DNA from: a virus
Strand: one strand, 5' to 3'
DNA: 64,000 nucleotides
Virus record (IMG/VR): IMGVR_UViG_3300038318_000232
Coordinates: 1 to 64,000 of that record
In this document: in pieces, positions 1-64,000 of the stretch
How the letters are laid out: each line of letters starts with the position of its first letter
Numbering within the stretch: position 1 is the stretch's first letter
Translations under genes and position numbers: made by a program
The notes under the pieces: generated by a model
What the model was told of the DNA's origin: nothing
Seen by the model: the letters and a program-made list of their open reading frames with translations, nothing else
Databases searched by the model: none

Positions 1-2
1 AG

Positions 3-350
3 CAGGACAAGCCTAAAGTCATTTTTGCAGATGCAGTTTCAACCTCAAAATCAAATATTCTGGTAGGCGACTTAGCCAAACTGATTAAACAGAATGGCTA
101 CGACATTGGAGCCAAGCGCCTATTTGAATACCTGCGCCAAAAAGGTTACTTAATCAAGTCTGGATCAAGCAAAAATATTCCCACACAAAAATCAATGGAA
201 TTGGGGCTATTTGAAGTCAAAGAAACCATAATCGACAACCCTGATGGTAGCTCCATCATCAAAAGAACTCCCAAGGTAACTGGCAAAGGGCAGGTTTATT
301 TTGTAAATCATTTCTTGGGGAAAAATCAGCATAGGCAGATTGGAGGTTAA
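3..350 (+). CDS. phage antirepressor, KilAC-domain C-terminal part (5' end outside window)
   Basis: Frame open from window edge to TAA 348-350; translation KPKVIFADAVSTSKSNILVGDLAKLIKQNGYDIGAKRLFEYLRQKGYLIK...TPKVTGKGQVYFVNHFL fits the KilAC antirepressor pattern. Confidence 0.8.
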   Translation, partial: QDKPKVIFADAVSTSKSNILVGDLAKLIKQNGYDIGAKRLFEYLRQKGYLIKSGSSKNIPTQKSMELGLFEVKETIIDNPDGSSIIKRTPKVTGKGQVYFVNHFLGKNQHRQIGG

Positions 351-352
351 TT

Positions 353-658
353 ATGAACAAGGGACATTATTGGATGAACCTGGGGCCAAATATCGAACCA
401 GAAGGCCATTTAATCGTTTCAAATAGTGATGTAGAAATCCCCATAGCAATTGTCATGAATCCCGAAGACATTGGACTTATTATCCATGCCCCCGAAATGT
501 ACCGCATTTTACACGATCTAGTAACCACCCACCTCTTAGTCGAGCGGGTTGGTGAAACAGACCTTTGCAAGAAGCAACTCGAAAATGCTTGGTTCCGAGC
601 CGAGCAGTTATTATGTGATTTTGTCCCACCAGAACAGGAAGAACCCGAACTAGACTAA
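353..658 (+). CDS. hypothetical early protein (101 aa)
   Basis: ATG 3 nt after previous stop, SD GGAGG at 342-346. Confidence 0.6.
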   Translation: MNKGHYWMNLGPNIEPEGHLIVSNSDVEIPIAIVMNPEDIGLIIHAPEMYRILHDLVTTHLLVERVGETDLCKKQLENAWFRAEQLLCDFVPPEQEEPELD

Positions 659-917
659 CTAACTGAATCCCAAACCCTTGAAAGGAGCGTGATGCCCTGT
701 CACAACTCCATAGACTTCTCTACCCCATTGGGCGGCAGATACCTGGAGTCTTTGAACCGGGGCGAGTAGATGGGGGTAGCCTGAAAGAAGGCCATTGAGG
801 GGTTGAGTAACTACTGGACGCGGTAGCGAAGAATGAGAACGCAACAAGATATATAATTATGATAACGCTCCCTGGACGCAGCGGAGAACAAAGAGATTTC
901 GGAGAGGGGCACCGGAC

Positions 918-1262
918 ATGGACAGAGAAAACGAAATGCTGGCAAACAAATTTCTGGCAAGTCGCTCTTGGGAGGAAAGACGCAATATCCTGATTAGCGT
1001 AGGCAAAAAATATGGAAAAGGTGGACGGAAAAGCTTTTCTAGTTATGTCGGAAGAAGCCAAGAGGATTTAGAAAAGTTTTATGAATTAAATCCTGGATTC
1101 AAGTCTCGCAAAACCAAAAGATTTGGTTCGCCATCTAAGCGTCTTGATAGAAATGATGTTAATGCGGCCTTTAGAGAGGAATCCCATAAAGATATTTTCC
1201 ATCGCCCTCACCGTCGCAAAAAGGCCAACGAATTAAAGCCCCATATAAAAGATTTTGAATAA
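918..1262 (+). CDS. Lys/Arg-rich hypothetical protein (114 aa)
   Basis: SD GGAGAGGGG 8 nt upstream of ATG; TATAAT-like box at 851-856; no recognisable domain. Confidence 0.45.
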   Translation: MDRENEMLANKFLASRSWEERRNILISVGKKYGKGGRKSFSSYVGRSQEDLEKFYELNPGFKSRKTKRFGSPSKRLDRNDVNAAFREESHKDIFHRPHRRKKANELKPHIKDFE

Positions 1263-1550
1263 ACCCACGGAGGACAACCTATCATGATACACCATATAGA
1301 AAAAGAAAATGCCCTCGATGCACCCGAGGACACAAACATGTAGTCAACAAAAATATAACACGGTTTTATAACGTATTCAAGTTTCCTGCTCTTTATGACA
1401 GGATTATCCCTCTCCCCTATCGCTTGGAGGTTCCTTTGGGAGCCTCCTTCTATATTGAAATCAAGTTTGCAGGATACGGCTTGGCCCTAGTGACTGGCTC
1501 ATTCTTTCCGAGTGAGAGCTCAAGCCGCCCTGCTATTAAGGAGGAAACAC

Positions 1551-2138
1551 ATGACCCCCAAAGAAACATTCATATCCCTTGCATCTGGCATCACTCGAAA
1601 CGGCATCGAAAACCTGATGCACTTCTTGGAGTATGAGAGCGATTTTTATACTGCCCCCTGCTCTACCCGCTATCATCTATCTGTACCCGGTGGCCTCGTA
1701 ATCCATTCCATCCATGTCTACAAGCTCCTGGAGATCAAAGCCCGGCAATTCAAACTGAATGTAGACCCTGAAACCTTGCTTATTTGCGGATTGTTCCATG
1801 ATGTTTGCAAAACCAATTTCTACGACATAGAAAAGAAATGGCGCAAGAATGATCGCAACCAGTGGGAGCAATACGACGCCTATGTAATTAAGGATTTATT
1901 TCCTGCCGGGCATGGCTCGAAATCTGTGTCCGTTCTCCAGAAGTATCTCCACCTGACAGATGAAGAAATATTAAGCGTCATGTGGCACATGGGCGCATGG
2001 ACTGAGGGAATGACCGAATATTCCATGAGACAAGCCTACAATGCCGCCGGTGATAAGTATCCCCTGGTTACTGCCCTTCACCTTGCTGACTTGGAGGCGA
2101 CACGGTTTATTGAGCGAGAGCAACCGGAGGAGGGATAG
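1551..2138 (+). CDS. HD-domain metal-dependent phosphohydrolase
   Basis: AGGAGG 6 nt upstream of ATG 1551; motifs YHL...GGLVIHS, GLFHDVCK, GHGSKS typical of HD superfamily. Confidence 0.75.
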   Translation: MTPKETFISLASGITRNGIENLMHFLEYESDFYTAPCSTRYHLSVPGGLVIHSIHVYKLLEIKARQFKLNVDPETLLICGLFHDVCKTNFYDIEKKWRKNDRNQWEQYDAYVIKDLFPAGHGSKSVSVLQKYLHLTDEEILSVMWHMGAWTEGMTEYSMRQAYNAAGDKYPLVTALHLADLEATRFIEREQPEEG

Positions 2139-2141
2139 CGC

Positions 2142-2717
2142 ATGGCCTTTCCCGACTACTACAAAGACAAGCTCCCCAACGGCTTCTACCGGGTTTTTGA
2201 TTTCGGGCAGACATACTACCAAGACAGGCAGGGCAAAACATACAACCCCTGCGAGAACTGCGGGGAGCTTACCCCCGAGGGACAACTTGACGACCACGAG
2301 AACAACTGCCCGAAGTGCTGGCGGGATGCCCACTCCTGCTATCAGTGCGGGGAGTACAACGAGAAACTGCACTCAGGGCAGGACGGGCATAATTACTGCC
2401 CTGAGTGCTTTATCGAGTACCTTGAGGAACAACTGCAAAGGAGGAACGGCATGGACCTAAACAGTTTTTACACATGGCAACAACAGGACCCCGACATGAG
2501 GCATGTGCAAATAACTATTGAACATAACAATAAGCCCAAAGTATGGGTTTATGACTTTACTCTTATGGCCGGACAGCACGTTAAATCGGTTGACGAAATT
2601 AACCTTGTCGGAGTACGGGAAGCCCGCGAGAAGGCCGAGTACGAGCGGCTCAAGGCAAAGTTTGAGGAGGGATCACCATGCCAACCTATATCCCCGCCTC
2701 TCGTGACGAATGGCTAG
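2142..2717 (+). CDS. hypothetical protein with multiple CxxC zinc-ribbon motifs
   Basis: 191-aa ORF starting 4 nt after previous stop; CENCG, CPKC, CYQCG, CPEC motifs. Confidence 0.6.
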   Translation: MAFPDYYKDKLPNGFYRVFDFGQTYYQDRQGKTYNPCENCGELTPEGQLDDHENNCPKCWRDAHSCYQCGEYNEKLHSGQDGHNYCPECFIEYLEEQLQRRNGMDLNSFYTWQQQDPDMRHVQITIEHNNKPKVWVYDFTLMAGQHVKSVDEINLVGVREAREKAEYERLKAKFEEGSPCQPISPPLVTNG

Positions 2718-3331
2718 CCAACCGAATAAAAATGATAGGCGGATCTGATGCTTCGGCTATTCTTGGTATGAACCCATACAAAACGAATGTTGAGGTTTGG
2801 CAAGAAAAAACCGGCAAGGTTAGTCCTGAAGACATAAGCCATAAACCCTATGTTAAATACGGAATAGATGCAGAAGAACCCCTGATAGCTCTATTTGCGC
2901 TAGATTATCCCCAGTACAATGTTAATTCCAATAAGGTTTACAAGGTATTCCTACATGACAAATACCCCTTCATAGGCGGCACACTTGACGGAGAACTAAC
3001 CGAAAACGAAACCGGCAGACAAGGTATCCTCGAAATTAAAACCACTGAAATCCTAAATTCTATGCACAGGGAGAAATGGAACGAGAAGATCCCCGACAAC
3101 TATTACATTCAATGCCTTCATTACTTGCTGGCTACTGGTTGGGATTTCGTTGTACTCAAGGCTCAATTGAAAACCGTCTATGATGGTGATGTAAGACTTA
3201 ATACCCGGCATTACCATATTGAGCGCAGCGAGGTTGAGGAGGACTTGGATTACCTGCTAACCAAGGAAATTGAATTTTGGAAGTACGTTGAGGGGGGCAG
3301 GAAACCCCCTCTTGTGCTCCCACCAATCTAA
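2678..3331 (+). CDS. YqaJ-like viral recombinase exonuclease (lambda Exo fold)
   Basis: N-terminus SRDEWLANRIKMIGGSDASAILGMNPYKT..VW and downstream LEIKT motif typical of YqaJ/PD-(D/E)xK exonucleases; GGAGGG SD. Confidence 0.85.
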   Translation: MPTYIPASRDEWLANRIKMIGGSDASAILGMNPYKTNVEVWQEKTGKVSPEDISHKPYVKYGIDAEEPLIALFALDYPQYNVNSNKVYKVFLHDKYPFIGGTLDGELTENETGRQGILEIKTTEILNSMHREKWNEKIPDNYYIQCLHYLLATGWDFVVLKAQLKTVYDGDVRLNTRHYHIERSEVEEDLDYLLTKEIEFWKYVEGGRKPPLVLPPI

Positions 3332-3346
3332 AAGGAGGACTCTATA

Positions 3347-4237
3347 TTGGAACTTGTTATCTATAATCCCACAGAAGATGGCTTTATTCAGGCCATAGAG
3401 TTTAATCATGACGATCTAAAGAAGGAATTGGCCATAAGGCTTGAAAAGTACAATAACCTTGTTTACAGCGAATCCAGCATCAAAGAGGCCAAAACCGACC
3501 GGGCAAGCCTTAATAAACTCAAGGATGCCATTGAAAACAAGCGCAAAGAGATTAAGAAGCAATGCCTTAAGCCCTATGAGGACTTCGAGGCCAAGATCAA
3601 AGAGATTGTCGCCATGATAGACAAGCCCATAACGGCCATAGATACTCAGGTAAAGAACTACGAGCAAATCAAGAAGGACGAAAAACTGGAAGGAATAAAA
3701 GCCTTCTACGCAGACAAGGTAATGGATCTGGCTGACCTGGTTCCCTTTGAAAAGATATTCAACCCCAAATGGCTTAACGCAACCTACAAGGAAGCGGATA
3801 TTCAAAAGGAGATTTCCGACCTGTTTGTTAAGGTAGAATCTGATATTCAGGTAATCCGGGAGTTACAGACCGAATATGAGAAGCAAGTAATTATTACCTA
3901 TCTGAAAGGCTTTGACCTTACCGCAGCCCTTCAGGAGAAAAAGCATCAAGAGGAACAGGCCGCAAAACTGGCCGAGTATAAACGGCAACAGGAAGAAAAG
4001 AAGCAACAGGCCCAGGCCGAACCTGAAAAGCAAGTTAAGGTAATTGACGGCAAGGATGACAATTGGAACACCTTAAAACCGGGTGACGTTGTTGAATTTG
4101 CCGAACCTGCCCAAGAGCCTATACCTGAAGAAAAAATGTACACCATTGATTTTCGAGTAACAGCAACAGCGGTCCAATTACAGGCTTTAAAGCAATTCTT
4201 TGTTGACAATAACATTAAATACGGGAGGACAAATTAA
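3347..4237 (+). CDS. DUF1351-family phage protein (recombination-module accessory)
   Basis: TTG start after AGGAGG; pattern ...IKEAKTDRASLNKLKDAIENKRKEIKKQCLKPYEDFE... and position between exonuclease and RecT. Confidence 0.65.
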   Translation: MELVIYNPTEDGFIQAIEFNHDDLKKELAIRLEKYNNLVYSESSIKEAKTDRASLNKLKDAIENKRKEIKKQCLKPYEDFEAKIKEIVAMIDKPITAIDTQVKNYEQIKKDEKLEGIKAFYADKVMDLADLVPFEKIFNPKWLNATYKEADIQKEISDLFVKVESDIQVIRELQTEYEKQVIITYLKGFDLTAALQEKKHQEEQAAKLAEYKRQQEEKKQQAQAEPEKQVKVIDGKDDNWNTLKPGDVVEFAEPAQEPIPEEKMYTIDFRVTATAVQLQALKQFFVDNNIKYGRTN

Positions 4238-5208
4238 TGGCAGTAAAGAATAGTTTGGTTCAGCAAACCAAGAGACAACCCTTCAGTGCATATCTCACCC
4301 AGGATGCTATCAAGAATCGCATAAACGCTATGATCGGCGGCAAAGACGGGCAACGGTTTATCACTTCCATAGTATCAGCCGTATCGGTTAATCCTGCCCT
4401 GGCTGAATGTGATTACGCAACCATATTTTCAGCGGCCATGTTGGGTGAAAGCCTGAAACTTTCCCCTTCCCCTCAACTTGGGCAATATTACATGGTTCCC
4501 TATAAGAAGAAAGGGAAAAACGGCGACCCAGACACGGTTACTGCCCAGTTCCAATTGGGCTATAAGGGCTATATCCAGCTTGCCATTCGTAGCGGGTACT
4601 ATCGGAAGATAAACGTCCTTGCAATCAAGGAAGGTGAACTAATCAAGTTTGACCCCCTGGAAGAAGTTATAGAGGTTCGCTTGATTGAGGACGAAGAAGA
4701 ACGGGAAACCGCCAAAACAATTGGCTATTATGCAATGTTTGAATACCATAACGGATTCAAGAAAGCCATGTACTGGAGCAAAAAGAAGATGCTGACCCAC
4801 GCCGACAAGTATAGCTCCGCTTTTAGCAAAGACCCTGTGAAGGCAAGGGACCCCAAATATAACAAGGTTTCTTTCGCTGATTACGAGGCTGGGAAAGTCA
4901 AGGAAAGCGACATGTGGCTATATTCTTCCTTCTGGTACAAAGACTTTGACGGGATGGCCCACAAGACTATGCTCCGCCAGTTAATCAGCAAATGGGGCAT
5001 CATGTCTATTGAAATGCAAAGTGCCTTTGAGAAGGACGAGGCGGTTATCTCCGAGGACGGCAGTTTTGAATATGTGGATAATGAACCAGCACCCACGGGC
5101 ATAGATACGCACTCAGATGTTATTGATACTACGGCAACCGTTACCGAACCGGATGGAACAGAGGACAATGTTCAGGATGCCTTCTTTGACCAAGAGCAGG
5201 AGGCATAG
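4237..5208 (+). CDS. recT: RecT-family single-strand annealing recombinase
   Basis: Motifs SIVSAVSVNPALAECD, SPSPQLGQYYMVPY, FQLGYKGYIQLAIRSGYY characteristic of RecT. Confidence 0.9.
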   Translation: MAVKNSLVQQTKRQPFSAYLTQDAIKNRINAMIGGKDGQRFITSIVSAVSVNPALAECDYATIFSAAMLGESLKLSPSPQLGQYYMVPYKKKGKNGDPDTVTAQFQLGYKGYIQLAIRSGYYRKINVLAIKEGELIKFDPLEEVIEVRLIEDEEERETAKTIGYYAMFEYHNGFKKAMYWSKKKMLTHADKYSSAFSKDPVKARDPKYNKVSFADYEAGKVKESDMWLYSSFWYKDFDGMAHKTMLRQLISKWGIMSIEMQSAFEKDEAVISEDGSFEYVDNEPAPTGIDTHSDVIDTTATVTEPDGTEDNVQDAFFDQEQEA

Positions 5209-5209
5209 C

Positions 5210-5335
5210 ATGACCTTCCCCACCATCAGCGAACCCCACGATTTCTGCCCGAGCTGCCTTGCTGACACCGACCTGCGGATATTACGAGAGAACGGCGGTT
5301 TGTGCGAGAAGTGCGCCGAAGAAGAATCTACTTGA
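5210..5335 (+). CDS. small zinc-ribbon protein (41 aa)
   Basis: ATG in GGAGGCATAGCATG junction with recT stop; CPSC...CEKC. Confidence 0.5.
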   Translation: MTFPTISEPHDFCPSCLADTDLRILRENGGLCEKCAEEEST

Positions 5336-5437
5336 TTATTAGAAGAACCCCAAGAAGAAAACCCCACTCAAACGCCTAGATTAAGGCGTTATTTTATTTG
5401 ACGGTTATTTGATTGGAGAAGAACAGGAGGTAATTTA

Positions 5438-5614
5438 ATGAAAACCAAAGAGGAAATTGTTGAAATTATAATGGGGTATTTTGGCAGTGTATATTGCGAC
5501 AGTTGCGAAAGCAATAAAACCAGTAATAAATGCGATGAATGCCATAGAAAGGCAATGAATTGGGGAATATCCGAAGATTATGCAGGGAAAATTGCGGATG
5601 AAATACTAAAATAA
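5438..5614 (+). CDS. small Cys-rich protein (58 aa)
   Basis: AGGAGG 7 nt upstream of ATG 5438; below the 60-aa ORF-track cut-off; CDSC...CDEC. Confidence 0.55.
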   Translation: MKTKEEIVEIIMGYFGSVYCDSCESNKTSNKCDECHRKAMNWGISEDYAGKIADEILK

Positions 5615-5623
5615 AGTCCACTT

Positions 5624-5698
5624 GGCAGATCGTCTATAGGTAGGACACCGGTTCGCATAACCCGGAGAAATCAAGTTCGATTCTTGGTTCTGCCTCCA
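5624..5698 (+). tRNA. tRNA-like element with aberrant anticodon arm (isotype not assignable)
   Basis: 75 nt; acceptor GGCAGA(T)/(T)TCTGCC, T arm TCAAG-TTCGATT-CTTGG, encoded CCA; D loop contains GG; the 17-18 nt anticodon arm cannot form a 5-bp stem with a U33-containing 7-nt loop. Confidence 0.5.
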
Positions 5699-5744
5699 TA
5701 AGTATTAAGGTTTGTCCATTTGAAATGGCTAAACCAACAAAGGA

Positions 5745-6143
5745 GTGATGCCCATGACCCCCATCGAAGCAGGAGAGGAAATCTTACGGTGCATTGACTA
5801 TATTCTCACCCAATACCCCGACAACCAGGACCGCATATGTGAGCTTCAAGCCCAAACTACCGACCTTCTCCACATGATTGAGTTTACTCCCTGCGATATA
5901 CAGAAGGGCTATAAATTTACAAAAAACCTCCAAGACATATGCATAGAACGCAGGTGCTTAAAAGACGAAAACGAAGCACTGAGGCCCCTATTTGATTGTT
6001 TGTCCGCACCTAATGCAGTTGCCTTTAAAAACGGCTTTATAGGCGCTCTAACGAAGGCGAAGCAGCGAGAGAGAGCTTTGGCTTCTCGAATATACGGACC
6101 GCGCTCTGAAAGATTCCAGGACGCCGTTATCAGTAAGGAGTGA
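5745..6143 (+). CDS. hypothetical protein (about 130 aa)
   Basis: Extended SD AAAGGAGTGATGCCC; likely true start ATG 5754. Confidence 0.6.
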   Translation: MMPMTPIEAGEEILRCIDYILTQYPDNQDRICELQAQTTDLLHMIEFTPCDIQKGYKFTKNLQDICIERRCLKDENEALRPLFDCLSAPNAVAFKNGFIGALTKAKQRERALASRIYGPRSERFQDAVISKE

Positions 6144-6412
6144 TGCCCTTGTCCCCCGAGGAAGTAATCAAAGAAGCCCTTAATTCCCTGATTGAGCAGA
6201 AAAACCAAGAGATCAAACGGTTGCAGGCCGAAGTCGATAGATGGAGGCCTGTAATTGATCTTGTAGGACTTATGGTTCAGAAATGGAGCCCGTTCTTTGA
6301 TCGTCTGCCTGACGGAGAACAAGAGATTATACGGGCCTATCAGAGAGCCATGAAAGGAGAGAAAAAGAGTGAAGGAATACACAACAGCGGAAGTAATCAA
6401 AGTTCTGTTTGA
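6140..6412 (+). CDS. hypothetical protein (about 88 aa, coiled-coil)
   Basis: Same SD box TAAGGAGTGATGCCC; likely start TTG 6149. Confidence 0.5.
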   Translation: MMPLSPEEVIKEALNSLIEQKNQEIKRLQAEVDRWRPVIDLVGLMVQKWSPFFDRLPDGEQEIIRAYQRAMKGEKKSEGIHNSGSNQSSV

Positions 6413-6785
6413 CAATCCCAAATTAATCGCAGAAGCAATTAATGAACATGGCGACAAATACCACTTGTTCATAAATTTTAACGGTTATCTCTATTTTAAG
6501 AGATGGAACCCGAATGGCGAATATTTAGACCCGCGCAAACATTCTGGTGGGCATTTTAACGGGAACATTGACGGAAAACTTAAGTGGCACCTCGTCCCCC
6601 AACCCGTCCCCTGGCAGGAGGCGTTGCAGGCAAGACTAGACGGCAAAACAATCAAGGTGGATTGCCCGAATTGTGGCGGCGATGCCGATAGTTGTGTTTT
6701 TGAACCAACACAAGACAAAGAATCAGTATGTTTTTCAGCATTAAAAGGGGGCAGTTTCTACGTCATCGAGGCCCCTATTGACTAG
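6369..6785 (+). CDS. hypothetical protein (138 aa)
   Basis: GTG start 9 nt after AAAGGAG; CPNCGG motif. Confidence 0.55.
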   Translation: MKEYTTAEVIKVLFDNPKLIAEAINEHGDKYHLFINFNGYLYFKRWNPNGEYLDPRKHSGGHFNGNIDGKLKWHLVPQPVPWQEALQARLDGKTIKVDCPNCGGDADSCVFEPTQDKESVCFSALKGGSFYVIEAPID

Positions 6786-7179
6786 GCTACTCCTGGCCCT
6801 GGTGCTGGCCTTGGTTATATACCCACAAGCACTATCAGATCCCTCGCCCCTGCCCGAGCCTATCCCGGTTATTGCCCCGAAGGAAGAAGTTAAGCCCCAA
6901 CCAATCCGAACCATAATTTGTGAAGCCACCGCTTATTGTGAACAAGGAACAACCGCCACCGGCACACAGGCAGGCCCCGGCTCAATCGCAGTTGATCCGA
7001 CCATAATACCGCTCGGTTCGCACCTCTACGTTGAAGGCTATGGTGAAGGTTGGGCGGTTGATACCGGTTCAGCGATTCGCGGCTACATAATTGACGTCTG
7101 GCTACCCGATCCTCAAACTTGCCGAGAGTGGGGACGCAAGAAGAATGTTGAAGTACAGATATTGGAGGTGCCAGAGTGA
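6778..7179 (+). CDS. secreted 3D-domain (RlpA/MltA-like) cell-wall protein
   Basis: N-terminal hydrophobic signal-like segment; ATAYC..GTTATG...GSIAVDP..IPLGS.LYVEGYG...DTGSAIRG..IDVW is the 3D-domain pattern. Confidence 0.7.
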   Translation: MTRLLLALVLALVIYPQALSDPSPLPEPIPVIAPKEEVKPQPIRTIICEATAYCEQGTTATGTQAGPGSIAVDPTIIPLGSHLYVEGYGEGWAVDTGSAIRGYIIDVWLPDPQTCREWGRKKNVEVQILEVPE

Positions 7180-7541
7180 AAATAATACCCAAAAATCTTG
7201 CCCTTAGGCTGCATAGGAGGTTATGGGATTGGTTGAGCAAACATCCCCATGCATCAAAACCCGATTGGCCCGGATTTCGGGGTTTTAAGGGATGGGTTCT
7301 TGAAACCGTATATGGGAATCCAATAGGGTGGCAGTATTGCTTTTTATGTCTTTACACCTACCACTTCAAAGGACCCCATTGTAGTTATTGCCCCCTAGAT
7401 CCAGATTTCGATGCTCCATGTTTGGGAGGGCTCTTTGATTTATGGTGCGATGCACCTAACTATAAAGATCGCAGTGAATATGCCGCCCAAATCCGCGATC
7501 TTCCTGTTCGAGAGGAGGCACCCAATGCACCCACAACTTAA
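7176..7541 (+). CDS. Cys-rich hypothetical protein, paralogous to the N-terminus of 9317..10372
   Basis: CFLC...C.YCP...PC...F.LW...AAQIRDLP shared with the ORF at 9317. Confidence 0.6.
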   Translation: MKIIPKNLALRLHRRLWDWLSKHPHASKPDWPGFRGFKGWVLETVYGNPIGWQYCFLCLYTYHFKGPHCSYCPLDPDFDAPCLGGLFDLWCDAPNYKDRSEYAAQIRDLPVREEAPNAPTT

Positions 7542-7692
7542 AGTAGAAAGACCCACCTGGAAGATAAAATCAATCCCATACAGGCCACGCACTAACTCCC
7601 TGAGACGACTTTACGGAAAGATAAGCCCCTGGTTAGCACTGGGGGTTTTTCTATTGCTCTTAGGCGCAGGGTGCGTGTTAATCGGAGAGTGA
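7525..7692 (+). CDS. small membrane protein (55 aa)
   Basis: GAGGAGG 5 nt upstream of ATG 7525; C-terminal hydrophobic helix WLALGVFLLLLGAGCVLI. Confidence 0.45.
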   Translation: MHPQLKVERPTWKIKSIPYRPRTNSLRRLYGKISPWLALGVFLLLLGAGCVLIGE

Positions 7693-7693
7693 T

Positions 7694-8650
7694 ATGGACA
7701 CCGCACAACTCCGCGATCTGCAAGCCTTACCCCTGAAATACAAGATCATGATCTCCCAGGAGCGCATCCGTGAGTGGTACGAGCACTGGGATGGCAAGGT
7801 CTATGTCAGCTTCAGCGGGGGCAAAGACTCCACGGTTCTGCTTCATCTGGTGCGGCAGCTATATCCAGAGGTACCCGCCGTGTTCGTTGATACTGGGTTG
7901 GAATACCCAGAGATAAGGCAGTTTGTTAAGCAGCATGATAATGTGGTTTGGTTGAGGCCCAAGATGAATTTTAAAGAAGTAATTATACGGTATGGGTTCC
8001 CGGTAGCCAGTAAGCGAATTTCCCAATATATACACGAAATACAAACACCAACAGACAAAAATAAGGCTACCGTGCGGCTCCGTTTAACAGGCATTAGGAC
8101 AAGCGGCAAATACTCGGCCTGTTCAATAATCCCAGAGAAATGGCGCTGTTTAAAGGATGCTCCCTTTAAAGTAAGCGACCAGTGCTGTGGAGTTATGAAA
8201 AAGAAGCCCTTTGATAATTATGTTGCAGAGACGGGCCAGATGCCTTATGCGGGAGTAATGGCAAGCGACGCCCAAACTAGAGAGCTAGATTATTTACAAT
8301 CGGGTTGCAACGCATTTGACAAGAAACGCCCTATATCTCGCCCTCTTGGCTTCTGGATGGAGGCAGACATATGGGAGTATTTACACAAAAACAACGTACC
8401 ATACAGCCCTATTTACGACATGGGATTTACCCGCACCGGATGCATGTTCTGCATGTTCGGTGTTCACCTGGAACCGGAGCCAAACCGCTTCCAAAAGATG
8501 CAGGTGACGCATCCAAAACAGTGGGAGTATTGCATGTTCAAGTTGGGCCTGGCTGAAGTGCTGGACTATATCGGTGTACCTTGGAACGACAGCAATCAAC
8601 TATGGTCCACAGAAGAAATCTTAAAAGGAGGAAGCAACTTTGACCATTAA
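7694..8650 (+). CDS. PAPS-reductase / DndC-like PP-loop ATP pyrophosphatase family protein
   Basis: PP-loop SFSGGKDSTVLLHL, CCGVMKKKP and C-terminal GCMFCMFG Cys cluster. Confidence 0.8.
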   Translation: MDTAQLRDLQALPLKYKIMISQERIREWYEHWDGKVYVSFSGGKDSTVLLHLVRQLYPEVPAVFVDTGLEYPEIRQFVKQHDNVVWLRPKMNFKEVIIRYGFPVASKRISQYIHEIQTPTDKNKATVRLRLTGIRTSGKYSACSIIPEKWRCLKDAPFKVSDQCCGVMKKKPFDNYVAETGQMPYAGVMASDAQTRELDYLQSGCNAFDKKRPISRPLGFWMEADIWEYLHKNNVPYSPIYDMGFTRTGCMFCMFGVHLEPEPNRFQKMQVTHPKQWEYCMFKLGLAEVLDYIGVPWNDSNQLWSTEEILKGGSNFDH

Positions 8651-9320
8651 GGAGTTAATAGGAAGCCTAAACGTAGGCGACACGATAACTTACCAAATGA
8701 AAACCGGGCAGACAACGAAGCAAAAAATTGTTACTCGCACCGGAATCATAAAACAGATTAGGCCCAAGTTTATCACCGTCCAATTAGACAAATACCCAGA
8801 TAGCGTCGAAATCAACGAGATAGCCAATGGTCGCATCCAGATTCTTGACGCTGAAGGCAACCCCATCCCCATTGAGCCGGAATTACTAAAGGCTTCAGAA
8901 CCCCCTACCCTGCCGATTGAGTATTCACCGCGAAAGAAAAGCCAGCTTGAGATTGGGCCGGAGCCGCCTAAATGCGCCCGTACCAAGCAAGGCACCGTAG
9001 ATTGGGAGGTTATGTGGCCTATAGTCGAGACAAAGCTTGCGCGGGGCCAGGGCAAGTACGAGATCGCGGATGAGTTTGGTATCGGGCATAAGGCTATGGC
9101 ATCCAAGGTTCGGAAGGTGAAAGCCAAACTCAAACAAAGCGCCGATATACCATCTCCTGTTCCCGATGACCCAATATATTCCGAGCTTAGGGGCAAATCC
9201 CGCGCGGAACTACTAGCTTTATACGCTTGCCGCATGCAGCAGGGGGTTGTCATTGACATGATTGTGAGCTGTATAGACGCGACACTGGCAGGCGAAGAAA
9301 AGGAGGAACAAGCGATATGA
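8640..9320 (+). CDS. hypothetical protein with HTH-like segment (226 aa)
   Basis: TTG start after GGAGG; GKYEIADEFGIGHKAMASKVRKVK resembles an HTH. Confidence 0.5.
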   Translation: MTIKELIGSLNVGDTITYQMKTGQTTKQKIVTRTGIIKQIRPKFITVQLDKYPDSVEINEIANGRIQILDAEGNPIPIEPELLKASEPPTLPIEYSPRKKSQLEIGPEPPKCARTKQGTVDWEVMWPIVETKLARGQGKYEIADEFGIGHKAMASKVRKVKAKLKQSADIPSPVPDDPIYSELRGKSRAELLALYACRMQQGVVIDMIVSCIDATLAGEEKEEQAI

Positions 9321-10372
9321 ATATGGCGAGAGAGGAAGCCATAAGGAATTTTCGAGAGCATTGGGCTTCAAATGCTGTTACCGGAGTTGATAAAGACCAC
9401 AAAGACGAATATCTCAAAAGACATGGCTATTCCAATATAAAACATGACTGTTTTTTATGCGAGTTTGTCTATCAACAAAATGGGATTAGGAACTGCGGCA
9501 TTTGCCCGATAGAATGGCCTGATACTAAAAACGATTACCCACGCGATAATCACCCCTGCGTATTATCTTATTTCGGCGATTGGTTCCAAGCAGCCATCCC
9601 CGAGGAACGCAAACGACTTGCGGCCATTATCCGCGATTTGCCGGAGAAGCAGGAGAAGAAAGAGCCTGCGCCTGACTTTAAGGTTGGCGATTGGGTGAAG
9701 GTGTTGGAGCCGGGATATTATTTCCCTAACGGACACTCTCTGTTGGATGGCAAAACGCCAGATTTGCCGCAAGAGTGTCCCGTTGCAGGCAAGCCCTATG
9801 AAATTATAGCCATTAGTGATAATCAGGACTCCAGTTACGGATTTATATATGCCCTTCGCTCAAAGGATAATACTATTTGCCAAATCCACCACACCAGCAG
9901 TTGTCAAAAACGTGGACTAGAGCCAACTACTGCCCCGGCCAGATACCAGGTTGGTGACAAGGTTGTGCCGGTGAGGAAGAGTATCGGATGCAGTTTTGAT
10001 CAGCACATGATGGAGGTAGGCGGCAAGAAGAAATATTTTATTATCAACGAAATCAGAGACAACGGCGACATATGGTTAAACGGTGGCAAGTACCGAGAAT
10101 CCGACCTCATCCCCTACGTCGAAAAACCCAAGAACCACGCACCCGAGAACAAGACTTTTACCGAATTCGGCGCTACTTTTATTCTCAACGGCCCGGCGAC
10201 CGTCTGTATAATCCCCGTAGACGGACGCAAGTTCAAAGGCATAGCAAAGTGCGCCCCGGAAGATGCCTGGGATGAGTCGGTAGGCAAAGGCTGGGCAGGG
10301 CTCCGGGCAATGCAAAAACTGCTGAAGGCTACTGAGAAGAACTTGAAGCGTAAAGAAGCGTTGGGGCGGTGA
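9317..10372 (+). CDS. hypothetical multi-domain protein (351 aa) with N-terminal Cys-rich domain
   Basis: ATGA overlap with previous gene; N-terminal domain paralogous to 7176..7541. Confidence 0.6.
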   Translation: MNMAREEAIRNFREHWASNAVTGVDKDHKDEYLKRHGYSNIKHDCFLCEFVYQQNGIRNCGICPIEWPDTKNDYPRDNHPCVLSYFGDWFQAAIPEERKRLAAIIRDLPEKQEKKEPAPDFKVGDWVKVLEPGYYFPNGHSLLDGKTPDLPQECPVAGKPYEIIAISDNQDSSYGFIYALRSKDNTICQIHHTSSCQKRGLEPTTAPARYQVGDKVVPVRKSIGCSFDQHMMEVGGKKKYFIINEIRDNGDIWLNGGKYRESDLIPYVEKPKNHAPENKTFTEFGATFILNGPATVCIIPVDGRKFKGIAKCAPEDAWDESVGKGWAGLRAMQKLLKATEKNLKRKEALGR

Positions 10373-10376
10373 TCCC

Positions 10377-10613
10377 GTGAAGCGATCCGAAATCCAAACC
10401 GGCAAGACCTATCATAACATAAGCAAGCCCCCGTTTTACGCCGAGCGCAAGGTGACGGCTATTTTTAAGAGCCAAGCAGAGGAAGATGGCAGGCAATATG
10501 TCAGGTTCCATACCATCACAGGCCCCCTGTCCCACTACGAGCGCGAAGGCTACCCGGACGGAGAAATGCTACTTGAAGCGTTTGCTAGGTGGGCGGCGGG
10601 GGTAGTTGAATAG
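10377..10613 (+). CDS. hypothetical protein (78 aa)
   Basis: GTG start behind extended SD GGCGGTGATCC. Confidence 0.5.
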   Translation: MKRSEIQTGKTYHNISKPPFYAERKVTAIFKSQAEEDGRQYVRFHTITGPLSHYEREGYPDGEMLLEAFARWAAGVVE

Positions 10614-10730
10614 AAAGGACTCACAAATGAATAGCAACCACACTCGCCAGAGGCCGGTTTTTTATTGGGATGATTCGTAAAATTGCTTTATGCCCTACCC
10701 TATCAAACTAAACGAAAGGAATGATTCTTA

Positions 10731-11093
10731 ATGGCACAAGAATTAAGCTTTGCCACTCTCGCAGGTGGAGGCGTACAGGAAAAGTTGCAGTACGCTTTGG
10801 ATGAAGCCGCAGCGAATATCGCTGATCCCAACACCGATGCCAAGAAAGCAAGAAAAGTAACCATGACCCTAACCCTGAAGCCCAACGAGCAGCGGACTAT
10901 CGCTAATCTTGAGGTTGATGTGAAAACCAGTTTGGCCGCTCCGGTGGGCATTAGCACAACACTGATGATAGACCGGGACGAGAAAGGCAAGATCGTAGCC
11001 CAGGAGATTTACGGGAAGGACCCGAATCAAGGGCAGATAGATTATGAAACCGGCGAAGTCATTCATATTGCGGGAAGGAGTAATGCGAAATGA
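10731..11093 (+). CDS. hypothetical phage protein (120 aa)
   Basis: ATG after GAAAGGAATG region; translationally coupled (ATGA) to the next gene. Confidence 0.55.
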   Translation: MAQELSFATLAGGGVQEKLQYALDEAAANIADPNTDAKKARKVTMTLTLKPNEQRTIANLEVDVKTSLAAPVGISTTLMIDRDEKGKIVAQEIYGKDPNQGQIDYETGEVIHIAGRSNAK

Positions 11094-11812
11094 TAAGAGC
11101 AGCATTGGAATATTTAATCAAATTAGGCGTCGACAATAACCCCTTGGTAAATGTAGGAGAAAAAACCTATTCGGTAACGCAGCTTCATCCAATTAAGGAA
11201 ATCGGTCCTGATGCCCTGGAGTTTAACTTCTTGGATTCTTTGATAACCTACCTGAAAGACGCTCCTGATGCCCTATGCAAATCGAAATTAATTATTGAAA
11301 TTAAGAGCCCGACCGAATTAGCCTTGCGGACAAAAATAATCGGCAAGTTCAGTGAAAGATTTACTCCGGTTCGTTGCAAAGCCCTGGTTGAAGAATTCCC
11401 CTGGGGGCGTTTTATAGACCCCGACAACTTCATCATCATGGCACAATCCCGTTTTGTTGAGACTGAGGACCTAGTTAAAATACGCGCGATTGTAGGCAAC
11501 GTCAAAAGCGAAGAAGTATTCCAATTCTCCGACGACGGTATAAGCCAGCAGGTCACAGCAAAAAGCGGTATAGCCAGGGTAGAAAACGTAGTAATCCCAC
11601 CCCGGGTTAAGCTTGCGCCCTATCGGACCTTCATAGAAATTGAACAGCCGGAGAGCGAGTTCGTTTTCCGGGCCAGGAAGGCCAACGAGTTGCCGCACTT
11701 CGCCCTGTTTGAGGCTGACGGCGGCGCTTGGAGAATCGAGGCCATGAAGCGCATTAAGGCGTACCTAGAAGTTAATTTGGAAGGAATAGAGAACGTCGTG
11801 GTGCTTGGGTAA
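11090..11812 (+). CDS. hypothetical phage protein (240 aa)
   Basis: ATGA overlap with 10731..11093; no motif recognised. Confidence 0.55.
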   Translation: MIRAALEYLIKLGVDNNPLVNVGEKTYSVTQLHPIKEIGPDALEFNFLDSLITYLKDAPDALCKSKLIIEIKSPTELALRTKIIGKFSERFTPVRCKALVEEFPWGRFIDPDNFIIMAQSRFVETEDLVKIRAIVGNVKSEEVFQFSDDGISQQVTAKSGIARVENVVIPPRVKLAPYRTFIEIEQPESEFVFRARKANELPHFALFEADGGAWRIEAMKRIKAYLEVNLEGIENVVVLG

Positions 11813-11832
11813 TTAAGGACAACCAGGGGAGC

Positions 11833-12060
11833 TTAACGCTCCCCTTCCTTATCAGAATATTTTTTTAACAAATCAATCAATGCCTCATCTATTAATTTGC
11901 TTTGCGGTATGCGGGTTTTATCGGCTAATTCCCTAAATTTCAACAAGACTTCTTTATCAATTGTTACCCCATAGTGTTGCCGGTTTTTTAACCCATCGGC
12001 CACAACACAAACCTCCTTAAAGTTTTCATCAAGTATACCACAGAAGGACAACACTTGCAA
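11833..12060 (-). CDS. ribbon-helix-helix (CopG/Arc-like) DNA-binding protein
   Basis: YGVTIDKEVLLKFRELADKTRIPQSKLIDEALIDLLKKY is a beta-strand/helix/helix RHH pattern; the only minus-strand gene in the early arm, facing the replication module promoter. Confidence 0.65.
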   Translation of the reverse strand: MQVLSFCGILDENFKEVCVVADGLKNRQHYGVTIDKEVLLKFRELADKTRIPQSKLIDEALIDLLKKYSDKEGER

Positions 12061-12064
12061 TAGT

Positions 12065-12083
12065 TGTTAAACTATGTTAAACT
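12065..12083 (+). promoter_or_regulatory. tandem direct repeat TGTTAAACT x2 (10-bp period), candidate RHH operator
   Basis: TGTTAAACT at 12065-12073 and 12075-12083, between the divergent RHH gene and the replisome organizer gene. Confidence 0.5.
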
Positions 12084-12123
12084 TTAGAAAGGAAGTGAAT
12101 GCATATTGGAGGGACTAAACAAG

Positions 12124-13047
12124 ATGGCAGAAGTTAAGTGGATTAAGTTGAATGTAGCGATGTTCGACGATGATAAAATACGAATTATTGAGACTATGCC
12201 AGAAGCAGATTCCATCCTGGTTATTTGGGTTAAATTGCTCACCCTCGCCGGGAAGAAAAACATGAACGGCTATATCTTTCTTACTGAAAACATTCCATAC
12301 ACGGATGAAATGTTGGCAGGATTATTTAACCGTCCACTTACAACAGTACGCCTTGCGTTAGAAACTTTTAATAGGTTCAACATGATCAATTATAACGAAA
12401 GTAATCATCTCCATATCACCAATTGGGACAAACACCAGAACATTGAGGGGCTAGATAAAATCCGGGAGCAAACGAGGAGAAGGGTTGCTGATTATCGAGA
12501 AAGGCAAAAGGAATTACCGGAACCGGAACCAACAGAATGTAACGTTACAGGTAACGCTACAGTAACGCAAGGTAACGCAACAGAAATAGATATAGAAGAA
12601 GATAAAGAAATAGATAATATATCTTTAAGCGAAAAACCAAAAGATAAAAAATCTTCTCCAAAAAAAGCTGAAAGGGTTTTTGTAAAGGGTGATCTTGAGT
12701 TTACAATTGCAGTTTATATTCTCAATAAGATTCGTGAAATTAATCCCGGTTTTAAAAAACCCAATATACAAACATGGTGTAAAGATGTTGATGCTATTTT
12801 AAGAATTGATGAGCGAGATCAAGCCGAATTAAAAGAAGTAATTGACTGGATATATGATGATGATTTTTGGAATGACAAGATTCTTAGTCCATCAAAACTA
12901 AGAAAACAATACGACTCAGTAAACACAAAAAGACTGGCAGAAGAATTGAAAGGGCCAAAACAAAGACAGATACATTATTTTGTAGATGACAAACCTGCCC
13001 CCCAACGCGAACGCCATTTACCCACCCCCGAAGACTTAGGACATTAA
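12124..13047 (+). CDS. phage replisome organizer (DnaD-like N-terminal domain)
   Basis: KWIKLNVAMFDDDKIRIIE.MPEADSILVIWVKLLTLAGK.N.NGYIFL pattern of Phage_rep_org_N; SD GGAGGG before ATG 12124. Confidence 0.8.
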   Translation: MAEVKWIKLNVAMFDDDKIRIIETMPEADSILVIWVKLLTLAGKKNMNGYIFLTENIPYTDEMLAGLFNRPLTTVRLALETFNRFNMINYNESNHLHITNWDKHQNIEGLDKIREQTRRRVADYRERQKELPEPEPTECNVTGNATVTQGNATEIDIEEDKEIDNISLSEKPKDKKSSPKKAERVFVKGDLEFTIAVYILNKIREINPGFKKPNIQTWCKDVDAILRIDERDQAELKEVIDWIYDDDFWNDKILSPSKLRKQYDSVNTKRLAEELKGPKQRQIHYFVDDKPAPQRERHLPTPEDLGH

Positions 13048-13111
13048 AGGCAGGTGATACGACATTGAACTTATAACCGATATTGAGGCTGAGAGAAGAA
13101 TCGTTTCAGCC

Positions 13112-14545
13112 ATGCTACACTCTGACTCAGATACTACCCGCATACAAATCCTGGATGCTGTTTCAGACAAAGACTTTGCCCACCCCTTCACCCGAGACAT
13201 TTTCCTGTTATCTCAAAGCCTCTTTATCCAGGGTATAAGACCCACTACAGTCGAGATATTTAAAGAAGGCATGAAATACGGCTACATAAAAAGCCAAAAG
13301 GATAGAGAGCAGATAGCCCACATAGCGGAGCACTACATTGACGATGAAAATATCTCTTATTGGATAGGCAAGGTTAAGGATGCCTCTAAGGGCCGCTCAT
13401 TGCAAAGGTTCCTAAAGGTATACGCCAATCGCTTGAGCAACGATCAGAACGATATTAGCGAACTCATACGGCAAGCAAGTGGCGAACTATTTTCAATTGC
13501 CCAGAACATCGAGAATGAGAAAGTTCTAACCGGTAAAGACCTTGCTGAATACGGGGAGCAGCGGATAAAAAGCCGAGTTGAAGCCTACCGCAAAGCTCAA
13601 GAAGATGCCAAGTTTCCAGATGAAGCAGTTATCCCCCTCGAAGGTGTGCCAACTGGATTTGCAACACTAGATAAAATGTCCCTAGGCTATAAAGCCGGGG
13701 ATTTAATTGTTTTAGGGGCTCAGACCGGCCATGGCAAAACAGCCTTCGCTATTGCCACTTCAAAGGCCGTTTGCGTTGAAGCAGGTGAATCCCTCTACTA
13801 TCTCAACACCGAAATGAGCAAAGAACAATTGGTGGACAGGTGGGCTCCTATTATGGCCGGTGAGCCTATGCAGCAGATAAGAACAGGCTCACTTACCAAC
13901 CAGCAAATGGAACGTGTCCTGGAAGGCTTCAGGCCCCTATCAGAAGCAAAGTTCTATACTGACGATAAACCCTTGACCAGACTCACACCTCAAAGAACCG
14001 AGATTAAGATCCGCAAGTATCAAATGCAGTTCGGAATCAAGATAGCCATAATTGACTACGTTGGCCGGATGCAGAAGCTTCAAAAGGGTTTAGAGGAATG
14101 GCAGGTCCTTGAGCAGATTGTAAAGTCCATGAAAGAGTTAGCCCAGGAATTGGGCATAGCAATTATGGTCCTGGCTCAATTGAACCCGGACGGTAGTCTT
14201 CAGGGAGCTAAAAGGATAAAGAACGAATGCGACATGATGTTTACCTTGGAACCGGCCAGTCTCGAAGAAGAGGGCAAAAAGAAGAGAAAGTCCAGGAAGC
14301 CTGTAAATGGCACGGTTCAACGTGAAGCTAACTACTACCTACACATTGAGAAGGCCCGCGACTTTGCCAGCAACCGGGACATACCCCTATTCTTTGATAC
14401 GGCCAAGCAGCAAATCAGAGAGGTAAAAGGCTCGGGGAATGATGCTCCACCTCTCCCACCTGAACCGCCACCCGAAAAGAAGGATGAAGGGTTGTTTTCA
14501 AATTGGCATGAATTGGGCAAAGAAATTGACTACCGGGAGGAGTGA
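13112..14545 (+). CDS. dnaB: DnaB-like replicative DNA helicase (true start probably ATT 13064)
   Basis: Walker A GAQTGHGKTAFA, DnaB-type C-terminal domain; conserved N-terminal IEAE..vsamL motif is encoded upstream of the first ATG. Confidence 0.9.
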   Translation: MLHSDSDTTRIQILDAVSDKDFAHPFTRDIFLLSQSLFIQGIRPTTVEIFKEGMKYGYIKSQKDREQIAHIAEHYIDDENISYWIGKVKDASKGRSLQRFLKVYANRLSNDQNDISELIRQASGELFSIAQNIENEKVLTGKDLAEYGEQRIKSRVEAYRKAQEDAKFPDEAVIPLEGVPTGFATLDKMSLGYKAGDLIVLGAQTGHGKTAFAIATSKAVCVEAGESLYYLNTEMSKEQLVDRWAPIMAGEPMQQIRTGSLTNQQMERVLEGFRPLSEAKFYTDDKPLTRLTPQRTEIKIRKYQMQFGIKIAIIDYVGRMQKLQKGLEEWQVLEQIVKSMKELAQELGIAIMVLAQLNPDGSLQGAKRIKNECDMMFTLEPASLEEEGKKKRKSRKPVNGTVQREANYYLHIEKARDFASNRDIPLFFDTAKQQIREVKGSGNDAPPLPPEPPPEKKDEGLFSNWHELGKEIDYREE

Positions 14546-14745
14546 TGCTATTGATTTTCTATCATGACTTCACTGACAAAGAAATAAATATTCACCTTCT
14601 GGCAGGGATGAACTCCCTGCTTTTTGTTGAGGCCGAAGGGACAGAGCGGGAGCAGGCGGTGCATCTGATTCTTAGCGATAGGCAGATGCGGGAGTTAAAG
14701 AAGGCAATGGAGGTGGGAGCCAAACAATATGAACAATTGGAATAA
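14542..14745 (+). CDS. hypothetical protein (67 aa)
   Basis: Start within GGGAGGAGTGATGCTATTG box overlapping the dnaB stop. Confidence 0.5.
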   Translation: MMLLIFYHDFTDKEINIHLLAGMNSLLFVEAEGTEREQAVHLILSDRQMRELKKAMEVGAKQYEQLE

Positions 14746-15286
14746 AATCATACTGGATTTATGTGGTGGCACTGGTTCCTGGTCCAAACCCTATTATGAT
14801 AACGGATATGACGTTCGAGTTATCACCTTGCCGGACAATGATGTAAGGCTGTGCCCCCCCCCCCCGCAGGGAATTTATGGAATATTGGCAGCTCCCCCGT
14901 GTACCGATTTCGCTTCTAGCGGTGCTAGGTGGTGGGAGGCTAAAGGCAAATCTGCTTTGCTTGAAGCCCTGTCCATTGTAGATGCCTGTTACAGAATAAT
15001 ATCTATCGCTAATCCTGTATTTTGGTGCTTAGAAAATCCTATTGGTAGACTGGTTCATTATCTCGGTGAGCCAGTTTTGTATTTTGACCCCTGTGACTAC
15101 GGCGATCCGTATACCAAAAAAACTTGTCTGTGGGGCAACTTTAATATCCCCGCAAAGAACCCGGTAGAGCCAACGGAAGGCAGTAAGATGTGGCGATGCT
15201 ATGGAGGTAAAAGCGAACGAACCAAGCGATTGAGAAGCGCAACCCCCCCCGGTTTTGCCCAAGCCTTCTATGAAGCCAATAGATGA
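14729..15286 (+). CDS. short DNA cytosine-C5 methyltransferase-like protein (no obvious target-recognition domain)
   Basis: Motif I LDLCGGTGSW, motif IV AAPPCTDFAS, motif VI CLENP; contains a C12 tract (14854-14865) and a C8 tract (15243-15250). Confidence 0.7.
   Translation: MNNWNKIILDLCGGTGSWSKPYYDNGYDVRVITLPDNDVRLCPPPPQGIYGILAAPPCTDFASSGARWWEAKGKSALLEALSIVDACYRIISIANPVFWCLENPIGRLVHYLGEPVLYFDPCDYGDPYTKKTCLWGNFNIPAKNPVEPTEGSKMWRCYGGKSERTKRLRSATPPGFAQAFYEANR
14854..14865 (+). repeat. poly-C homopolymer (12 nt) inside the methyltransferase-like gene, currently in frame
   Basis: Counted directly: gtg + 12 C + gcagg; encodes CPPPPQ. Confidence 0.95.
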
Positions 15287-15299
15287 GAGGAAGTGAGTT

Positions 15300-15551
15300 A
15301 TGCCGAGAATAACACCAGGAGAATACCAAATGATCCAGACTGAGCTTATAACCATGGCTGCTACAGTTCAGGGCTTCGACCTTGAAGGATTCCTTGAAAA
15401 CATATCATACGCCGATACAATGGGGCCTATCCTTGATCCTACGCTTTGGACGAAGGGCTCAGATCGGATGCACAAGATTGAGCAAATAGCCCGAGCAGCG
15501 TTGAGGTTTCAAAAGGAATGTGCCAAAGCATTGGGGGTGGAAGAAATATGA
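15300..15551 (+). CDS. hypothetical protein (83 aa)
   Basis: SD GAGGAAGTGAG before ATG. Confidence 0.55.
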   Translation: MPRITPGEYQMIQTELITMAATVQGFDLEGFLENISYADTMGPILDPTLWTKGSDRMHKIEQIARAALRFQKECAKALGVEEI

Positions 15552-16024
15552 TTATATCCATCGACCCAGGCCCCGTACAGAGCGCATTTGCCGTCCTTGA
15601 CGAACACTTAAGGCCTATCGAGTTTGGAATCCTGCCAAATGATGAACTGCTTAACCGCCTACATTGGGGCGAATTCGCTGGCATAAATGACTACTTCGCA
15701 ATTGAAATGATTGCCTCCCAAGGAATGGCGGTTGGTAAAACCGTTTTTGAAACCTGCGTTTGGATAGGCCGATTCTGGCAGGAAGCCGATTGTCCTTACA
15801 AACAATTTGTCTACCGTAAGGACGAAAAGATGAACCTTTGCGGGAGTATGAGGGCAAAAGACGGTAATATTCGGCAGGCTTTAATAGACAGGTTTGGTAT
15901 CGTCGGCACAAAGAAGTCCCCCGGGTGGTTCTACGGAGTATCAAAGGACGTATGGGCGGCTATAGCGGTAGGTGTTACATACTATGACACGGTAATTATG
16001 AACAAAAAGAAGGTGACTCCATGA
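15548..16024 (+). CDS. RuvC-like Holliday junction resolvase
   Basis: ATGA coupling; IISIDPGP, FAIEMIASQG and DVWAAIAVG acidic-residue motifs of the RuvC/RNase H fold. Confidence 0.7.
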   Translation: MIISIDPGPVQSAFAVLDEHLRPIEFGILPNDELLNRLHWGEFAGINDYFAIEMIASQGMAVGKTVFETCVWIGRFWQEADCPYKQFVYRKDEKMNLCGSMRAKDGNIRQALIDRFGIVGTKKSPGWFYGVSKDVWAAIAVGVTYYDTVIMNKKKVTP

Positions 16025-16182
16025 TCCCTACCAACAAGAAACGCCAATACCAAAAAGATTACTGGCTTAAGAAAGCATGGCTTTATCAAATCCCAACCGA
16101 AGGCCGCGAGGATGATGCGGCGAGAGAAGCAGAGCGCAGGTACAGGAAGGAATATCGGGCGAGGAAGAAGGTGGGGGGTTGA
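16021..16182 (+). CDS. small basic protein (53 aa)
   Basis: ATGA overlap with resolvase stop; below the ORF-track cut-off. Confidence 0.4.
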   Translation: MIPTNKKRQYQKDYWLKKAWLYQIPTEGREDDAAREAERRYRKEYRARKKVGG

Positions 16183-17091
16183 ATATTGGACTTATTGACG
16201 TTGACTCCAAAATCCCAAACTTAGCCCTGATGAAAATATCTGCATGGCATAAGGCGCAAGGTGATTCGGTTGAATGGTATGGAGGTTTGTTTGACAACCC
16301 GGACAGGATTTATGCCAGCAAGGTATTTACCTTTACTCCCGATTATCAATATTTCCCATCCGGGGGGGGGCATTCCCATATTTAAGGGTGGAATCGGCTA
16401 CGATATGCGCCCCAATAGTGAATACAGAACTTCTTTTTGCCCTATCGCTTTTGACTACATGTGCCCTGACTACTCATTGTATCCTGACATGGACTATTCT
16501 ATGGGGTTTTTAACTCGTGGATGCCCCAACAAATGTTCATGGTGTTTTGTTTGGAGAAAAGAAGGCAATATTCACCCGGCAGCAGACATTGATGACTTTT
16601 GTCGCCACAGGGAAGCAGTTTTAATGGACAACAATGTCTTAGCTTCAGATTGGGGCGTAAAACAAATTCAGAAGATTATTAAACTCGATATCCGCATTGA
16701 CTTTAATCAAGGGCTTGATGCGAGGCTCATTGACGATTCGATGGCCAAGCTACTCTCGAGGGTTAAATGGCGTGCGCCCGTTAGACTGGCTTGCGACACT
16801 TCGGCGCAGATGAAGCACGTTCAAAAAGCTGTGGAAGCCCTTCGGTGGTACAACACAAAGCCGATGGCCTATTCCTGTTACGTTTTGGTGAGGCCCGGCG
16901 AGGTTGAGGATGCTATTCGGCGGGTGAGATTCTTAAAGGGGCTTGGAGTTGATCCCTTTGTTCAACCATATCAACCGCCCGAGGGTAGATTGCCAACCAA
17001 AGAAGAAAGCGACTTGGCGCGGTATGTTGACATGAAAGCTACGTTTAAAAGTTGTTGGTGGGAGGAATATGGGAAGAAGGTGCGTCCATGA
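16179..17091 (+). pseudogene. phage radical-SAM protein split by a frameshift in a G9 tract
   Basis: N-terminal part 16179..16385 (MNIGLIDVDSKIPNLALMKISAWHKAQGD) and the CxxxCxxC part (GCPNKCSWC) in frame +1 from 16369; the frames join at G-run 16362-16370, and G8 would give one ORF. Confidence 0.8.
16362..16370 (+). repeat. poly-G homopolymer (9 nt) at the radical-SAM frame junction
   Basis: Counted directly: catcc + 9 G + cattcc. Confidence 0.95.
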
Positions 17092-17369
17092 CGAAAGTAA
17101 TCGCCTTCCAACGAGAAGGCAGGCTCATAATCGGACAGGTTTACTCGACCTTCATGGAACGCCAAAGAGATGGCAGGTACATGGAGGTTTTCTTTTGCCA
17201 GGATTCGGACGGAATCAGGCGCAGGGTGGAAAAGCGGGATGTGATGATAGTCACCGCTAAGACCGCAGCGAAACCACTTAAGAAATCAAAAAGGAGGCGT
17301 GAGCGTGACGCAAGACGGGAGCGGAAAGCCGCTAAAAGTGTATGTATGCGGGCCGCTGAGTGCCGATAA
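17088..17369 (+). CDS. hypothetical protein with Arg/Lys-rich tail (93 aa)
   Basis: ATGA overlap with the radical-SAM stop. Confidence 0.45.
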   Translation: MTKVIAFQREGRLIIGQVYSTFMERQRDGRYMEVFFCQDSDGIRRRVEKRDVMIVTAKTAAKPLKKSKRRRERDARRERKAAKSVCMRAAECR

Positions 17370-17664
17370 CCAACGCGAAACAGATGCCAACGTAGCCATA
17401 GCCAGACGGGTAAGCTTGGAACTGATGGAGAGAGGGCACTTTCCGTTCTGCCCGCACTTGGCCGTCTACTACAACAGCGACAGGACGTACGAGCAGTGGA
17501 TGGCCTACGACGATGTTTGGTTGCAGCAATGCGAAGCCCTATTCTATATCGGTCCTTCAAAGGGTGCGGATATAGAGTTGGCCAGGGCTAAAGAGTTGGG
17601 TTTGCAGATATTCCATGAATTAAAGGAAGTGCCGGATATGAGGGGAGGAACGGACGTTGGATAA
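17299..17664 (+). CDS. DUF4406 / nucleoside 2-deoxyribosyltransferase-like protein
   Basis: KVYVCGPLSA...N...A......L...GHFPFCPH pattern; AGGAGG SD. Confidence 0.6.
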   Translation: MSVTQDGSGKPLKVYVCGPLSADNQRETDANVAIARRVSLELMERGHFPFCPHLAVYYNSDRTYEQWMAYDDVWLQQCEALFYIGPSKGADIELARAKELGLQIFHELKEVPDMRGGTDVG

Positions 17665-18091
17665 GATTAAATACCGCGTTTGGTGCAAGAACCGCAATGA
17701 ATGGGAAAAGGACCCGGTTTTTATTGATAGCGAAGGCAATCTTTATCACATGATGAGAAACGGCAGTTTAATGCAATGCCGACCCGATACTCATATAGTT
17801 CAATTGTTCACTGGACTTCCCGATTCAAAAAGAACTGATGAATACCCGGAAGGCCAGCATATCTGTGAGGGTGATGTGGTACATGTTTGGGAAACAACCT
17901 GTACACCAGAAAGGACACTCGATTTTACCAGTGAAGTAGCTTTCCGGGAAGGCCAATTTGGTTTCACAAAAGATCATTACGGAGATTGGACACAGTTGGC
18001 CATGGTCACCTGTAAAGGCATTAAATGTGAAGTTATCGGAAATTGCTGCGATAACCCCGAGTTATTAGAAGGAGGCGATTCCAATTTATAA
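17657..18091 (+). CDS. YopX-family phage protein
   Basis: TTG start after GGGGAGGA; KYRVWCK...  ...GDVV...IGN..DNPELLE pattern. Confidence 0.6.
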
Positions 18092-18483
18092 CCGAGTAAT
18101 TTTGATAGGGCGGCTCACCCGCGACCCCGAGCTCCGTTATACTCCAAATGGCACTGCGACATGTTCTTTTACCCTCGCCATAAACCGCAAATTCAACAAA
18201 GAAGAGACTGACTTCATTGATATTGTAGTTTGGAGAGGCCTGGCTGAAAATTGTGCTTCATATCTCCACAAAGGGTCTATGTGTTGCGTAGAAGGCAGAC
18301 TTCAGGTTCGCACTTACGAAGACAAAGAAGCGGAAAGTCACTGAAGTAGTAGCGGACGATTGCCGGTTCTTGGACAGTAAAGCCAAGGGCGACTCCAAGC
18401 CAGCCTCCCCTCCCCCGCAGGATCAATGGAGCAACCTTGGGCAGGAAATTGACTTGGGGGACTCGGAAGAAATTCCATTTTAA
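18084..18483 (+). pseudogene. ssb: single-stranded DNA-binding protein, apparent ATT start and internal +1 frame break
   Basis: (I)[22 protein letters not shown]...[11 protein letters not shown] in frame 0 stops at 18342-18344; [17 protein letters not shown]...DSEEIPF (canonical acidic tip) continues in frame +1 to TAA 18481-18483. Confidence 0.85.
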
Positions 18484-18496
18484 GGAGGGCGATTTT

Positions 18497-18796
18497 ATGT
18501 TGCGCGCGATAACATTAAAAACCCTCCCCGACTACGACTTAAGATGCTGTTGGGCTAGTCTTGGGCTCTGTGTTTACGGCGGACAGAAGTGGACTCCTGA
18601 GAAAGCAATCAATTATGTTTTTAACGAGTACACCCTACCCCAGGAAAGAATGAGTCTTGCCGAAATCCACGATATTCACAGGTTGCACGAGGGAGGTATG
18701 AGTTTCCCGCAAATTGGCGAACTTTTGGGAGTGTCGTTCAAAACCGTGTTCAACGCTCACAAGAGAATCTATGGAATGGGGGGGAAAGGCAATTAG
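18497..18796 (+). CDS. HTH DNA-binding protein (99 aa)
   Basis: AAGGAGGG 8 nt upstream of ATG 18497; EGGMSFPQIGELLGVSFKTVFNAHKRI HTH. Confidence 0.55.
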   Translation: MLRAITLKTLPDYDLRCCWASLGLCVYGGQKWTPEKAINYVFNEYTLPQERMSLAEIHDIHRLHEGGMSFPQIGELLGVSFKTVFNAHKRIYGMGGKGN

Positions 18797-19085
18797 AAGA
18801 TACCTTATTTACGTTGCCCGCTGGGGCGTCCTAGCTATTCCAGGGGCGGCGTTTTTAGTTTGGGTAAGCAAATATATTACAAACACATACCTAGCAATGG
18901 TGGTCTCACAAATGGCTTTAGGGGCCATTATTTATTTTGTGGACAAACGAATCTTCAGAGACAGGAAAGTGGAGCAGGTGATATTTTACGCTCGGCATGT
19001 AGTTCTGTTGTATAAATACAACAAGCAAATGGAATCTGGAATAAGCCATTTGCAGCAAGCCTTGGACGAATTGAAGGAGGGATAG
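18771..19085 (+). CDS. membrane protein, two predicted TM helices (104 aa)
   Basis: ATG 18771 overlaps the end of the previous gene; WGVLAIPGAAFLVWV and LAMVVSQMALGAIIYFV. Confidence 0.5.
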   Translation: MEWGGKAIRRYLIYVARWGVLAIPGAAFLVWVSKYITNTYLAMVVSQMALGAIIYFVDKRIFRDRKVEQVIFYARHVVLLYKYNKQMESGISHLQQALDELKEG

Positions 19086-19086
19086 C

Positions 19087-19311
19087 ATGAACTGCCCTTA
19101 TTGCGGAAAAGAAGCGGATGCCCTGCGCGGAATACAAGCATCCAATTGTGGCGCCAAGATGATTGAGGAATGGCCCGAGCTAAACGAGATAGCCCGGAAA
19201 CTGTATCACGGGAATCTTACCGGGGCCGTGAAATTGGCTCATGAGTTTTACGCGAAGCACCGGAAGTTAAGCCAATATGACCCGAGTGATAATGACGAGG
19301 TGGAAATTTAG
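19087..19311 (+). CDS. small zinc-ribbon protein (74 aa)
   Basis: GGAGGGATAGCATG junction; CPYCG. Confidence 0.55.
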   Translation: MNCPYCGKEADALRGIQASNCGAKMIEEWPELNEIARKLYHGNLTGAVKLAHEFYAKHRKLSQYDPSDNDEVEI

Positions 19312-19319
19312 GAAGGAGA

Positions 19320-19649
19320 ATGAACGTGGGAATTTGGATAAAGTCACAAAGCGGAGGATTGGGGAAATACATCAAAATCAAGCCACCTATTGTTGAATAT
19401 AAAGAAGAACCGGACCCCGAAAGTCCGTTCCCTTTGCTTACCGATGAAGTGATAGCAGTTAATGTGGTCGGAATTGACATGGCGGGGAGCATAGAACTTC
19501 TTGGCACCTACCCCACCGAAGCCCAGGCCAAGCGGGTGCTAGATGAGATAGAGGAGCATATCGTAAACCTGTATCAACTTCAGGCAATGGGAGAAGCGCC
19601 GTTTAAGTATGGTCCAGTTTATGTTATGCCCCCAGCAGAGGAGGCGTAG
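19320..19649 (+). CDS. hypothetical protein (109 aa)
   Basis: AGGAAGGAG SD; start ATG 19320 or GTG 19326. Confidence 0.55.
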   Translation: MNVGIWIKSQSGGLGKYIKIKPPIVEYKEEPDPESPFPLLTDEVIAVNVVGIDMAGSIELLGTYPTEAQAKRVLDEIEEHIVNLYQLQAMGEAPFKYGPVYVMPPAEEA

Positions 19650-19652
19650 CCC

Positions 19653-19841
19653 ATGACCATCGAAAAGACGGGCAACTTTTACCGCCTGACCTGCGACAAT
19701 TGCGGGCAGGTGTTTGATGAAGAGTTTGACAGTTTTAACGAAGCGGTTGATGCCAAGGTTGACAATGGATGGAAGTCAAAAAAACGGCATGGTAACTGGG
19801 AAGATTGGTGCCCAGAATGTAGCCGAGAAAGCGAGGCGTAG
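19653..19841 (+). CDS. zinc-ribbon protein (62 aa)
   Basis: GAGGAGGCGTAGCCCATG junction; CDNCG...CPEC. Confidence 0.55.
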   Translation: MTIEKTGNFYRLTCDNCGQVFDEEFDSFNEAVDAKVDNGWKSKKRHGNWEDWCPECSRESEA

Positions 19842-19842
19842 C

Positions 19843-20151
19843 ATGGATAAAAAGATGTTTCTGTTCAATGAAGATGGTGTTGCTGAATGGATCGTTGCGG
19901 AATCAATTGAACAGGCAATTAAGTTTTATGAAGAAGTCACAGGTGGATCAATGGCCCAGACCTTTAATTTGGATAAAAACTTATACGGATCATGGGAAGA
20001 GTTCGTTGACGGTTATGTCAAAGAGGAACCGCTCGACAAGGTTTTTAATTACCATGATTACCGCGGCAAGGACATTGAAAAGAAAACTGTTCAAGAATTC
20101 CTTAATGATGTTGAGGAAGTTCCGAGCTACTTTGCATGTAGCGAGTATTAG
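19843..20151 (+). CDS. acidic hypothetical protein (102 aa)
   Basis: GAGGCGTAGCATG junction. Confidence 0.55.
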   Translation: MDKKMFLFNEDGVAEWIVAESIEQAIKFYEEVTGGSMAQTFNLDKNLYGSWEEFVDGYVKEEPLDKVFNYHDYRGKDIEKKTVQEFLNDVEEVPSYFACSEY

Positions 20152-20161
20152 GGGGTATAGC

Positions 20162-20398
20162 ATGAACGCTCAAAAAATAAAATCCATTCGTTGTATAACC
20201 GCTCAAGGGCCAGGCCCTTTATATGAAGTCGGGATGACCGTAAATGAGCAAATCATAGACCGTATTTTTGACAACAGCATGCAGTGGCGCAACCACGTGG
20301 ATCATGTCTATACGATATACGGGGACAACATAAACCGCGTTGCAGAACTCATAAACTGCCCGGTGGAAGTGCAGTATTTCCCTGATGAGGAGGCATGA
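20162..20398 (+). CDS. hypothetical protein (78 aa)
   Basis: GGGGGTATAGCATG junction. Confidence 0.5.
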   Translation: MNAQKIKSIRCITAQGPGPLYEVGMTVNEQIIDRIFDNSMQWRNHVDHVYTIYGDNINRVAELINCPVEVQYFPDEEA

Positions 20399-20402
20399 AC
20401 CA

Positions 20403-20804
20403 ATGTACGACAAAGCGAAGCTGGCCGAGATTTTGGCTCTTTCAGAGAAAGCAACTCCGGGGCCTGCGACCATAAAGTACGATGATTTAGGCGACGAATT
20501 TGTCTTGTGGGCACCAATTGAAATCATAGGGGCTAATAAATTTAGAATTGTTGCTTATGACGGCGGTTTAGCCCCGGATGATGAATGGCAGGTAGAAACC
20601 TTAGAGGCAAATGCCAAATTAATAGCGTTCGCTTTCAACGATGCCCCCGCCCTCGCCCGCCATTGTGGGGAACTGATGGAGGCGGCAGAGGACGTAATAA
20701 AAGCTAATGATATTGCAACCAACAAAGAGCGGTCTATGAAAACATTGACTGCCGCCATAGATAGGCTCAAGCAACTCCTGGCAGAAGGGAGCGAAACAAA
20801 ATGA
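20403..20804 (+). CDS. hypothetical protein (133 aa)
   Basis: GAGGAGG upstream; alternative start 20385. Confidence 0.55.
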   Translation: MYDKAKLAEILALSEKATPGPATIKYDDLGDEFVLWAPIEIIGANKFRIVAYDGGLAPDDEWQVETLEANAKLIAFAFNDAPALARHCGELMEAAEDVIKANDIATNKERSMKTLTAAIDRLKQLLAEGSETK

Positions 20805-21019
20805 GAACAGGCGTTATAAACAGAGATTTGACCGTCGAAGAATACAACTGGCTTAGCAAGCCCATAGCAAAGGGTACGAAAGTAAGTTTATATATCGGTT
20901 GCACTTATGGTTGTATCTCCCCTGCTGGAGAAGCTATTTCCTACGATGGAATGGATGGCTTATTTACAGAAGTCCCTTGGGATGCAGTAGATTGGCTGGC
21001 AGAAGGGGGCGGGGAGTAA
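20801..21019 (+). CDS. hypothetical protein (72 aa)
   Basis: ATGA coupling. Confidence 0.5.
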   Translation: MRTGVINRDLTVEEYNWLSKPIAKGTKVSLYIGCTYGCISPAGEAISYDGMDGLFTEVPWDAVDWLAEGGGE

Positions 21020-21135
21020 TGAACTGTTTTCACTGCGAACACTACGACATTAGAGGCTATTGGTGCGAAAAACACAACATACCTAAGTTGCCAGAGGAAG
21101 ATTGCATAGAAGGGAGCGAGGGTGATGCCAGATAA
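21019..21135 (+). CDS. small Cys/His-rich protein (38 aa)
   Basis: TAATG coupling, GGGGAG SD; CFHCEH...WCEKH. Confidence 0.4.
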   Translation: MNCFHCEHYDIRGYWCEKHNIPKLPEEDCIEGSEGDAR

Positions 21136-21481
21136 ACGTGTTTCTCTAGGGGATGTAGATATGTTCTATCGCTTTCTTCAAGGCGAAGTTCCAGAATGTC
21201 TTTCGCTCAGAGAACCACCGAACTTATCAAAAGTACAAGCCTTCGGGGTAATTTATTACCTTCAGGAGGTAATGGGGTTACTGTCGGATACTTATGAACA
21301 GTGCAATAATCCGGAGTGCAGAGATTTATATGATTCAGACTATGAGGGCTGCCTGGCTGGGTTCTGTGGCGGGTGTGAATGTCAATATCCGGATGGGTTT
21401 GATCCAAAAGAGGATGAAGGCGGGTGCTTGAATTGCCCTCTTTATAATGCCGATGAGCCAGACGAAAGCGGGAAGGAGTGA
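21122..21481 (+). CDS. Cys-rich hypothetical protein (119 aa)
   Basis: GAGGGTGATGCC box at start; multiple Cys clusters. Confidence 0.55.
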   Translation: MMPDKRVSLGDVDMFYRFLQGEVPECLSLREPPNLSKVQAFGVIYYLQEVMGLLSDTYEQCNNPECRDLYDSDYEGCLAGFCGGCECQYPDGFDPKEDEGGCLNCPLYNADEPDESGKE

Positions 21482-21487
21482 AGTGAA

Positions 21488-21646
21488 ATGATTTTAAACG
21501 TGAAAAACGAGACTCAATTTGAAATACAGTTCTGTTCCGGCCAGCGGGAATACGAGCTGAAGCCGGGCGAAACCGCCACGGTGGAGGTTGAGGATCAGGA
21601 TATTATGTACCTGAACCAGTTTGCGAAAGGGGACGGTGCGAAATGA
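21488..21646 (+). CDS. small hypothetical protein (52 aa)
   Basis: GGAGTGAAGTGAAATG; ATGA coupling to the next gene. Confidence 0.4.
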   Translation: MILNVKNETQFEIQFCSGQREYELKPGETATVEVEDQDIMYLNQFAKGDGAK

Positions 21647-21990
21647 GCGATAATCAGGCCTATGCCGACTGCTGGGTCGAGTTGGAGCAGGTGAAAGCCG
21701 AGAACGCCCATCTCCGCGCCCAGCTTGAGCAGGAGCAGCACCGGGTGGCAATGCTTCAGGAGGTAATTAAAAACATTGGCGGGGCGCTGGATGCCAACCA
21801 AAAGAGTTGGTTTGAAATGGAGGCCGAAGCCGCCGCTATGAGGGATACCCTAGCACAGGCCAGCGAACACCTAAAAGAATTGTGCAGCGCCCCTTGTTGT
21901 GGCTCTTTGCCGTGTAAAGACTGCGCCATAAACAGCGCCCGGATGGTGATTCGCCAGGGACTTACCAAGAAGGAGGTCACTGAAAAATGA
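21643..21990 (+). CDS. coiled-coil protein (115 aa)
   Basis: Heptad-like AENAHLRAQLEQEQHRVAMLQE. Confidence 0.55.
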   Translation: MSDNQAYADCWVELEQVKAENAHLRAQLEQEQHRVAMLQEVIKNIGGALDANQKSWFEMEAEAAAMRDTLAQASEHLKELCSAPCCGSLPCKDCAINSARMVIRQGLTKKEVTEK

Positions 21991-22229
21991 GCCTACTTGG
22001 TTACCTCATGAACAAGCTAACCGATCATTGGGAAAAGAAGTGTCAGAGAAAAATGGGCGGGATTCCCCTACTATGGGTTTTGTATCAACCAGAAAAGCCA
22101 ATCCCCAACATCGTCTTCAAGCTTCACCCTATGTTCAGCGGAGATGAACACTTGAACCAGCAATTTAAGGTAATGGCCGATTACATGAGAGAAAACTACC
22201 CCGAACTAAGGGACGGTGGTAGCCCATGA
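21987..22229 (+). CDS. hypothetical protein (80 aa)
   Basis: AAGGAGG SD, ATGA coupling. Confidence 0.55.
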   Translation: MSLLGYLMNKLTDHWEKKCQRKMGGIPLLWVLYQPEKPIPNIVFKLHPMFSGDEHLNQQFKVMADYMRENYPELRDGGSP

Positions 22230-22393
22230 CGCTAACCTTCTACACAGCAATCGGATACCTCTTTATGGCCGGGATTTGCGGAGCCGTGATTCTCGGCCTT
22301 GTCTTTTGGTTTTACATTGGGAAGTGGTTGCTGAAGCTCCTTTGGATAGGAGTTAAGCCATTATTTAAAAGGAGTGATGATGTTGGCCGGTAG
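22226..22393 (+). CDS. small membrane protein (55 aa)
   Basis: ATGA coupling; hydrophobic FYTAIGYLFMAGICGAVILGLVFWFYI. Confidence 0.45.
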   Translation: MTLTFYTAIGYLFMAGICGAVILGLVFWFYIGKWLLKLLWIGVKPLFKRSDDVGR

Positions 22394-23030
22394 ACATGCA
22401 TTTGATTTAACGGGAAAGGTATTTGGCAAATTAACTGTTATATCAAAACATAGCACCATAAAAAGATGTACGAGATGGAAGTGTAAGTGTGAATGTGGCA
22501 ATGAAGCAATTGTTTTAGGAGAATCGCTGAAGAGTGGAGCAACGAAAAGTTGCGGTTGTTATAGAAAAGAAATAACTAAAATCAAAGCAACTACACATGG
22601 GCTATCTAAAGATAAACTTTATGACATTTGGTGTGACATGAAAAGACGGTGCTACAACCCTAAAAACAAAAGATATGAAAATTATGGGGGACGCAACATA
22701 AAGGTATGTGAGGAATGGCATGAATTTAAGCCATTTTATGATTGGGCTTTAAATAATGGCTATATTGAAGGACTAACTATAGATCGCATAAATAATAATG
22801 GCGATTATGAACCAGATAATTGCCGATGGGCTACCGCTATTGTGCAAATGAATAACACGACAAGAAATCATTTCGTAGAATTTAAAGGACAAATAAAAAC
22901 CATTTCCCAATGGAGCAAGATCACAGGAATAAGCCAAGATGTCATAAAGGACCGATTAACTAAATTAGGATGGAGTGCCGAAAGGGCATTAACTGTTCCC
23001 GTACGGAGGTGTTTGCGTCATGGAAATTAA
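22374..23030 (+). CDS. AT-rich conserved phage protein, N-terminal Cys cluster plus C-terminal HTH (homing-endonuclease-like DNA-binding gene)
   Basis: WKCKCECGNE...CGCY, GLS..LY.IW..MKRRCYNP....Y..YGGR.I.VCEEW, C-terminal TISQWSKITGISQDVIKDRL; base composition visibly more AT-rich than neighbours. Confidence 0.55.
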   Translation: MMMLAGRHAFDLTGKVFGKLTVISKHSTIKRCTRWKCKCECGNEAIVLGESLKSGATKSCGCYRKEITKIKATTHGLSKDKLYDIWCDMKRRCYNPKNKRYENYGGRNIKVCEEWHEFKPFYDWALNNGYIEGLTIDRINNNGDYEPDNCRWATAIVQMNNTTRNHFVEFKGQIKTISQWSKITGISQDVIKDRLTKLGWSAERALTVPVRRCLRHGN

Positions 23031-23376
23031 AGATAGCGGAAATCGACATTCCTTTCCCACCGGCGCGGTAAGGGACATGCAAGAAGGCAAGGGTCGTTGT
23101 GATCTTCTCCCCCCTGCTGCCATACTCCGCCTAGCTAGGCACTTTGAGGCAGGAGCCAAGAAGTATGGTGAACGGAACTGGGAAAAGGGAATCCCCATAA
23201 GCTCCTTTATTGACAGTGCTTTTCGCCACATCTTGAAGTATATGCAAGGTTTAACTGACGAGGATCACTTGGTTGCAGCTGCGTGGAACCTGCTATGCGC
23301 CTTAGAGATGGAAGAACGCTTTGGGTGGACATTTGCAGAAGGGGGTGAGTCAACTGCCCAAGATACCACACTATAA
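23020..23376 (+). CDS. DUF5664-type (dATP/dGTP pyrophosphohydrolase-like) protein
   Basis: FPTGAVRD...GKGRCDLLPP.A...LA.HFE.GAKKYGERNWEKG....F.DSAFRH...Y....DEDHL.AAAWN pattern. Confidence 0.6.
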   Translation: MEIKDSGNRHSFPTGAVRDMQEGKGRCDLLPPAAILRLARHFEAGAKKYGERNWEKGIPISSFIDSAFRHILKYMQGLTDEDHLVAAAWNLLCALEMEERFGWTFAEGGESTAQDTTL

Positions 23377-23584
23377 CCGCCTGCTGCCCCACCATCAACT
23401 GGGCAAGGCAACGCTAACCGTAAACAACGTAGATTGGGACGTTTCCAGAATGAGTTTTCTCGAAATGGTAGCGACATACGAACCGGAGATAAGGGCCGCT
23501 GAAAAAGTGGTCCTTGTTTCATCTGAGGTCGGCACCTGGCACTACAGCCGCGATGCCGGGAAATGGTGCAGGAAGGAGGACTGA
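23321..23584 (+). CDS. hypothetical protein (start uncertain; alternative ATG 23450)
   Basis: ORF overlaps previous gene by 56 nt; no strong SD. Confidence 0.3.
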   Translation: MGGHLQKGVSQLPKIPHYNRLLPHHQLGKATLTVNNVDWDVSRMSFLEMVATYEPEIRAAEKVVLVSSEVGTWHYSRDAGKWCRKED

Positions 23585-23589
23585 CAAAC

Positions 23590-23754
23590 GTGGATTTTAT
23601 AAAATTTCTATGTTGTTTGGTACTAGTTTTTGCGTGCGTGCTAGGCATAAGTGGCTTGGTCGACGAAGACCCGGAGAAAACCTTTTATGCGGCGATAATC
23701 TGCGCAACAGTAGCTATAATCGCAAACATATTTTCTGCTCTAGGATATTCATGA
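23590..23754 (+). CDS. small two-TM membrane protein (54 aa)
   Basis: AGGAAGGAGG 8 nt upstream of GTG 23590. Confidence 0.45.
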   Translation: MDFIKFLCCLVLVFACVLGISGLVDEDPEKTFYAAIICATVAIIANIFSALGYS

Positions 23755-23777
23755 TGCAAAGGAGGAGTGATAAACAA

Positions 23778-24311
23778 ATGCCCAACGAACAGATATACAT
23801 TGGGTACAAAGAAGTAGACAAACTGTTGTATAAATATCCCTCGCTCAAGGCCCTACTCCATTCTATCCAAGTTGAGCTTGAGCGAATTTACATGGAACTA
23901 CCACCCGCCGAACTATCAGAGGAAGATGTGCTTCATGCCATTTACTTTGCCAGAGAGCTATCAGATATGCCCCACGCTGCGCCTTCTCCGGGAGCTAAAG
24001 AACTAAACGCTATCCTGGAAAAAGATCGCGTCATGAAGCTAGAATGGCCCCGGCAACTTATGGAAGAAAAACTTATTATCGGCGAGGTAGTAGCAAAAAT
24101 ATCAGGAGCACTGGCAGTTCTTTCATTGGATGCTAAGAACGTGATTGACCTGTACTATTGGCAACGCAAAAGGTGGAATGAAATACAAGACATGATAGGC
24201 TTGTCACCTTCAAGGTTAGGGGGCATCCGGCAAGATTCGGTTAATAAAATGATGCCGGTATTGAGGATTACGGTTGAACAGTATGAGTTTTGTATAGGGA
24301 GGGTGCGTTAA
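23778..24311 (+). CDS. ArpU/RinA-like (sigma-70 region-4-like) late transcription regulator
   Basis: AAAGGAGGAG before ATG 23778; C-terminal VIDLYYWQRKRWNEIQDMIGLSPSRLGGIRQDSVNKM HTH; near the end of the early arm. Confidence 0.55.
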   Translation: MPNEQIYIGYKEVDKLLYKYPSLKALLHSIQVELERIYMELPPAELSEEDVLHAIYFARELSDMPHAAPSPGAKELNAILEKDRVMKLEWPRQLMEEKLIIGEVVAKISGALAVLSLDAKNVIDLYYWQRKRWNEIQDMIGLSPSRLGGIRQDSVNKMMPVLRITVEQYEFCIGRVR

Positions 24312-24682
24312 TGATCAGTCTTGAAACAGCCCAAGCTCTGAAGGACGCGGGATTGGGGTGGAATCCTCACGCTGGTGATTATTATTACAGGGTATATGAC
24401 CAGGGTTTTGGGCATTACGACAAATACCCCCAGTTAGTAGATGGCAAAAACTATATAGATTTTATGGCAAATAATGTTTATCATGCCCTCTCTTTGTCTC
24501 AACTCCTGGCCGAGATAGAGGCGCGGGGGTATGTGTGGGCATTAAGACATTCTGGCAGTTATGAAATAAGCATATGCCCTTGGGGAGATATCTCTAAAAC
24601 CAAAACATTTAAAGCAAAATCCCCCGACGAAGCCGCCGCCCAGGCACTGCTCTGGATAATCGAGCAGGAGAAAGGAGAATAG
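24311..24682 (+). CDS. hypothetical protein (123 aa)
   Basis: TAATG coupling. Confidence 0.55.
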   Translation: MISLETAQALKDAGLGWNPHAGDYYYRVYDQGFGHYDKYPQLVDGKNYIDFMANNVYHALSLSQLLAEIEARGYVWALRHSGSYEISICPWGDISKTKTFKAKSPDEAAAQALLWIIEQEKGE

Positions 24683-24684
24683 GG

Positions 24685-25110
24685 ATGAAATTAGGAATGA
24701 ACATTCAGGAGTTTGCACAGATACTAAACGGCAGAGAGATGGGACAAGAGATAACGCCGGAAGAGGCAAAGCGTGCCAAGGAGTTAGGTTTTGTTGTAGT
24801 GTTCGGTGCCTCTGACGATTTAGCCGAATTCAGAGGTGCGATATATGATGAAGTGGCATGCTATGACGGGACCGACGACATTTACATAACCGCTAACGGC
24901 CTTGTTGAAGAACTGGAATGCCATTGCAAATATGCTCTTGCTGCACGAAAAAAAGAGATTGAAACAGCCAAAAGAATTGAAGCTATTTGGGCTGAGGAAG
25001 GCTACGCATGGACTTACAAAACCGATATCCCCCATGCCACCTTTGACATTATGGAGGACGGGGAGAAATATTGTCGGGGGATTGTGTTTGAGGCGGGCGC
25101 GTTAGCTTGA
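24685..25110 (+). CDS. hypothetical protein (141 aa), last gene of the early arm
   Basis: GGAGAATAGGGATG start. Confidence 0.55.
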   Translation: MKLGMNIQEFAQILNGREMGQEITPEEAKRAKELGFVVVFGASDDLAEFRGAIYDEVACYDGTDDIYITANGLVEELECHCKYALAARKKEIETAKRIEAIWAEEGYAWTYKTDIPHATFDIMEDGEKYCRGIVFEAGALA

Positions 25111-25165
25111 TTGACGCTTTCTCTCCATAAACCAGCGCCAGCAGTCATCTTGAAAACGTAAGAAA

Positions 25166-25185
25166 GCCCGGGGGAGACCCCGGGC
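25166..25185. terminator. GC-rich hairpin at the convergence point of the early and late arms
   Basis: GCCCGGGG-gaga-CCCCGGGC; T-rich tail (TTTCTT) only on the minus-strand side. Confidence 0.6.
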
Positions 25186-25201
25186 TACGTGTCCGCGTAT
25201 T

Positions 25202-25468
25202 CTACGATTTTCCCAGAGCAGCTTTGCCTAGTCCGTATATACCCGCAGCGCCAGCCGCCAGTTTCAGTCCTTCCCATGCTGCTTCTCGGACTACCAGTCC
25301 ATCTCCGATCAAGGCAGACACGCCGATGTTGAAGCCGATGCCGAATGCCAGGATTAGAAAAGGGACAAAGACCTTAGCCTTCTCTTTCTTTTCTTCCGGG
25401 ATATATTGCTTCACGATCTCCGTAGCGCCCATAGTTAAGCCCATCACCACGATTGCAGTTTCTTCCAT
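25202..25468 (-). CDS. putative holin
   Basis: 88 aa with 2-3 hydrophobic helices and charged C-terminus, last gene of the lysis cassette. Confidence 0.6.
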   Translation of the reverse strand: MEETAIVVMGLTMGATEIVKQYIPEEKKEKAKVFVPFLILAFGIGFNIGVSALIGDGLVVREAAWEGLKLAAGAAGIYGLGKAALGKS

Positions 25469-25470
25469 GG

Positions 25471-26577
25471 TTATTCTCCTTTCCGCAAGATAACTTGCTT
25501 TGCCTTTTCAACCCACCCCACGCTTATGCCAAACGGCTCGAAAATGCCGTGTACCGGGATAACAGACCGGTTACTGCCCACCATGGCCACAGGAGCTTGC
25601 TCGACGGCCCTTTCCTCGCCATCAACAAATATCACATTGCTGTTGAGGGTTAAAACTATTTCTTCGACCGGCCATTTGTCATCGTCCCAGGTCAGGTCAA
25701 GAACGCCATTTCCGACGAACCGATGGTCTGCGCCGACTTTACGGATATGCTTCAGCAGAACATCAAATGCCTGATCTTCGGTCGGCCACTCGCCCTTCTT
25801 CTTGGACCACGCCGAATAAATCAAGGCCATAGCTCCGGTAATGTGTGGGGTGGCCATGCTGGTGCCGGACAAGAGCTTATAGCCCCCGCCCGGCCAGGCG
25901 CTGTATATCTGCGTCCCAGGGGCGGCTACGTCTATTCCGTCATAGCTGCTGGAATACCCGGCAGACTGCCCGTCCTGGTTCAAGGCACCGGTGGTCAGGC
26001 ATTCCCAGATGTAGCCTGGAAACATGAATACCTCTTCGGTATCCGGCTTCCCGTCCCCCTGGTTACCAGCCGCGACGCAGACAGTCACCCCGGCACCCAC
26101 CAGGCGGCGGATAAGGTAGGCCTGCTCAATATCATAGGCCCCGGAACCAAAAGAGCAATTCACGGCCACAACCCGGTCGGTCTCTGAGTGTTCGGTGTTC
26201 CATTTGTAGATGTACCGGAAGGCCTCTTTGATCGCTTCTCCGGTATCAATGGGGCCTCCAAATACCTTCAGAGGCATTATCCGGGCTTCCGGCGCTACCC
26301 CGCAGGTCTTCCCGGCTGCTATCCCGGCTACATGCGTGCCGTGGCCGTCTTTGTCTGCGAGGTCATTCCACGCCCCACCGTTGAAGTTCCAAGCGCCGAC
26401 TATGCGCCCGGCAAACTCTGGGTGCGAAATATCCAAGCCGGTGTCAACGACGGCAATTATAGCCCCAGCGCCTTTCGTGTGGGGCCAAAAAGAAGGGGCG
26501 TTCACCTGGCTGATATTCCAGGGAACGCCCAACATTTTGGGGATATCTTGGGTTATATATGGAAATAAATTCGGCAT
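25471..26577 (-). CDS. subtilisin-like S8 serine peptidase with C-terminal copper-amine-oxidase-N-like (wall-binding) domain
   Basis: Catalytic motifs AVVDTGLD, HGTHVAG, GTSMATPH; C-terminal VIFVDGE...APV...NRSVIPVHGIFEPFGISVGW; no signal peptide. Confidence 0.85.
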   Translation of the reverse strand: MPNLFPYITQDIPKMLGVPWNISQVNAPSFWPHTKGAGAIIAVVDTGLDISHPEFAGRIVGAWNFNGGAWNDLADKDGHGTHVAGIAAGKTCGVAPEARIMPLKVFGGPIDTGEAIKEAFRYIYKWNTEHSETDRVVAVNCSFGSGAYDIEQAYLIRRLVGAGVTVCVAAGNQGDGKPDTEEVFMFPGYIWECLTTGALNQDGQSAGYSSSYDGIDVAAPGTQIYSAWPGGGYKLLSGTSMATPHITGAMALIYSAWSKKKGEWPTEDQAFDVLLKHIRKVGADHRFVGNGVLDLTWDDDKWPVEEIVLTLNSNVIFVDGEERAVEQAPVAMVGSNRSVIPVHGIFEPFGISVGWVEKAKQVILRKGE

Positions 26578-27239
26578 TATTTTACCTCCAGTTTCTGTAG
26601 CCTCTGCGCTGTGTTAATGATCAGGGTATCGAGATATTTCACGATGTCCGCAGCTGCTTTCCAATATTCCTTTTTGGCTATAATACCGTGTTGCGCTAGT
26701 ACTTCCAGGGCTTGATCAATTGACAAATCGCCCCCTCCCTTCATCTCCTGGTCAACTGCTGCCAGGAAGTCGTCCCAGGTCTTGCCGTATTTCGCGAAGT
26801 ACGGAATAGGGTCCATATGGTCTGTATCGCCGTACATCAGGGTAATGCCCCGATGGCTGAAAACATGGTCAACCGTATTCCATCCATAGGCCAGGCACTT
26901 CTGAGCCACAAACCAGACGGCCCGGTTCCAAACTTCATTAAATTTGGTATAATCGCCGTTATAAGGTTCGCAGAGTTCCACTCCCAGGAAGCGGCCATTT
27001 GCTGTAGGACCGGCGTGCCAGGCTATCTCATTAACCGGAATAAGGGCCATGATGGCGGTCCAGTCAATGACCGCATGGGCCGATGCTTTGGCCGAAGCTT
27101 CCCGTTGCCAATAGTCATGGTGATTCTGCGCTGTAGCGCCGGGATTATCGGTCGAATGAACAACAATGCCCTGGGCGGATAGCTTAAGCCCAGGGCGGTT
27201 TCTGCTCGTTATATAGTTCTGAATGATGTCATATCGCAT
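26577..27239 (-). CDS. N-acetylmuramoyl-L-alanine amidase endolysin (Amidase_2/PGRP type)
   Basis: GGAGGA SD before ATG 27239; VVHSTDNPGATAQNHHDYW, AWHAGPTANGRFLGVELCEP, FSHRGIT pattern. Confidence 0.85.
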   Translation of the reverse strand: MRYDIIQNYITSRNRPGLKLSAQGIVVHSTDNPGATAQNHHDYWQREASAKASAHAVIDWTAIMALIPVNEIAWHAGPTANGRFLGVELCEPYNGDYTKFNEVWNRAVWFVAQKCLAYGWNTVDHVFSHRGITLMYGDTDHMDPIPYFAKYGKTWDDFLAAVDQEMKGGGDLSIDQALEVLAQHGIIAKKEYWKAAADIVKYLDTLIINTAQRLQKLEVK

Positions 27240-27241
27240 AC

Positions 27242-27508
27242 CTATCCTCCAATCCTCTGTACATACCAAATGAAAAAGCCAACAAGGACCGATATTATGG
27301 TTCCTGCAACTCCAAGCACCTTCCAAAAGGCTGTTTTCCAGAAGTCAATTAGTTCTTTTATGCTCTTGGAGAGTTCATCAAGCTTAGTGCACAAAGCGTC
27401 CAAACGCTCAGTTTGCGCTGCATCCTTTATTTCCAACGCCCTAATCCTGTCCCCGTGGTCGTTAAGCCTCCTTTCGGTGATTTCATGAAATGCACAAGTT
27501 TTTTCCAT
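27242..27508 (-). CDS. xhlA: XhlA-like hemolysin/holin-associated membrane protein
   Basis: C.FHE...RL..H..RI..LE coiled coil followed by a C-terminal TM helix, directly upstream of the amidase. Confidence 0.6.
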   Translation of the reverse strand: MEKTCAFHEITERRLNDHGDRIRALEIKDAAQTERLDALCTKLDELSKSIKELIDFWKTAFWKVLGVAGTIISVLVGFFIWYVQRIGG

Positions 27509-27533
27509 CTCCCACGCCCCTTTCACAGAAAAT

Positions 27534-27554
27534 AAAAAAACCGCCCGGAAGCGG
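27534..27554 (-). terminator. weak intrinsic terminator upstream of the lysis cassette
   Basis: Minus strand CCGCT-TCCG-GGCGG followed by TTTTTTTATTTT. Confidence 0.4.
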
Positions 27555-27692
27555 ATTGCGTAGTATTAAGTTAGGTTTCCCGTCTATAGCACCACCCCTT
27601 CTTTTGTTCGACAAAACAATCGTTATTTTGATAGAGGAAAACAATTTAAAAATCAGGAATACCTCTATCAAACGAAAGGAGGGGTAGCGTAT

Positions 27693-27914
27693 ATGCTTCA
27701 AATTGAGAACCCTGTAAAATCGGCATGCCCAAATTGCGGAGGAACCGATTTTGCAACAACTAGACCAAGTCCATATTTCTTTTTGTTTCAAACAGAAATC
27801 AAGGAAACTGGCAAATGCAATACTTCTATAGACGCGGGGTTACCGGTTGTAGCGGCTGTGTGTTCTCGATGCGGCTTAATTCAACTATTTCACTCTGAAA
27901 AGTTATCGAAGTAG
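27693..27914 (+). CDS. zinc-ribbon protein (73 aa), opposite-strand moron
   Basis: AAAGGAGGGG SD; CPNCGG...CSRCG. Confidence 0.55.
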   Translation: MLQIENPVKSACPNCGGTDFATTRPSPYFFLFQTEIKETGKCNTSIDAGLPVVAAVCSRCGLIQLFHSEKLSK

Positions 27915-28090
27915 GAACGGTATTTATAACCGCCTTTAAGGATTCCATGGTCTCACCACCTTTCTTATTAAATAAGCCGGGATAAATTTCCCGGCTACTC
28001 TTATTTAGCCTTCCCGATTGCCTTTTAACAACTATAGAAGTAAGATCATGGTAGATGTAGTATAACGACTATTTGAATGGAGGTTTTAAC

Positions 28091-29077
28091 ATGAGAAAGT
28101 TTTTTGCGACTTTGTTGACGATATTGTTGGTGTTTGGAACCGTTGGGACTACGAAAGCCGCAACAATGGAAGAATTAGATTATTTTAACAACCAAATAAC
28201 GACTTTGGTAAACGCCGGTAAAATGAGCAACAACGAGGTATATGGGATCTTTGTTGACATGTCCAACGTCCCGCAGGGCTCTATTGCATCAACCGTTTAT
28301 CAGACTGATATGCAATTAACTACACTGACAATTGCCAATGTGTACCCACAAGATATTTATGGAACTAACGGGGCAAGAGATAAGCTTCTCCGGTTTTGGG
28401 CCTATCTCTACAATAACCAGAACAGTAACCTTATGGGTGGGTGGGGAAGCCCACCGCAAGACTCTATAATGCAGTTTGTCTATGGTCCGCAGAAAATAGA
28501 AATATTAAATACTTTTGTTACTGGAATACCTGAATGCCTTGCCAATGAGCGTATTGAAGATGTCATTGGCGGGGGATCTGGCTTTGGTTCAACAACTACT
28601 ATTAATGAAACAACAACCAATAACACAGACCCCAATTCATGGGCAGATGCCTATTTGGAAACAATTTTCACCGTAAACTCAACTAGCATCACATCAACCT
28701 CCAGCGCTGAAACAACCACCAACGGGACAATTACTACTATGGACGTTGCGCCTTATATAAGGGATAGCCGCACATATGTCCCGGTAGCACATCTTGCCTA
28801 CTCGCTGGGAGTGCCCGGCGATGGGGTGACATGGAATGGTGCTACCCGGCAGGTGGGTATTACAAAAGGAGATACCAGTATAACCTTATTAATTGGCAGT
28901 CCGGTCATGCTTGTTAACCAAAGCCCTGTAAGAATGGACGTTGCGCCAGAGATAACGAACAACCGAACATTTCTGCCTGCTGGGTGGGTAGCTGAAGCGC
29001 TGGGGGCAGATGTAACATGGAACGCTCATACCAATCAGATCGTGATTAAAACACCCATAGAAGCACCGGGGGATTAA
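28091..29077 (+). CDS. secreted protein with two C-terminal copper-amine-oxidase-N-like repeats (moron)
   Basis: GGAGG SD; signal peptide MRKFFATLLTILLVFGTVGTTKA; repeats MDVAPYIRDSRTYVPVAHLAYSLG...VTWNG and MDVAPEITNNRTFLPAGWVAEALGADVTWN. Confidence 0.75.
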   Translation: MRKFFATLLTILLVFGTVGTTKAATMEELDYFNNQITTLVNAGKMSNNEVYGIFVDMSNVPQGSIASTVYQTDMQLTTLTIANVYPQDIYGTNGARDKLLRFWAYLYNNQNSNLMGGWGSPPQDSIMQFVYGPQKIEILNTFVTGIPECLANERIEDVIGGGSGFGSTTTINETTTNNTDPNSWADAYLETIFTVNSTSITSTSSAETTTNGTITTMDVAPYIRDSRTYVPVAHLAYSLGVPGDGVTWNGATRQVGITKGDTSITLLIGSPVMLVNQSPVRMDVAPEITNNRTFLPAGWVAEALGADVTWNAHTNQIVIKTPIEAPGD

Positions 29078-29084
29078 CCCCCGG
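29066..29084. terminator. hairpin at convergent gene ends
   Basis: CCGGGGG-attaa-CCCCCGG spanning both stop codons. Confidence 0.45.
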
Positions 29085-29250
29085 CTTCCTCTTCTGGCAA
29101 AGCCTCCAATAATGCAAAGAGCCGGGCTTGTTCATCCTGGCTCTTTGTTTTTTGGGCTATCAAGCCTGCTATGTTCTGATCTGCGCTTGCTATTCTTGCG
29201 TCCTCAATTGTAATTCTTTTCTCTATTTCCTCTCTTGTTAATGTCGCCAT
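29074..29250 (-). CDS. small coiled-coil protein (58 aa) downstream of the tail tip gene
   Basis: TGATG overlap with the stop of 29250..31454; below the ORF-track cut-off. Confidence 0.45.
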   Translation of the reverse strand: MATLTREEIEKRITIEDARIASADQNIAGLIAQKTKSQDEQARLFALLEALPEEEAGG

Positions 29251-31454
29251 CAATCCGTCACCTCCATCAATCTTATCCCGGCGTATCCAGCCCGAATAGC
29301 TTCATGTTTCCAAACTACCTTGCCATTGCTCGTCCCGCCGTTACGTTCCTTAACCTTGAAATAATCAGTCCCCACTTCAGACACATAAACATCGTTCTCC
29401 CCATAAGCCTGTACCCATATTTGCCATGGCGTTAACTTCGTATCCGGTTCTATGCACTCAAGGTAAATCGGGTCAAGATGCACAGTTGCCTCGCCAATAA
29501 CAAGGTTGATAGCTCCCCGGTCATAATAGACCAACTCCGGAGATTCTGTAGCGTACATATAGCGTAAGCCATAGTTTTCGGTTACTTGTTGTGCTGGTTT
29601 TCCCCCAGTGCATGATAAAGTACCATTAATCGTCGTTGATCCGTTAATATAAACGCCACCAGACGGATTACTGTTTGTTGGGCCTATTGACATGGAATTG
29701 CCACTTCCGAATATATAGACACCGCCGCCGTTGTATCCGTATATTAAGAGTTCTTTTTGCGTCGATGAGTTCACGAACATATATGCCCGCTCATTGCCAC
29801 TAGTGTCATAAAAGCTTAATCTGCCGGTATCGCTAGCCGCATCCAGTCTGATTACCTGAGTACCAGACGAACCAACAACTTTTATATAGCCATTACCTGA
29901 ACTATTGGAAATTTCAACATATTTTGAAGTTGCATCCGGATCACCTGTTTTAAATAAAGAGCCATATATTTCTCCGTTCAAAACCTTTGCAGCAAACTTC
30001 CCTAACGCATACTGTCCGATATGAACGCGCTTAACCGGTGGATCAGAATCATCCCAAACCTCCAAACCGCTGTCGGTAATCTTTGTAAACCCATCGCCGG
30101 AAGCCAAAGCATAAAGAGCAGTACAGATTATCTGGTCAGCATATATCCCATCACCATCAATAGCAGTATTCCAGGATTGACCACCGTCTGAAGATATTAT
30201 CAAGCCTTGGGGCGTTATCCGAGTCAGCTTGCCCGTTAAAACACCAGCCACCCGATCAAACCATGTGCTAACCCCATCAACAAGAGTATAGTCGCCAGAG
30301 GCCCCATTTATTGTCGTAGCTGCCGTGTTGATGATAGCCTTGAACAGGTTTTTCAAGCCGGTATTAGACTTGTTAGACTTGATGAAATCGGCCATCCTAA
30401 TTGTATCGGCAATACTGGCCTGGATTTTTTCAATAGGATCGCCAACATCTAAATCACAAAGCCAGGGCTGAAACACATTGTATTTATACTTGATAATGCG
30501 GACCTGAACGTCAATGCCTAAATCGCTGTCAATAACATCAACCATATGGCCAATATCAAAGGTTTCATGCTCATAACCGGGAACAGTTCGCAAGTCTAGC
30601 ATCTTTACTGAATAGGCGTGTCGGGGCTTGCACATTACGGCCAATTCCTTTGTACCGGCATCTTTCAATTGTTGAGCATCAGATAAATCCTGGTTGGTCC
30701 AGATGCCCTCAAGAACCTCGTTGGTGTAAGAATGATTGTCAAGGTAGATAACTCCACTGTTCACGGTTCCGATATTCAGATCGTCCTCACCAAAAGGATA
30801 AAGCCGGGTAACAATATCATAGTCATCGGTCCTGGTTATGCTTTTCAGATTTTTGGCATAGTGAATTCCAAACCCGGTATAGTTTCGCCAATTCTCTTCG
30901 CTCCGAAGGGAAACAGTCTTTTTAATGCTGTCCCATACGAGATAGCCGCCCCAGGTTTCCTGTACCTTGTTAATGTTGGACAGCAGGGATTCCTTCTCGG
31001 TTTCGAGGTCATAGGTTCCCTCAACGTCTACCACGCCTACAGTCCACCCAGAGCCATTTAGTAGAGCGTACAAGGCATGCCCAGCAGAACCCACAGCGTA
31101 ACGCCCACCTGACAAATCAGAGCCGCCAGAGACAATTACAACAGCACTCCAAGCGGTAGGGTCGGGGGTCGAAGGATCGTTGCATACGGTGACATACTTC
31201 TTTCCGAGCAATATCCAGGATTCCTTAGCCTTCACCGCTCCCCAAATCTTTTGGCCGTCACGTTCTACCACTACCGCATCGGGGTTTTGAATTACAAACT
31301 CCTTCCCCCCGGCATAGATTCGGTAGGCATCAGTTAAATAGGCCCATTTCTCGCTTGCCAAAGGTAAATAAAAATCTAGTGAGCAAGAACTATTAAGCTC
31401 TGTGTCTACATAACAGTCTTTGATCCCATCCCCATCGGGAGATAAAAAAGCCAC
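29250..31454 (-). CDS. tail-associated lysin/Tal-like tail tip protein (prophage tail endopeptidase family)
   Basis: 734 aa after Dit; pattern ...ELNSSCSLDFYLP...YRIYAGGKEFVI...TRLYPFG..DL.I..VN.G..YL typical of siphovirus Tal N-terminal regions; frame stays open 120 nt upstream of the GTG. Confidence 0.75.
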   Translation of the reverse strand: MAFLSPDGDGIKDCYVDTELNSSCSLDFYLPLASEKWAYLTDAYRIYAGGKEFVIQNPDAVVVERDGQKIWGAVKAKESWILLGKKYVTVCNDPSTPDPTAWSAVVIVSGGSDLSGGRYAVGSAGHALYALLNGSGWTVGVVDVEGTYDLETEKESLLSNINKVQETWGGYLVWDSIKKTVSLRSEENWRNYTGFGIHYAKNLKSITRTDDYDIVTRLYPFGEDDLNIGTVNSGVIYLDNHSYTNEVLEGIWTNQDLSDAQQLKDAGTKELAVMCKPRHAYSVKMLDLRTVPGYEHETFDIGHMVDVIDSDLGIDVQVRIIKYKYNVFQPWLCDLDVGDPIEKIQASIADTIRMADFIKSNKSNTGLKNLFKAIINTAATTINGASGDYTLVDGVSTWFDRVAGVLTGKLTRITPQGLIISSDGGQSWNTAIDGDGIYADQIICTALYALASGDGFTKITDSGLEVWDDSDPPVKRVHIGQYALGKFAAKVLNGEIYGSLFKTGDPDATSKYVEISNSSGNGYIKVVGSSGTQVIRLDAASDTGRLSFYDTSGNERAYMFVNSSTQKELLIYGYNGGGVYIFGSGNSMSIGPTNSNPSGGVYINGSTTINGTLSCTGGKPAQQVTENYGLRYMYATESPELVYYDRGAINLVIGEATVHLDPIYLECIEPDTKLTPWQIWVQAYGENDVYVSEVGTDYFKVKERNGGTSNGKVVWKHEAIRAGYAGIRLMEVTD

Positions 31455-31596
31455 CGTTTGTCCGGCAGCCGTCTTAATCTCGATGTATTCAGGGATTAAC
31501 CCGAGAGAATGAGTAGTTTTTACCCTCTCGTTGAATAGTTTTGTATTAAATTGAAATGGAAACGTGGGATATCACCTCTTCCCGCTTGCCCAAAGG

Positions 31597-32487
31597 CTAC
31601 CCTACCTTTGTCATGCCAAATTCAGGTGTATAGTTTGCAAGCCTGACAATGTTTAAGGCTCCACCAGATGTTTGATACACAACTAACTCCACATAATCGC
31701 CCGCCGATAGATTGTAATCGGCTGAAATAGACAAGTAGTGAGGAGCCCCGCTTACCGCATTTGCGTTTTGTACTGCTAAGAAATCCGATGTACCATTTGT
31801 CTTTATTGCTATCGCCCTAATGCCTGTAGCGTTTGCCTCAAAACCAACGTGCCCAGATATATGGTATTTGCCTGCCGTTGTGACTGTAAGCCGCGAATTA
31901 TTGGTGCTTGTATCATGCATTGTATCTGTGTCATAATGCTCGGATGCAAAAGCCAATACTGTCCATGTTGCCGTGGCAATGCTCTGCTGTACCCCATATA
32001 CTCTGCACGATGGCATCGCGGCGTGAGCATCTATTGCGTTCTTAGCCACATGTGCATTCACGTCCTCAAGGGTTTTACTTGGGGCATCATACCAGTTTGT
32101 TTTACCGGTGATGGCTTTTATGCGGTTAGCTAAATACCCAAGGATTTGTGATATGGTGCCTGTATTTCCGGTTGGAGCGGTAGTTTGAGATACTGTCAAT
32201 GATTCTGTTGGAGCAAGAAGTTCATTGTGCATTCCCGCAGTCATCTTGCCCTCAACTAAGCTCCCCGATTGATGAGCGGCGGCAGTGGTTCCCTCTTGGC
32301 CTCTGAGAATACTTGACAAAGTATTTCCGCTCTTTGCTCCAACCTCAATAATCTCATTGTCAATCGAAGCTCTAAACGGCACAGCAGGCAATAAATCTCC
32401 ACTTACTACCGTACAAGTAGTAGCCGAAGCGTCCATCAGAGCGGCCAATGCTGTCTGTGCATTATTTGCGGCTTTTAGTCTGCTCAA
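31597..32487 (-). CDS. tail fibre / receptor-binding-like protein
   Basis: 296 aa between Dit and Tal; Ala/Thr/Gly-rich N-terminal half and beta-rich C-terminal half ending in GDYVELVVYQTSGGALNI. Confidence 0.5.
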   Translation of the reverse strand: MSRLKAANNAQTALAALMDASATTCTVVSGDLLPAVPFRASIDNEIIEVGAKSGNTLSSILRGQEGTTAAAHQSGSLVEGKMTAGMHNELLAPTESLTVSQTTAPTGNTGTISQILGYLANRIKAITGKTNWYDAPSKTLEDVNAHVAKNAIDAHAAMPSCRVYGVQQSIATATWTVLAFASEHYDTDTMHDTSTNNSRLTVTTAGKYHISGHVGFEANATGIRAIAIKTNGTSDFLAVQNANAVSGAPHYLSISADYNLSAGDYVELVVYQTSGGALNIVRLANYTPEFGMTKVG

Positions 32488-32502
32488 AATATCACCTTCT
32501 CT

Positions 32503-33204
32503 CTACAAGTACCTGTCATACCACTTTAGAGTCACAGTCCCGCCTGTAATCGTCACCGTATTATTTCCTACTGCCAGCTTAGGAAATGCCTTGTTATAAT
32601 CAGCAAGAGCGTTTACCCCATTAAAAATAGCAGTTCGCTTTTCAGTGTCAATCACCAATAAATCACTCGCTGTAACCTGCCCAGTATAAGTCATGATAGT
32701 TCCCGCCACTGTAACCGCAGGATTCGTCACAGGGCCAACGATTTCAACCGTGAAAGGCGTTTCTATTGTCCCGCCATTAACTGCCGTTCCTGCTCCCGCT
32801 AGCGTGTTCTGAGACGATGATTTTACTATGGGATCATGGAGCTTAAAAGGAATGGTGAACTTGCGATGGAATGCGCCTTCTTCTAAGAAGTTAAGCGTTC
32901 CCACCCATACCACGTTGTAGGTTATTCCCGGCCTATTGGCAAAAGTCAAAGCCTGCACTCCAAGCTTAGGGTTAAGATAGCCCTTTATAAGTCTTTCGGT
33001 AGCCGCCCAAGTACTGGGAGTGGTTTCGATGGACACGGGGAGGTTGATCAACCCCGCCTCCATCTCTGCCCCGAAGAAGTACTCTCCATCCCTGCCCGGT
33101 ATTGAATCGGTATGCTCGCGGACATTGTTCACAAACTCCATCCCGCGCAATACATATACCCCGAGCGGTTGAAGGATACCGTTCTCATCTACATTTAGAG
33201 CCAT
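32503..33204 (-). CDS. distal tail protein (Dit)
   Basis: Immediately after the tape measure; size and beta-rich composition typical of siphovirus Dit; start ATG 33204 (or GTG 33216). Confidence 0.65.
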   Translation of the reverse strand: MALNVDENGILQPLGVYVLRGMEFVNNVREHTDSIPGRDGEYFFGAEMEAGLINLPVSIETTPSTWAATERLIKGYLNPKLGVQALTFANRPGITYNVVWVGTLNFLEEGAFHRKFTIPFKLHDPIVKSSSQNTLAGAGTAVNGGTIETPFTVEIVGPVTNPAVTVAGTIMTYTGQVTASDLLVIDTEKRTAIFNGVNALADYNKAFPKLAVGNNTVTITGGTVTLKWYDRYL

Positions 33205-33219
33205 ATATCGCACCACCCC

Positions 33220-36200
33220 CTAACCACGCGCGCCGAGCATATCGCGCACTTGCACGCCCAACACTTGCATGTCTGCCTTATCCTCAAAGCCTGCGTGTTC
33301 AATGTTCACGAGTGGGCCGCCAGTGAGAATATTTTTACTGCTCATAACCGCGATCAACCGGTCTAACTTACGTTCAACCACTGACATATCCACATTGCCT
33401 CCAAAGATATTGTTATTGGTTACGCCCCTGGCAGACAAAGAAGATTCAGCCAAGATTGAAGCCAGTCGGTCGAAGCTTACGGTCAGTTCCGGGGAAAGCA
33501 CCCGCTCACCCTTGAGCAGTTCAGCTGCCCCGGTTCTGGTGACATAAGCCCCAGTGTGGGCCTGCTTTAAGATAGAAACTATACCGCTTGCCTGATCCCA
33601 ATTCACCCCATAACCCAGAGCCGTAGCCACAGTGTTTATGCCAAGATAAGATAGCCCGCTGCTGTCAATCTTAGCCGGGTAGAACTTCTTGCCGCCGATA
33701 GTTACCATACTGCCGTCCCATGAAATTGACTGCCCTAACTTACGGGCTATTGTGCGTGATGAGGCATAAGATCGGCCATTCTCCAGATAGTATTCACCTG
33801 ATGAAAAGGTGGCCACAGGACTGCTACCCGGTTGCGTAGGCGCACCTCCACTCCCGCCTCCCGTATAACTGTCGTAAGTCCCTTGAGCCGTACCAAGCGC
33901 TGCCTGCAATTGAGACATAAGGGTAGAAACTGCCGCCAAGTCTCCCCTTTGAATGGCGTCCTTTATTTTTCCCATAATTGCTTCTACTTCAGCGACCGCC
34001 TCGTCGCCATGCAATGACAGACTGGCCAGCATTTCAAGCGAACTCTCATCGAGCATGTCCTGGATCTGGTCGTAGTACCGCTCCATTTCATCTTTCTTGG
34101 CATCGTTCGTTTTTTCTAGGACTTTGATTTCCTCGTTCATGGCATCTTCGTAGGCATCGGCTTTTTCCTCAAGGGCGTCTATCTGATCCTGATATGCGTC
34201 CTTTTGATCCTGCCTGCCCCATTGCGCCTGCTTCTCTGCCCATTTACGGTTTTCTTCGGCCATCTGCTTCTGAATATCTTCCATGTTGCGCTGATGGTCT
34301 ATGCCGGTTCTGACTTGCTCATAGAGAAGTTGTTCTTCCAGTTCGGCTATGGCCTCGTTGTGGTCCTGAAGCTGAGATTCGCGGTCCGCGCTTTCATCTT
34401 CCTCGTCCAGCAGGTCCATAAGCTCCTGAATGGCCGCTATCTGCGCATCAATCCCCGCCCGGTAGGTGTCAATGGCATCTTTCTTGGAGTCTATCAGGCG
34501 TTTGTTGGCCTTGATTTCTTCCTCGTAGGCATCCATCCTGGCGTCGTAGGCTTTCTTTAGGGATTTCATTTCATCGTCAAGCAGCTTTTTGCGGGCCTGG
34601 TATTCCCTTTCTTGGAGATCCCACAAATCTTTCATAGACAGTTTGGTTTCGTCCAGAGCGTCCAGGTATTTCAACTGCTGCTTAACACTCATCTCGCCAA
34701 TGGCTTCCATGTGGCTGAGCCAGTCTTTCATGTTCTGGTAGTACTTCGCATAGGTGCTTCTTGACAGTTCGTCCAGAGCAGTTTTGTTGCTGTAAATTTT
34801 GGCGGTGTTATCAGCAATGGCTCCGGTTAAGCCGTCAATCTCACCCTGTAAGCTTGAGGCCGCATCTGCCGCATCTTCCATATGCTCCACGTCGCCAGCA
34901 TCTTTGTATTTCTCGTATTCAGACATGGCTTCTGAGAGCAAAGGCGTTAAAGCGGCAATTTCCCGCTGATAAACGTCATTAGCATTACTAAGCCTGCTCT
35001 GTTCGTCCGTTATAAGGGCAGATTTTATCGCTACCAATTCCTGCATCCGGGCATAGTCTTGAGCGGTGTACACGCCGGATTCCATTTTTCCGTTCAGATA
35101 GTCATATTCAGCGCCGGCCACGGAGAGCTTTTGGTTGACGGAATCGAGAGAGGATTCGAGTTGAGCGTTCACGAGTTCAAATTGTTTGGCGGCGTCACCG
35201 AGGTTCTTGAGGTATTCTGTGATGGCGTCGGAACTGGAGCCACCGCCGCCTGATTTGGAACTGGGACCGCCGCCGCCAGAGGATGTACCAGTGCTAATTT
35301 TTAATGCTTCTGCCTTGGCTTCATCTATTGCGTCTTGCACCTCTATAAGTTCAGCATTGAGAGCATTTACTTGAGCACTGCCCTGATTTATTGCATTTTG
35401 GTAATCTCCGGTAATTTCAGCTGGTATATAGTTTTGCGGCAAGTATTTTGCCGCTGTTTGAGCCCAACCAACCCCAAGCTTACTCAGTTTTTCTATTCCT
35501 TGAGCAGCAAACCCGCCAGGGGCCAGAGGAATACCGGTAGATATGCCCATTACCTTCTGATACCATTTTTCTCCCGCTGCGAGAGCGTTTATTTCTGCTT
35601 CGTACAATTGCAATCGCTGAATGATCAGGCTTTTAAGGTTCTCGGTCTTAACCTTTTCCTGCTCGAGAAAATTAATTTTGTTGTTTATGTGGGCTACACG
35701 TTCCTCTTCTAACTTGGCTATTTCGGAGTTTATGGCTTCAGTTGTGAATCCTGCCGACTCAAGCCTTGCCAAGCCACCTTCGGTAGCAGTTTTGGCTATC
35801 AGTTTGTCTATGTCAGATAGTTCAGTTTCTGACTTGGCAGCTTCCTTGCTATCCTTAGATTGTTTAGCCAGGGCCGCTGATAATTCATTTCTTTTAGCAA
35901 CAAGGTCGGACAAAAGCTGTTTGTTATTCTGGGCAGTTTGCGCCAGTTTGTCCTCTACCGCAACTTGCTTTTTTAAATTATCTAGTTCGCTTTCTGCGAT
36001 AGTGCTTTTGGCATCAATTGATTCAAGCTCCTTGCCTGCTTCCGCTAACTCCCGAAGCTTTTTTTCATTGATCGTGATGCGTTCGTTATATTCATCGTAA
36101 CCAGTGATTAGTTCAGGGATTTTGTCTCCTATACCACTTAAAGCCCTGTTATATTCTTTAAGCGCATCGGTATGCTCTTTAGTGCCTTCCGTGGCATTAT

Positions 36201-38145
36201 TAACCTTGGACCTAAGCTCATCGTACTGCCCGATAACGCTGTTTGCGTAAGCCGCATGTTCCTTGAACTCTTGATTGTCTTGGGCAATAACTCGCCCAAG
36301 AGCAATTGCAGCGGTTGTTACGGCTATGATACCTGCGACTACAGGCCCGCCCATGGCAGCAATTATTCCTTTGCCCAAATTAGATGCAAGCGTTGTTGCG
36401 CCGGTTAAAGCAGTCATTAATCCCCTGGTTGCTATGTTCGTAGCTCTAATAGGCACCGCCCACCCTGCCATCAATCCACCAATGCCGGCCATAGCGGAAC
36501 TAATGCCCAAGCCCTTCATGGCTGCGCTTAATAACTTTACCGCTACAGTCACTTCAACAAGAGTCAATAAAATAGTCTGACTGGTATCGTCCAAGTTATT
36601 AAACCACTGGACCACATCGGTTGTGCCCTCAACTAAACCTTTCAATTCGTTGAGCAATCCCGAATCACCCAAAGCTACCGCTAACTGCTCACAGGATGCC
36701 TTCAATACTTCGATCTGCTTGTCCAAGGTCTGCATGGTCCGTTCGTTTTCCTTCATGGAATACCCTAGTGCATTCTCTTGAGAAATCAGAACTTCATCAA
36801 CCTTAGACCAGTTTTGGAGTAAGGCCAGCAGATAATTCCGACGATAAACGCCTGCTGCCGCTTGAGATAGATCGCGCTGCTGTAAATCATTCCATTGTTC
36901 CTGCATCCCTGCTGCATCGGCCATTTCTTCAGAGAAAAGCCCTGCTGCTTCAGCTTCACTGGTAAATGCGTCTTTAGCCGCCTCTCCCATCTCCGGCCAT
37001 CTTGCCGCCATTTCGTCGAATATCTCTATAACGTTCCTGAATTCAGTCCGAGCTTCATTGGCAAATACCTGGATGCCCAAGTCCTCAAAGGTATTAATAG
37101 CCTTATCGCGCTGCATGAAAGAGAGGATACTATTTAAAGCATTTCCCACTTCTTTTCCAGTTCTTCCAGTAGCTTCCCGCATTGTAGTAATTAGGGCAAT
37201 GGTTTCTTCAAGGGTTAATCCAAGCACCTTTGCCGCGCCTGATGAGCGTTGAAGCCCGCCCACGAGGTCAGTGCTGGTCACGGCATAGTCGTCACTGACT
37301 TTATTTATTTTGTCTATCGTCGGGAGCAATTGCTCGGAAGTAAGCCCCCATTGCTGCATGATGCTTATCATTCCGGATGTCGCTTGTTCCGAGGAAAGCT
37401 CGGCGGTATTGAGGGCTAATAGCGAATCTTTAGTCAACTCCAGCGTTTCAGCCTGGTCGTAACCGGCCTGCGCCCACTTGATTGCAATATCGCTTACATC
37501 GCCCCAAGTATCGCCATATGTAACGCCTAATTGCTGAAGCTCATCCCGCATACCTTTGAAATTGAAATTTACATCTTCAGTCACACGGGCTATAGTTGTC
37601 ATGCCCTTCTCAACTTCTCTGATGGTTGATACCGTTTCGCCTATCCCGGCAATACCGCCAAACACGAGGCCCCCGGTAAACATCCAACTTGCCCGGCGCT
37701 CCATCAAGCCTGTAAAGCCCTGGGGCTTTTCTTCAAAAGCAGACCTCCTGGCCTGCATGTACAGCATCTTTTCTTGCTCTACCTGCCGCTTAACAATGGC
37801 TAATTCGGCATTAGCCTGCTTTTGTAGTGTAGTTTGCTGTACCAGTGCTTCCTTAGCTTTTATGGCCGAGATTTCCGCTTCACCCTTAGCAACTATAGCC
37901 GCCCTTCGCGCCTCTCCCTCTGCCGTGATCTGCGTAATCATAGCCTGCTGCGCTGTTACAGGCCCCACTACTTGGCCCGCTGTCTGCGTTCCGGTAGTAC
38001 CCAGATTCAGCTTCGTCCCGGCAACCTTTGCATTGAGGGAGTCAATTTCCCGTTTAAGCTGCTCAATTGAAGTTAAGGCCGGGGTGACGTTAACGCCCAG
38101 GGAGCTTATTATTTTCACTACAGCATCGTCTAACAACCTTATCAC
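33220..38145 (-). CDS. tail tape measure protein (1641 aa) with C-terminal copper-amine-oxidase-N-like domain
   Basis: Length, coiled-coil and TM-rich middle, TP901-type core (ARVTEDVNFNFKGMRDELQQLGVTYG); C-terminal GRSYASSRTIARKLGQSISWDG...NTVATALGYGVNWD. Confidence 0.9.
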   Translation of the reverse strand: MIRLLDDAVVKIISSLGVNVTPALTSIEQLKREIDSLNAKVAGTKLNLGTTGTQTAGQVVGPVTAQQAMITQITAEGEARRAAIVAKGEAEISAIKAKEALVQQTTLQKQANAELAIVKRQVEQEKMLYMQARRSAFEEKPQGFTGLMERRASWMFTGGLVFGGIAGIGETVSTIREVEKGMTTIARVTEDVNFNFKGMRDELQQLGVTYGDTWGDVSDIAIKWAQAGYDQAETLELTKDSLLALNTAELSSEQATSGMISIMQQWGLTSEQLLPTIDKINKVSDDYAVTSTDLVGGLQRSSGAAKVLGLTLEETIALITTMREATGRTGKEVGNALNSILSFMQRDKAINTFEDLGIQVFANEARTEFRNVIEIFDEMAARWPEMGEAAKDAFTSEAEAAGLFSEEMADAAGMQEQWNDLQQRDLSQAAAGVYRRNYLLALLQNWSKVDEVLISQENALGYSMKENERTMQTLDKQIEVLKASCEQLAVALGDSGLLNELKGLVEGTTDVVQWFNNLDDTSQTILLTLVEVTVAVKLLSAAMKGLGISSAMAGIGGLMAGWAVPIRATNIATRGLMTALTGATTLASNLGKGIIAAMGGPVVAGIIAVTTAAIALGRVIAQDNQEFKEHAAYANSVIGQYDELRSKVNNATEGTKEHTDALKEYNRALSGIGDKIPELITGYDEYNERITINEKKLRELAEAGKELESIDAKSTIAESELDNLKKQVAVEDKLAQTAQNNKQLLSDLVAKRNELSAALAKQSKDSKEAAKSETELSDIDKLIAKTATEGGLARLESAGFTTEAINSEIAKLEEERVAHINNKINFLEQEKVKTENLKSLIIQRLQLYEAEINALAAGEKWYQKVMGISTGIPLAPGGFAAQGIEKLSKLGVGWAQTAAKYLPQNYIPAEITGDYQNAINQGSAQVNALNAELIEVQDAIDEAKAEALKISTGTSSGGGGPSSKSGGGGSSSDAITEYLKNLGDAAKQFELVNAQLESSLDSVNQKLSVAGAEYDYLNGKMESGVYTAQDYARMQELVAIKSALITDEQSRLSNANDVYQREIAALTPLLSEAMSEYEKYKDAGDVEHMEDAADAASSLQGEIDGLTGAIADNTAKIYSNKTALDELSRSTYAKYYQNMKDWLSHMEAIGEMSVKQQLKYLDALDETKLSMKDLWDLQEREYQARKKLLDDEMKSLKKAYDARMDAYEEEIKANKRLIDSKKDAIDTYRAGIDAQIAAIQELMDLLDEEDESADRESQLQDHNEAIAELEEQLLYEQVRTGIDHQRNMEDIQKQMAEENRKWAEKQAQWGRQDQKDAYQDQIDALEEKADAYEDAMNEEIKVLEKTNDAKKDEMERYYDQIQDMLDESSLEMLASLSLHGDEAVAEVEAIMGKIKDAIQRGDLAAVSTLMSQLQAALGTAQGTYDSYTGGGSGGAPTQPGSSPVATFSSGEYYLENGRSYASSRTIARKLGQSISWDGSMVTIGGKKFYPAKIDSSGLSYLGINTVATALGYGVNWDQASGIVSILKQAHTGAYVTRTGAAELLKGERVLSPELTVSFDRLASILAESSLSARGVTNNNIFGGNVDMSVVERKLDRLIAVMSSKNILTGGPLVNIEHAGFEDKADMQVLGVQVRDMLGARG

Positions 38146-38243
38146 CTACTTTCGGGCAATAAAAAAACGGCCCATTTCGAGCCATTATTTGTAAAATCAG
38201 ATTTTACTGAATATACTTATAGAAAAACGTGGGGGCGATCCAT

Positions 38244-38807
38244 GTGAAGCATCTACTCGTCATTGCCTTAATAATTACCGGGATCATGTTCATTTTCGGT
38301 TGTGCAAACCAACCTCAATATGTCATGGAGGATTCATACAAACTAATTCTTAGCGACCAGACCATGGTCAAAGATCAGGCCCGGTTATATGAAGAGATAG
38401 CCAAAGGTGCATTGAGCAATGGTTCATATATGTATGCGACTTGCGACTACTCCAAATATGTAGAGCCAATTTCTGCAACCATAGTAAATGAACCCGCCCA
38501 AAAAGTAGTCGTAAAGTGGAAAAACATCAGCGACAAAACTATTGACACAACTCAATGGAGGACTTACTACCTGGATTCCGAAGGTAAACAGATTGAATCA
38601 GGGATTGTTGCTAATAGCACAGAAAAGATCAAACCTGGTGAAGTAGGAACCGCCACTGGATTATTTAAAAGCCATTGGGAAAGGCCTAATGAAGTCGCTC
38701 CCAATTGGGATGGTAAGTCAATGGGAGTAAAAAACGTATTTATTCTTTTTGAAGCTCCCAAACAAGATGCCCAGGTTAAAGGTGTTGTCGCAGTACCAGC
38801 AAATTAA
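38244..38807 (+). CDS. lipoprotein (moron inside the tail module)
   Basis: MKHLLVIALIITGIMFIFGC lipobox-type signal; opposite strand, AT-rich. Confidence 0.65.
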   Translation: MKHLLVIALIITGIMFIFGCANQPQYVMEDSYKLILSDQTMVKDQARLYEEIAKGALSNGSYMYATCDYSKYVEPISATIVNEPAQKVVVKWKNISDKTIDTTQWRTYYLDSEGKQIESGIVANSTEKIKPGEVGTATGLFKSHWERPNEVAPNWDGKSMGVKNVFILFEAPKQDAQVKGVVAVPAN

Positions 38808-39103
38808 AGCCCCCCAAACATAGCCAGCACAGACATGGCATCGTCAACGGTATACGGCTTTTCGCCATCCTCATTATCCTTGTCGCCATAACCCAGAAAC
38901 GGGGCTCGTTTAAGGTTAACTTCATCCGGCAGATTCGCCAAGATAGCATGAAACCCCGGAATGGGTAGTTCAGGTATATCAAAATAGCCAATATTGGTAT
39001 GGCTCACTATTTTCGTGTAAACGTACCCCCAATCTACAGGGGCATAATGTAAAATACCCCCGCAATGAGGGCAAAGGTCGCCTGTCATTAAATCGCCAGG
39101 CAC
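38804..39103 (-). CDS. CxxC protein, possibly the T part of a tail assembly chaperone G/GT pair
   Basis: Frame is -1 relative to 39160..39483 and stays open up to 39172; also has its own GTG with AAAGGG SD. Confidence 0.45.
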   Translation of the reverse strand: MPGDLMTGDLCPHCGGILHYAPVDWGYVYTKIVSHTNIGYFDIPELPIPGFHAILANLPDEVNLKRAPFLGYGDKDNEDGEKPYTVDDAMSVLAMFGGL

Positions 39104-39159
39104 ATCATGCCCTTTGTCGCAGACGACCTTGCCTTTAGAATCCTCTCGCGGGGGGTTGG

Positions 39160-39483
39160 TCAGCCCGAGAAGTCAACCAACTTTCTCCAGAACGTCTTAA
39201 TGTCCGCTATAGTCCAATCATCATTCTCAATGGTTTCCAGTGTCACAGGTTCGCCATCTTCCGTGAAAAGATGCCTGCCCAACCACTTAATCAAAGTGGC
39301 CTTGGCATCCGGGTCCATAAGGGTTAAATACTGCGAACCAAAATTGACGTTATCCTGGGTAAACTCTTCACTTTCCTTAACTTTAAGGACGGTTATTTGG
39401 TACTGTTTACCGGCAATTTCAATAGTAGTGCCGCTTCCCGCCATTACAGAAAACGGCACCGGTTTTGCCTCCTTCTTGGTCAT
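39160..39483 (-). CDS. tail assembly chaperone (gpG-like)
   Basis: 107 aa between the major tail protein and the tape measure region. Confidence 0.6.
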   Translation of the reverse strand: MTKKEAKPVPFSVMAGSGTTIEIAGKQYQITVLKVKESEEFTQDNVNFGSQYLTLMDPDAKATLIKWLGRHLFTEDGEPVTLETIENDDWTIADIKTFWRKLVDFSG

Positions 39484-39496
39484 CAGATATTACCTC

Positions 39497-40252
39497 CTAT
39501 CTGGCCACCCGGTAGTCAACAGGTTTATAGCCCGCACGGGGCTTCTGCAATTTAAAGGTTACGGACCACCCGGCAGGCTCTTTCTTCCTGATAGGCGGCT
39601 TAATATCCCCGGTCGGCGATACGGTATCAAATATCCAGGAGTCGGCCTTGCTGGTGCCCTCGTCATCTGCCAGCACCGCATTTCCTGCGATTCTAAGCTC
39701 AAACAAAGGCCGGTTGCCTTCAGAGGGCAATTCCATCTTGTCAGCGGTAGTAGACACATCAAACGCCAGGGCTATCTCTTCGCCAGCATTGGCCGAGCTA
39801 AAGGTAAACACTGAGCCAGATACGCTGAACTGACCAACAGCAGGCGCACCCGACACCTTGACATACGGGCTATCAGCGGCATCATGCACCACAGGCACAG
39901 GATCAGCGGCAGGAGTCCCGGCATCACTGGTAACGTCAATCGTAAACCCACTAGACGGGACAGTCTTTTGCAATATATGCCGGATGCCAAAAGAACTATT
40001 TTCAGTTAAAGTCGCGCCGCAGAAGGCCGCATAAATCTTGGGAACAAAGGTGGAGAAATTAACCGCCACCTGTCCCTCTTTGCCAGCGGAAAACTCCATA
40101 TCATAGTCAGAGTTTCCGTCAGGCAAAGTCGTGGTCTTTTGATTGATTGAGGGTTCAATGGATTCAACAACGCCAACCTGTAAAAAGCGAACCAGGTCGC
40201 TACGCCGGATAAGCTCAATGCTACCCGCTTTCTTGTAAACAAGTTTTGCCAT
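39497..40252 (-). CDS. major tail protein
   Basis: 251 aa, position upstream of the chaperones, beta-rich. Confidence 0.7.
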   Translation of the reverse strand: MAKLVYKKAGSIELIRRSDLVRFLQVGVVESIEPSINQKTTTLPDGNSDYDMEFSAGKEGQVAVNFSTFVPKIYAAFCGATLTENSSFGIRHILQKTVPSSGFTIDVTSDAGTPAADPVPVVHDAADSPYVKVSGAPAVGQFSVSGSVFTFSSANAGEEIALAFDVSTTADKMELPSEGNRPLFELRIAGNAVLADDEGTSKADSWIFDTVSPTGDIKPPIRKKEPAGWSVTFKLQKPRAGYKPVDYRVAR

Positions 40253-40272
40253 TCGGTTTTTCACATCCTTTC

Positions 40273-40701
40273 TTACTTGATTGCGTAGAAGGTGAATCTC
40301 GCTCCTACACAAATAAAGCCAGTCGCGGAGGGTAATTCTCCTAACTGGCCTTCAAACTCATATATTCTGTTGCCTATTTGTTGGTCGTAGAGCAGTTTTT
40401 CTACTCTTGCTATGGTCCGGTAAGCTATATAATCCTGTGCGGCTGGCACATGGCAGTCTACTTGCAGAACTTCATTGGTTACGATCGATAGCCTTGAGGT
40501 CCGTGACGGTCGAAAGTAGCAGCACAATCGCTTTTCGTTGTTCGCCAAGTCAGTCCATATGCTGCGCTTAAGAATATGCTTGACTCTTTCTACCTGAGTC
40601 GCAGAAGTCAGGCCTAAATGAGTTAGAATCTGACTATCAGTCAACAATAAGGCTTGTAGTGTATTCAGATCGGTTTCGGGTGAGAAGGACAAAGGCATCA
40701 C
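40273..40701 (-). CDS. tail completion / tail terminator-like protein
   Basis: Synteny; AAAGGCAGGTGATGCC box, likely TTG start at 40692. Confidence 0.5.
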   Translation of the reverse strand: MMPLSFSPETDLNTLQALLLTDSQILTHLGLTSATQVERVKHILKRSIWTDLANNEKRLCCYFRPSRTSRLSIVTNEVLQVDCHVPAAQDYIAYRTIARVEKLLYDQQIGNRIYEFEGQLGELPSATGFICVGARFTFYAIK

Positions 40702-40715
40702 CTGCCTTTCAAGTT

Positions 40716-40758
40716 AAAAACCCCACTAACCTGTAAGGATTACTTACAAGTTGCGGGG
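40716..40758 (-). terminator. intrinsic terminator inside the late operon
   Basis: Minus strand CCCCGCAACTTGTAAG...CTTACAGGTTAGTGGGG followed by TTTTT. Confidence 0.5.
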
Positions 40759-40817
40759 CCAAATCACATTTCTACTGAAGGTCCGCTTCCTATCGGTATC
40801 ATTAGGCATCACCTGCC

Positions 40818-41363
40818 TTAATCCGGTGTGACAATAATAAAACTTCCCCAAGGAAAAGCCATCATTGCCTCGCGCCAGATGATCTGTATTCTTCCGTTAG
40901 CCATCCACCGGCCCGCTGTTTCCATGGCGTGACTCGGAGGTTGGGGAGCGAATTTACCACCCTTGGCTTCCAGATCCACCCCGCCCACGTTGGAGTTAGA
41001 ATAGACCTGTTCACCAAAAATGTTTGTATACGGTCCACGCTCCCGGCTACGAATGGTATTGTCGTACCTGGCCGGGTTCCATAGTTCACTAGCCTTGTAA
41101 GCGTCAAGGGCAGGATTAGAGTTGTCCATAAGCGAACCACGGCCAAACTCGTCCATTGCCGCCCAAGCTCCACCTGACACGTTAGCCACAATGAAATCAC
41201 CGAGCAAGGCTATTTCTTCAGGCTTAAGCGATTCCGCGCCTTCAGGTGTCAGCATATGAGACTTGGCTTCTGCAAGGTATTCCTGCTGGATTAGGAGCAA
41301 GGTAGCGATAACATGCTCCCGGAAAGCGACCATGCAAGCGGTAGAATTGAATTTAACGCCCAA
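40818..41363 (-). CDS. head-tail joining protein (HK97 gp10-like position)
   Basis: Synteny only. Confidence 0.45.
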   Translation of the reverse strand: MGVKFNSTACMVAFREHVIATLLLIQQEYLAEAKSHMLTPEGAESLKPEEIALLGDFIVANVSGGAWAAMDEFGRGSLMDNSNPALDAYKASELWNPARYDNTIRSRERGPYTNIFGEQVYSNSNVGGVDLEAKGGKFAPQPPSHAMETAGRWMANGRIQIIWREAMMAFPWGSFIIVTPD

Positions 41364-41375
41364 TTGCCACCACCC

Positions 41376-41957
41376 CTATGTCCTGGTATCCGAACCGCAT
41401 TGAATTCTGCTCACGCCTTCCAACATCAGCGAATCAATGGCGTTTACCATCAAGTTTTCACCAGTCAAAATCACGCGGTCCATCACCTGCAAGCCAGCAC
41501 TCGCCGGGACAAAGAATAAATACTTGGAAGAATCCAGCAAACCAGGGTCGCTCGCCCTTAATTGAGCCGTTACTATCTGCCCATAGCCCTCTATGACAGC
41601 CCCGCTAGGAGTCCATCCCCAAACCTCAACAATGTTGTTGTCAGCGTCCAGAGATGCAGTTATCCGTTGGGGGGTCAGGCCTACATTAGTCTTAACAGCG
41701 AAAAAAGCAAGCTCTCCACTAGCCGGGTCCGTATTTGCGGACTGCACTAAATAGTTGTCCGTTCCTACGGTCATGATTTCGCCGCCTACCAGATTAGTCG
41801 CGGCATCGGTAATACCTTCCCAGAAGGAATCCCTTATGCCGGGGTCCCTGGTGGCCCTAGTGGATCGCTTCATACTGACGATGGTGGTCGCCGGTGGCGT
41901 TCGCTGGATGGTGGCCATCTGCCCATGTGCCCGTAAATAGCGTTTAGCGTAGGACAT
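41376..41957 (-). CDS. head closure / head-tail adaptor protein
   Basis: Synteny only. Confidence 0.45.
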   Translation of the reverse strand: MSYAKRYLRAHGQMATIQRTPPATTIVSMKRSTRATRDPGIRDSFWEGITDAATNLVGGEIMTVGTDNYLVQSANTDPASGELAFFAVKTNVGLTPQRITASLDADNNIVEVWGWTPSGAVIEGYGQIVTAQLRASDPGLLDSSKYLFFVPASAGLQVMDRVILTGENLMVNAIDSLMLEGVSRIQCGSDTRT

Positions 41958-41961
41958 ATTA

Positions 41962-42372
41962 TCACCCCCGCCAACTTATAACGCCGAAATGGGGGACCGT
42001 AGCAAGCCCACCAGCATCAACTATTTTTGTTAGATAGCCGTCTCGGTCGACTCCCAGAATGGCTTGCAGTTTGGTCCAATCAGTGTCCAATTCGTAGGTC
42101 ACATGCGGTCCCTGCTCCTTTGCAGGGAGCCTCGCGGGCATTGACGGGCAGGCTAATATAGCACATTCGCAAACCGTAGCGGCTTCGAGATACACCTTAT
42201 CCGTACCCGTCTTACTCGCATAGTCCGGGACCTGCTCAATTATATTGGCTTCGGCAATGTCGATGATTTCTGGTTGCTGGAGATCCGCATCAGGAAGATA
42301 AGCCGCATCCACCCCCAGTTTGGAGCGTATGCGGCCTTCCCATCCCGGACTCGTTAGAATTTTATTGGGCAT
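41962..42372 (-). CDS. head-tail connector (gp6-like) protein
   Basis: Synteny only; directly after the capsid gene. Confidence 0.45.
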   Translation of the reverse strand: MPNKILTSPGWEGRIRSKLGVDAAYLPDADLQQPEIIDIAEANIIEQVPDYASKTGTDKVYLEAATVCECAILACPSMPARLPAKEQGPHVTYELDTDWTKLQAILGVDRDGYLTKIVDAGGLATVPHFGVISWRG

Positions 42373-42389
42373 AAGGGGTAGCCCCCTTT

Positions 42390-43484
42390 CTAAGCACCTA
42401 TTTTCAGGATGCCCGTTGCTTCGTTGAAAAGCTTACCGTATCCGTTCGCCTCGGATACCGTCAAGGTTTCAACTTGACGCTTAATAAAGCGCTGCGATTC
42501 GCTTATATCCGACCCAGCGACAGTTACTTCCTCTATGGCATGCTGACTGTTGATGCCCACTAAGTCCTTAGCGGTTACATCTTCATGCCAGAACAGTTTC
42601 AGGCTCTTGTTGGGCATTTGGGGAGAAGCAACATTAAACCCGCCAGCCTGCCCCTGTGACAGCAGCCAGAGCAATTGAGCAATACCGACTCCGGTAGTGT
42701 TGGTCAGCACCAGGTCAACGTAGGTATCCTTGTCGGCGATCAGAATATCGCAAGGGAATAATTCAAACTCCATGAGGAACTTCAGGAATCCCTTTGCTGT
42801 TAGGGTTCCGGCAGTCGCATCAGTGTCCAAGTCGGTCAGATTATAAGTGGTAGCGGCGTTATCGTTGCCATCTCCGTTCTCGATTACATCCAGAATGTCA
42901 TATACTTTGTCCTTGGCGGTCTGCATGCCGACACGCTTAATAAACAGGGCCAGCAGGTCAATTTGCATCTGTTTTACGAACTCATAGGAATAGTCAATCG
43001 CCCGTCCATATTTCCAAAGCACAATGTTTTGCTTTCTGCCAACAATCTTAGAGGTTGGCAGTTCAGCAGCCTCACCGAAGCGCACCTTGTGCTGCGCCGC
43101 AGGCTGATCGTCAATATAGTAAGTCTTATAAGAGTCACTATTGATCGTGGTGCGTTTACCGATGAGGTAGGGCAGCATGGTATCGTTAATAATCGCTTCA
43201 CGTACCTGCCGAGCCACAAACTCGGGGAAAAGTATTTCATCAACTCCGGTGCGGAAAAACGCCTGCACCTGATCAGCCTGCCGGCCACCGAAAACCGAAC
43301 TTGTCTGAATCCCCCGATGCAGTAACATTTGGCGAAAGCCATCAAGGTTCGGGCGCTCCGGGTCTTTTTTGAGAGCTTCGTTAAAATATGCCGACAGCGA
43401 GGTCTTTTCTTCGATAATCTTGTCGTAAATATTCCAGGTTAATTCGATTTCACCGGGGCTTAATTTCTTTGCAGCCATAACCAT
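42390..43484 (-). CDS. major capsid protein
   Basis: 364 aa, position after protease-scaffold and decoration genes. Confidence 0.75.
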   Translation of the reverse strand: MVMAAKKLSPGEIELTWNIYDKIIEEKTSLSAYFNEALKKDPERPNLDGFRQMLLHRGIQTSSVFGGRQADQVQAFFRTGVDEILFPEFVARQVREAIINDTMLPYLIGKRTTINSDSYKTYYIDDQPAAQHKVRFGEAAELPTSKIVGRKQNIVLWKYGRAIDYSYEFVKQMQIDLLALFIKRVGMQTAKDKVYDILDVIENGDGNDNAATTYNLTDLDTDATAGTLTAKGFLKFLMEFELFPCDILIADKDTYVDLVLTNTTGVGIAQLLWLLSQGQAGGFNVASPQMPNKSLKLFWHEDVTAKDLVGINSQHAIEEVTVAGSDISESQRFIKRQVETLTVSEANGYGKLFNEATGILKIGA

Positions 43485-43515
43485 CTTGTTATTTCACTTC
43501 CTTTCTTCTCGGCAA

Positions 43516-43935
43516 TTAGCCGATAAATACCATGACAGGGCCGGTAGCGGCGGTCCCTACATCAACGACAAAACTTCTACCCGTTGCACCGGTCGAGGGC
43601 ATTACAGCGCCAGCACCGTTAACTACCAGCACGTTGCCAGCAATCGGCAGGGAGCCAGATACACCAGTAAACGAGGTATAGCCCATATCTTGGACGGTCA
43701 TCACATCATCAGAATGATAATGCTCCACTTTCCCCAGTAACCGGTCGCCAGCGGAGCCGAACCCAGCGGTCATATTGCCGGTAATGGTCACAGCCATGCC
43801 TTCTGCCACGGCTCTGCCGGCAGCAGCCTTGGGGCCACCAGCGGCCAAAACAGCTGCTTTTAATGTCGCGTCCGCTTTCCAAGTACTCGCGTTCGCATGA
43901 ATCTGCTCAAAATCGAGTCTCTCTCTACGCTTCAA
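43516..43935 (-). CDS. DUF2190-like head decoration protein
   Basis: Gly/Ala-rich 139 aa directly upstream of the capsid gene. Confidence 0.55.
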   Translation of the reverse strand: MKRRERLDFEQIHANASTWKADATLKAAVLAAGGPKAAAGRAVAEGMAVTITGNMTAGFGSAGDRLLGKVEHYHSDDVMTVQDMGYTSFTGVSGSLPIAGNVLVVNGAGAVMPSTGATGRSFVVDVGTAATGPVMVFIG

Positions 43936-43974
43936 TTCAGTTCACTTCCTTTCAAAATCCGTAAAAATGGGAAT

Positions 43975-43995
43975 AAAAAAACCGCTCTAAAGCGG
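43975..43995 (-). terminator. intrinsic terminator inside the late operon
   Basis: Minus strand CCGCT-TTAG-AGCGG followed by TTTTTTT. Confidence 0.55.
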
Positions 43996-44029
43996 AGTTA
44001 TTGTGGTTATTTAGTTGTTGTAGCCAGTG

Positions 44030-45340
44030 CTACGCTTTGAACGCATCGTCTGGCAGGTCGTTTTTGGAGAAGATTTCTTTTCCGGCTCCCGCCTGGGTTT
44101 GACGACCAGCGGGGATTTCATCTTTGGCCTGCTTCTCAAAGGTCGCCATGATGTCCTTGATGCCCTGAGAACTCATGCCAGCAAAAGTATTCTTCCAGGT
44201 TTCTGCCGGGAAGTCGTTGCCCTGAGCGCGAACACCCATAGCCACTGCATCGTCAATAAGCTGAGTCATATAGGATTCGCCCTCTTTGGCATAGGATAAA
44301 ACCTTGTCGGCAGGCAGTTCTTTGCCTAGCTTGTCAACTACGTCCTGCTGGGTCATGTAAAGCTCAATGGATTTCAAAGCTTCTCCTATCTCTTTTCCGG
44401 TTTCAGCAGTTTTAGCCAAGGCATCGGCAACGGCCTTATCAGCCGCATCTTTTACCAGAGCGTCAACTTCTTCCTGGGTATAGGTTTTAACATCTTCACT
44501 CACTTGTTTTCCACCACCTTTCAAATTCGATAAATCGGGGACTGTAAAGACGTTGCCTTTTGCGATGTCGTCTTTCTTGGCATAGGTGATCAGGGTTTCC
44601 CTACCAGCACTCATAATGTGGTAGGTTCTAACCCCAAAAGGTACTTCTTTGATGTTTTCCACCATAGCAAAGGGACTAGGTACGCCTTGCCCGCCCTCTC
44701 CAATAGCCGACAATACGCCAGCAGTAGGATAAGCACCATCAAAGACAAGACTATCCTCCATGAGAAAGCCAGGGGGCTTGGCAATATCCCAACATAGCTT
44801 TTCTTCGCCGTTTACATCATAAGTTTTGCCGGGATAATGTTCACACTCGCTATAACGCCTAATATCTTTATGGCAAATTGAGCATTCGTGGGTATCTGCG
44901 CCCCAACCTATGGAAGTGTCAAATAGTGTGCCCGATTCAATACCCTGGATAAGAGAATTGGTATTAATGCCATCAATCTCCATTCCCTTGACCATGTAAA
45001 ACCAGGCATCCAATGCCCATTTCTCGGAATCAGTATCGCCATGGCGCAACTTGGCGTCAAAGCTTCTGCCGTAGGTAAATGCTCCCCGAGGTCTGCCCCC
45101 CATTCCAAATAGCCCGCTAGGTGCCCAGGAATGGTCCACCATAAGAGACACGCCCTTTATAGCATCCTGCTTAAATACTTCCAGCAAAGTCTTGTGAAGC
45201 TGAATATAGCGTTCAGGGATTACCATGTCGCCAGCTAACTTGTTGGGGAAAACAAAAACCTCGTCCGCAGACAAGGTTCTCTTCGCCAGCATATTTATTT
45301 TTTCCAATTGCCCCGCTGTCGGGACTCCAAATTCAGCCAA
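44030..45340 (-). CDS. prohead protease - scaffold fusion protein
   Basis: N-terminal SLMVDHSW-type segment reminiscent of HK97-family prohead proteases, Cys/His cluster, Ala/Lys/Glu-rich coiled-coil C-terminal half; sits between portal and capsid. Confidence 0.6.
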   Translation of the reverse strand: MAEFGVPTAGQLEKINMLAKRTLSADEVFVFPNKLAGDMVIPERYIQLHKTLLEVFKQDAIKGVSLMVDHSWAPSGLFGMGGRPRGAFTYGRSFDAKLRHGDTDSEKWALDAWFYMVKGMEIDGINTNSLIQGIESGTLFDTSIGWGADTHECSICHKDIRRYSECEHYPGKTYDVNGEEKLCWDIAKPPGFLMEDSLVFDGAYPTAGVLSAIGEGGQGVPSPFAMVENIKEVPFGVRTYHIMSAGRETLITYAKKDDIAKGNVFTVPDLSNLKGGGKQVSEDVKTYTQEEVDALVKDAADKAVADALAKTAETGKEIGEALKSIELYMTQQDVVDKLGKELPADKVLSYAKEGESYMTQLIDDAVAMGVRAQGNDFPAETWKNTFAGMSSQGIKDIMATFEKQAKDEIPAGRQTQAGAGKEIFSKNDLPDDAFKA

Positions 45341-45373
45341 TCATTTTCACCACCTTTCATAGGGTAATGGCGA

Positions 45374-45640
45374 CTATTTCACCGCGTCTTTCAAGGCTTT
45401 GCCTGCCCTGAATCCAACAGACTTACTCGCAGGAATTTCAACCTCCTGCCCAAAAGCCGTACCTTTATGAGCGGCCCGTTCTCTTAGTTCAAAAGTGCCG
45501 AATCCCAGGATTGATACTTTTTCACCCTGAGATACCGCTTTACCGATGGTTTCAGCCAGGGCATCCAAGAACTTCCCGCTGTCCTTCTGGGTAAAGCCTG
45601 TTTTGTAGGCCAGTTCTTTTACCAATTCACCTTTATTCAT
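45374..45640 (-). CDS. hup: HU-family histone-like DNA-binding protein
   Basis: MNKGELVKELAYKTGFTQKD...ILGFGTFELRERAAHKG......EVEIPASKSVGFRAGKALKDAVK is a near-canonical HU sequence. Confidence 0.9.
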   Translation of the reverse strand: MNKGELVKELAYKTGFTQKDSGKFLDALAETIGKAVSQGEKVSILGFGTFELRERAAHKGTAFGQEVEIPASKSVGFRAGKALKDAVK

Positions 45641-45702
45641 GGTTCTTGCCTCCATTCGTTTTATTAATATTTAATATTGCGCCGCATTTACGGCATTTTA
45701 TT

Positions 45703-47148
45703 TCACTTTGTCTTTCCTTTGACGATTCCCAATCGTGAGCGCAAACCTTTATCGGCCTGTTGTAGTCCACCCTTGCCATGTTCATCGGTTGCAGTAAGAT
45801 CACCCCCTCTGCCGAAGGATACCCTTGCAGACTCGCTCGGTTCACCGCCAGCCTTCTCTTTCCCAAGAACTGCGCCAGCTGCTTCGTCGCCTAACTGCCA
45901 CCCCATCAACTGAGCAATAGCATGGAACTCTTCTTCCATGAGCTTTACAGTCATTCGCTGTTCTTCGCTATTCCAATCAATCTGATTATGAGTAAATACC
46001 GGGACAGCTTGATAACCACGAACCCTAAGCCAGAGCCTTGCTATTTCTTCGATTATCCGCTTGGAACCTCGCTGAATAGAGGCTATGCCCGAGCAAAAAA
46101 TACGGAATTGGACAGTTCCCCAACTCTCGGTCACGCCTGTATTGCGGTTCATAAAGATAGACAATTGCTTTGCACCTGATAAGGTTTGAGTATCAACCAT
46201 CTCCATAATGGCCCTCACATCAACGCTTCTATTCCCGCTAAAGCCCTGCGTCATGCCTATTTCCACTTCGTCAAAGTGAATGTAATCGCTATCTGGGTCC
46301 AAGTTGTCCAACATGGACACAATCTCATCGTACCTGGCTTTTAGCCATTCCCTTTGTTTCACAACGCTGTTTCTGGCTTCAGCGGGCATTGCGGCCATCA
46401 TGCGCTCCATCAGAATCTTAATGTCATTACGAGGCCAGCCTTGACGGTGGAGAACCGCCTGCAAATCCTGCATAATCTGCATCTGAAAATCCACCGACTG
46501 CAAGACGGGCGCGAGGATTAGATTGCCTCGGGGATCGTCAATATCGGGGTCAGTTGGCACCCAATAGAAATTAGCTTTTCCTGGTTCAAGCGATACCCTG
46601 CCGCCAATTTGACCCTGATAAGGTATCCATGTCTGCCGGCCATTGCGTTCTTCCAACTCCCATTCAATTGTCTGCGGGATAATTGGATGAACGTCCACAA
46701 TATCGGTTCGATCCTCGCTTACTTCAACCTCTAAGCCCTGAGCACCCAGCAGATAAGCAGACTGATGCAAAACATCCACAAGGCCATCCATCCCGGCATT
46801 GGAAATTTGGTTAATACGAGAAGCAAAGGCGCGCCATTCATCCTCAATATCAGACATTCTATTTTTTGTTCCAGGAGCATAGAAGGCCATCTCGTGCCCC
46901 TGGTTGGCAAGCCTGACAAAGTTCCAAATACCCATCGACACATCAGGATTAATTTTTTTAAGAAATTTTAAGGCTCTTGATTGCTCCGGAATTCTGCGTA
47001 AGGTTTCAAGCGTATCTGCAACCCGAGAACGATGAGGGGAAAGCGTTGTTCGCCCGTATCTATTGCCAACCGAACTGACGCGCCCAGTCGGGATCGCTGT
47101 TTCCGGTTCAGCCCTGGTCCGCTTCCTGAATTTATTCCAAAACACCAT
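45703..47148 (-). CDS. portal protein
   Basis: 481 aa, first large structural gene after the terminase region. Confidence 0.75.
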   Translation of the reverse strand: MVFWNKFRKRTRAEPETAIPTGRVSSVGNRYGRTTLSPHRSRVADTLETLRRIPEQSRALKFLKKINPDVSMGIWNFVRLANQGHEMAFYAPGTKNRMSDIEDEWRAFASRINQISNAGMDGLVDVLHQSAYLLGAQGLEVEVSEDRTDIVDVHPIIPQTIEWELEERNGRQTWIPYQGQIGGRVSLEPGKANFYWVPTDPDIDDPRGNLILAPVLQSVDFQMQIMQDLQAVLHRQGWPRNDIKILMERMMAAMPAEARNSVVKQREWLKARYDEIVSMLDNLDPDSDYIHFDEVEIGMTQGFSGNRSVDVRAIMEMVDTQTLSGAKQLSIFMNRNTGVTESWGTVQFRIFCSGIASIQRGSKRIIEEIARLWLRVRGYQAVPVFTHNQIDWNSEEQRMTVKLMEEEFHAIAQLMGWQLGDEAAGAVLGKEKAGGEPSESARVSFGRGGDLTATDEHGKGGLQQADKGLRSRLGIVKGKTK

Positions 47149-47168
47149 TCAATCGCCACCTTTCCGGG

Positions 47169-47708
47169 TTACTTTTCCCGCCCGACTTTCTTTCGCGCCA
47201 GCGTCCAAACTAGATACGGCTCCCCTGCTGGTTCTGGGCCAAACAACGCGGCCCACTCGCCGCCAGCAAAACCCGACTTAACAATTTTCAATCCCGCCTG
47301 AACATGCAATTCGTTCAGGGTTTCTTGCACATAATCAAGCTCGTCTTTCCATTCGGCTTTAGTTTGGGCTTTGCATTTCATGTAAGGCACGCACCCGCTA
47401 TTGGGCACAAAGTTGAGCACATATCTTCTGCTCATACCGGCCATACGCTGGATAACATCAACTGCTTTCTCCGGCGCGAAATGCTCCAGCAACCCAGAAG
47501 AATAAACCAGTTCATACTTTTTGTCAGGCTCAAACTCCATTACATCGGCCTTGATTACGCTCTCAACTTGCGGGTCAATATCAATCCCATCTGCCCCGAT
47601 TGTTTGTGACAATTCACCTGACCGACAACCAATCTCCAGGGCCGAATGAACATTAAGCTCCTTTACCAATTCTTTGAATTCCTCTATAAATCCTGGATGA
47701 TTAAACAC
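47169..47708 (-). CDS. class I SAM-dependent methyltransferase
   Basis: Motif I ALEIGCRSGE, post-I DIDP, motif II/III LVYSSGLLEHF; GAGGAGGG SD (start GTG 47708 or TTG 47714). Confidence 0.75.
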   Translation of the reverse strand: MFNHPGFIEEFKELVKELNVHSALEIGCRSGELSQTIGADGIDIDPQVESVIKADVMEFEPDKKYELVYSSGLLEHFAPEKAVDVIQRMAGMSRRYVLNFVPNSGCVPYMKCKAQTKAEWKDELDYVQETLNELHVQAGLKIVKSGFAGGEWAALFGPEPAGEPYLVWTLARKKVGREK

Positions 47709-48552
47709 CTGCAACCCTCCTCAATAAGTTTGCTGTTTCTTCTCCGCTGTTTCCCCTTAATGTTTTGGGGAATACGCCCTCAATAAACTCCCCTGCCTTA
47801 CTGTCTATGCCGCCTAAATAAGCCCGTTTTACGCAATCCAAAAGGTTTGTGCTACTCCAGGCATGATAGCCGATTTCTTCCCAGTATATTTGGTCCTCAA
47901 AAGAACCAGGGAAACACTTCATTACACCCTTTTTCAGCAACCAGGAAGGGAATACCACCGGCTTGTTTAATGTCCAAGCCTCATACACCAGACTGCCAGC
48001 ATCACTGATCACCACATCAGCATCAACCAAAACCTGCATGGTTACATTGCCTTTTGAAATTGCCGGGTGTGGGGCCTCTATCACATCGTAGAACTCCCGT
48101 AGTTTTTTGAGCTCATTATCGAACCTACCTTGAAGTGATATTTCCTCAATCGCTCCATGAGTAGGAGCATAGAGCACGCGCGGCTTATCACGGGGAGCCG
48201 CTTTGTATTTGCCTTGGAATATTGGGTCAAGCTTGGTATAGCCTCCGACAAGGATTTTACTTTGAGGGAAGCCCTGTCTGACTAACTTATCAACCCAGGC
48301 AGGACCAGAAACAAAGACATAATCAAAGTCCTTCACCTTGTCAGCATTGCGATAGTTTTTATCAGCGATGCCATGAGGAATAAACACCTGACACCCTTTG
48401 TCAACCAGAAAGAATCCTACATTTATACTCTCGGGCATCACTCTTTTTTCCGCAGAAAAGTCGGGCAAATACTCTTGTATGGGGCCTATAAGCGCGTCAA
48501 GTATGCTTTTATACGGACCACTCGAAGGTACATAAAAATTAATCCTCTTCAT
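47701..48552 (-). CDS. TagB/TagF-like CDP-glycerol glycerophosphotransferase family protein
   Basis: FIPHGIADK (WHG.p.K-like) and VLYAPTHG (YAPTWR-like) motifs. Confidence 0.6.
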   Translation of the reverse strand: MKRINFYVPSSGPYKSILDALIGPIQEYLPDFSAEKRVMPESINVGFFLVDKGCQVFIPHGIADKNYRNADKVKDFDYVFVSGPAWVDKLVRQGFPQSKILVGGYTKLDPIFQGKYKAAPRDKPRVLYAPTHGAIEEISLQGRFDNELKKLREFYDVIEAPHPAISKGNVTMQVLVDADVVISDAGSLVYEAWTLNKPVVFPSWLLKKGVMKCFPGSFEDQIYWEEIGYHAWSSTNLLDCVKRAYLGGIDSKAGEFIEGVFPKTLRGNSGEETANLLRRVAGV

Positions 48553-48556
48553 GGCA

Positions 48557-49708
48557 TCACGCCCCAAACTGTACTAGAACTTGATTCCACCGCTGCTTCC
48601 AAATCTCAATATCAAAACAATCACGGGCTATCTCCCGGTTACGTTTGCCCATTACCTCGCGGGCTTCAGGATTCGCGGCTAACCACTTGATGATCTCTGA
48701 TAGATTATTTTTAACCGGGTCAAAGATTATCGTGTTATAGCCGTCTATGTTCGCGTCAGTCAAGCCACCCGCATGAGTAGTAATAGTGGGCAGGCCGCAA
48801 GCCATGGACTCGATCATCGCCAACGAGCTTCCTTCACAGGCTTTCGTTGGAATCACCGCCAAGTCCGACTGCTGATATATTTCCTCCATGCCGTCAAGCG
48901 GCTTCCAGACAAAACGCAGGTTTTTGGTCGTATCGCCCCATTCCTGCTGCTTTGCATAAGCGCCGGGGTCTGAGCCCTGCCCAACTGCCAGAAAATCAAA
49001 ATCCGGACACTCGGTTGAGGCCCGGATAAATTCGTTACATCCCCTGAGTAGGGTTAATCGTCGAGGGAATAGCACCTTGAGCCGTTCCCAATCTCTCTTA
49101 TCTGGCTCTAGCGGCTTAAATTTCTCTGTGTCAACGTAGTTGTATATGACTTCGATGTTGCGCTCTAAGCCCGGCTTAAGGGCTTGCATGACTCTCTTGG
49201 TATTGCTATCCACGCTGACTACCATATCGGGATTAGCGAATCCCTGTAGTTGCCGGTTCATAAATTCCTTACGATGATTTTCGTCACCACTCCAAGCATC
49301 AGCATAGGGGTAATCCCAATAAATGCCGTGACAGATAGCGATTGACGGGCTGACCGCATAGGGGTAAGCCATGTAGGTTGTCCAGTAGATCGCCAGATCA
49401 TAATTACCGACAAAACACTCGTTGAACTTCATATTGAGCAGCGGATTTGTGTTGAACTGCCATGAAGTGTCCGGCAGGATAATGAACGGTATGCCATCGT
49501 AGTATTTTGTTATCTGGCCACAGGGAATGCGCTTGCCGTCGCGGATGTTGTTAATGTACTGATAGCATGTTACGCTATGTCCACGAGATTGCAGGAAGTG
49601 GCAGAAGTCCAATGTAACGCGTTCCGACCCGCCGAATACGATATAATCCTCACCGCTGAGCTCGGAAACGTCCTGGTAAAAGGCCGGGGTTAAAATGGCT
49701 ATACGCAT
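48557..49708 (-). CDS. GT-B fold glycosyltransferase (GT4-like)
   Basis: EGSSLAMIESMACGLPTITTHAGGLTD (E-x7-E region); GGAGGTGA SD. Confidence 0.8.
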   Translation of the reverse strand: MRIAILTPAFYQDVSELSGEDYIVFGGSERVTLDFCHFLQSRGHSVTCYQYINNIRDGKRIPCGQITKYYDGIPFIILPDTSWQFNTNPLLNMKFNECFVGNYDLAIYWTTYMAYPYAVSPSIAICHGIYWDYPYADAWSGDENHRKEFMNRQLQGFANPDMVVSVDSNTKRVMQALKPGLERNIEVIYNYVDTEKFKPLEPDKRDWERLKVLFPRRLTLLRGCNEFIRASTECPDFDFLAVGQGSDPGAYAKQQEWGDTTKNLRFVWKPLDGMEEIYQQSDLAVIPTKACEGSSLAMIESMACGLPTITTHAGGLTDANIDGYNTIIFDPVKNNLSEIIKWLAANPEAREVMGKRNREIARDCFDIEIWKQRWNQVLVQFGA

Positions 49709-50001
49709 CCCGTCACCTCCAACCTGTCCATATAAGACCTATCGTGGTCGCGGTCAATAAAAAAACACTTGTTAGCACCAACGCCATATCCGCAGGCACC
49801 ACCACCGATTGCCTCTATTAAAATATGTCTGTTACCAGCAAGCATAATCCCATCTGGCCTAGATTCGATTATTGCCTTTTCTAATTTTTCTCGCAAATAC
49901 CATCTGACTAACTGAATGTCTCGAAAATAGGGCACCTGAAGAACGATAAAAGAATCATCATCCAAGAACTCCAACGCTTGGTCAACCTGGTCATATCTCA
50001 T
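49699..50001 (-). CDS. hypothetical protein (100 aa), first gene of the glyco-cassette
   Basis: AAGGAGG SD; overlaps the GT start. Confidence 0.55.
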   Translation of the reverse strand: MRYDQVDQALEFLDDDSFIVLQVPYFRDIQLVRWYLREKLEKAIIESRPDGIMLAGNRHILIEAIGGGACGYGVGANKCFFIDRDHDRSYMDRLEVTGCV

Positions 50002-50027
50002 AAGTTTTGCCTCCTTATTTCTCCATC

Positions 50028-50049
50028 AAAAAAGCCCGCTACTGCGGGC
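50028..50049 (-). terminator. intrinsic terminator between the terminase region and the glyco-cassette
   Basis: Minus strand GCCCGC-AGTA-GCGGGC followed by TTTTTT. Confidence 0.65.
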
Positions 50050-50343
50050 CTACATCCAAACTATTCCGATTTCTCCTATGTGGTCGTTAAACTTCAGCGG
50101 TTTTGGCAATGGGGCCTCCGTAAATGTCTTATCCACCCACATTGTACGGCACATTAATTTGCCCTTACGCCAAACATAAAGCCAAACCACATGAACTGGA
50201 TTATTTGACTTACGCACCTCGTCGGTAGCGTCCTCGATCATCCGTTTAACCGCAGTCTTATTCTTCTTATCAACCTCGACATGCGCAACGTACCTCTTAC
50301 ATATCGGCCTTGAAACGTCCTGGATCTCGGTTGTTTTGTACAT
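50050..50343 (-). CDS. hypothetical protein (97 aa)
   Basis: GGGAGG SD. Confidence 0.55.
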   Translation of the reverse strand: MYKTTEIQDVSRPICKRYVAHVEVDKKNKTAVKRMIEDATDEVRKSNNPVHVVWLYVWRKGKLMCRTMWVDKTFTEAPLPKPLKFNDHIGEIGIVWM

Positions 50344-50459
50344 TCATCCGATGCCTCCCATTCAGGATTAACCATTATAGTTCCGTCACTCATTACCGAA
50401 TAGTCTGGGCCGATGGCTAAATCAACGCCGATAACTGCATCGCCATATTCGCCTTCCAT
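50238..50459 (-). CDS. hypothetical small protein (long overlap with the next gene; real end uncertain)
   Basis: GGAGGCGG SD 6 nt upstream of ATG; the last ~35 codons overlap 50050..50343. Confidence 0.35.
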   Translation of the reverse strand: MEGEYGDAVIGVDLAIGPDYSVMSDGTIMVNPEWEASDECTKQPRSRTFQGRYVRGTLRMSRLIRRIRLRLNG

Positions 50460-50571
50460 CTTTTACCGCCTCCATCTTTTATTCGCCTCCCCAATAAAAT
50501 TATCTGCGCGGCAGGGCTCCCGGAGGCAAAGGAGCCCGTAACAGGCCGAAACCTGCGCCGCACAAACTTGA

Positions 50572-52116
50572 TTACGCTGTCTTTTTCCGGTGATTTACCC
50601 CGCCTATCAATCCCATGAACGGCAATCCTTCTTCCAAGAGGTCAAAGTTCTTGTAAGCCAGCATCATAGCCGTTACAAGGTCGTCATGGCCGTTCTTAGA
50701 AGCGTTGCCGAAACTAATAGACTTGGTTTTCGGTGAGATTGAATACTGATAATCCTTAAATTCAAGCAGTAATGGCTCGAACTTGGGATAACTGATGCGG
50801 TGTTGCTCAATTAGCATAGCCAAGTTGTTGACCATGTTTTCCTTCTCTTTGGGAGAGAAAAATACATCTTCAACCTCCATTCCCCGCTTGGTAAGTTGGG
50901 AAGGGATAGTCTCGCCTAAGCCGGTTCTGTCCATAACGACCGGAGCATGGTTATAAATGCGTGATAGCCTCGCTATTTCATCAAACTGCTTATCCCAACC
51001 CCATCCAGACCATTGCTTAATATAAACCGTTTCGCCCCTACCGTTGCGGACCACAACCCCTGAATAGTCAATAGACTTAGCTGGGTCATAGCCAATTACA
51101 TAGGTTTCTCCCGGTTCCACCATGCCATCACCGATATAAATAGCGCATTCATCGGCATAGGGGAACATGCAATTGCCTTCGGGAAGGAACTGGCCCATAA
51201 CCTCCTGCTCGTAAATTCTGGCCGGGAAGCGGCGCTTGATGCCCTCAAGGAATTTCTTATCCTTTCGCACAAGATAAGGATTATCCCATGAGCTAAACTG
51301 CCAAGATTCCCAATCCTCATCGTAGTAAGGGGTGTCTTTTTGCCCCCACTTGAACATGTCATAATAAAACCCGAGTCCTCGTGGGGTCCCGTTTATAAGC
51401 CCCAATCCACCTTGCCCATTCGGACCACGTCCAGGGGAAGCAAGACGCATTTCAATATTTGACCAAACCTCATCAAAATTCCTTATTCGGGCTGCTTCGG
51501 TGATGAGCACTATGTCAATACCAACACCAACCAGCGAATTAGGGTCATCAGCTGAACGGACCTCAATCATGCCACCGTTGACGGTCTGAATCATCTTATC
51601 GGATTCCCAATAGTTCTCTACCCACTCCCGGGGGAAAAAGGCTTTTAACTCACGCCAAACCTGCCGGGCAAGAATGTAGGTGGGTGCTATAATCCAGCCA
51701 TGAACCGAAGGAACCATGTCAGGTCCGCGCTCTTCGCTGAGCATTTCGGCAAATTTCGTGATAAACTCCATTATCATGCAGCGGTCTTTTCCCCATCTTG
51801 CGCCAGCTGCTATGACTTTGAATCGCGCCTTACTCTCGTGGATTAACTTCTGCCCAGGATGCGGCATATAGGCTATCGTGGCCTTACTATTCCCCCTGGC
51901 TACAGCAGTTCGGCACTTATCGCAGGAATTATACTGCGTGAACTTCTCCAATTGCGGCATCCACTTCTGTTCAAAGGGCTTACCGCACTCCTTACATATA
52001 CTCAACTTGCCGCCTGAATTAGCCTCTATCTGCGTTTTAAGGCGATTATTCACCCTTTGTACGCGGTCCCGGCGCTCGCCATTGGGATTATTAAATTTGT
52101 CGCCACCTTTTGCCAT
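50572..52116 (-). CDS. terL: terminase large subunit
   Basis: Walker-A-like AAGARWGKD, size, N-terminal zinc ribbon; start ATG 52116 behind AAGGCAGGTGATCTC (the ATG at 52140 abuts a terminator hairpin). Confidence 0.85.
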   Translation of the reverse strand: MAKGGDKFNNPNGERRDRVQRVNNRLKTQIEANSGGKLSICKECGKPFEQKWMPQLEKFTQYNSCDKCRTAVARGNSKATIAYMPHPGQKLIHESKARFKVIAAGARWGKDRCMIMEFITKFAEMLSEERGPDMVPSVHGWIIAPTYILARQVWRELKAFFPREWVENYWESDKMIQTVNGGMIEVRSADDPNSLVGVGIDIVLITEAARIRNFDEVWSNIEMRLASPGRGPNGQGGLGLINGTPRGLGFYYDMFKWGQKDTPYYDEDWESWQFSSWDNPYLVRKDKKFLEGIKRRFPARIYEQEVMGQFLPEGNCMFPYADECAIYIGDGMVEPGETYVIGYDPAKSIDYSGVVVRNGRGETVYIKQWSGWGWDKQFDEIARLSRIYNHAPVVMDRTGLGETIPSQLTKRGMEVEDVFFSPKEKENMVNNLAMLIEQHRISYPKFEPLLLEFKDYQYSISPKTKSISFGNASKNGHDDLVTAMMLAYKNFDLLEEGLPFMGLIGGVNHRKKTA

Positions 52117-52140
52117 GAGATCACCTGCCTTGAAGGGCAT

Positions 52141-52163
52141 AAAAAAAGACCGCTTATACGGTC
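52141..52163 (-). terminator. intrinsic terminator immediately upstream of terL
   Basis: Minus strand GACCG-TATAAG-CGGTC followed by TTTTTTT. Confidence 0.6.
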
Positions 52164-52197
52164 AGTCTCAACTATTAAGAATTGCTGAATAGTTTGT

Positions 52198-52809
52198 TTA
52201 CGTCTCCACCTTCGCCGCCGCCATCATAGAGCCATCGGCATTGGTAAAGGCTAATGACAATTTCAAATGTTTGCGCTGCCCTCCCAAACGCCCATCGTCG
52301 AAGCTCTGAGAAAGCAATTCCTTTGTCTCTGCCAGGTCCTTGACCGTCTGAATGAGTGCCCGGACCTCTCGTAGATCACCTGCGCCCATTTTCTCGATGA
52401 TATTGCCGGTTAAGGCGTGAATGGCATCATCAGAAGTGATAATATCAAGGACTTCCTGCAAATACCTGTCTATCCGGGAAACATGGTAAATGTCGTTCTT
52501 TTTGCCCATAGCAGCGGCAATATCTCGCAACTGCTCAAACTGCCGGACCACTTCTGCCAAAGTATCAGTTTTGCCCTGAAGCAGAATCTTTTCCTCGACT
52601 TCTGCCAATGGATTTACCTTCGCCCGCTGCAAGAATGGGTTGTCCAACAGGGACGGCGGCAGAACTTCGGGATCAACCACCTTGGGTTTTCCCAAGTGTT
52701 CTCCCGCCTGATAGCAAGGATAGCAGTACAATTCTCCGTCAATATTGCGGTAATTACCGCGTTTTAATGCAGTGCCGCAGATACAGCACTTTTTGTTTGT
52801 TGCAGGCAT
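52198..52809 (-). CDS. putative small terminase subunit / DNA-packaging protein with N-terminal zinc finger
   Basis: Position directly upstream of terL; CCICG...CYPC. Confidence 0.45.
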   Translation of the reverse strand: MPATNKKCCICGTALKRGNYRNIDGELYCYPCYQAGEHLGKPKVVDPEVLPPSLLDNPFLQRAKVNPLAEVEEKILLQGKTDTLAEVVRQFEQLRDIAAAMGKKNDIYHVSRIDRYLQEVLDIITSDDAIHALTGNIIEKMGAGDLREVRALIQTVKDLAETKELLSQSFDDGRLGGQRKHLKLSLAFTNADGSMMAAAKVET

Positions 52810-52826
52810 TGCATATCACCCTCTTA

Positions 52827-53255
52827 CTACTCTGTTCTTATCGGCCTGCGCTCAATGAACTCCTGGAATGCCAGCAACCGGGCATCAGTGTAAGTCAACG
52901 GAGCAGCCGAATCTTTATTCATCTGATCCACAATAAAATTAAAAGCTTCTGCCAGATCTGCCGGGATACGCATATTCCAGTTTACAAACTCGCCCTTTTC
53001 CCATCTGCGAGGCCTGCCTAAATTCTGGTTCTTGGCTTCCGTCAAATGAGTGTTCTTGCCTTCGAACATGAAATCGTCTACCACTTTCCGGGCTATGAGA
53101 TACCTCATGCTCTTTTCGCTATGGCCTGAACCCACCTGAATGACAGGGAAAGGGAATTTATTGGTTTTAATCAGACGCTTGCCCTGCTCGTGGTCTATAC
53201 CCAACATCTCGCATACTTCCGGCAGGGTGTACGTCAAAACCTTTGTTGTTGCCAT
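52827..53255 (-). CDS. HTH (excisionase/MerR-like) DNA-binding protein
   Basis: GGAGG SD before ATG 53255; YTLPEVCEMLGIDHEQGKRLIKTNKFP. Confidence 0.55.
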   Translation of the reverse strand: MATTKVLTYTLPEVCEMLGIDHEQGKRLIKTNKFPFPVIQVGSGHSEKSMRYLIARKVVDDFMFEGKNTHLTEAKNQNLGRPRRWEKGEFVNWNMRIPADLAEAFNFIVDQMNKDSAAPLTYTDARLLAFQEFIERRPIRTE

Positions 53256-53445
53256 AGTAACCGCCTCCAATACCCATCCAGACCTGTCTCCCGCCCCTGA
53301 CAATCAAGTTTGTGGCCGTCAAAAAATCAGGCCTTAAACCTAGCCTGGACCTAACCCACAAAGACCTAAATATTAAAACGGGCCGGACATGAGCCGGAGG
53401 AAATGAACCCATGCCCGTTGGCTCTTAACCGCCCGTTTTTGACGT

Positions 53446-53544
53446 TTATTGCCTCTCCGGAGAGAGGGGCCACCACCTTACACCATACGGACAGGGAGTT
53501 AGCATCCCTGGGCAACTATCACTCGCAGGACAGTTTTTACACAT
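53446..53544 (-). CDS. Cys/Pro-rich micro-ORF (32 aa)
   Basis: GGAGG 7 nt upstream; MCKNCPASDSCPGMLTPCPYGVRWWPLSPERQ. Confidence 0.3.
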   Translation of the reverse strand: MCKNCPASDSCPGMLTPCPYGVRWWPLSPERQ

Positions 53545-53556
53545 GTCAAAACCTCC

Positions 53557-53655
53557 TTACCTTTCGGACCAAACACCATAGCAAAGCAAGCACCATGCCA
53601 TCAAAGGCGAGAATACCAGCGATGCTAAGGATTGCTTCTTTCGTCCCTCTGACAT
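53557..53655 (-). CDS. hydrophobic micro-ORF (32 aa)
   Basis: GGGGAGGTG SD 6 nt upstream. Confidence 0.3.
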   Translation of the reverse strand: MSEGRKKQSLASLVFSPLMAWCLLCYGVWSER

Positions 53656-53674
53656 GGCGAACACCTCCCCAGGT

Positions 53675-54121
53675 TTACATATTAAATAGGCTTACAGTAT
53701 TCATTAAAATTGCCTTCAAATCATCCGAATACCCGAACCGGCTTTGATTTATCTCAATGCTTCTGCGAATGTCGCCGTCATTATGCCTCATGCTTGCGGC
53801 CCACCAATCGCAAAACATTTCTACTAAGTCCACCAGGTTCATGCCCCGTATTCCGTTCTCGAAATGCTCCGGGTGATGCCGGTTTGCTTTGTAATGATGT
53901 TCAAGGGCTTTACCCATTTCTTTTAAGTAGCCCTTATACTCATCCGAGCCATATGTGGTGTTTTTTAACTTTGAAGTGTATTCGTCAAAAATACTTACCT
54001 CCGGCTCCTGAATCTTGGATTCGTCGTGTTTCATTACGCTTTCAATCAACTGTCCCATAATAAGCTTCGCTATGCCGATTACCTTTTCGCGGTGTTCTAA
54101 AGTATCTTTTTCACTGCTCAT
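53675..54121 (-). CDS. DUF5662-like (HD-related) phage protein
   Basis: KHDESK, ALEHHYKANRHHPEHF, DLVEMFCDWWAA pattern. Confidence 0.5.
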   Translation of the reverse strand: MSSEKDTLEHREKVIGIAKLIMGQLIESVMKHDESKIQEPEVSIFDEYTSKLKNTTYGSDEYKGYLKEMGKALEHHYKANRHHPEHFENGIRGMNLVDLVEMFCDWWAASMRHNDGDIRRSIEINQSRFGYSDDLKAILMNTVSLFNM

Positions 54122-54285
54122 AAACCCTCCTCTTCGCCCATCTCGCCGAGGGCAATAGATACCTTTGTCACCATCTCCATAGCCTCACGGACAGTCGAAT
54201 CTTTCATAGCCGCAACCAAAAGCCTCCCGCAGGCACCATCCAGAGTGCTGATCATTTCGTCAATCGTCATTTTAAGTTCATCCAT
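54118..54285 (-). CDS. small hypothetical protein (55 aa)
   Basis: GGAGGCT 5 nt upstream; ATGA coupling to the next gene. Confidence 0.45.
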   Translation of the reverse strand: MDELKMTIDEMISTLDGACGRLLVAAMKDSTVREAMEMVTKVSIALGEMGEEEGL

Positions 54286-54303
54286 CTCATAGCCTCCTTA
54301 ATT

Positions 54304-54338
54304 AAAAAATCCGGTCACTTATTTTAATAAGCACCGGA
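54304..54338 (-). terminator. strong intrinsic terminator after the tRNA / small-ORF block
   Basis: Minus strand TCCGGTGCTTATT-AAA-ATAAGTGACCGGA followed by TTTTTT. Confidence 0.75.
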
Positions 54339-54401
54339 AGTTTATTCCGTTGTTAAAGTCTATTTTGCCAACTGTACTTTGCATTTTTACCGGGGAAAGT
54401 G

Positions 54402-54503
54402 CTATCCATGAATAGCAATAGCGATACATAGGATGCCAATAATAGTCGATAAAATAAATAAAATGTTTATCAGTTTTTCTGTTTCCTCAAAATCATCCTT
54501 CAC
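54402..54503 (-). CDS. hydrophobic micro-ORF (33 aa)
   Basis: GGAGGGCG SD before GTG; ILFILSTIIGILCIAIAI. Confidence 0.3.
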   Translation of the reverse strand: MKDDFEETEKLINILFILSTIIGILCIAIAIHG

Positions 54504-54515
54504 GGCTACGCCCTC

Positions 54516-54587
54516 CTAACCCTGTATTTCCTCAACACTGAGCCAATAGTCGCCTTCTGAATACATGCCGCCGCCGCCATCAAACAT
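54516..54587 (-). CDS. micro-ORF (23 aa)
   Basis: GGAGGGATAACT before ATG. Confidence 0.25.
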   Translation of the reverse strand: MFDGGGGMYSEGDYWLSVEEIQG

Positions 54588-54589
54588 AG

Positions 54590-54814
54590 TTATCCCTCCT
54601 TTAAACCTGCCCTTTCATCGGCTAGATATTGGGCTTCCTTGTCACGAATGCCCATAAGCCAGAACCGGTTTTTGGTACGGCGAACCCAAACGCCTTTTGA
54701 TAAATAGTAGAGATAAGCCGTTTTTGTGATTTGTTTCAGGTTTAGTCCCTCCTTATTTCCACCGAACGAAATAGCGAAATCCTTGTTTTCAAATGAGGGG
54801 GATTTTGTAAACAT
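54590..54814 (-). CDS. hypothetical small protein (start uncertain)
   Basis: Its 3' end supplies the SD of the next ORF; the first in-frame ATG abuts tRNA-Trp. Confidence 0.3.
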   Translation of the reverse strand: MFTKSPSFENKDFAISFGGNKEGLNLKQITKTAYLYYLSKGVWVRRTKNRFWLMGIRDKEAQYLADERAGLKEG

Positions 54815-54888
54815 GGCACCGGCCAAAAGAATTGAACTTCTACCCTCAGTTTTGGAGACTGAAATGCTACCAATTACACCAGACCGGC
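54814..54888 (-). tRNA. tRNA-Trp (anticodon CCA)
   Basis: Cloverleaf by hand: anticodon arm TCAGT-CTCCAAA-ACTGA, T loop TTCAATT, encoded CCA. Confidence 0.85.
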
Positions 54889-54891
54889 ACA

Positions 54892-54965
54892 TGGTTAGGA
54901 GGGAAAGAATCGAACTTTCGCATTGCGGGTCAAAGCCGCATGTTCTACCACTGAACTACCTCCCA
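54892..54965 (-). tRNA. tRNA-Gln (anticodon TTG)
   Basis: Acceptor TGGGAGG/CCTCCTA (U1-A72), anticodon arm TGCGG-CTTTGAC-CCGCA, T arm GAAAG-TTCGATT-CTTTC, encoded CCA. Confidence 0.9.
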
Positions 54966-54966
54966 A

Positions 54967-55042
54967 TGGAGCCGAGTGGAGGAATCGAACCTCCTTATGC
55001 TCCCTTACAAGGGGAGTGACCACGCCAATGGACCAACCCGGC
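54967..55042 (-). tRNA. tRNA-Thr (anticodon TGT)
   Basis: Acceptor GCCGGGT/ACTCGGC, anticodon arm CTCCC-CTTGTAA-GGGAG, T arm GGAGG-TTCGATT-CCTCC, encoded CCA. Confidence 0.9.
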
Positions 55043-55466
55043 ACAAATACCGTTGATACAGTTCAACGGCAAAAACTTCTGTACGCTTTCTACTATGAGT
55101 AGAAGCCATCACAATATCAAAGCCCTGCCCCTCCTGCTAAATGACAAAGGGACAGGGCCGATTACCGCGCGGGGCCTGCACATGAGCAAGCCCACATCCC
55201 CGTAATTTCGCCGACTCCCGGATAGCGGGACGGTTACTCTGTGCGGGGAAATTAGATTCGCAACCTCAAGGCCGATGCTTTCCTCCCAGGTGCGTAGGCG
55301 GTTCCCTCAATGCCTTGCGCTTAACCCTGCCACTATACAGTGACCATCGGTGCGCACCCTCTCTTGGTTGCTATGCTGGCACCGCTTACACGCTGCCGTT
55401 ACTCCTTCTGCGCTTGGCAGATGAGCTATGGAGTCAAGTCTTCCGAGGAAGTACCTGCTACCGAAA
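55043..55466 (-). ncRNA. candidate large structured RNA (class unknown) directly 5' of the tRNA array
   Basis: 424 nt without an SD-preceded ORF, visibly GC-richer than flanks, many stable local hairpins (e.g. 55122-55158, 55172-55193, 55211-55233, 55085-55106, 55050-55069). Confidence 0.45.
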
Positions 55467-55958
55467 CTACGGAAACTGCTCAATTGGGGCAATAAACTTT
55501 AAGCTATCTTTGCTCCAATAAACCATGCCAGATTTACCCCAATTGGGGCTTTGATGGTTTTCGTTTTTTCGCAAAAACTCTAAAGCATTGCCAAACAATC
55601 CAGCAGGAGAATTGGCAGGAGAATCCTTTGCTTGCCCACCTTTATGCAAAAACATTAACCACACCGGCCATGGAGTACAATCGTCAACCCGGCAATAATG
55701 CCCATAATGCTTTAAGTCTATACCGGTTGTCCATCTTTGCGTATTACGATGCCAGGTAAAGGCCGTTTTATGCTTGGCTTCAATCCAAAAACACTTTTCC
55801 ATCTTAAAAACCAGCATGTCAGGTGCTATTAATTGTTCTTCCGGGGTATACAATTGCGGCCCTTTCCCGGAATCAATCTCTATCTCGTAAACAGGAAGGA
55901 CATTGTAGCCCTTCCCAATAAAATACTGCGCTATTTTGCTTTCGCCAATTTTACCCAC
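55467..55958 (-). CDS. PD-(D/E)xK superfamily nuclease
   Basis: GESKIAQYF..., APDMLVF and FWIEAKHK (D...ExK) motifs; GTG 55958, 22 nt after the methyltransferase stop. Confidence 0.65.
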   Translation of the reverse strand: MGKIGESKIAQYFIGKGYNVLPVYEIEIDSGKGPQLYTPEEQLIAPDMLVFKMEKCFWIEAKHKTAFTWHRNTQRWTTGIDLKHYGHYCRVDDCTPWPVWLMFLHKGGQAKDSPANSPAGLFGNALEFLRKNENHQSPNWGKSGMVYWSKDSLKFIAPIEQFP

Positions 55959-55980
55959 TCGAAGCGTTTCTCGAAAAGCA

Positions 55981-57252
55981 CTACTCACCGAGAATCGCCC
56001 CCCAGCCGAACTGCATAAAGCAGGATAGGAACTTATCAGGGTTTTCTCCAAAATAAACAACTGCCTGCCCCTGCAAAGGCGCTCCAATAGAGCCACCGGG
56101 AGTATAGAATTTAACCCGGCCTTTCGGAAACACAATTGCACTTGCTTGGCCAATAAGGGTATTAAACCAAGCGGTTTCTGTGGCATTATTCACCAAAACA
56201 ATCGCTTCCTGAATATCACCAGTCGCAAAATAATTAACCAGTTTATCACAGAACAAAGGAATTAACTCCCCCGCATATGGGGGATTCATCCAAACGCGGC
56301 CAGTCCAATCTTGTTCTAATCCGTTGTCCTCTATAGTAAATATCTGCTTCGCGCCTACTACCCTATTAGCAACTTCACTGCTGGCCGGATCTAAATCTAT
56401 ATCACCCATTACCTCCTTGGCCGCTTCTATATACGGCGAAGGTGTATACCATTCGTTGTTACCGGAATTATAGGCAACATGCGGGGTTTTCTTCTCTATG
56501 GCTTCCTTAACCGTTTTTGATTCACCGGTTGCCACTTCCTGAATAACTTGCCGCTGTACTTCGGGTTCGGCCTTCGCTAGTTCCAAAGTATCCTTCTTAG
56601 TCACCGGAATCTCATGGTTAAGAATTTGCTGTTTTACTTGGGGTGTAGTGTTTTGAGTTATAGTGTCCACGGCCCTAGTGAATTCAGCATCATTTTTGAT
56701 GGTTCGAGGAGAAACATTGTGCTGCTCAGCCAATCTTTCAGCCGTTTTAGGTTGGGTGCAATTTTTGCCTTCAACCTCGCTAAATTGGTTTATCCCTTGC
56801 TCATTAGGAATTTTCTTTTTTTCTCTCTCGTATTGCAAACCCCGAAGATAACTTTGATTCGCCGGAGTTAAATTACGTCGGCCCAATTGGTTATTTATTA
56901 TCCAGTCAATTACCTCGTCGCGGCTATCAAAATCCATCTCTATTGTTTTAAATTCAATGCCATGATCTTGGCAAATGTCATATCGGTTATGTCCATCAAT
57001 CAAAATGTGTATTTCTTCCATGGGATAAATTCCATAACCGCACTTAGGGCACTCCCAATTGCCGCCTGGTCCGAACTCAACTGCAACATCTTCGCAACAA
57101 TCACGACAATACCCAGTATCATACATTATGGGTTGCGCCCAAACTACTAGCGCATCTCGGCACCCTTCCGCAACAATGTTTTTCTCTAACTGCTCATACT
57201 CATCCACTGCCAACCGGGGAATGAGATTCCTGAACTCCTGATCAATAATCAT
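55981..57252 (-). CDS. ParB-like nuclease domain fused to phage-type DNA N6-adenine methyltransferase
   Basis: ParB box ILIDGHNRY with an inserted zinc ribbon; C-terminal VWMNPPYAGE (NPPY) methyltransferase domain. Confidence 0.85.
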   Translation of the reverse strand: MIIDQEFRNLIPRLAVDEYEQLEKNIVAEGCRDALVVWAQPIMYDTGYCRDCCEDVAVEFGPGGNWECPKCGYGIYPMEEIHILIDGHNRYDICQDHGIEFKTIEMDFDSRDEVIDWIINNQLGRRNLTPANQSYLRGLQYEREKKKIPNEQGINQFSEVEGKNCTQPKTAERLAEQHNVSPRTIKNDAEFTRAVDTITQNTTPQVKQQILNHEIPVTKKDTLELAKAEPEVQRQVIQEVATGESKTVKEAIEKKTPHVAYNSGNNEWYTPSPYIEAAKEVMGDIDLDPASSEVANRVVGAKQIFTIEDNGLEQDWTGRVWMNPPYAGELIPLFCDKLVNYFATGDIQEAIVLVNNATETAWFNTLIGQASAIVFPKGRVKFYTPGGSIGAPLQGQAVVYFGENPDKFLSCFMQFGWGAILGE

Positions 57253-57397
57253 CAATACCATCCTTTCGTATTGGTCAATCCACGATAAATGCCCGGAACA
57301 GAAGGCAGGATTTACCTCTTTTCGGCTTGCAATCACCTATTTCCGGGCATGAAAAAAGCCGCTCCCGAAAGAACGGCCTTTATCACCTTATTTATTT

Positions 57398-58003
57398 TTA
57401 TGATTCGTCAGATTTTGAAAATGCTATCCTTACCCACTCGGGAACATATTTCTCCATTTCTTCATGGAACAGTTCGTATAAGTTCCCGGATAACCTTGGA
57501 CCTTTAAAATAATATAAGGGGTTCACATAATACTGAAGTTCTATCTTTTCCCCAAAAGGGACAGGGATGCATTTTATGACTGTATACTTCTGCATTCGCC
57601 TTACAAACAACTCTGATTGCTTTGGATTTAGGTCTACCAACCGGCCTATGCCATCAATATCATATGGCTTAATCCGACCAAAACCACGATACCCTAGCAT
57701 GTTTGTGTCGCCCCACATGTGCTTTGACAGCGTGGCCATCCTTCCCCTGTCAATCATCGACATTGCTTCTGGAAAGGGAATGTCAAAGAAAGATTTAACT
57801 CCATCCCTTGAACGCCACAAGTAGCCTTTGGCAGGATCGAACTTTGAGGCTACAAACTGCTGCTTCTTGTGTTGCCTAAAAACCTCTCCTGTATTTGGAT
57901 CAAATTCCCTTGTCAAGACTTCTTTACAAATCTTATTCATGTTGTTTTGTTTGCCCAATTGCCACACCTCTCTTTTCTTCGGCATTTGAGCCGCTTTTCC
58001 CAT
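57398..58003 (-). CDS. hypothetical protein (201 aa), first gene of the late/minus arm
   Basis: Long ORF with ATG start; no motif recognised. Confidence 0.55.
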   Translation of the reverse strand: MGKAAQMPKKREVWQLGKQNNMNKICKEVLTREFDPNTGEVFRQHKKQQFVASKFDPAKGYLWRSRDGVKSFFDIPFPEAMSMIDRGRMATLSKHMWGDTNMLGYRGFGRIKPYDIDGIGRLVDLNPKQSELFVRRMQKYTVIKCIPVPFGEKIELQYYVNPLYYFKGPRLSGNLYELFHEEMEKYVPEWVRIAFSKSDES

Positions 58004-58125
58004 TTATTTCTAGTAATCCATGTTTTTTGCCATCAAAGTACCAATACCAAAGGATTCTTCTCTCAAAACATGTAATTCTGCATATTAGACTTAATTAGTA
58101 GAACTACATGATTTTGATTTCAGCA

Positions 58126-58155
58126 AAACAAAAAGCCCCGGTTTTTCTCCGGAGC
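58126..58155 (-). terminator. intrinsic terminator upstream of the first late-arm gene
   Basis: Minus strand GCTCCGG-AGAAAAA-CCGGGGC followed by TTTTTGTTTT. Confidence 0.6.
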
Positions 58156-58386
58156 TAATTTTGCTTATATTTTCCTCGCGCCTGAGCGCCTTGCCTGTCG
58201 TCCCCCCTATAATATAGCACATGAACTTATATGGGAATCTACTATAATTCTCTAAAAATACCTCAAAAGTCTACTATTTTTCACCACCCTATATTTTTGC
58301 CCACCTTTTCCGCTAAGTTTTTATTGAAAGCCCATGTGTGAGAGTAATTTTTGTGAGGGGAGTCTCTCCCGCCCGCGCTGTCTGAT

Positions 58387-58395
58387 CCCCCCCCC
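58387..58395. repeat. poly-C homopolymer (9 nt) in the ORF-free control region
   Basis: Counted directly. Confidence 0.9.
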
Positions 58396-58817
58396 TACCC
58401 CTGGCCGAAAACAAAAGGCACTTGGCGCCGACTGCGAACGGCCCACCAGGCAGTCAAAGAAGGAGCAAAAGCGCAAAACCTATGCCAATATGAGCATCAA
58501 AACTGGAAATTAAACAGCGAATATACAAAAGGCCTGCGTAAACAAGCTTGCAAAGCAAATATAATACCTAAAATACATATTAAAGGTACTATATATGAGC
58601 CTGCTATAATCAACCAGACAAAAGCCCGATATATTGGGCTATACTATATAATAAGGGCTGACGTATGGCATCACCTTGACCCATGTCAGTCGCCGGCCTC
58701 TCTCTCGCTTATTAAGGAGCTCCGTTCGACCGGCTCATATGGCTCTATGCCCGGTGTATTGGGTGTGCACAACCTTGTGCTCATCCCTAAGTAACTGAGC
58801 CTGCCGTCTGCTCTTCC

Positions 58818-58832
58818 ATAACCTTTAGTTAT
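58818..58832. promoter_or_regulatory. palindromic operator-like site ATAAC-N5-GTTAT (copy 1)
   Basis: ATAACctttaGTTAT. Confidence 0.5.
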
Positions 58833-58853
58833 ACTTCCCAATTCCTTATCAAC

Positions 58854-58870
58854 TATAACCATTGGTTATA
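58854..58870. promoter_or_regulatory. palindromic operator-like site TATAAC-N5-GTTATA (copy 2)
   Basis: TATAACcattgGTTATA. Confidence 0.55.
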
Positions 58871-58955
58871 ACACAACAGTCTTATTAATCTATTACATTT
58901 TGTAATAATATGCACTGCATGATTACAGTATAATGTATTGTTATATAACGCTTAC

Positions 58956-58972
58956 TATAACTTATAGTTATA
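58956..58972. promoter_or_regulatory. palindromic operator-like site TATAAC-N5-GTTATA (copy 3)
   Basis: TATAACttataGTTATA; an inverted version GTTATATAAC lies at 58940-58949 next to TATAAT 58929-58934. Confidence 0.55.
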
Positions 58973-59345
58973 CATTAACATTAATGAATAGCCATAGCAT
59001 AGGCTGTCTGCCTGGTAGTGGGCACCTGGCACACTGGCCAACATGGTCTATGATAGTAGGCTGCTCCTACCCTATCCAGCATCAGGTTGTTAGGTCGCGG
59101 CGTGGTATGGTATCTATAGGGCATAGTCTCGTGGCGCTCCGCTACTACAAGCTTGGTTCTCCCGCTAATCGGCGTGCTATATTGGGTTATGATAGATACA
59201 TTTGAGCGCGATTAAAAAAAGAAAGAAAATATATAAAAGAAAGAAGAAGGATAGGCGGCTCTTGTGCTCAAGGCAGGGTGTTTGTATGTTGCTTGCCCGG
59301 TTACTACCTACCATGATATACTGGCAATGAAAGGGAGTGAATAAC

Positions 59346-59546
59346 ATGCCCAATAAACCCAAAGAAGGATTGCAGACCATCCACATACGAATAGAACCGG
59401 AATTAAAAGACCGGCTGCTTGATGTGATAGATAGATACAATATAGGTCTACCCAAAGAGGATCATATTACCCAGGCTGATATAATCCGGGAGGGAATGGA
59501 AAGAGAGATCAAGCGAATAAAACGTAAGCTCAAGCAGGCAGAATAA
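59346..59546 (+). CDS. ribbon-helix-helix (CopG/Arc-like) protein, first gene of the right + strand arm
   Basis: AAAGGGAG SD; LQTIHIRIEPELKDRLLDVIDRY beta-strand/helix pattern. Confidence 0.6.
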   Translation: MPNKPKEGLQTIHIRIEPELKDRLLDVIDRYNIGLPKEDHITQADIIREGMEREIKRIKRKLKQAE

Positions 59547-59559
59547 AGGTAGTAACCTA

Positions 59560-59595
59560 AACCGGCTCCAATAAAGAAAGGGCCGGTTATTTTAT
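59560..59595 (+). terminator. terminator-like hairpin after the RHH gene
   Basis: AACCGGC...GCCGGTT followed by ATTTTATT. Confidence 0.4.
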
Positions 59596-59629
59596 TGCAA
59601 ATTTATTTTAAAATATAATACCTTTTTAC

Positions 59630-59659
59630 TTGCACGGTATGTAGTAACCATGCTATAAT
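59630..59659 (+). promoter_or_regulatory. sigma-A-type promoter candidate
   Basis: TTGCAC - 18 nt - TGcTATAAT. Confidence 0.5.
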
Positions 59660-59692
59660 TAGTTATAAGCAAAACACAAGGAGGCGGCACCC

Positions 59693-59830
59693 GATGAACC
59701 AAGAATACGACCGCATAATCACTAAGCTCAAAGAGGCCCGGGCAACTGGCGACCTCAAGGCAGAGCGCAGGTGGAAAAACAAGCTCAGCAAGTGGCAACA
59801 GGCATATGGGGCTTACGCTCCAGTTAGGTA
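59693..59830 (+). CDS. small basic protein (45 aa)
   Basis: AAGGAGG 8 nt upstream of ATG. Confidence 0.45.
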
Positions 59831-59881
59831 GGATTTAAGCAACAAACGGCGAATCTGGAAAAGAAAAGGGAGGAATAAAAA

Positions 59882-60040
59882 ATGTTGACATTAAAAATTT
59901 ACGACATCGAAAACGGGGACCTGGAAAACAATTTGATTTTGGTCAACGAGATTAACGGCGAAACCAACGAGGAATGTGAAGCTAAGGCAGAGGAGCTATA
60001 TTGGGACACAGATAAGTATGCCTGGTCCTATGCAGACTAG
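59882..60040 (+). CDS. small acidic protein (52 aa)
   Basis: GGGAGGAATAAAAAATG. Confidence 0.45.
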   Translation: MLTLKIYDIENGDLENNLILVNEINGETNEECEAKAEELYWDTDKYAWSYAD

Positions 60041-60395
60041 GGTGGACGTTAAGCTCTGTAAAAAATGCGGAAACACCTATCCCGCAACAATTGATTTTTT
60101 TCCGCGAAACCGGTTTAAAAATTTTGTCTCACCATGTCGTATTTGCAGGCGAGAGTACAACAAAAAATACTATTCAGACCCCGACAAAAGGGCAAAGCAC
60201 ATCCAAGATACAATAGACTGGCAGCGTAAAAATCGTGAAAAATACAACGCGAGGCTATCAAAATATCGAATAAAAAACAAGACTAAACTTGCTAACTACA
60301 ACCGGAAGTATATGGGAAAATGGCGTAAACTCCACCCAAATAAAGTCAAAGAAATTAATAAAAGATATTACGAAAAACGAAAAGGGAGGAATTAA
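60030..60395 (+). CDS. zinc-ribbon protein with Lys/Arg/Tyr-rich repeats (start uncertain)
   Basis: CKKCGN...CRICRREYNKKYY; AT-rich. Confidence 0.5.
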   Translation: MQTRVDVKLCKKCGNTYPATIDFFPRNRFKNFVSPCRICRREYNKKYYSDPDKRAKHIQDTIDWQRKNREKYNARLSKYRIKNKTKLANYNRKYMGKWRKLHPNKVKEINKRYYEKRKGRN

Positions 60396-60397
60396 GA

Positions 60398-60610
60398 ATG
60401 AATGAAACACTAGAAAAGGCCAAACAAATCGTAATCGTATCAGGCGAAGGCGAAAACGGGACAGTCGAGGAATACGAAGGGACCAAAACAGAGCGGGCTA
60501 TTTGCGCCAGGCTAATCAAAGAGGAATCCAATGGTGACAGATGGGCCTTTGCCCGGGTTGACGGCATCAGATACGACCGGGACGGCTACAGCCTGATACC
60601 GCGCTACTAA
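60398..60610 (+). CDS. hypothetical protein (70 aa)
   Basis: GGGAGGAATTAAGAATG. Confidence 0.55.
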   Translation: MNETLEKAKQIVIVSGEGENGTVEEYEGTKTERAICARLIKEESNGDRWAFARVDGIRYDRDGYSLIPRY

Positions 60611-60657
60611 CACTGGGAATACCGGATAGACCGGGATTTTGAAAGGTGGAGATTGGA

Positions 60658-60927
60658 ATGAAAATTACTGAAATTGAACTTTGGAAAAAAATTGTAGAAG
60701 TTGAGGAAACAGCGCTAAATTTGTCTCACGGGTATGTGGGGCTTACGCCTGACCTAGATATTTGGACATACTCATCCGAGCCAAATCCCAACTCCTGTCT
60801 GTGTGGGCTATTCGGTGACCAAACCAAAGCAAGGGACACCGAGTGGAAAGAAATGACTTTTGGATACATTTTGGAGTGTATCCAATGCGGAGAATACCCC
60901 GATTTGAAAATCGTAAAAAATAGATAG
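60658..60927 (+). CDS. hypothetical protein (89 aa)
   Basis: GGTGGAGATTGGAATG. Confidence 0.55.
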   Translation: MKITEIELWKKIVEVEETALNLSHGYVGLTPDLDIWTYSSEPNPNSCLCGLFGDQTKARDTEWKEMTFGYILECIQCGEYPDLKIVKNR

Positions 60928-61058
60928 CTTCCCTGCTTTCCGGGCATTGAGAAGTGCCCGGGCGGGAGGGAAAGCCTCAGCAGCAGTCAAAATATCCCAA
61001 GACTAAGGCCTCAGTAAGATCAAAAATAGTCCGGGCAACCGGGAGAGGTGGTGAAAGG

Positions 61059-61274
61059 ATGAATTTTGAACACAGCAATAGGGATGTATATATGAGTTGC
61101 GGACATTTCCAGAACATGGACATGATGACAACCGGAAAAGAACTGACACTTGATTTGAGCTACTACGCTAGACAGGGGCTTTGCAAAGAATGCTGGGCAA
61201 AACTTCGCCAGCGCAGAGCCGAAGAAAGACAGCGCACTAAAGCGGAAAAGCCCCAGCCTGCCGGCCGGAGCTAA
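61059..61274 (+). CDS. hypothetical protein (71 aa)
   Basis: GAGAGGTGGTGAAAGGATG. Confidence 0.5.
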   Translation: MNFEHSNRDVYMSCGHFQNMDMMTTGKELTLDLSYYARQGLCKECWAKLRQRRAEERQRTKAEKPQPAGRS

Positions 61275-61377
61275 TCCAGAGTACAAGTCCGGGGACCTGT
61301 AGCCCTCGCAAGCTCAGTTTACCCCGGACCTCAGTAGGAGTCAAGTTTAGGACAGACAGAGGAAAGGGGTTTTGTTT

Positions 61378-61638
61378 ATGTTAGAAGAATTCAAAGTGTT
61401 TGAAAACCTAATCGATCACAGTCTCAGAGATCAAAACGCCACTATAACCGGCTGCGAACTTGGAGAGCATTTCGGCAGTACAACCGTAAAGGTGTTTTAT
61501 ACCCTATCCGATGAATGCGCCCAAAGAGAAGGCTTTATCCACAAAGACCGCATAATGGAAATCGTTTTAAAGCGTGGCTCAGTAAACGAGGGTTTGCCCA
61601 TTATGAGTTATGCTAATCCGGGAGGTGCGCAACAATGA
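61378..61638 (+). CDS. hypothetical protein (86 aa)
   Basis: GAGGAAAGGGG SD. Confidence 0.55.
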   Translation: MLEEFKVFENLIDHSLRDQNATITGCELGEHFGSTTVKVFYTLSDECAQREGFIHKDRIMEIVLKRGSVNEGLPIMSYANPGGAQQ

Positions 61639-61838
61639 CCATTTTAACCGCAAGACCATATATTTTTAACCGCGAAACCCTAAAAATCGAACTGCATTTT
61701 GAGAAAGCCGAATATGACGCCCTCAGCGAAGAACAAAGGCGGGAGCTGAAAAGCAATTTCCTGTGGAGCGGCCAGCCGCATGCCAATTTTTGCGAGATAG
61801 GCAGAGCCCTCGCCCTGGCCGAAGGGAGGCAGGATTAA
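61635..61838 (+). CDS. hypothetical protein (67 aa) ending in LAEGRQD
   Basis: ATGA coupling. Confidence 0.5.
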   Translation: MTILTARPYIFNRETLKIELHFEKAEYDALSEEQRRELKSNFLWSGQPHANFCEIGRALALAEGRQD

Positions 61839-61839
61839 T

Positions 61840-62037
61840 ATGGTATCGGATGAAACTTTTAGCAAGTTGGCTGAAGAGTGTAGCCAGTTGACTGCCACAA
61901 ACGAAGTTATGTTATCGGCCTTAAAGATAGCATCTGGCTATCTCAGGACAATGAGGATGTTAACCGGTTATGATACGAGTGAGGTAGTTGAGGTCATAAG
62001 CAAGGCTATTAATCTCGCTGAAGGGAGGCAGGATTAA
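61840..62037 (+). CDS. hypothetical protein (65 aa) ending in LAEGRQD
   Basis: Start directly after the repeated GAAGGGAGGCAGGATTAA junction. Confidence 0.5.
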   Translation: MVSDETFSKLAEECSQLTATNEVMLSALKIASGYLRTMRMLTGYDTSEVVEVISKAINLAEGRQD

Positions 62038-62038
62038 C

Positions 62039-62749
62039 ATGATGGTACAACTCACTCAGGAACAGATAAATGTCCTGGAGGCGGCGGGCGCAATGCCTCA
62101 GCAGGAGATTCCCTCAGTCCCTCAGTACGGTAAAAAATTCTCCCTGGTTAAGGGCAGCGGGAAAAAGCGCAAACCCAAGAGACTTCCCAAGGTAGTCAGT
62201 GAGGAAAAATTTGCTCAGTTAGTCTCCAAGCTCAATACCAAGTGCTTTATCGGGCTCCGCAATCGCGTTATCTTGGAAACCCTGTACAAATCCGGCCTCA
62301 GAGTGCAAGAGTTATGCGATCTCCAAGTCTCAGATGTAAATATTGAAACCGGCCAGATTTATGTCCAGGAAGGCAAGAACTCAAAGGATAGAATGATTGC
62401 TATTGGCCCTTCGCTCATGGAATGGCTCAGTCAATGGGCAAGCGTGCGGCCTCAGCAGAGCGAGAGCTTCTTCTGTACCTTCAAGGGCGGGGCTTTAAAT
62501 AAGCGGTATGTACGGGCTATGATAGAGCGGCAGAGCATCAACACTCAGGTATTTATCCAGGTTGGCAAGAAAAAGAAGGTTGTTTGGCCTCATGCTCTAC
62601 GCCATTCGTTTGCCACGCATTTGCTGGACAAAGGCATGAACATTATCGAGGTTAAGGAGCTCATGGGGCATGAGAGTATTGCTACAACCCAGGTGTACAC
62701 CCATGTTTCGATGAAGGTTCTGGATGCCAAGATTAAAGCCCTTGGTTAA
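62039..62749 (+). CDS. short tyrosine recombinase (XerC/D-like catalytic domain, no large N-terminal arm-binding domain)
   Basis: RNRVILETLYKSGLRVQELCDL, HALRHSFATHLL, GHESIATTQVYTHV (R..HxxR..H..Y). Confidence 0.85.
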   Translation: MMVQLTQEQINVLEAAGAMPQQEIPSVPQYGKKFSLVKGSGKKRKPKRLPKVVSEEKFAQLVSKLNTKCFIGLRNRVILETLYKSGLRVQELCDLQVSDVNIETGQIYVQEGKNSKDRMIAIGPSLMEWLSQWASVRPQQSESFFCTFKGGALNKRYVRAMIERQSINTQVFIQVGKKKKVVWPHALRHSFATHLLDKGMNIIEVKELMGHESIATTQVYTHVSMKVLDAKIKALG

Positions 62750-62800
62750 TCCAGGGGCTTCCTCAGTAAGATATAATAACTCCAGGAGGTGGAAACCAAT

Positions 62801-63043
62801 ATGCTAGTTTTTGAAGAGTTAAGTTCTGAATTTCAAAACGAATTAATACAAATGGCCTCAACAATGGGTGTATCTTTGGCCGAACTAATGGAAGCGGCAA
62901 ATGCAGCATTAAACCAATATGAAGAACATCAAGCAGCAGAACTTTTAGCTTGTTGTGAAAATAGAGGAAAATTAATTGGTGATTCTCTCCGGGATGTTTT
63001 AGAGAAGCTAGACATTCCTCAGCAGGAAGGAGAATTGCCGTGA
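62801..63043 (+). CDS. acidic hypothetical protein (80 aa)
   Basis: AGGAGG upstream. Confidence 0.5.
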   Translation: MLVFEELSSEFQNELIQMASTMGVSLAELMEAANAALNQYEEHQAAELLACCENRGKLIGDSLRDVLEKLDIPQQEGELP

Positions 63044-63174
63044 CAGATAAGAAAGAGGACGCATTTTCCCGGCAGATTAAAATACAAACCGGCAAAACCA
63101 TTGAAGAACTCAAAAAAGAAATAGCAACGGTATTTAAAGGAGCCTATGTTTTAATAAAGCGAATCCCTCAGTAA
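63040..63174 (+). CDS. small protein (44 aa)
   Basis: AGGAAGGAG 7 nt upstream of GTG; GTGA overlap with the previous stop. Confidence 0.4.
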   Translation: MTDKKEDAFSRQIKIQTGKTIEELKKEIATVFKGAYVLIKRIPQ

Positions 63175-63345
63175 CCCAAAATATCAGGCCTCAGTAGCTT
63201 GTAAACCCCGCGTTATAGGGTTAAAATAGATTTAGCGGGCTAGGAAGGGAGTAATTAACCCATCCGAAACCCGGTTCCGTTTGCCGGACGCCCGCTAATT
63301 TAATTATCAAACGGAAGGTTGTACCTTAAACGGGGGTATATTTTA

Positions 63346-63741
63346 ATGGCCAAAAAAGAAAACCTGTTACCGATCAATGCTATCTATTTTACATGGTTGC
63401 GAGACTACGGAAAACGCAATCGTCCCACCGCAAGGCGAACTGCCGTCAACCATCGAACCCATGAAACCCGGACAATTGAAAAGACCGAAATGGATATGAT
63501 TGACTTCATGATCTACGTCAGTCTTCTTAGCCGATCTGACAAGGACAAGCTCACTTGTTTTCCATCCATCAATGCTATAAGCGACGATTGTTTTGGTATT
63601 GACCGCAGAACAATAACTGACCATCTCCAGGACCTTGAGCAGATGGGGTACATAGAAATTAAAAAGGCTAACGGGAAAGCCAATATATACGTTATGAAAG
63701 ATTTTAAGGAATGGCTTAATAACCCGCGCCACAAAGATTAA
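63346..63741 (+). CDS. winged-helix DNA-binding protein (replication-initiator-like)
   Basis: CFPSINAISDDCFGIDRRTITDHLQDLEQMGYIEIKK is a wHTH pattern; iterons follow the stop. Confidence 0.6.
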   Translation: MAKKENLLPINAIYFTWLRDYGKRNRPTARRTAVNHRTHETRTIEKTEMDMIDFMIYVSLLSRSDKDKLTCFPSINAISDDCFGIDRRTITDHLQDLEQMGYIEIKKANGKANIYVMKDFKEWLNNPRHKD

Positions 63742-63874
63742 CCTATATCACCCGGTGTACTAGGTTAAGGGAAAACCTATGACACCCCATGTACCTACTA
63801 CCTATAACACCGGGTGTACTACTAACAGAGAACAGTAACAGATAACAGGACGTTCCTAAGTCAACAGAGAACAG
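63741..63874 (+). repeat. iteron-like direct repeats (candidate replication origin or binding array)
   Basis: ACCTATnnCACCnnnTGTACTA at 63741-63762, 63775-63797 and 63801-63824; AACAGAGAACAG at 63824-63835 and 63863-63874; TAACAGATAACAG at 63836-63848. Confidence 0.65.
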
Positions 63875-63947
63875 AACCCCAAGCACTGACGTTCTTTCTT
63901 GGGGTTGTTAGGGGTATTCTTTCTTAAATATTTTAGGAGGTATATTT

Positions 63948-64000
63948 ATGAATAATAAATTAATTGAAACTAAATTACCGGAAAGAAACAAAGAACTAAA
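63948..64000 (+). CDS. hypothetical protein, 5' part only (runs off window)
   Basis: AGGAGG 8 nt upstream of ATG 63948. Confidence 0.4.
   Translation, partial: MNNKLIETKLPERNKEL

Follow-up and report, generated by a model that had tools for sequence, protein, structure and literature searches.

Is a run of twelve cytosines within a DNA methyltransferase gene of a phage a switch that turns the gene on and off, or is it a mutable site that the gene merely tolerates? The question arose from a stretch of DNA of 64,000 nt (the window), for which the original prediction had proposed phase-variable DNA modification by a methylase gene containing a C12 tract. The window is derived from a temperate siphovirus-like phage and encodes a large terminase, tail proteins and an integrase (62039-62749); its contig originates from a 'fermentation metagenome'. 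A contig assigned by binning to Pelotomaculum sp. UBA10960 has a 99%-identical copy, and the phage lineage is associated with Pelotomaculum, a bacterium of the anaerobic digester. The methylase gene is located in the early/replication module, after the genes encoding a replisome organiser and a DnaB helicase and before a gene encoding a Holliday-junction resolvase, a location which argues for a function in anti-restriction rather than in regulation. A second methylase encoded in the window is fused to a ParB-like domain. The features of the locus are listed in Table 1.

Table 1 Features of the methylase gene and of the neighbouring radical-SAM gene in the window
Feature	Position	Strand	Basis or remark
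Predicted Dcm-like C5-cytosine DNA methyltransferase gene (phrog_757), 185 aa	14729..15286	+	ORF, PHROG, fold, motifs
Motif I, SAM-binding loop DLCGGTG, residues 10-16	14756..14776	+	Alignment of homologues
C12 homopolymer	14854..14865	+	Pro43-Pro46; between motif III and motif IV
Motif IV, catalytic Pro-Pro-Cys, P56 P57 C58	14894..14902	+	Conserved also in Drexlerviridae Dcm-like proteins
Motif VI, Glu-Asn-Pro, E102 N103 P104	15032..15040	+	Conserved also in Drexlerviridae proteins
C8 run	15243..15250	+	ACC CCC CCC = conserved T-P-P of the C-terminal RSxTPPGF motif
G9 tract frameshifting a radical-SAM gene (16179-17091)	16362..16370	+	One-G removal, homology

A minimal methyltransferase-like protein and its C tracts

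The 185-aa protein matched phrog_757 ('DNA methyltransferase') with an E-value of 9.8e-49, residues 5-184 being aligned to positions 14-218 of the 247 positions of the profile. More than 8000 homologues of ~ 180 aa were found in metagenomes and a tblastn search gave matches in 1527 records of cultured phages, including Drexlerviridae and Webervirus, many of them annotated as Dcm or DNA cytosine methyltransferase; the 184-aa allele described below is named 'DNA cytosine methyltransferase [Pelotomaculum sp.]' at NCBI. The gathering threshold of Pfam PF00145 was missed (11.7 bits with a cut-off of 22, E 0.17, residues 49-103 only), an NCBIfam search with the protein gave no match and a profile search of the PDB gave weak matches to M.HaeIII only (E 0.17). 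An AF2 model of the protein (pLDDT 86, pTM 0.84) was searched with Foldseek, and the best matches were DNMT3A/3B, M.HaeIII and M.HhaI with E-values of 2e-6 to 1e-4 and a query TM of ~ 0.6. Since the sequence searches against Pfam and PDB were too weak, the classification is based on the PHROG match, the fold and the conservation of motifs.

In an alignment of 45 homologues, Asp10, Leu11 and Gly16 of motif I were invariant and Cys12, Gly13, Gly14 and Thr15 were conserved in at least 90%. Pro56, Cys58, Glu102, Asn103 and Pro104 were invariant as well, and a YTKKTCLWG segment and the C-terminal RSxTPPGF motif were invariant or nearly so. The canonical motif VIII, QxRxR, is replaced by Y-T-K-K-T. 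A target-recognition domain between motifs VIII and IX is absent; at its place, between YTKKTCLWG and RSxTPPGF, there are ~ 30 residues (137-168) that form the block of lowest confidence in the AF2 model (pLDDT 61-71), and the description of the protein as minimal C5-methyltransferase-like is therefore fair. The original prediction had read the protein in the same way, as C5-methyltransferase-like with motifs I, IV and VI but no obvious target-recognition domain, and the phrog_757 match, the fold and the conservation of PPC and ENP agree with it. As judged from sequence comparison and the structural model, ORF 14729-15286 encodes a C5-cytosine-methyltransferase-like protein, with a predicted m5C activity.

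The C12 tract and a second run of eight cytosines both lie inside this ORF, exactly where they had been placed before. The twelve bases comprise the last base of Cys42, the subsequent Pro codons and the first two bases of a CCG codon, and the frame TGC CCC CCC CCC CCG CAG is read as Cys-Pro-Pro-Pro-Pro-Gln. The tract runs through codons 42-46 and the ORF is open, in keeping with the earlier reading that the tract is in frame. It is located in a surface loop leading from motif III (DVR) to motif IV (PPC) and constitutes an uninterrupted repeat of a length prone to slippage within a reading frame, which is a feature of contingency loci. Tract lengths that are not a multiple of three were computed to give a stop at codon 61-84, and with such a stop the catalytic Cys58 and all that follows it are destroyed or lost.

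That a C12 run is unlikely by chance, as had been claimed, was corroborated: none of 100 dinucleotide-preserving shuffles of the window gave C12, and from simple composition ~ 0.003 such runs are expected per window (own calculation). Usage of Pro codons is balanced in the window, with CCC amounting to 30% (78 long ORFs), and of the 33 Pro-Pro dipeptides encoded in the window, three are written CCC-CCC, all of them in the methylase gene; therefore, codon bias does not explain the tract. Apart from the methylase gene, the 64 kb contain two G/C runs of at least 8 nt and no more, the G9 listed in Table 1 and a C9 at 58387-58395. The latter is intergenic.

The C8 run encodes part of a conserved motif, in which Thr172 is invariant and Pro173 nearly so in the alignment of 45 homologues, and the same C8 was found at the same RSxTPPGF motif in the homologues L009/L010 and L096. 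It had been put forward as a second tract; the run is indeed present, but its length did not vary, being C8 in 13 of 13 contigs checked.

Length alleles of the C12 tract and the same site in relatives

Seventeen contigs from about ten samples were found via the upstream gene encoding a 66-aa protein, and the methylase ORF was intact in every one listed. According to protein length (185 or 184 aa), four of them have C12 and 13 have C9. The DNA was read in 12 further contigs, which were produced by several assemblers in at least four studies; all of them have C9, encoding three prolines, compared with the four prolines encoded by the C12 of the window. In a base-by-base comparison, the other 555 nt of the gene were identical in the window and in 11 C9 contigs. 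The flanks of those contigs differ by 1-3% and are mosaic, the DnaB gene being 75% identical in some. Thus, the poly-C tract is the most mutable and, at that, the sole variable site of the methylase gene in this lineage. Since C9 corresponds to the canonical length of the loop (Y-x-P-P-x-x), C12 is best seen as a derived expansion by three bases. The sole mutational event documented is the change from C9 to C12 (or the reverse), in frame.

Homopolymers of at least 9 nt are error-prone and the contig of the window has a coverage of only ~ 11x, so that the length of the tract, or the tract itself, could have been miscalled in the short-read metagenome assemblies. The identical 185-aa protein was, however, present on 3-4 contigs, including contigs of 68,326 nt and 68,390 nt, with records under ENA, JGI/IMG and Logan, and the C9 allele was the same in all 12 contigs in spite of the different studies and assemblers. 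In addition, both alleles are in frame, and random miscalls would be expected mostly as changes of ± 1 base. A sequencing or assembly artefact is, therefore, extremely improbable as the source of the two alleles. A further point in its favour is contig L001, with a coverage of 3.9x, which has an odd inverted replacement of 33 nt beside the tract. This segment matches, without a mismatch, the opposite strand of the 33 nt that directly follow the tract, and the wild-type segment does not have a partial inverted repeat (8 of 33 matches, own count). An invertible element or a templated mutation was considered and rejected, since the replacement was seen in this one contig only and 11 others were normal; it is probably an artefact of assembly or a chimera.

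OFF alleles were absent among the 17 contigs, the variation being three versus four prolines. Truncated methylase alleles were looked for as high-identity fragments among the top 120 protein-database matches, and none was found. A flank-gap-flank query for further alleles at the DNA level gave nothing in IMG/VR and, in the metagenome collection, only the already known L001. The original prediction of a slip-prone, phase-variable tract is hence supported in one part, the length, which varies between C9 and C12, but not in the other, as an out-of-frame allele was found in none of the 17 contigs.

That only in-frame alleles occur among these contigs would also be consistent with a rheostat, in which three or four prolines tune the level or activity of the methylase by polyproline stalling, and thereby the efficiency of translation, or by the geometry of a loop close to the catalytic loop. 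Stalling at polyproline is relieved by EF-P, and the consecutive prolines are indeed located immediately upstream of the strand that leads into motif IV. Only two alleles are known, however, and in one of them the loop is of canonical length. Moreover, an effect at the level of the protein does not need pure-C codons, yet all Pro codons but the last are CCC. The latter points to slippage at the level of the DNA as the origin of the tract, and a rheostat is considered unlikely.

The in-frame state of all contigs also bears on the second half of our opening question. The tract may be a tolerated mutational hotspot without any role in switching, a by-product of Pro-Pro codons that chanced to turn into CCC CCC in a surface loop tolerant of changes in length, where frameshifts are purged and only in-frame changes survive, and we take this to be a real possibility, albeit one short of even odds. 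The one documented change is + 3, and a single in-frame event would be expected also from purifying selection on a merely tolerated hotspot. Further, homologues differ in the length and sequence of the loop, and the shorter C8 run, which sits on an essential motif, is invariant. A hotspot and a contingency locus would work by one and the same molecular mechanism; what separates them is only whether the OFF variants matter. A change from C9 to C12 by the common steps of ± 1 base would need viable OFF intermediates, which speaks against a mere hotspot.

The same site was inspected in 80 relatives from IMG/VR. Where the loop could be aligned, it reads Y-x-P-P-x-x with mixed codons (CCA CCA, CCT CCT, CCA CCG), and a homopolymer at this Pro-Pro was found in none of them. 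Runs of C7-C8 at exactly this Pro-Pro were present in three other lineages (L103, L199 and L255) with a normal number of residues, indicating that the conserved dipeptide is a natural seed for a run. The interrupted Pro codons of the relatives give no sign of a long-term maintenance of a pure repeat and, from these comparisons, the tract is lineage-specific and evolutionarily young. Both the seeds and the absence of the tract from relatives would suit a hotspot. An invariant tract length together with interrupted Pro codons in relatives had been named in advance as the pattern that would speak against phase variation; the interrupted codons were indeed found, but the length is not invariant.

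G/C tracts in the methylase family and in a neighbouring gene

A homologue with 57% identity has a G tract in the neighbouring loop, which is G11 and in frame in four contigs (for example IMG/VR 3300042326_000426). In one strain (3300027974_000229), 97.6% identical to the G11 locus, the tract is G10 and frameshifted, and the rest of the gene is intact. In L082, a G9 tract breaks the frame near the C-terminus and one G fewer restores GGxSERTK...RSITP; in L121 and L269, an in-frame C10 encodes FTPPPKNP. In two other lineages of the family, the gene is intact except for a frameshift, which argues against a hotspot from which frameshifts are simply purged, although the G10 and G9 frameshifts come from metagenome assemblies and could be errors of the homopolymer consensus. 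A G9 tract was also seen in a Dam-like methylase (L051).

The abundance of such runs was compared with a codon-aware null model, a synonymous shuffle of codons within each gene, in 214 homologues. Nine runs of at least 8 nt were observed with 3.6 expected (P 0.006) and two runs of at least 10 nt with 0.08 expected (P 0.005), but runs of at least 7 nt were not in excess in the same set (10 observed, 16 expected). Compared with the flanks, the gene had a ~ 7-fold higher density of G/C runs of at least 8 nt (10 in 131 kb of gene and 12 in 1122 kb of flank, P 2e-6; about 220 unique homologues). The excess of runs of at least 10 nt is at odds with a mere hotspot; many C8 runs of the family, on the other hand, sit on three conserved Pro-Pro motifs, as a hotspot would predict. 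Since several of the C8 runs lie on these motifs and the homologues in the run statistics are not phylogenetically independent, the excess is suggestive only.

The G9 tract of the window lies in a radical-SAM gene, three genes downstream of the methylase gene. Removal of one G gives an ORF of 303 aa, which can be aligned to radical-SAM proteins of phages over 98% of its length. A 99.5%-identical copy of the gene (L164) has G7 and is out of frame, too. The G9 and G7 tracts are evidence that G/C tracts slip in this lineage. A functional link between the methylase and the radical-SAM protein was considered and rejected, since a radical-SAM gene was present within 3 kb in only 2 of 239 homologue loci.

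The C9/C12, G10/G11, G9 and C10 tracts could be taken to mean that G/C switches arose repeatedly and independently in the widespread minimal Dcm-like family as a bet-hedging device, which we regard as a tentative and rather doubtful extension. Methylated genomes would then evade classical restriction and unmethylated genomes would evade methyl-dependent restriction and Dcm-sensing retrons. Such bet-hedging would also take in the tracts of other DNA-modification genes, the radical-SAM G7/G9 and the G9 of the Dam-like methylase in L051.

A candidate contingency locus and its relation to known switches

We propose that the methylase tract is a young, de facto contingency locus with the gene ON at the consensus level, and assign a probability of roughly 0.5 to this reading. 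The gene would encode an active, early-expressed C5-cytosine methylase, whose role would be the methylation of phage DNA against host restriction. In the Pelotomaculum-associated lineage, the Pro-Pro codons of the loop between motifs III and IV would have become a pure C run (C9) that slips in replication, and the window would represent the + 3 derivative C12, in which the frame is kept and the gene is ON. The in-frame products of C9 and C12 would be tolerated because the loop is variable. A run of C9-C12 should also yield variants of ± 1 base at a high rate; those would be nulls, and a standing minority of methylase-null genomes would be expected in the phage population. As long as methylation is useful, the nulls would be kept rare and the ON state would be favoured and fixed at the consensus level, but OFF variants would be available when methylation becomes a liability, for example with methyl-dependent restriction or retron-type sensors of phage Dcm. 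We infer how often ± 1 slippage occurs and whether OFF variants are of any benefit, the latter from the A9 run of T2 agt and from retron sensing of this enzyme family.

The link to retrons leads through the Dcm-like proteins of Drexlerviridae. BLASTP of the window protein against bas01_0030 of the BASEL phage Bas01, a Dcm-like C5 cytosine methyltransferase, gave an E-value of 3e-22, and the protein could be aligned over its full length with CPT_LL5_79 of phage LL5; PPCT, ENP, Y-x-KKTC-x-W and RSxTPxGFA are common to both. The Dcm of the Drexlerviridae phage K42 (KarlJaspers) produces 5mC at CCWGG, as determined by LC-MS, and is a reported trigger of retron Ec86; phages that escape from the retron inactivate dcm, in one case by a frameshift due to a deletion of 1 bp (retron Ec86 preprint). 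DNMT3A is the best structural relative of K42 Dcm (retron Ec86 preprint) as it is of our model, and Cys82, Glu128, Lys175 and Lys176 of K42 are spaced like Cys79, Glu125, Lys172 and Lys173 of LL5, which correspond to Cys58, Glu102, Lys130 and Lys131 of the window protein (own count), the K42 link thus being drawn by homology to Bas01 and LL5 and by motif spacing instead of by alignment of the K42 sequence itself. The Drexlerviridae enzymes have ~ 230 aa compared with the 185 aa of the window protein, which lacks two insertions of ~ 19 and ~ 26 residues; therefore, the CCWGG specificity of K42 Dcm should not be assumed for it. Unlike the tract studied here, a homopolymer is not reported for K42 dcm, and escape occurs by ordinary mutations. 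Triggering of retron Ec86 together with the dcm escapers indicates that methylation has a cost for this enzyme family. Because fitness suffers in this way in some hosts, an OFF variant need not be a dead end, as it would be at a mere hotspot.

Among the closest parallels are contingency loci of T-even phages, the A9 run of T2 agt and the A6 run of T4 rIIA (Gomez, Barrick & Waters, bioRxiv 10.1101/2025.10.21.683753). The A9 run toggles DNA glucosylation of T2 between two restriction regimes (bioRxiv 10.1101/2025.10.21.683753). Like the methylase tract, it is a homopolymer inside a DNA-modification gene of a phage. The T2 and T4 runs undergo reversible frameshifts by slippage, and the modification protects from one host defence and sensitises to another. 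These cases are experimental, with a reversion ~ 1000-fold above that of a point mutant and variation at the level of reads, whereas the alleles described here are consensus alleles, all of them in frame. Moreover, the tract of the window consists of G/C and is longer, and its gene encodes a methyltransferase of a phage that is temperate and has an uncultured anaerobe as host.

With respect to G/C homopolymers inside phage genes, the tract resembles the polyG tracts of phages of Campylobacter, a host genus without mismatch repair. Those tracts act mainly in receptor-binding and host-range genes and give rise to phenotypic subpopulations. The hypermutable polyG tracts of these phages are the subject of Sorensen et al. 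(2021, Cell Rep 35:109214), as cited in PMC12823448.

A repeat tract within a methylase gene is also the classic arrangement of bacterial phasevarions, in which Type III mod and Type I hsd genes of Haemophilus, Neisseria, Helicobacter and Moraxella are phase-variable (PMC5149525, PMC6902483). There, a simple-sequence repeat in the methyltransferase ORF sets ON or OFF by its frame. In the phage, switching of the methylase would accordingly alter the methylation of host or prophage promoters and control a set of genes in the lysogen, and expression in a lysogen is possible in principle, as the phage is temperate-like and has an integrase. However, phasevarions are based on chromosomal N6-adenine mod/hsd systems that reprogram a regulon, whereas the gene of the window encodes an orphan, Dcm-like C5-cytosine enzyme of a phage family that is neither Type III mod nor Type I hsd, and it is located in the early replication module (DnaB, resolvase), outside the lysogeny module. 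Given also the lack of OFF alleles among the 17 contigs, a classical phasevarion is very improbable and a regulon is not to be expected, and the label 'phasevarion' attached to the locus before is a poor fit for an orphan phage enzyme of the anti-restriction type in an early module.

Homopolymer switches have already been described in phages (polyG of Campylobacter phages, A runs of T-even phages) and phase variation of bacterial methylases is classical; what would be new here is that the G/C tract lies in an orphan Dcm-like methylase gene and that this gene belongs to a temperate phage of an anaerobe. For viromes, this means that methylase genes with homopolymers should be judged at the level of reads and not of the consensus; methylome-based linking of phages to hosts could otherwise be confounded by such genes. 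Without switching, the tract would still show clearly how a run prone to slippage can start from a conserved Pro-Pro and then grow in frame. With switching, it would provide a natural case, from an uncultured phage, of an anti-restriction methylase gene that is a contingency locus, would link the homopolymer bet-hedging switches of phages with phage Dcm as a retron trigger and would suggest that the methylation status is deliberately heterogeneous in phage populations.

Tracts in homologous methylase genes

The homologous methylase gene in contig L175 carries a G10 tract and runs into a stop directly after TVGGG, and four other contigs (L176-L179) have an in-frame G11 at the same site; outside the tract, the rest of the gene in L175 differs from these four by one base. 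At the L082 / L180 locus, the frame downstream of the G9 tract is intact up to the normal stop (GGVSERTKMLRSITPKGFARAFFEANR). Two further tracts adjoin phrog_757 homologues, one in L051 and one in L122.

G/C runs were counted in 214 in-frame homologue genes (loci L003-L260) and compared with the counts expected after synonymous codon shuffling within each gene. Runs of at least 8 exceeded the expectation, and runs of exactly 7 were observed once, with about 12 expected. Lack of independence among the genes, or the dynamics of run length, may lie behind the deficit of 7-runs beside the excess of longer ones.

Homopolymer tracts and genes in the window and in database contigs
Feature	Location	Strand	State
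Radical-SAM gene, phrog_9298	window 16179-17091		split by G9 at 16362-16370
Second radical-SAM copy, other phage, 99.5% identical to window copy	L164 5357-6267		G7
G10 in homologous methylase gene, other phage lineage	L175 about 5107-5116 (IMGVR_UViG_3300027974_000229)		frameshift
G9 near 3' end of homologous methylase gene	L082 3471-3479 / L180 (IMGVR_UViG_3300025616_000024)		frameshifted
G9 within Dam-like (NPPY) adenine-methylase gene	L051 5165-5173		in frame (DWGGE)
Tract adjoining phrog_757 homologue	L122 2974-2982
Intergenic C9	window 58387-58395
ParB-like/DNA methyltransferase fusion, phrog_111	window 55981-57336	-
MazZ-like dATP/dGTP diphosphohydrolase N-terminal domain protein, PF18909	window 23020-23376	+
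PAPS-reductase-like protein, PF01507	window 7694-8650	+

The radical-SAM gene and further features of the window phage

With G8 instead of G9, the radical-SAM gene of the window becomes a 303-aa ORF, and phage radical-SAM proteins match this restored ORF over 98% of its length. The G7 allele in L164 is out of frame, as is the G9 allele of the window, and the two copies are separated by 3 substitutions, all of them non-synonymous (3/3). An in-frame allele of this lineage's gene was not found in the protein database. Either the gene is phase-OFF or it is a pseudogene in decay whose tract is still slipping.

The phrog_111 fusion and the PF18909 and PF01507 proteins are additional nucleic-acid modification or metabolism genes of this phage. 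The intergenic C9 is situated where coding density is low, with the ParB-methylase end of the phage on one side and the integrase side on the other.

The methylase gene and its surroundings

Contig L001 (ERZ724027 NODE_16783, coverage 3.9x) deviates at 495-527, where the methylase gene has, in place of the 33 nt of window 14783-14815, the exact reverse complement of window 14870-14902, 33 nt located 3' of the tract. The result is a perfect 33-nt inverted repeat whose two arms are separated by a 39-nt spacer with the C9 run in it; the reading frame is kept despite the replacement. Since it is confined to this one low-coverage contig, the replacement is probably an artefact of assembly or a chimera, although the equal length of the replaced and the replacing segments is odd.

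Outside its tract, the methylase gene (window 14729-15286) is base-for-base identical in 11 further contigs of the phage group (L083, L164-L173), whereas its neighbour genes there are 1-3% divergent or replaced, with a DnaB of 75% identity and a helicase or N6/N4 methylase in place of the radical-SAM gene. Judged from these sequence comparisons, the methylase gene looks like a recently exchanged cassette within a mosaic phage group.

Follow-up and report, generated by a model that had tools for sequence, protein, structure and literature searches.

Fletchervirus phages of Campylobacter are among the closest described systems and carry hypermutable polyG tracts in their receptor-binding genes (Sorensen et al. 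2021, Cell Rep 35:109214, cited in PMC10877375). In the account given there, the polyG tract lies within phage coding sequence, changes in its length switch the reading frame, and subpopulations arise; the first two of these features recur in the phage described here, which is represented by a stretch of 64,000 nucleotides referred to as the window. The same account concerns lytic myoviruses of a Gram-negative host, in which the tracts affect genes for receptor-binding proteins and the switching was demonstrated by experiment. In contrast, the tract in the window belongs to the gene of an accessory radical-SAM enzyme; the phage is siphovirus-like and of a temperate type, its hosts are probably Desulfotomaculaceae, and the evidence is comparative.

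In T-even coliphages, an A9 contingency locus has been described in agt, a DNA-modification gene of T2, together with a tract in T4 rIIA whose reversion was measured (Gomez, Barrick & Waters, bioRxiv 10.1101/2025.10.21.683753). The ON/OFF state of T2 agt trades off between host restriction systems (bioRxiv 10.1101/2025.10.21.683753). These loci resemble the one in the window in that a homopolymer (9 nt) occupies a non-essential phage gene, where it undergoes frequent reversible frameshifts in the T2 and T4 cases. The runs differ in base, A in those phages and G in the window, and both the function and the trade-off are known for T2 agt. The main evidence for the window tract, its conservation across lineages, has no counterpart in the T2/T4 study.

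Contingency loci of bacteria include polyG and polyC genes in Campylobacter, Haemophilus, and Neisseria, as well as phase-variable methyltransferases (e.g., PMC4889913). Their similarity to the present case lies in G/C runs of 8-12 nt in the 5' third of the ORF, in the presence of several such runs per genome, including one in a DNA methyltransferase gene, and in the mixture of ON and OFF alleles among isolates. Unlike these loci, the window belongs to a phage genome, and its methyltransferase tract occurs in in-frame lengths (C9 and C12) only.

RNA polymerases and ribosomes are also known to slip at long homopolymers, as in Thermus dnaX (A9), IS elements, and the polyA tracts of endosymbionts. 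Like the window, the endosymbiont and Thermus dnaX cases present an intact gene under selection that is frameshifted within a homopolymer, and this in several lineages. However, they involve A/T runs and a fixed out-of-frame state, whereas the tract in the window consists of G and its frame varies between near-identical genomes.

Comparative evidence from consensus alleles suggests, with a probability of roughly 0.7, that the G-run in the window is a real, length-variable on/off switch, here in its OFF state. It would constitute a hypermutable homopolymer, i.e., a contingency locus, within an accessory phage radical-SAM gene, in which slipped-strand mispairing during replication gains or loses single G residues and thereby flips the gene in and out of frame. 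For the lineage of the window, G8 would represent the ON state and G7 and G9 the OFF states, and the window itself would carry a genuine G9 OFF allele. Switching within populations is presumably fast and reversible, and it may provide adaptive bet-hedging. Since phage contingency loci are already known, the case introduces no new mechanism; what sets it apart is the host group, the temperate type of phage, the radical-SAM gene affected, and an unusually clear conservation of the tract across lineages. Homopolymer frameshifts in metagenomic phages are usually dismissed or silently corrected, whereas the frameshift described here appears to be a real allele whose tract is kept by selection in deeply diverged phages. 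Besides those of Campylobacter phages and T-even coliphages, phage contingency loci would then include loci from temperate phages whose hosts are strictly anaerobic Bacillota. To our knowledge, radical SAM enzymes have had no earlier link to phase variation in phages.

The radical-SAM gene and its reading frames

The window covers the greater part of a ~68.3-kb genome of a siphovirus-like phage and encodes a large terminase, a portal protein, a major head protein, a tail protein, an endolysin-like amidase, a tyrosine integrase, and three tRNAs; a 1,641-aa ORF in the tail module is probably the tape measure. Three contigs of near-equal length (68,326, 68,390, and 68,370 bp) suggest that this genome is complete. 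In the early/replication arm, the genes are arranged in the order DnaB helicase, C5 methyltransferase, RuvC-like resolvase, a 53-aa ORF, the radical-SAM gene, a DUF7768 deoxyribosyltransferase-like gene, YopX, and SSB (Table 1). Relatives of the methyltransferase and of an HTH gene located downstream are deposited in the Pelotomaculum sp. MAG GCA_003489345.1 (HBC95045.1 and HBC93345.1/HBC93346.1, respectively), which provides a binning-level hint of a Desulfotomaculaceae host.

Table 1. Positions of the radical-SAM gene parts, the neighboring methyltransferase gene, and the G/C tracts, counted from the first nucleotide of the window
Feature	Coordinates	Strand	Description
Small C5 DNA cytosine methyltransferase	14729-15286	+	phrog_757, E 1e-48; 0.9 kb upstream of the radical-SAM gene; in frame here
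C12 tract	14854-14865	+	PPPP in the methyltransferase; C9 (PPP) in the relatives examined
C8 tract	15243-15250	+	Near the methyltransferase C-terminus; same length in all relatives seen
Frame-0 ORF	16179-16385	+	TTG start, 68 aa, MNIGLIDVDSKIPNLALMKISAWHKAQGD...YFPSGGGHSHI, then stop
+1-frame continuation	16361-17091	+	Loop, KGGxGY motif, CxxxCxxC motif, rest of the radical-SAM core
G9 homopolymer (putative switch)	16362-16370	+	Codons 62-64 of 303; G7, G8, G9 or G10 in relatives
G7 tract	18778-18784	+	At the overlap of the HTH ORF (18497-18796) with the membrane-protein ORF (18771-19085)

Read directly from the window, the run consists of exactly nine G residues between TCC and CAT. The TTG start codon of the frame-0 ORF is preceded by AGGTGGGGGG and shares the sequence TTGA with the stop codon (TGA) of the upstream 53-aa ORF. 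Residues 1-61 of this ORF form a genuine N-terminal domain, which is followed by the three glycines of the tract (GGG), four out-of-frame codons (HSHI), and a TAA stop codon at 16383-16385. The +1-frame ORF, when delimited mechanically, extends from GTG 16261 to 17091 and carries the motif GCPNKCSWC. Both frames join inside the G-run, and deletion of one G yields a single ORF of exactly 303 aa; the in-frame tract lengths for this gene are G8 or G11, and G9 corresponds to a +1 shift. An earlier note on this DNA had described a 68-codon frame-0 ORF and a +1 ORF joined at this run and had expected G8 to restore a single ORF; its coordinates, frames, and arithmetic are all right. Translation from the TTG would cover 68 codons before this TAA without producing the Fe-S/SAM core, barring low-level slippage; leaky expression from OFF alleles is plausible. 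As is typical of contingency loci, the G9 tract lies in coding sequence, reaches the length of at least ~7 nt, and shifts the frame with changes of ±1.

Once the tract is set to G8, and only then over the full length, residues 1-296 of the repaired protein match phrog_9298 ('radical SAM domain protein') at profile positions 1-290 of 305 (E 6.3e-84). A search against 5.8 billion protein clusters returned at least 8,000 scored candidates, all of them significant, and the best 120 of these mostly show 98-100% coverage and lengths of ~290-300 aa. Homologues are found as single ORFs spanning residues 1-297 at 575 loci in IMG/VR, at 504 in GTDB genomes, and at 575 in metagenomes, so that the notion of orthologues that are always split, which the earlier note had named as evidence against its proposal and for which it had suggested a comparison of orthologues, is false; single ORFs of ~290 aa occur by the thousands. 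The two ORFs in the window are parts of one radical-SAM gene, as the note had held. The radical-SAM family phrog_9298 is very widespread in phages and prophages; its activity appears to be conditionally costly, and the tract offers a handle on its function.

The cluster cysteines C115, C119, and C122, which form the CxxxCxxC motif for the [4Fe-4S] cluster within GCPNKCSWC, are invariant in alignments of 20 and 80 sequences, and in the N-terminal part N14, L17, M18, K19, G28, and F50 are invariant among 80 homologues. The AlphaFold2 model (pLDDT 91.6, pTM 0.88) comprises a small alpha/beta Rossmann-like N-terminal domain, a loop with G62-G64, and a radical-SAM-type barrel with a partial (beta/alpha)6 TIM-barrel core. 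Because in this confident model the three glycines at positions 62-64 are placed in a surface loop leading from the Rossmann-like domain to the barrel, the tract is probably tolerated in the protein. Foldseek searches against the PDB returned NifB, SkfB, lysine 2,3-aminomutase (LAM), SuiB, HemN, and PqqE with probabilities of ~1.0 but low TM-scores (0.35-0.46), and the best matches among viral models were COG1032/B12-binding-like and MtaB-like proteins at the fold level (E 1e-7 to 1e-4, TM 0.4-0.6). With respect to function, these are generic radical-SAM matches. The small alpha/beta N-terminal domain, the T-R-G-C-x3-C-x2-C motif, and the partial TIM barrel are reminiscent of class B/B12-binding-like and MiaB-type enzymes; however, the window protein (~300 aa) is much shorter, and profile searches of Pfam, NCBIfam, and PDB gave no sequence-level match to class B (cobalamin-binding) or MiaB-type families. 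In Pfam, PF04055 reached 16.6 bits, below its gathering score of 29.5, and covered residues 111-130 only; the PDB profile search yielded SuiB at a non-significant E of 0.022, and the repaired protein had no match in NCBIfam or PADLOC searches.

Tract length and frame state among relatives

The tract was compared across consensus alleles from different samples. Lineage A1, to which the window belongs and for which the in-frame length is 8, is OFF with G9 in ERZ724039 NODE_301 (locus L001; 68,326 bp, 11x, SPAdes) and in the Logan contig of SRR32304683, which is 99.9% identical to the window; for the 68,390-bp Logan and 68,370-bp JGI contigs, G9 and the OFF state are implied by identical out-of-frame proteins (P0001/P0121). 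Lineage A2, 97% identical to A1, is OFF with G7 at the same in-frame length in ERZ724040 (L003, SPAdes) and ERZ922856 (L094, k127 assembler), two contigs that come from unrelated projects and different assemblers and are 99.9% identical to each other. Lineage B (77% aa) is represented by NCBI GCA_041890195.1 (L004), in which GTC-G9-CGT with an in-frame length of 8 is OFF. In lineage C (68% aa), where the in-frame length is 9, SRR24085921 (L005) carries ATC-G10-ATT and is OFF, and its sister run SRR24085923 (L091) carries G9 and is ON, with a product of 302 aa. Lineage D (70% aa) is ON in SRR30850181 (L006), with TCC-G8-CAT, an in-frame length of 8, and a product of 328 aa.

The tract thus occupies the same codons in four lineages at ~70% nucleotide identity, with lengths of G9/G7, G9, G10/G9, and G8. 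The L005 (G10, OFF) and L091 (G9, ON) sequences show no substitution over 4,120 nt and differ by two single-G indels, one in the radical-SAM tract and the other in an intergenic G7/G8 run. Length polymorphism between near-identical genomes, with ON and OFF alleles both present, is characteristic of contingency loci and is observed here. Two of the six distinct alleles are in frame, about the one-third expected without constant selection on the frame state. Of the readings that the earlier note had offered, the data favor an OFF phase variant.

Outside the tract-bearing alleles, the P0010 lineage encodes the glycines as GGG GGA GGT, an interrupted version with a stable in-frame state, and more distant relatives (240 loci from IMG/VR, GTDB, and metagenomes at ≤75% aa identity, used solely as outgroup and for gene-neighborhood analysis) possess neither the tract nor its glycines. 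When the tract and its flanks were searched for as an exact pattern, neither IMG/VR nor the JGI metagenome collection gave a match, and the tract-bearing clade is confined to ENA, Logan, and NCBI contigs reached via protein look-ups. Megablast of positions 14700-17200 against INPHARED phages gave no match either, indicating that there is no cultured relative in that collection. An in-frame (303-aa) allele of lineage A is absent from its 90% protein cluster and from the matches listed.

It might be argued that the true run is G8 and that the additional G is a homopolymer error of Illumina sequencing or of the assembler, since a short-read consensus is least reliable at homopolymers of at least 9, read depth is modest (11x in the window contig, 2.5-2.9x in the G7 contigs), and L005 and L091 differ solely by homopolymer indels, as errors would. 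Nevertheless, the same G9 recurs across runs and across pipelines (ENA SPAdes, Logan, and JGI), although several contigs were fetched by exact protein match, which fixes the tract length beforehand and partly biases such counts of reproducibility. Two unrelated projects, each with its own assembler, yielded the G7 allele, and the tract length in ERZ922856 was not pre-selected, because this contig was fetched via the methyltransferase, i.e., regardless of its radical-SAM gene. Moreover, no lineage-A G8 allele is found among ~15 billion predicted proteins, and out-of-frame lengths occur in further lineages besides A. Because G9 and G7 each recur across runs, projects, and assemblers, the plain sequencing or assembly error that the earlier note had considered is highly improbable. 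The C9 of the methyltransferase, constant in 8 assemblies, is no valid internal control for homopolymer accuracy, as these contigs were fetched by exact match to the 184-aa protein, which forces C9.

Programmed recoding, likewise considered in that note, would make the G9 (+1 nt) arrangement the working state, with the 68-aa product as default and the full-length enzyme generated through RNA-polymerase slippage (one G fewer) or +1 ribosomal slippage of tRNA-Gly on GGG_G. Such a mechanism would fit the observation that three of the four OFF alleles exceed the in-frame length by exactly one G (G9 versus 8 in the window and in L004, G10 versus 9 in L005). However, the arrangement is not fixed, as in-frame G8 (L006) and G9 (L091) and -1 G7 (L003 and L094) occur in one clade; the conservation of a frameshift site among orthologues is lacking when in-frame (G8, G9), +1 (G9, G10), and -1 (G7) lengths all occur. 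Transcriptional slippage would be expected to show a fixed out-of-frame state, with heterogeneous transcripts that restore the frame, and the unfixed state seen here argues against it. Distant relatives lack the tract, and most of the family is single-ORF. The 0-frame stop codon lies four sense codons past the tract in the window (HSHI, TAA) and one in L004 and L005, a varying position that differs from the prfB type. No stimulatory RNA structure was detected around the tract, the 141-nt segment at 16340-16480 having a folding energy of -33.7 kcal/mol (z = 0.17 versus shuffles), so that the stimulatory element of programmed ribosomal frameshifting is missing. Bacterial transcriptional slippage, so far as we know, has been documented for A/T runs, which also counts against recoding at a G-run. 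With in-frame and both out-of-frame alleles in relatives and no stimulatory structure, programmed frameshifting is unsupported and appears improbable.

Selection on the gene and its tract

Comparisons between lineages show saturation at synonymous sites (dS exceeds 1 or is not computable) and a dN of ~0.2. The dN/dS ratio falls between 0.05 and 0.15 in most computable comparisons, for the N- and C-terminal parts alike, and between 0.13 and 0.35 in N-terminal comparisons with L006; for L004 versus L005, both of which carry OFF alleles, it is 0.11. In every case, the OFF alleles contain no further stops or indels in either half. The low dN/dS and the intactness of both halves indicate long-term function of the gene. 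With regard to the tract itself, GGG accounts for 19% of the Gly codons in the window phage, and GGGGGG encodes one of the 72 Gly-Gly pairs in the other long ORFs of the window. Because synonymous change is saturated and GGG is a minority Gly codon, the preservation of an uninterrupted G7-G10 tract at the same codons in four lineages is not neutral.

The serious rival to a reversible switch is a dying lineage-A copy, in which the G-run would be a mere mutational hotspot, the loss irreversible, and the gene of this lineage a young decaying pseudogene. Lineage A is OFF (G9 or G7) in every assembly seen, with no ON allele in the protein collection, and the gene is accessory, since it occupies other genome positions in relatives and a helicase takes its place in some. 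Nonetheless, the ON/OFF pair of lineage C is otherwise identical across 4.1 kb, and the occurrence of G7 and G9 in 97%-identical strains implies repeated recent length changes. The G9 and G7 strains of lineage A differ in the gene by three non-synonymous and no synonymous substitutions, a hint at relaxed constraint, although with three differences only the within-lineage dN/dS is uninformative. Some gene decay would also fit the state of the SSB gene in this genome, where an 8-nt deletion outside any homopolymer has shifted the frame. Irreversible loss is countered by the absence of further stops and indels from OFF alleles, by a dN/dS of ~0.1 between lineages that are now OFF, and by the uninterrupted tract in four lineages despite saturated synonymous divergence; it is considered unlikely.

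Neighboring genes and other homopolymer tracts

In a neighborhood count of 202 loci of the wider radical-SAM family, covering genes within three positions, C5 DNA methylase (PF00145) was the neighbor at 29 loci, PAPS reductase (PF01507) at 23, YopX (PF09643) at 20, N6/N4 methylase (PF01555) at 16, Dam (PF05869) at 10, and ASCH, as a weak match under Pfam's cut-off, at nine. Such a neighborhood is consistent with, but no proof of, a role in nucleic-acid modification. Since the family is located next to DNA methyltransferase and PAPS-reductase genes, a nucleic-acid role is suspected, and it is speculated that the enzyme may act on nucleic acid. A literature search linking radical SAM, PAPS reductase, phage, and methyltransferase returned nothing relevant. 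By analogy with T2 agt, the choice between ON and OFF could, speculatively, reflect a trade-off between host defenses.

The long C-run that the earlier note had located in a neighboring modification-type gene indeed lies in the C5 methyltransferase, a relative of which (184 aa) is annotated as 'DNA cytosine methyltransferase [Pelotomaculum sp.]' (HBC95045.1). Both C12 and C9 are in frame; the C9 contigs were fetched by exact protein match, a procedure by which out-of-frame methyltransferase alleles would be missed. At the junction of the HTH and membrane-protein genes, the relatives carry G12, which gives one fused 200-aa ORF, G11, which leaves the ORF split, or G9-T-G, which gives two genes with a GTGA stop/start overlap. 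Judging from these alleles, length-variable G/C tracts are a recurring feature of the phage group. A broader proposal, which is doubtful, is that temperate phages of anaerobic Bacillota (Pelotomaculum-like hosts) possess a multi-locus 'phasome', in which conserved G/C tracts would independently toggle the radical-SAM enzyme, fuse or split the HTH/membrane regulator, and resize a loop of the C5 methyltransferase; the radical-SAM enzyme would then install a nucleic-acid modification, and its ON and OFF states would form a bet-hedge between defenses against modified and against unmodified DNA.

The window contains 10 overlapping G8/C8 matches, compared with 3.8 ± 2.3 expected from dinucleotide-preserving shuffles, and one of the 100 shuffles reaches 10. 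The excess of long G/C runs judged from composition alone has a p of ~0.01 and is of only modest significance; the main weight is therefore placed on the comparative data. A/T runs in the window show a smooth decay up to a maximum of 7; G/C runs are nearly absent at lengths of 6-7 and return at 8, 9, 9, and 12.

Genome size and gene content

Three assemblies yielded contigs of 68,326, 68,370 and 68,390 bp, and the near-equal size of these contigs suggests that the phage genome is complete at about 68.3 kb. The features of the window considered here are collected in the table.

Table. Positions of genes, homopolymer tracts and variable sites in the window
Feature	Window position	Remarks
C12 tract	14854–14865	encodes PPPP in the small C5 DNA methyltransferase
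C8 tract	15243–15250	close to the methyltransferase C-terminus; invariant in relatives
Clustered changes, G9 versus G7 strain	16530–16570	codons about 132–139 of the repaired radical-SAM gene
SSB gene, split	18102–18483	frame 0, then frame +1
G7 tract	18778–18784	junction of HTH_38 ORF (18497–18796) and membrane-protein ORF (18771–19085)
Three tRNAs (Trp, Gln, Thr)	54814–55042	
Second methyltransferase	55981–57336	fused to a ParB-like domain
Integrase	62039–62749	

Spread and mobility of the radical-SAM gene

The radical-SAM family phrog_9298 has a wide distribution among prophages, including those of Oscillospiraceae, Bacteroides and Desulfovibrio. At 202 loci within the wider-family set L011–L259, its top neighbours are DNA methyltransferases, which fall into three classes (PF00145, PF01555 and PF05869), and PAPS-reductase-like genes. 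As judged by comparison of window 16179–17091 with related contigs, the gene is a mobile cassette. In the relative L006, it follows the 3D-domain gene and not the 53-aa ORF, and in L093, L095 and L097 the slot downstream of the methyltransferase is filled by a helicase-family gene with faint ResIII/Helicase_C matches. Between the G9 strain (the lineage of the window) and the related G7 strain, the radical-SAM gene shows three clustered non-synonymous changes (NIHPAADIDDF versus NIYPAADIEAF) and 0 synonymous ones, with nothing else differing, although the genes flanking it are only 97% identical.

Long G/C tracts and their length variation

The C12 site of the C5 methyltransferase is occupied by C9 (PPP) in relatives, so the lengths observed are all in frame, in a sample skewed to in-frame alleles because these relatives were fetched via exact protein match. 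A further C9 run (58387–58395) is non-coding and lies inside an ORF-poor stretch of ~0.8 kb (58100–58930), which is flanked by a minus-strand 201-aa ORF and the next ORFs.

Long G-runs seem to be common in this phage group. The 4.1-kb contigs L005 and L091, from sister runs, differ at two sites only, one of them an intergenic run of G7 in L005 (368–374) versus G8 in L091 (20–27); a C9 run directly past the HNH gene is the same in both. The 71%-identical relative L181 carries a radical-SAM gene without the tract and a G9 run (1410–1418) ~200 nt downstream of it. The junction of the HTH_38 and membrane-protein ORFs is a second polyG site of variable length in the group, with these lengths among related contigs: G12 in L260, with one fused ORF of 200 aa; G11 in L263, with the ORFs split; and G9-T-G in L261 and L262, with two genes overlapping at GTGA.

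The split SSB gene

The frame-0 part of the SSB gene (18102–18344) encodes 80 aa, a product identical on the other ~68-kb contigs, while the frame +1 part (18325–18483) encodes the remaining OB fold and the canonical acidic tip (...DSEEIPF*). A plausible SSB would result from a +1 slip at AAA_G. Compared with L094 (G7 strain), L260 and L261, in which the SSB is unsplit (129 aa), the window has an 8-nt deletion away from any homopolymer, and a plain inactivating deletion is the simpler account.

Follow-up and report, generated by a model that had tools for sequence, protein, structure and literature searches.

Among the tailed phages, glycosylation of virion proteins has to our knowledge been shown experimentally only in mycobacteriophages, where it weakens recognition of the particles by antibodies. 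Phage-encoded glycosyltransferases (GTs) and an O-methyltransferase of Che8 and Corndog (cluster O) modify capsid and tail-tube subunits (Freeman et al. 2023, as cited in PMC11600133; PMC12619734); these systems are not known to include a TagF-like enzyme. The type A flagellin glycan of C. difficile 630 involves the GT CD0240, the TagF-like CD0244 and the methyltransferase CD0243 (PMC10714395, PMC4441256). In the spore crust of B. subtilis, the TagB/TagF-like SpsB and sugar-pathway genes of the sps cluster glycosylate a protein shell that is assembled in the cytoplasm (PMC7439481).

Here we analysed a 64,000-nucleotide stretch of viral DNA (the window), in which a sequence-only reading had noticed genes of a GT, a TagF-like enzyme and an SAM methyltransferase (MT) between the large terminase (terL) and portal genes. 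Like the mycobacteriophage systems, this cassette pairs a phage-encoded GT with a methyltransferase, and here the pair sits within the virion structural genes. However, its GT, of family GT4, has no detectable homology to those systems (tblastn found nothing at E≤1e-5 in 50,697 phage records), and the host phylum and the genomic slot also differ. The likeness to the C. difficile locus lies in the enzyme types, namely a protein-glycosylating GT, a TagF-like enzyme that is proposed to attach a phosphodiester-linked group taken from a CDP donor, and an SAM methyltransferase. That locus, however, is cellular, has flagellin as acceptor and includes the donor-synthesis genes CD0241/CD0242, which are absent from the window; its methyltransferase acts on the transferred threonine, whereas the MT of the window lineage is also found without a TagF-like enzyme. 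SpsB is likewise cellular and not virion-associated, and its own function is not settled. Among cultured phages, a homologue of the TagF-like enzyme was detected only in Thermobifida phage P1312 (genes 025/027; 39% identity, E 9e-36). Its annotation is glycosyl/glycerophosphate transferase, and an O-methyltransferase gene is found one gene away, but this homologue has no adjacent GT4 partner and occupies another module position.

The sequence-only reading knew of no arrangement involving a TagF-like enzyme. For phage virions this stands in the literature that we searched, which on virion-related TagF-like enzymes and glycerophosphotransferases yielded nothing beyond papers on receptors, teichoic acids and phage SP-15; the C. 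difficile and SpsB systems are nevertheless close cellular precedents.

Gene order between terL and portal

All genes of this region lie on the minus strand. The upstream boundary of the cassette is terL (52140..50572; Pfam Terminase_6C 2e-11 and Terminase_6N 9e-6; phrog_2 2e-42), and the portal gene (47148..45703; phrog_3753 2.6e-46, with tblastn matches to annotated portal proteins) follows the MT gene. Between them we measured a gap of 3,423 bp, which agrees with the earlier estimate of about 3.4 kb. The head genes (42390..45340, minus strand), coding for a 436-aa scaffold/protease-like protein, a 139-aa virion protein and the major capsid protein (phrog_37798, phrog_4588 and a Phage_capsid_4 annotation), lie downstream, and their products are candidates for the acceptor of the modification; their order is kept in relatives, and the gene calls bear out that the cassette is co-oriented with them. 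In a cultured related Bacillus phage the portal gene comes directly after terL with nothing between, so the additional genes truly set this phage apart from the common arrangement.

We observed very tight junctions throughout the cassette. A small upstream gene, ORF100, overlaps the GT4 gene by 10 nt, the GT4 and TagF-like genes are 4 nt apart, the TagF-like and MT genes overlap by 8 nt, and the MT gene is separated from the portal gene by 20 nt. Because these junctions overlap or span only 4–20 nt, the cassette has no room for regulation separate from that of the portal and head genes. A promoter scan gave 8 sites compared with 10.6 in shuffled controls and, as this is fewer than in the controls, we claim no promoter. 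An intrinsic-terminator-like hairpin (GCCCGC-AGTA-GCGGGC followed by T6) is located at 50051..50032 on the minus strand, between ORF97 and ORF100. It was found by a pattern scan, which counted 11 sites of this kind in the region where 7.3 were expected, and by direct reading of the sequence; it is a putative terminator and coincides closely with the one proposed earlier at 50028-50049.

The GC content between 47 and 50 kb (0.47–0.49) is the same as that of the flanks. In comparison with a 92%-identical relative (L193), the cassette genes have dN/dS values of 0.03–0.24, indicating purifying selection. Chance open reading frames are excluded by the E-values and by the conservation across dozens of contigs.

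Assignment of the three enzymes

The gene at 49708..48557 (minus strand) codes for a GT-B glycosyltransferase of family GT4 and is the conserved core of the cassette. Both Pfam domains scored above their gathering cut-offs: the C-terminal Glycos_transf_1 (1.3e-17; 64.4 bits, cut-off 26.4) and the N-terminal Glyco_transf_4 (residues 25–196; 8.9e-11; 42.5 bits, cut-off 28.5). Every match in a sequence search of the PDB was a GT4 enzyme. The C-domain holds the E-x7-E motif, in which E292, G293 and E300 do not vary among 26 homologues. We found 103 homologous clusters and a dN/dS of 0.11.

The next gene (48567..47701, minus strand; probable ATG at 48552) encodes a minimal TagF/TarL-like CDP/CMP-donor phosphotransferase of 283–288 aa (dN/dS 0.20). 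It matched PF04464 with 26.6 bits (gathering cut-off 22.1), covering model positions 128–291 of 367 only. A family profile searched against the PDB found TarL (8va1) at 2e-5 and Cps3D at 3e-4, and only this profile reached TarL; a single-sequence phmmer search of the PDB returned nothing. The AlphaFold2 model (pLDDT 94) has a GT-B fold. Its top 14 Foldseek matches were TagF (3l7j/3l7i first, E 1e-10) and TarL, with E-values of 1e-10 to 1e-8 and TMq of ~0.6; Cps3D/Bcs3-type polymerases ranked next, and UDP-GlcNAc 2-epimerases after them. The enzyme shares with TagF, TarL and TagB (PF04464) the GT-B fold and the C-domain nucleotide-binding motifs PT(H/F), HP and DxSS..YE, for which the profile search gave an alignment to TarL 8va1. 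It differs from them in its length (400–580 aa in the solved chains), in having no additional N-terminal region, in its sequence (~16% identity) and in its context, a phage head operon rather than wall-teichoic-acid genes.

The HG and YAPT motifs recognized earlier correspond to H65-G66 and Y133-T136. Among 30 homologues the invariant residues are H65, D69, K70, P135-T136-H137, H167-P168, D184, S192 and Y195-E196. The invariant H65-G66-x-x-D69-K70 is a candidate counterpart of the N-domain catalytic histidine of TagF and TarL. A profile of the N-domain alone gave no sequence alignment to this histidine (H444 in TagF, H300 in TarL), which counts against a role of the enzyme on the virion.

The third gene (47714..47169, minus strand; probable start at 47708) encodes a class I SAM-dependent methyltransferase. 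In Pfam it stayed below the gathering score (Methyltransf_23, 21.5 bits, cut-off 27), although several homologues do carry PF13489. The AlphaFold2 model (pLDDT 88) shows the Rossmann-like seven-strand methyltransferase fold; Foldseek gave 899 matches at E≤1e-3, and the top ones were all SAM methyltransferases (ChlM, Plu4895, NodS). Motif I (E27-I-G29-C-R-S32-G33) and the acidic D45 after strand 2 are conserved, with E27, G29, S32, G33 and D45 invariant in 11 sequences. The best NCBIfam match was TIGR03587, a flagellin-glycan-associated methylase (1e-7, below its cut-off). The families named in the sequence-only reading hold for all three enzymes, with support from Pfam, the PDB profile search and AlphaFold2/Foldseek.

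Distribution of the cassette and of the TagF-like family

In a synteny survey, the cassette occupied the terL–portal slot of about 60 related uncultured phage contigs. The shared order is terL, GT4, a variable segment, portal, scaffold, decoration and major capsid protein; the segment holds nothing, an MT, a nucleotidyltransferase or SDR together with a TagF-like enzyme and an MT, or an extra GT. GT4 is thus the core, MT is usual (in many relatives it accompanies GT4 without a TagF-like enzyme) and about nine contigs have the TagF-like enzyme in addition. In one contig (P0012) this enzyme is fused with MT into a single protein, which points to functional linkage. In another (L013) it is paired not with IspD and SDR but with a LicC-like, cytidylyltransferase-like nucleotidyltransferase, and in having such a gene this relative resembles the C. 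difficile type A locus.

Compared with the relative L005, the cassette proteins are 47–56% identical and terL and portal 60–62%; this similar divergence fits vertical inheritance with the head module. The cassette is a trait of the lineage and not an isolated insertion. What the earlier description called an insert is not a recent one: GT4 is a conserved core gene and the TagF-like gene a variable add-on. We rejected a recent horizontal insert on the basis of a composition equal to that of the flanks and of the lineage-wide synteny. All sequences of the lineage, which probably comprises uncultured phages of Bacillota, are metagenomic, and this GT4 was found in no cultured phage. As neither a DNA similarity search with the 6.7-kb region nor the tblastn search with GT4 matched any of the 50,697 phage records, there is no cultured relative to borrow data from.

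We also examined 72 viral loci of the TagF-like family. IspD and SDR (CDP-ribitol-synthase-like) flank the gene in 39 of them, and also flank homologues in Anaerovorax and in another Clostridia-like chromosome. A capsid gene lies at most 9 genes downstream in 33 of the 72 loci; in L008 the TagF-like gene is placed between tail tube and tape measure, and in L007 and P1312 it is just 3' of tail genes. One large phage group with IspD and SDR has, in addition, the genes of a complete nonulosonic-acid pathway, and a GT29-like candidate sialyltransferase is present there as a protein of its own. The LicC-like nucleotidyltransferase adjoins the family not only in L013 but also in Syntrophomonas, Paenibacillus and Lederbergia. 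In Lederbergia, as judged from reading the translations, the homologue belongs to an sps-like cluster with rhamnose-pathway-like genes, GT2s and a methyltransferase-like gene, and a glycerol-1-phosphate dehydrogenase-like protein is encoded beside it.

Proposed role of the cassette and alternatives

We favour, with about even confidence, the explanation that virion proteins are glycosylated late and in the cytoplasm, and that the sugar is methylated and bears a polyol-phosphate. The cassette would then be a late-expressed cytoplasmic glycan-building and tailoring module of the head-gene operon. GT4 would move a sugar from a host nucleotide-sugar to an acceptor; the likeliest acceptors are Ser/Thr residues exposed on at least one of the co-produced virion proteins (capsid, decoration, portal or tail). 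The minimal TagF-like enzyme would then add a phosphodiester-linked group from a CMP-containing donor to this sugar. The group would most likely be glycerol-phosphate or ribitol-phosphate, supplied through CDP-glycerol or CDP-ribitol of the host, because the phage encodes no donor-synthesis genes. MT would methylate the sugar and does not need the TagF-like product, since GT4 is its sole partner in many relatives. The resulting virion would bear a small, charged, methylated glycan whose composition differs between related phages, and which may shield the particle, stabilize it or alter its adsorption.

Three results lend weight to the earlier suggestion of sugar, polyol-phosphate and methyl groups on virion proteins, namely the terL–portal slot in about 60 phages, the tight junctions and the position of the TagF-like family beside capsid or tail genes in unrelated phages; the acceptor and the donor we infer. 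Two negative results count against it: the window contains no CDP-polyol synthesis genes (TarI/TarJ or TagD-like), and by eye the capsid protein has no obvious Ser/Thr-rich tail.

It is also conceivable, although unlikely, that the enzymes alter a wall glycopolymer of the host (teichoic-acid-like, S-layer or secondary cell-wall glycan), which would block superinfection or keep progeny from re-adsorbing to debris. Prophage-encoded teichoic-acid glycosyltransferases alter the host wall in such a way, wall teichoic acids are the usual product of TagF/TarL relatives, homologues carry the JGI label 'involved in cell wall biosynthesis', and cellular homologues sit in polysaccharide-type clusters. 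Two features of the window favour this explanation and count against a virion role: an integrase-like gene (62039-62749), so that the phage may be temperate and the cassette could act in lysogeny, and the terminator-like hairpin ahead of the cassette, which could make it a separate unit. However, the cassette is fixed in the head operon and runs directly into portal instead of occupying a moron or att-proximal position, and the promoter signal is not above background. The 288-aa TagF-like enzyme lacks the extra N-terminal membrane-associated region of the solved chains, lipid-linked precursors made late would be expected to barely alter the existing wall before lysis, and capsid genes adjoin the family in other phages.

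It is very improbable that the sugar, phospho-polyol and methyl groups are put on a modified base of the phage DNA. In every relative the cassette has its place in the head module and not in a nucleotide-metabolism module, relatives of the TagF-like enzyme are again paired with capsid or tail genes, and a Pfam scan of the 20 larger early-region ORFs gave no thymidylate-synthase-like pyrimidine hydroxymethylase or similar base-activating enzyme. Late DNA modification does occur in some other phages, and further DNA-modification genes are present in the window, namely those for a ParB-methylase fusion, a Dam-like protein and a PAPS-reductase-like protein. There is also a precedent in Bacillus phage SP-15, for whose hypermodified uracil a role of a CDP-glycerol glycerophosphotransferase and of glycosyltransferases has been proposed (PMC5977210). 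A further explanation, rather unlikely and with the virion possibly still the target, is that the TagF-like enzyme moves another CMP/CDP-activated group (a nonulosonic acid, a phospho-amino acid or phosphocholine) to the GT4 product. For CD0244 the proposed donor is CDP-threonine (PMC10714395). A function as Pse/Leg transferases has been proposed for TagB-domain proteins, so that the group moved here may be something other than a polyol-phosphate, and the 'HP' motif of sialyltransferases is similar to the invariant H167-P168 (PMC7439481). The LicC-like gene of L013 in place of IspD and SDR and the nonulosonic-acid pathway of the large phage group point the same way. In that group, however, IspD and SDR immediately adjoin the TagF-like gene and a separate candidate sialyltransferase exists, the Lederbergia homologue is paired with the glycerol-1-phosphate dehydrogenase-like protein, and the best sequence and structure matches are to TarL and TagF.

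Returning to glycosylation of the virion, we tentatively propose, as a possibility somewhat short of even, that at least two unrelated uncultured lineages make particles with teichoic-acid-like phospho-polyol on protein-linked glycans. Minimal TagF-like proteins would be soluble protein-glycan tailoring enzymes, and the GT4 gene of the window lineage would belong to the core of head morphogenesis, with its glycan varied through the exchange of MT, TagF-like, nucleotidyltransferase, SDR and extra GT modules. Such exchange would resemble the bacterial diversification of flagellin or O-antigen glycans. Polyol-phosphate chemistry has so far been tied to bacterial walls and, in proteins, to a few flagellin or pilin glycans. 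If the proposal is true, virion glycosylation would be common among uncultured Bacillota phages and would combine one conserved core enzyme with tailoring steps that can be exchanged, and its glycan could include a negatively charged polyol-phosphate. This would bear on particle stability, adsorption, recognition of phages by host and immune system, and the annotation of 'cell-wall biosynthesis' genes in viromes, and would add a compact, soluble TagF-like enzyme for glyco-engineering.

Small open reading frames upstream of GT4

ORF97 (50343..50050, minus strand) encodes a small conserved protein that was called by independent gene callers; a 73-aa ORF overlapping it (50459..50238) was called by none. 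ORF100 (50001..49699, minus strand) is preceded by an AAGGAGG ribosome-binding site, and its 3' end forms the overlap with the GT4 start. ORF97 had no family match in Pfam, PHROGs or NCBIfam searches and ORF100 no family match; PHROGs returned nothing for the small ORFs, the TagF-like enzyme or MT. We rejected the view that ORF97 and ORF100 are spurious on the basis of their dN/dS values (0.03 and 0.24, respectively). A homologue of ORF100 is present at the same position in the relative L116.

Organization of the genes between terL and the portal gene

We observed that terL (52140..50572; Terminase_6N/6C, phrog_2 2e-42), the cassette genes and the portal gene (47148..45703; phrog_3753 2.6e-46) are all encoded on the minus strand, and that terL and the portal gene are separated by 3,423 bp, in agreement with the ∼3.4 kb of co-oriented genes described in the sequence-only reading. 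It had also stated that the portal gene usually comes directly after terL, and this is the arrangement in Bacillus phage vB_BcM_CUBc25, the closest cultured relative by portal similarity. Within the gap of the window phage, ORF97 (50343..50050) has on its 3′ side a terminator-like hairpin, GCCCGC-AGTA-GCGGGC plus six T (50051..50032), while ORF100 (50001..49699) is preceded by an AAGGAGG ribosome-binding site. ORF100 overlaps by 10 nt with the gene for the 383-aa GT4 glycosyltransferase (49708..48557). The gene for the 288-aa TagF-like protein (48567..47701; start called at the ATG at 48552) follows GT4 at a spacing of 4 nt and overlaps by 8 nt with the gene for a 181-aa methyltransferase (MT; 47714..47169), which ends 20 nt from the portal gene. 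The base composition of the cassette is that of its flanks. As the gene order, the junctions, the composition and the comparison with CUBc25 all agree, the earlier description is accurate and the cassette is real.

Identity of the three enzymes

GT4 matched Glycos_transf_1 (64 bits) and Glyco_transf_4 (42 bits), both over the Pfam cut-offs, and in a sequence search of solved structures all its matches were GT4 enzymes, e.g. BshA and PimB'. The TagF-like protein scored 26.6 bits against PF04464 (gathering score, 22.1). A profile built from 30 of its homologues matched TarL of S. aureus (8va1, E 2e-5) as well as Cps3D, a capsule polymerase of TagF-like type. In the TarL alignment its PTH, HP and DxGS..YEAW line up with PTF, HP and DYSS..YEY. 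Its AlphaFold2 model is confident (pLDDT 94, pTM 0.91), with S. epidermidis TagF (E 1e-10, TM ∼0.6) and TarL as the top structural matches, followed by TagF-like capsule polymerases and then UDP-GlcNAc 2-epimerases. The protein is a minimal version of the enzyme, 283–288 aa against 400–580 aa in the solved chains. The Pfam matches of MT were all below threshold. However, its model (pLDDT 88) matched hundreds of class I SAM methyltransferases, with no other kind among the top matches, and motif I, like the acidic residue that follows strand 2, does not vary among the 11 sequences compared.

The motifs named from the sequence, E-x7-E in GT4 and HG and YAPT in the TagF-like protein, were read correctly: E292-x7-E300 is invariant in 26 GT4 homologues, and the invariant residues of the TagF-like protein are H65, D69, K70, P135, T136, H137, H167, P168, D184, S192, Y195, E196, R271, G272, S274 and G275. 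H65 is a candidate equivalent of the catalytic His of TagF (H444; H300 in TarL); as we obtained no sequence alignment of the N-domain to TagF, this is a proposal only. Thus, Pfam (for GT4 and the TagF-like protein), the profile and structure searches and the invariant motifs bear out all three enzyme assignments, and we consider them sound.

We also compared the cassette with that of a close relative, L193 (90–96% identical), and found purifying selection on all three enzyme genes as well as on ORF97 and ORF100 (dN/dS of 0.03 for ORF97, 0.24 for ORF100, 0.11 for GT4 and 0.20 for the TagF-like gene).

Modular variation of the cassette in the head operon

The phage of the window is also represented by a 68-kb contig in ENA and by one in Logan. 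GT4 homologues formed 103 clusters at 90%, nearly all of ∼385 aa and metagenomic, and there was no match to GT4 among cultured phages. In IMG/VR, 188 candidate stretches of the GT4 lineage were counted. Using gene-call tables and our own ORF/BLAST census of IMG/VR loci, we found a recurrent order, terL–(small ORFs)–GT4–X–(small ORF)–portal–scaffold–small virion protein–major capsid protein, in which X varies. In the majority of contigs X is an MT from either of two distantly related subfamilies (e.g. L111, L113, L122 and L124), and in others (e.g. L125, L137 and L150) it is nothing. TagF-like plus MT occupies this place in the window, L011, L014 and L018, preceded by a nucleotidyltransferase in L013, while L017 has a short-chain dehydrogenase (SDR), a TagF-like gene and a second GT. 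In L115, L123 and L145, the GT4 ORF is larger (∼950–1,000 aa), possibly a fusion. L005 has the TagF-like enzyme and MT fused in a single 485-aa polypeptide. From this architecture, GT4 is a core gene of the lineage's head module and MT its usual partner, independent of the TagF-like enzyme, which is an optional tailoring step, present in ∼9 of ∼55 informative contigs. Between the window and L005, identities are 62% for terL, 47% for GT4, 56% for the TagF-like protein, 53% for MT and 60% for portal, which indicates that the cassette diverged together with the head genes.

Other differences were seen around this module. In L005 (1268-4003) and L113 (2724-5507), terL is ∼910–930 aa long with a LAGLIDADG homing-endonuclease (intein-like) insertion, which the window terL does not have. 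Immediately 5′ of terL, genes for an ERCC4-type nuclease and for a phosphatase of dual specificity (DSPc) are present in L111–L114, and in the window their place is taken by two ORFs without annotation, 203 and 158 aa long. An HU-family DNA-binding protein gene (45374-45655, minus strand; Bac_DNA_binding 2.6e-24) lies between the portal and scaffold-like genes, an arrangement shared only by a few close relatives.

TagF-like genes beside capsid and tail genes in other phages

The TagF-like family comprises at least 150 clusters, with 87 confirmed stretches in IMG/VR. Among the 72 viral loci in which the ORF was called, IspD and SDR genes, both Pfam-confirmed, directly adjoin the TagF-like gene in 39; the pair resembles a CDP-ribitol synthase. 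A GT29-like gene is found within four genes upstream in 31 of the 72 loci, and in 33 a major capsid gene lies downstream, at most nine genes away.

A separate phage group (L046, L050, L057, L063, L069 and ∼35 more IMG/VR loci, plus L095, L097, L099 and L100) has AT-rich contigs of 55–60 kb with a big glycan cluster directly upstream of the scaffold and major capsid genes. This cluster encodes a PseB-like dehydratase, DegT aminotransferase, NeuB, CMP-sugar synthetase, GNAT, PIG-L and formyl- and pyruvyl-transferases, jointly a nonulosonic-acid pathway, together with a GT2, the GT29-like gene, IspD+SDR and a TagF-like enzyme of 370 aa. Although binning placed several contigs of the group in MAGs labelled Pacearchaeota, Bacteroidales, Ignavibacteria or Clostridiales, their appearance is that of phage DNA.

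Elsewhere, the TagF-like gene lies between the tail tube and tape measure genes (L008) or right after the tail genes (L007 and Thermobifida phage P1312, in the latter beside an O-methyltransferase). Cellular homologues adjoin IspD+SDR in L009/L010 and Anaerovorax. Those of Syntrophomonas and Paenibacillus adjoin a LicC-like nucleotidyltransferase, in Syntrophomonas with a GT4 as well. In Lederbergia, the homologue is within a cluster resembling the spore-polysaccharide (sps) locus, with rhamnose-pathway-like genes, a glycerol-1-phosphate-dehydrogenase-like gene, GT2s and a methyltransferase-like gene, judged by eye from the translations.

Proposed pathway and its target

The most economical reading is that GT4 would put a sugar on an acceptor, the TagF-like enzyme would use a CMP-containing donor to attach a group through a phosphodiester and MT would methylate the sugar. 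Glycerol- or ribitol-phosphate is favoured as the donated group because of the neighbour genes of the homologues and the similarity to TarL/TagF. No donor-synthesis genes were found in the window, and hence the donor would be supplied by the host. If the donor were instead a nonulosonic acid, a phospho-amino acid or phosphocholine, the chemistry would change and the target would be the same.

We favour virion proteins as the acceptor, since the cassette is fixed in the head operon throughout a lineage and cannot be regulated apart from portal, members of the TagF-like family are found again next to the capsid and tail genes of unrelated phages, and the modular variation looks like that of a diversified, exposed surface glycan. 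Modification of the host envelope is a less likely alternative, to which the terminator-like site ahead of ORF100 and an integrase-like gene lend some weight. The latter (62039-62749, plus strand; phrog_1 3e-37) is a tyrosine-integrase-like ORF of 236 aa, short for an integrase, from which the phage may be temperate. However, the position inside the head operon, the absence of a promoter signal for the cassette and a TagF-like enzyme that is truncated and apparently soluble argue against the envelope as target. Hypermodification of phage DNA, as proposed for SP-15 (PMC5977210), is a further and unlikely reading: a search of the larger early ORFs gave no base-activating enzyme, and in no case does the cassette lie within a nucleotide-metabolism module. 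The window does encode a PAPS-reductase-like protein (7694-8650, plus strand) and a DNA methyltransferase fused with a ParB-like domain (55981-57336, minus strand), which possibly have DNA-modification functions unrelated to the cassette.

Modification of virion proteins has precedents for both its chemistry and its biology, which make it plausible. The type A flagellin glycan of C. difficile is made by the same combination of enzymes as in the cassette, the GT CD0240, the TagF-like phosphotransferase CD0244 and the methyltransferase CD0243 (PMC10714395, PMC4441256). In mycobacteriophages, GT and O-MT genes glycosylate the capsid and tail tube, according to the accounts of Freeman 2023 in PMC11600133 and PMC12619734. 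Another analogue is found in B. subtilis, where the TagB-domain protein SpsB acts on the spore crust (PMC7439481). The virion modification suggested by the sequence-only reading is therefore a plausible interpretation, which the comparative evidence, beyond the reach of that reading, has strengthened. The system would belong to the glycosylation of phage virions or to the tailoring of protein glycans, here by means of a TagF-like enzyme.

Host and other features of the window

Cu_amine_oxidN1-domain proteins by the endolysin, together with the Syntrophomonas- and Pelotomaculum-like homologues, suggest that the host may be an anaerobe within the Bacillota. The Amidase_2 endolysin in the region 25471-29077 has next to it a subtilase (Peptidase_S8) that includes a Cu_amine_oxidN1 domain, and a second Cu_amine_oxidN1 protein is present; the tape measure is likewise annotated with this domain. 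These proteins hint at a host wall of Clostridia or Bacilli type. A cluster of three tRNA genes, Trp-CCA, Gln-TTG and Thr-TGT, is located at 54814-55042 on the minus strand.
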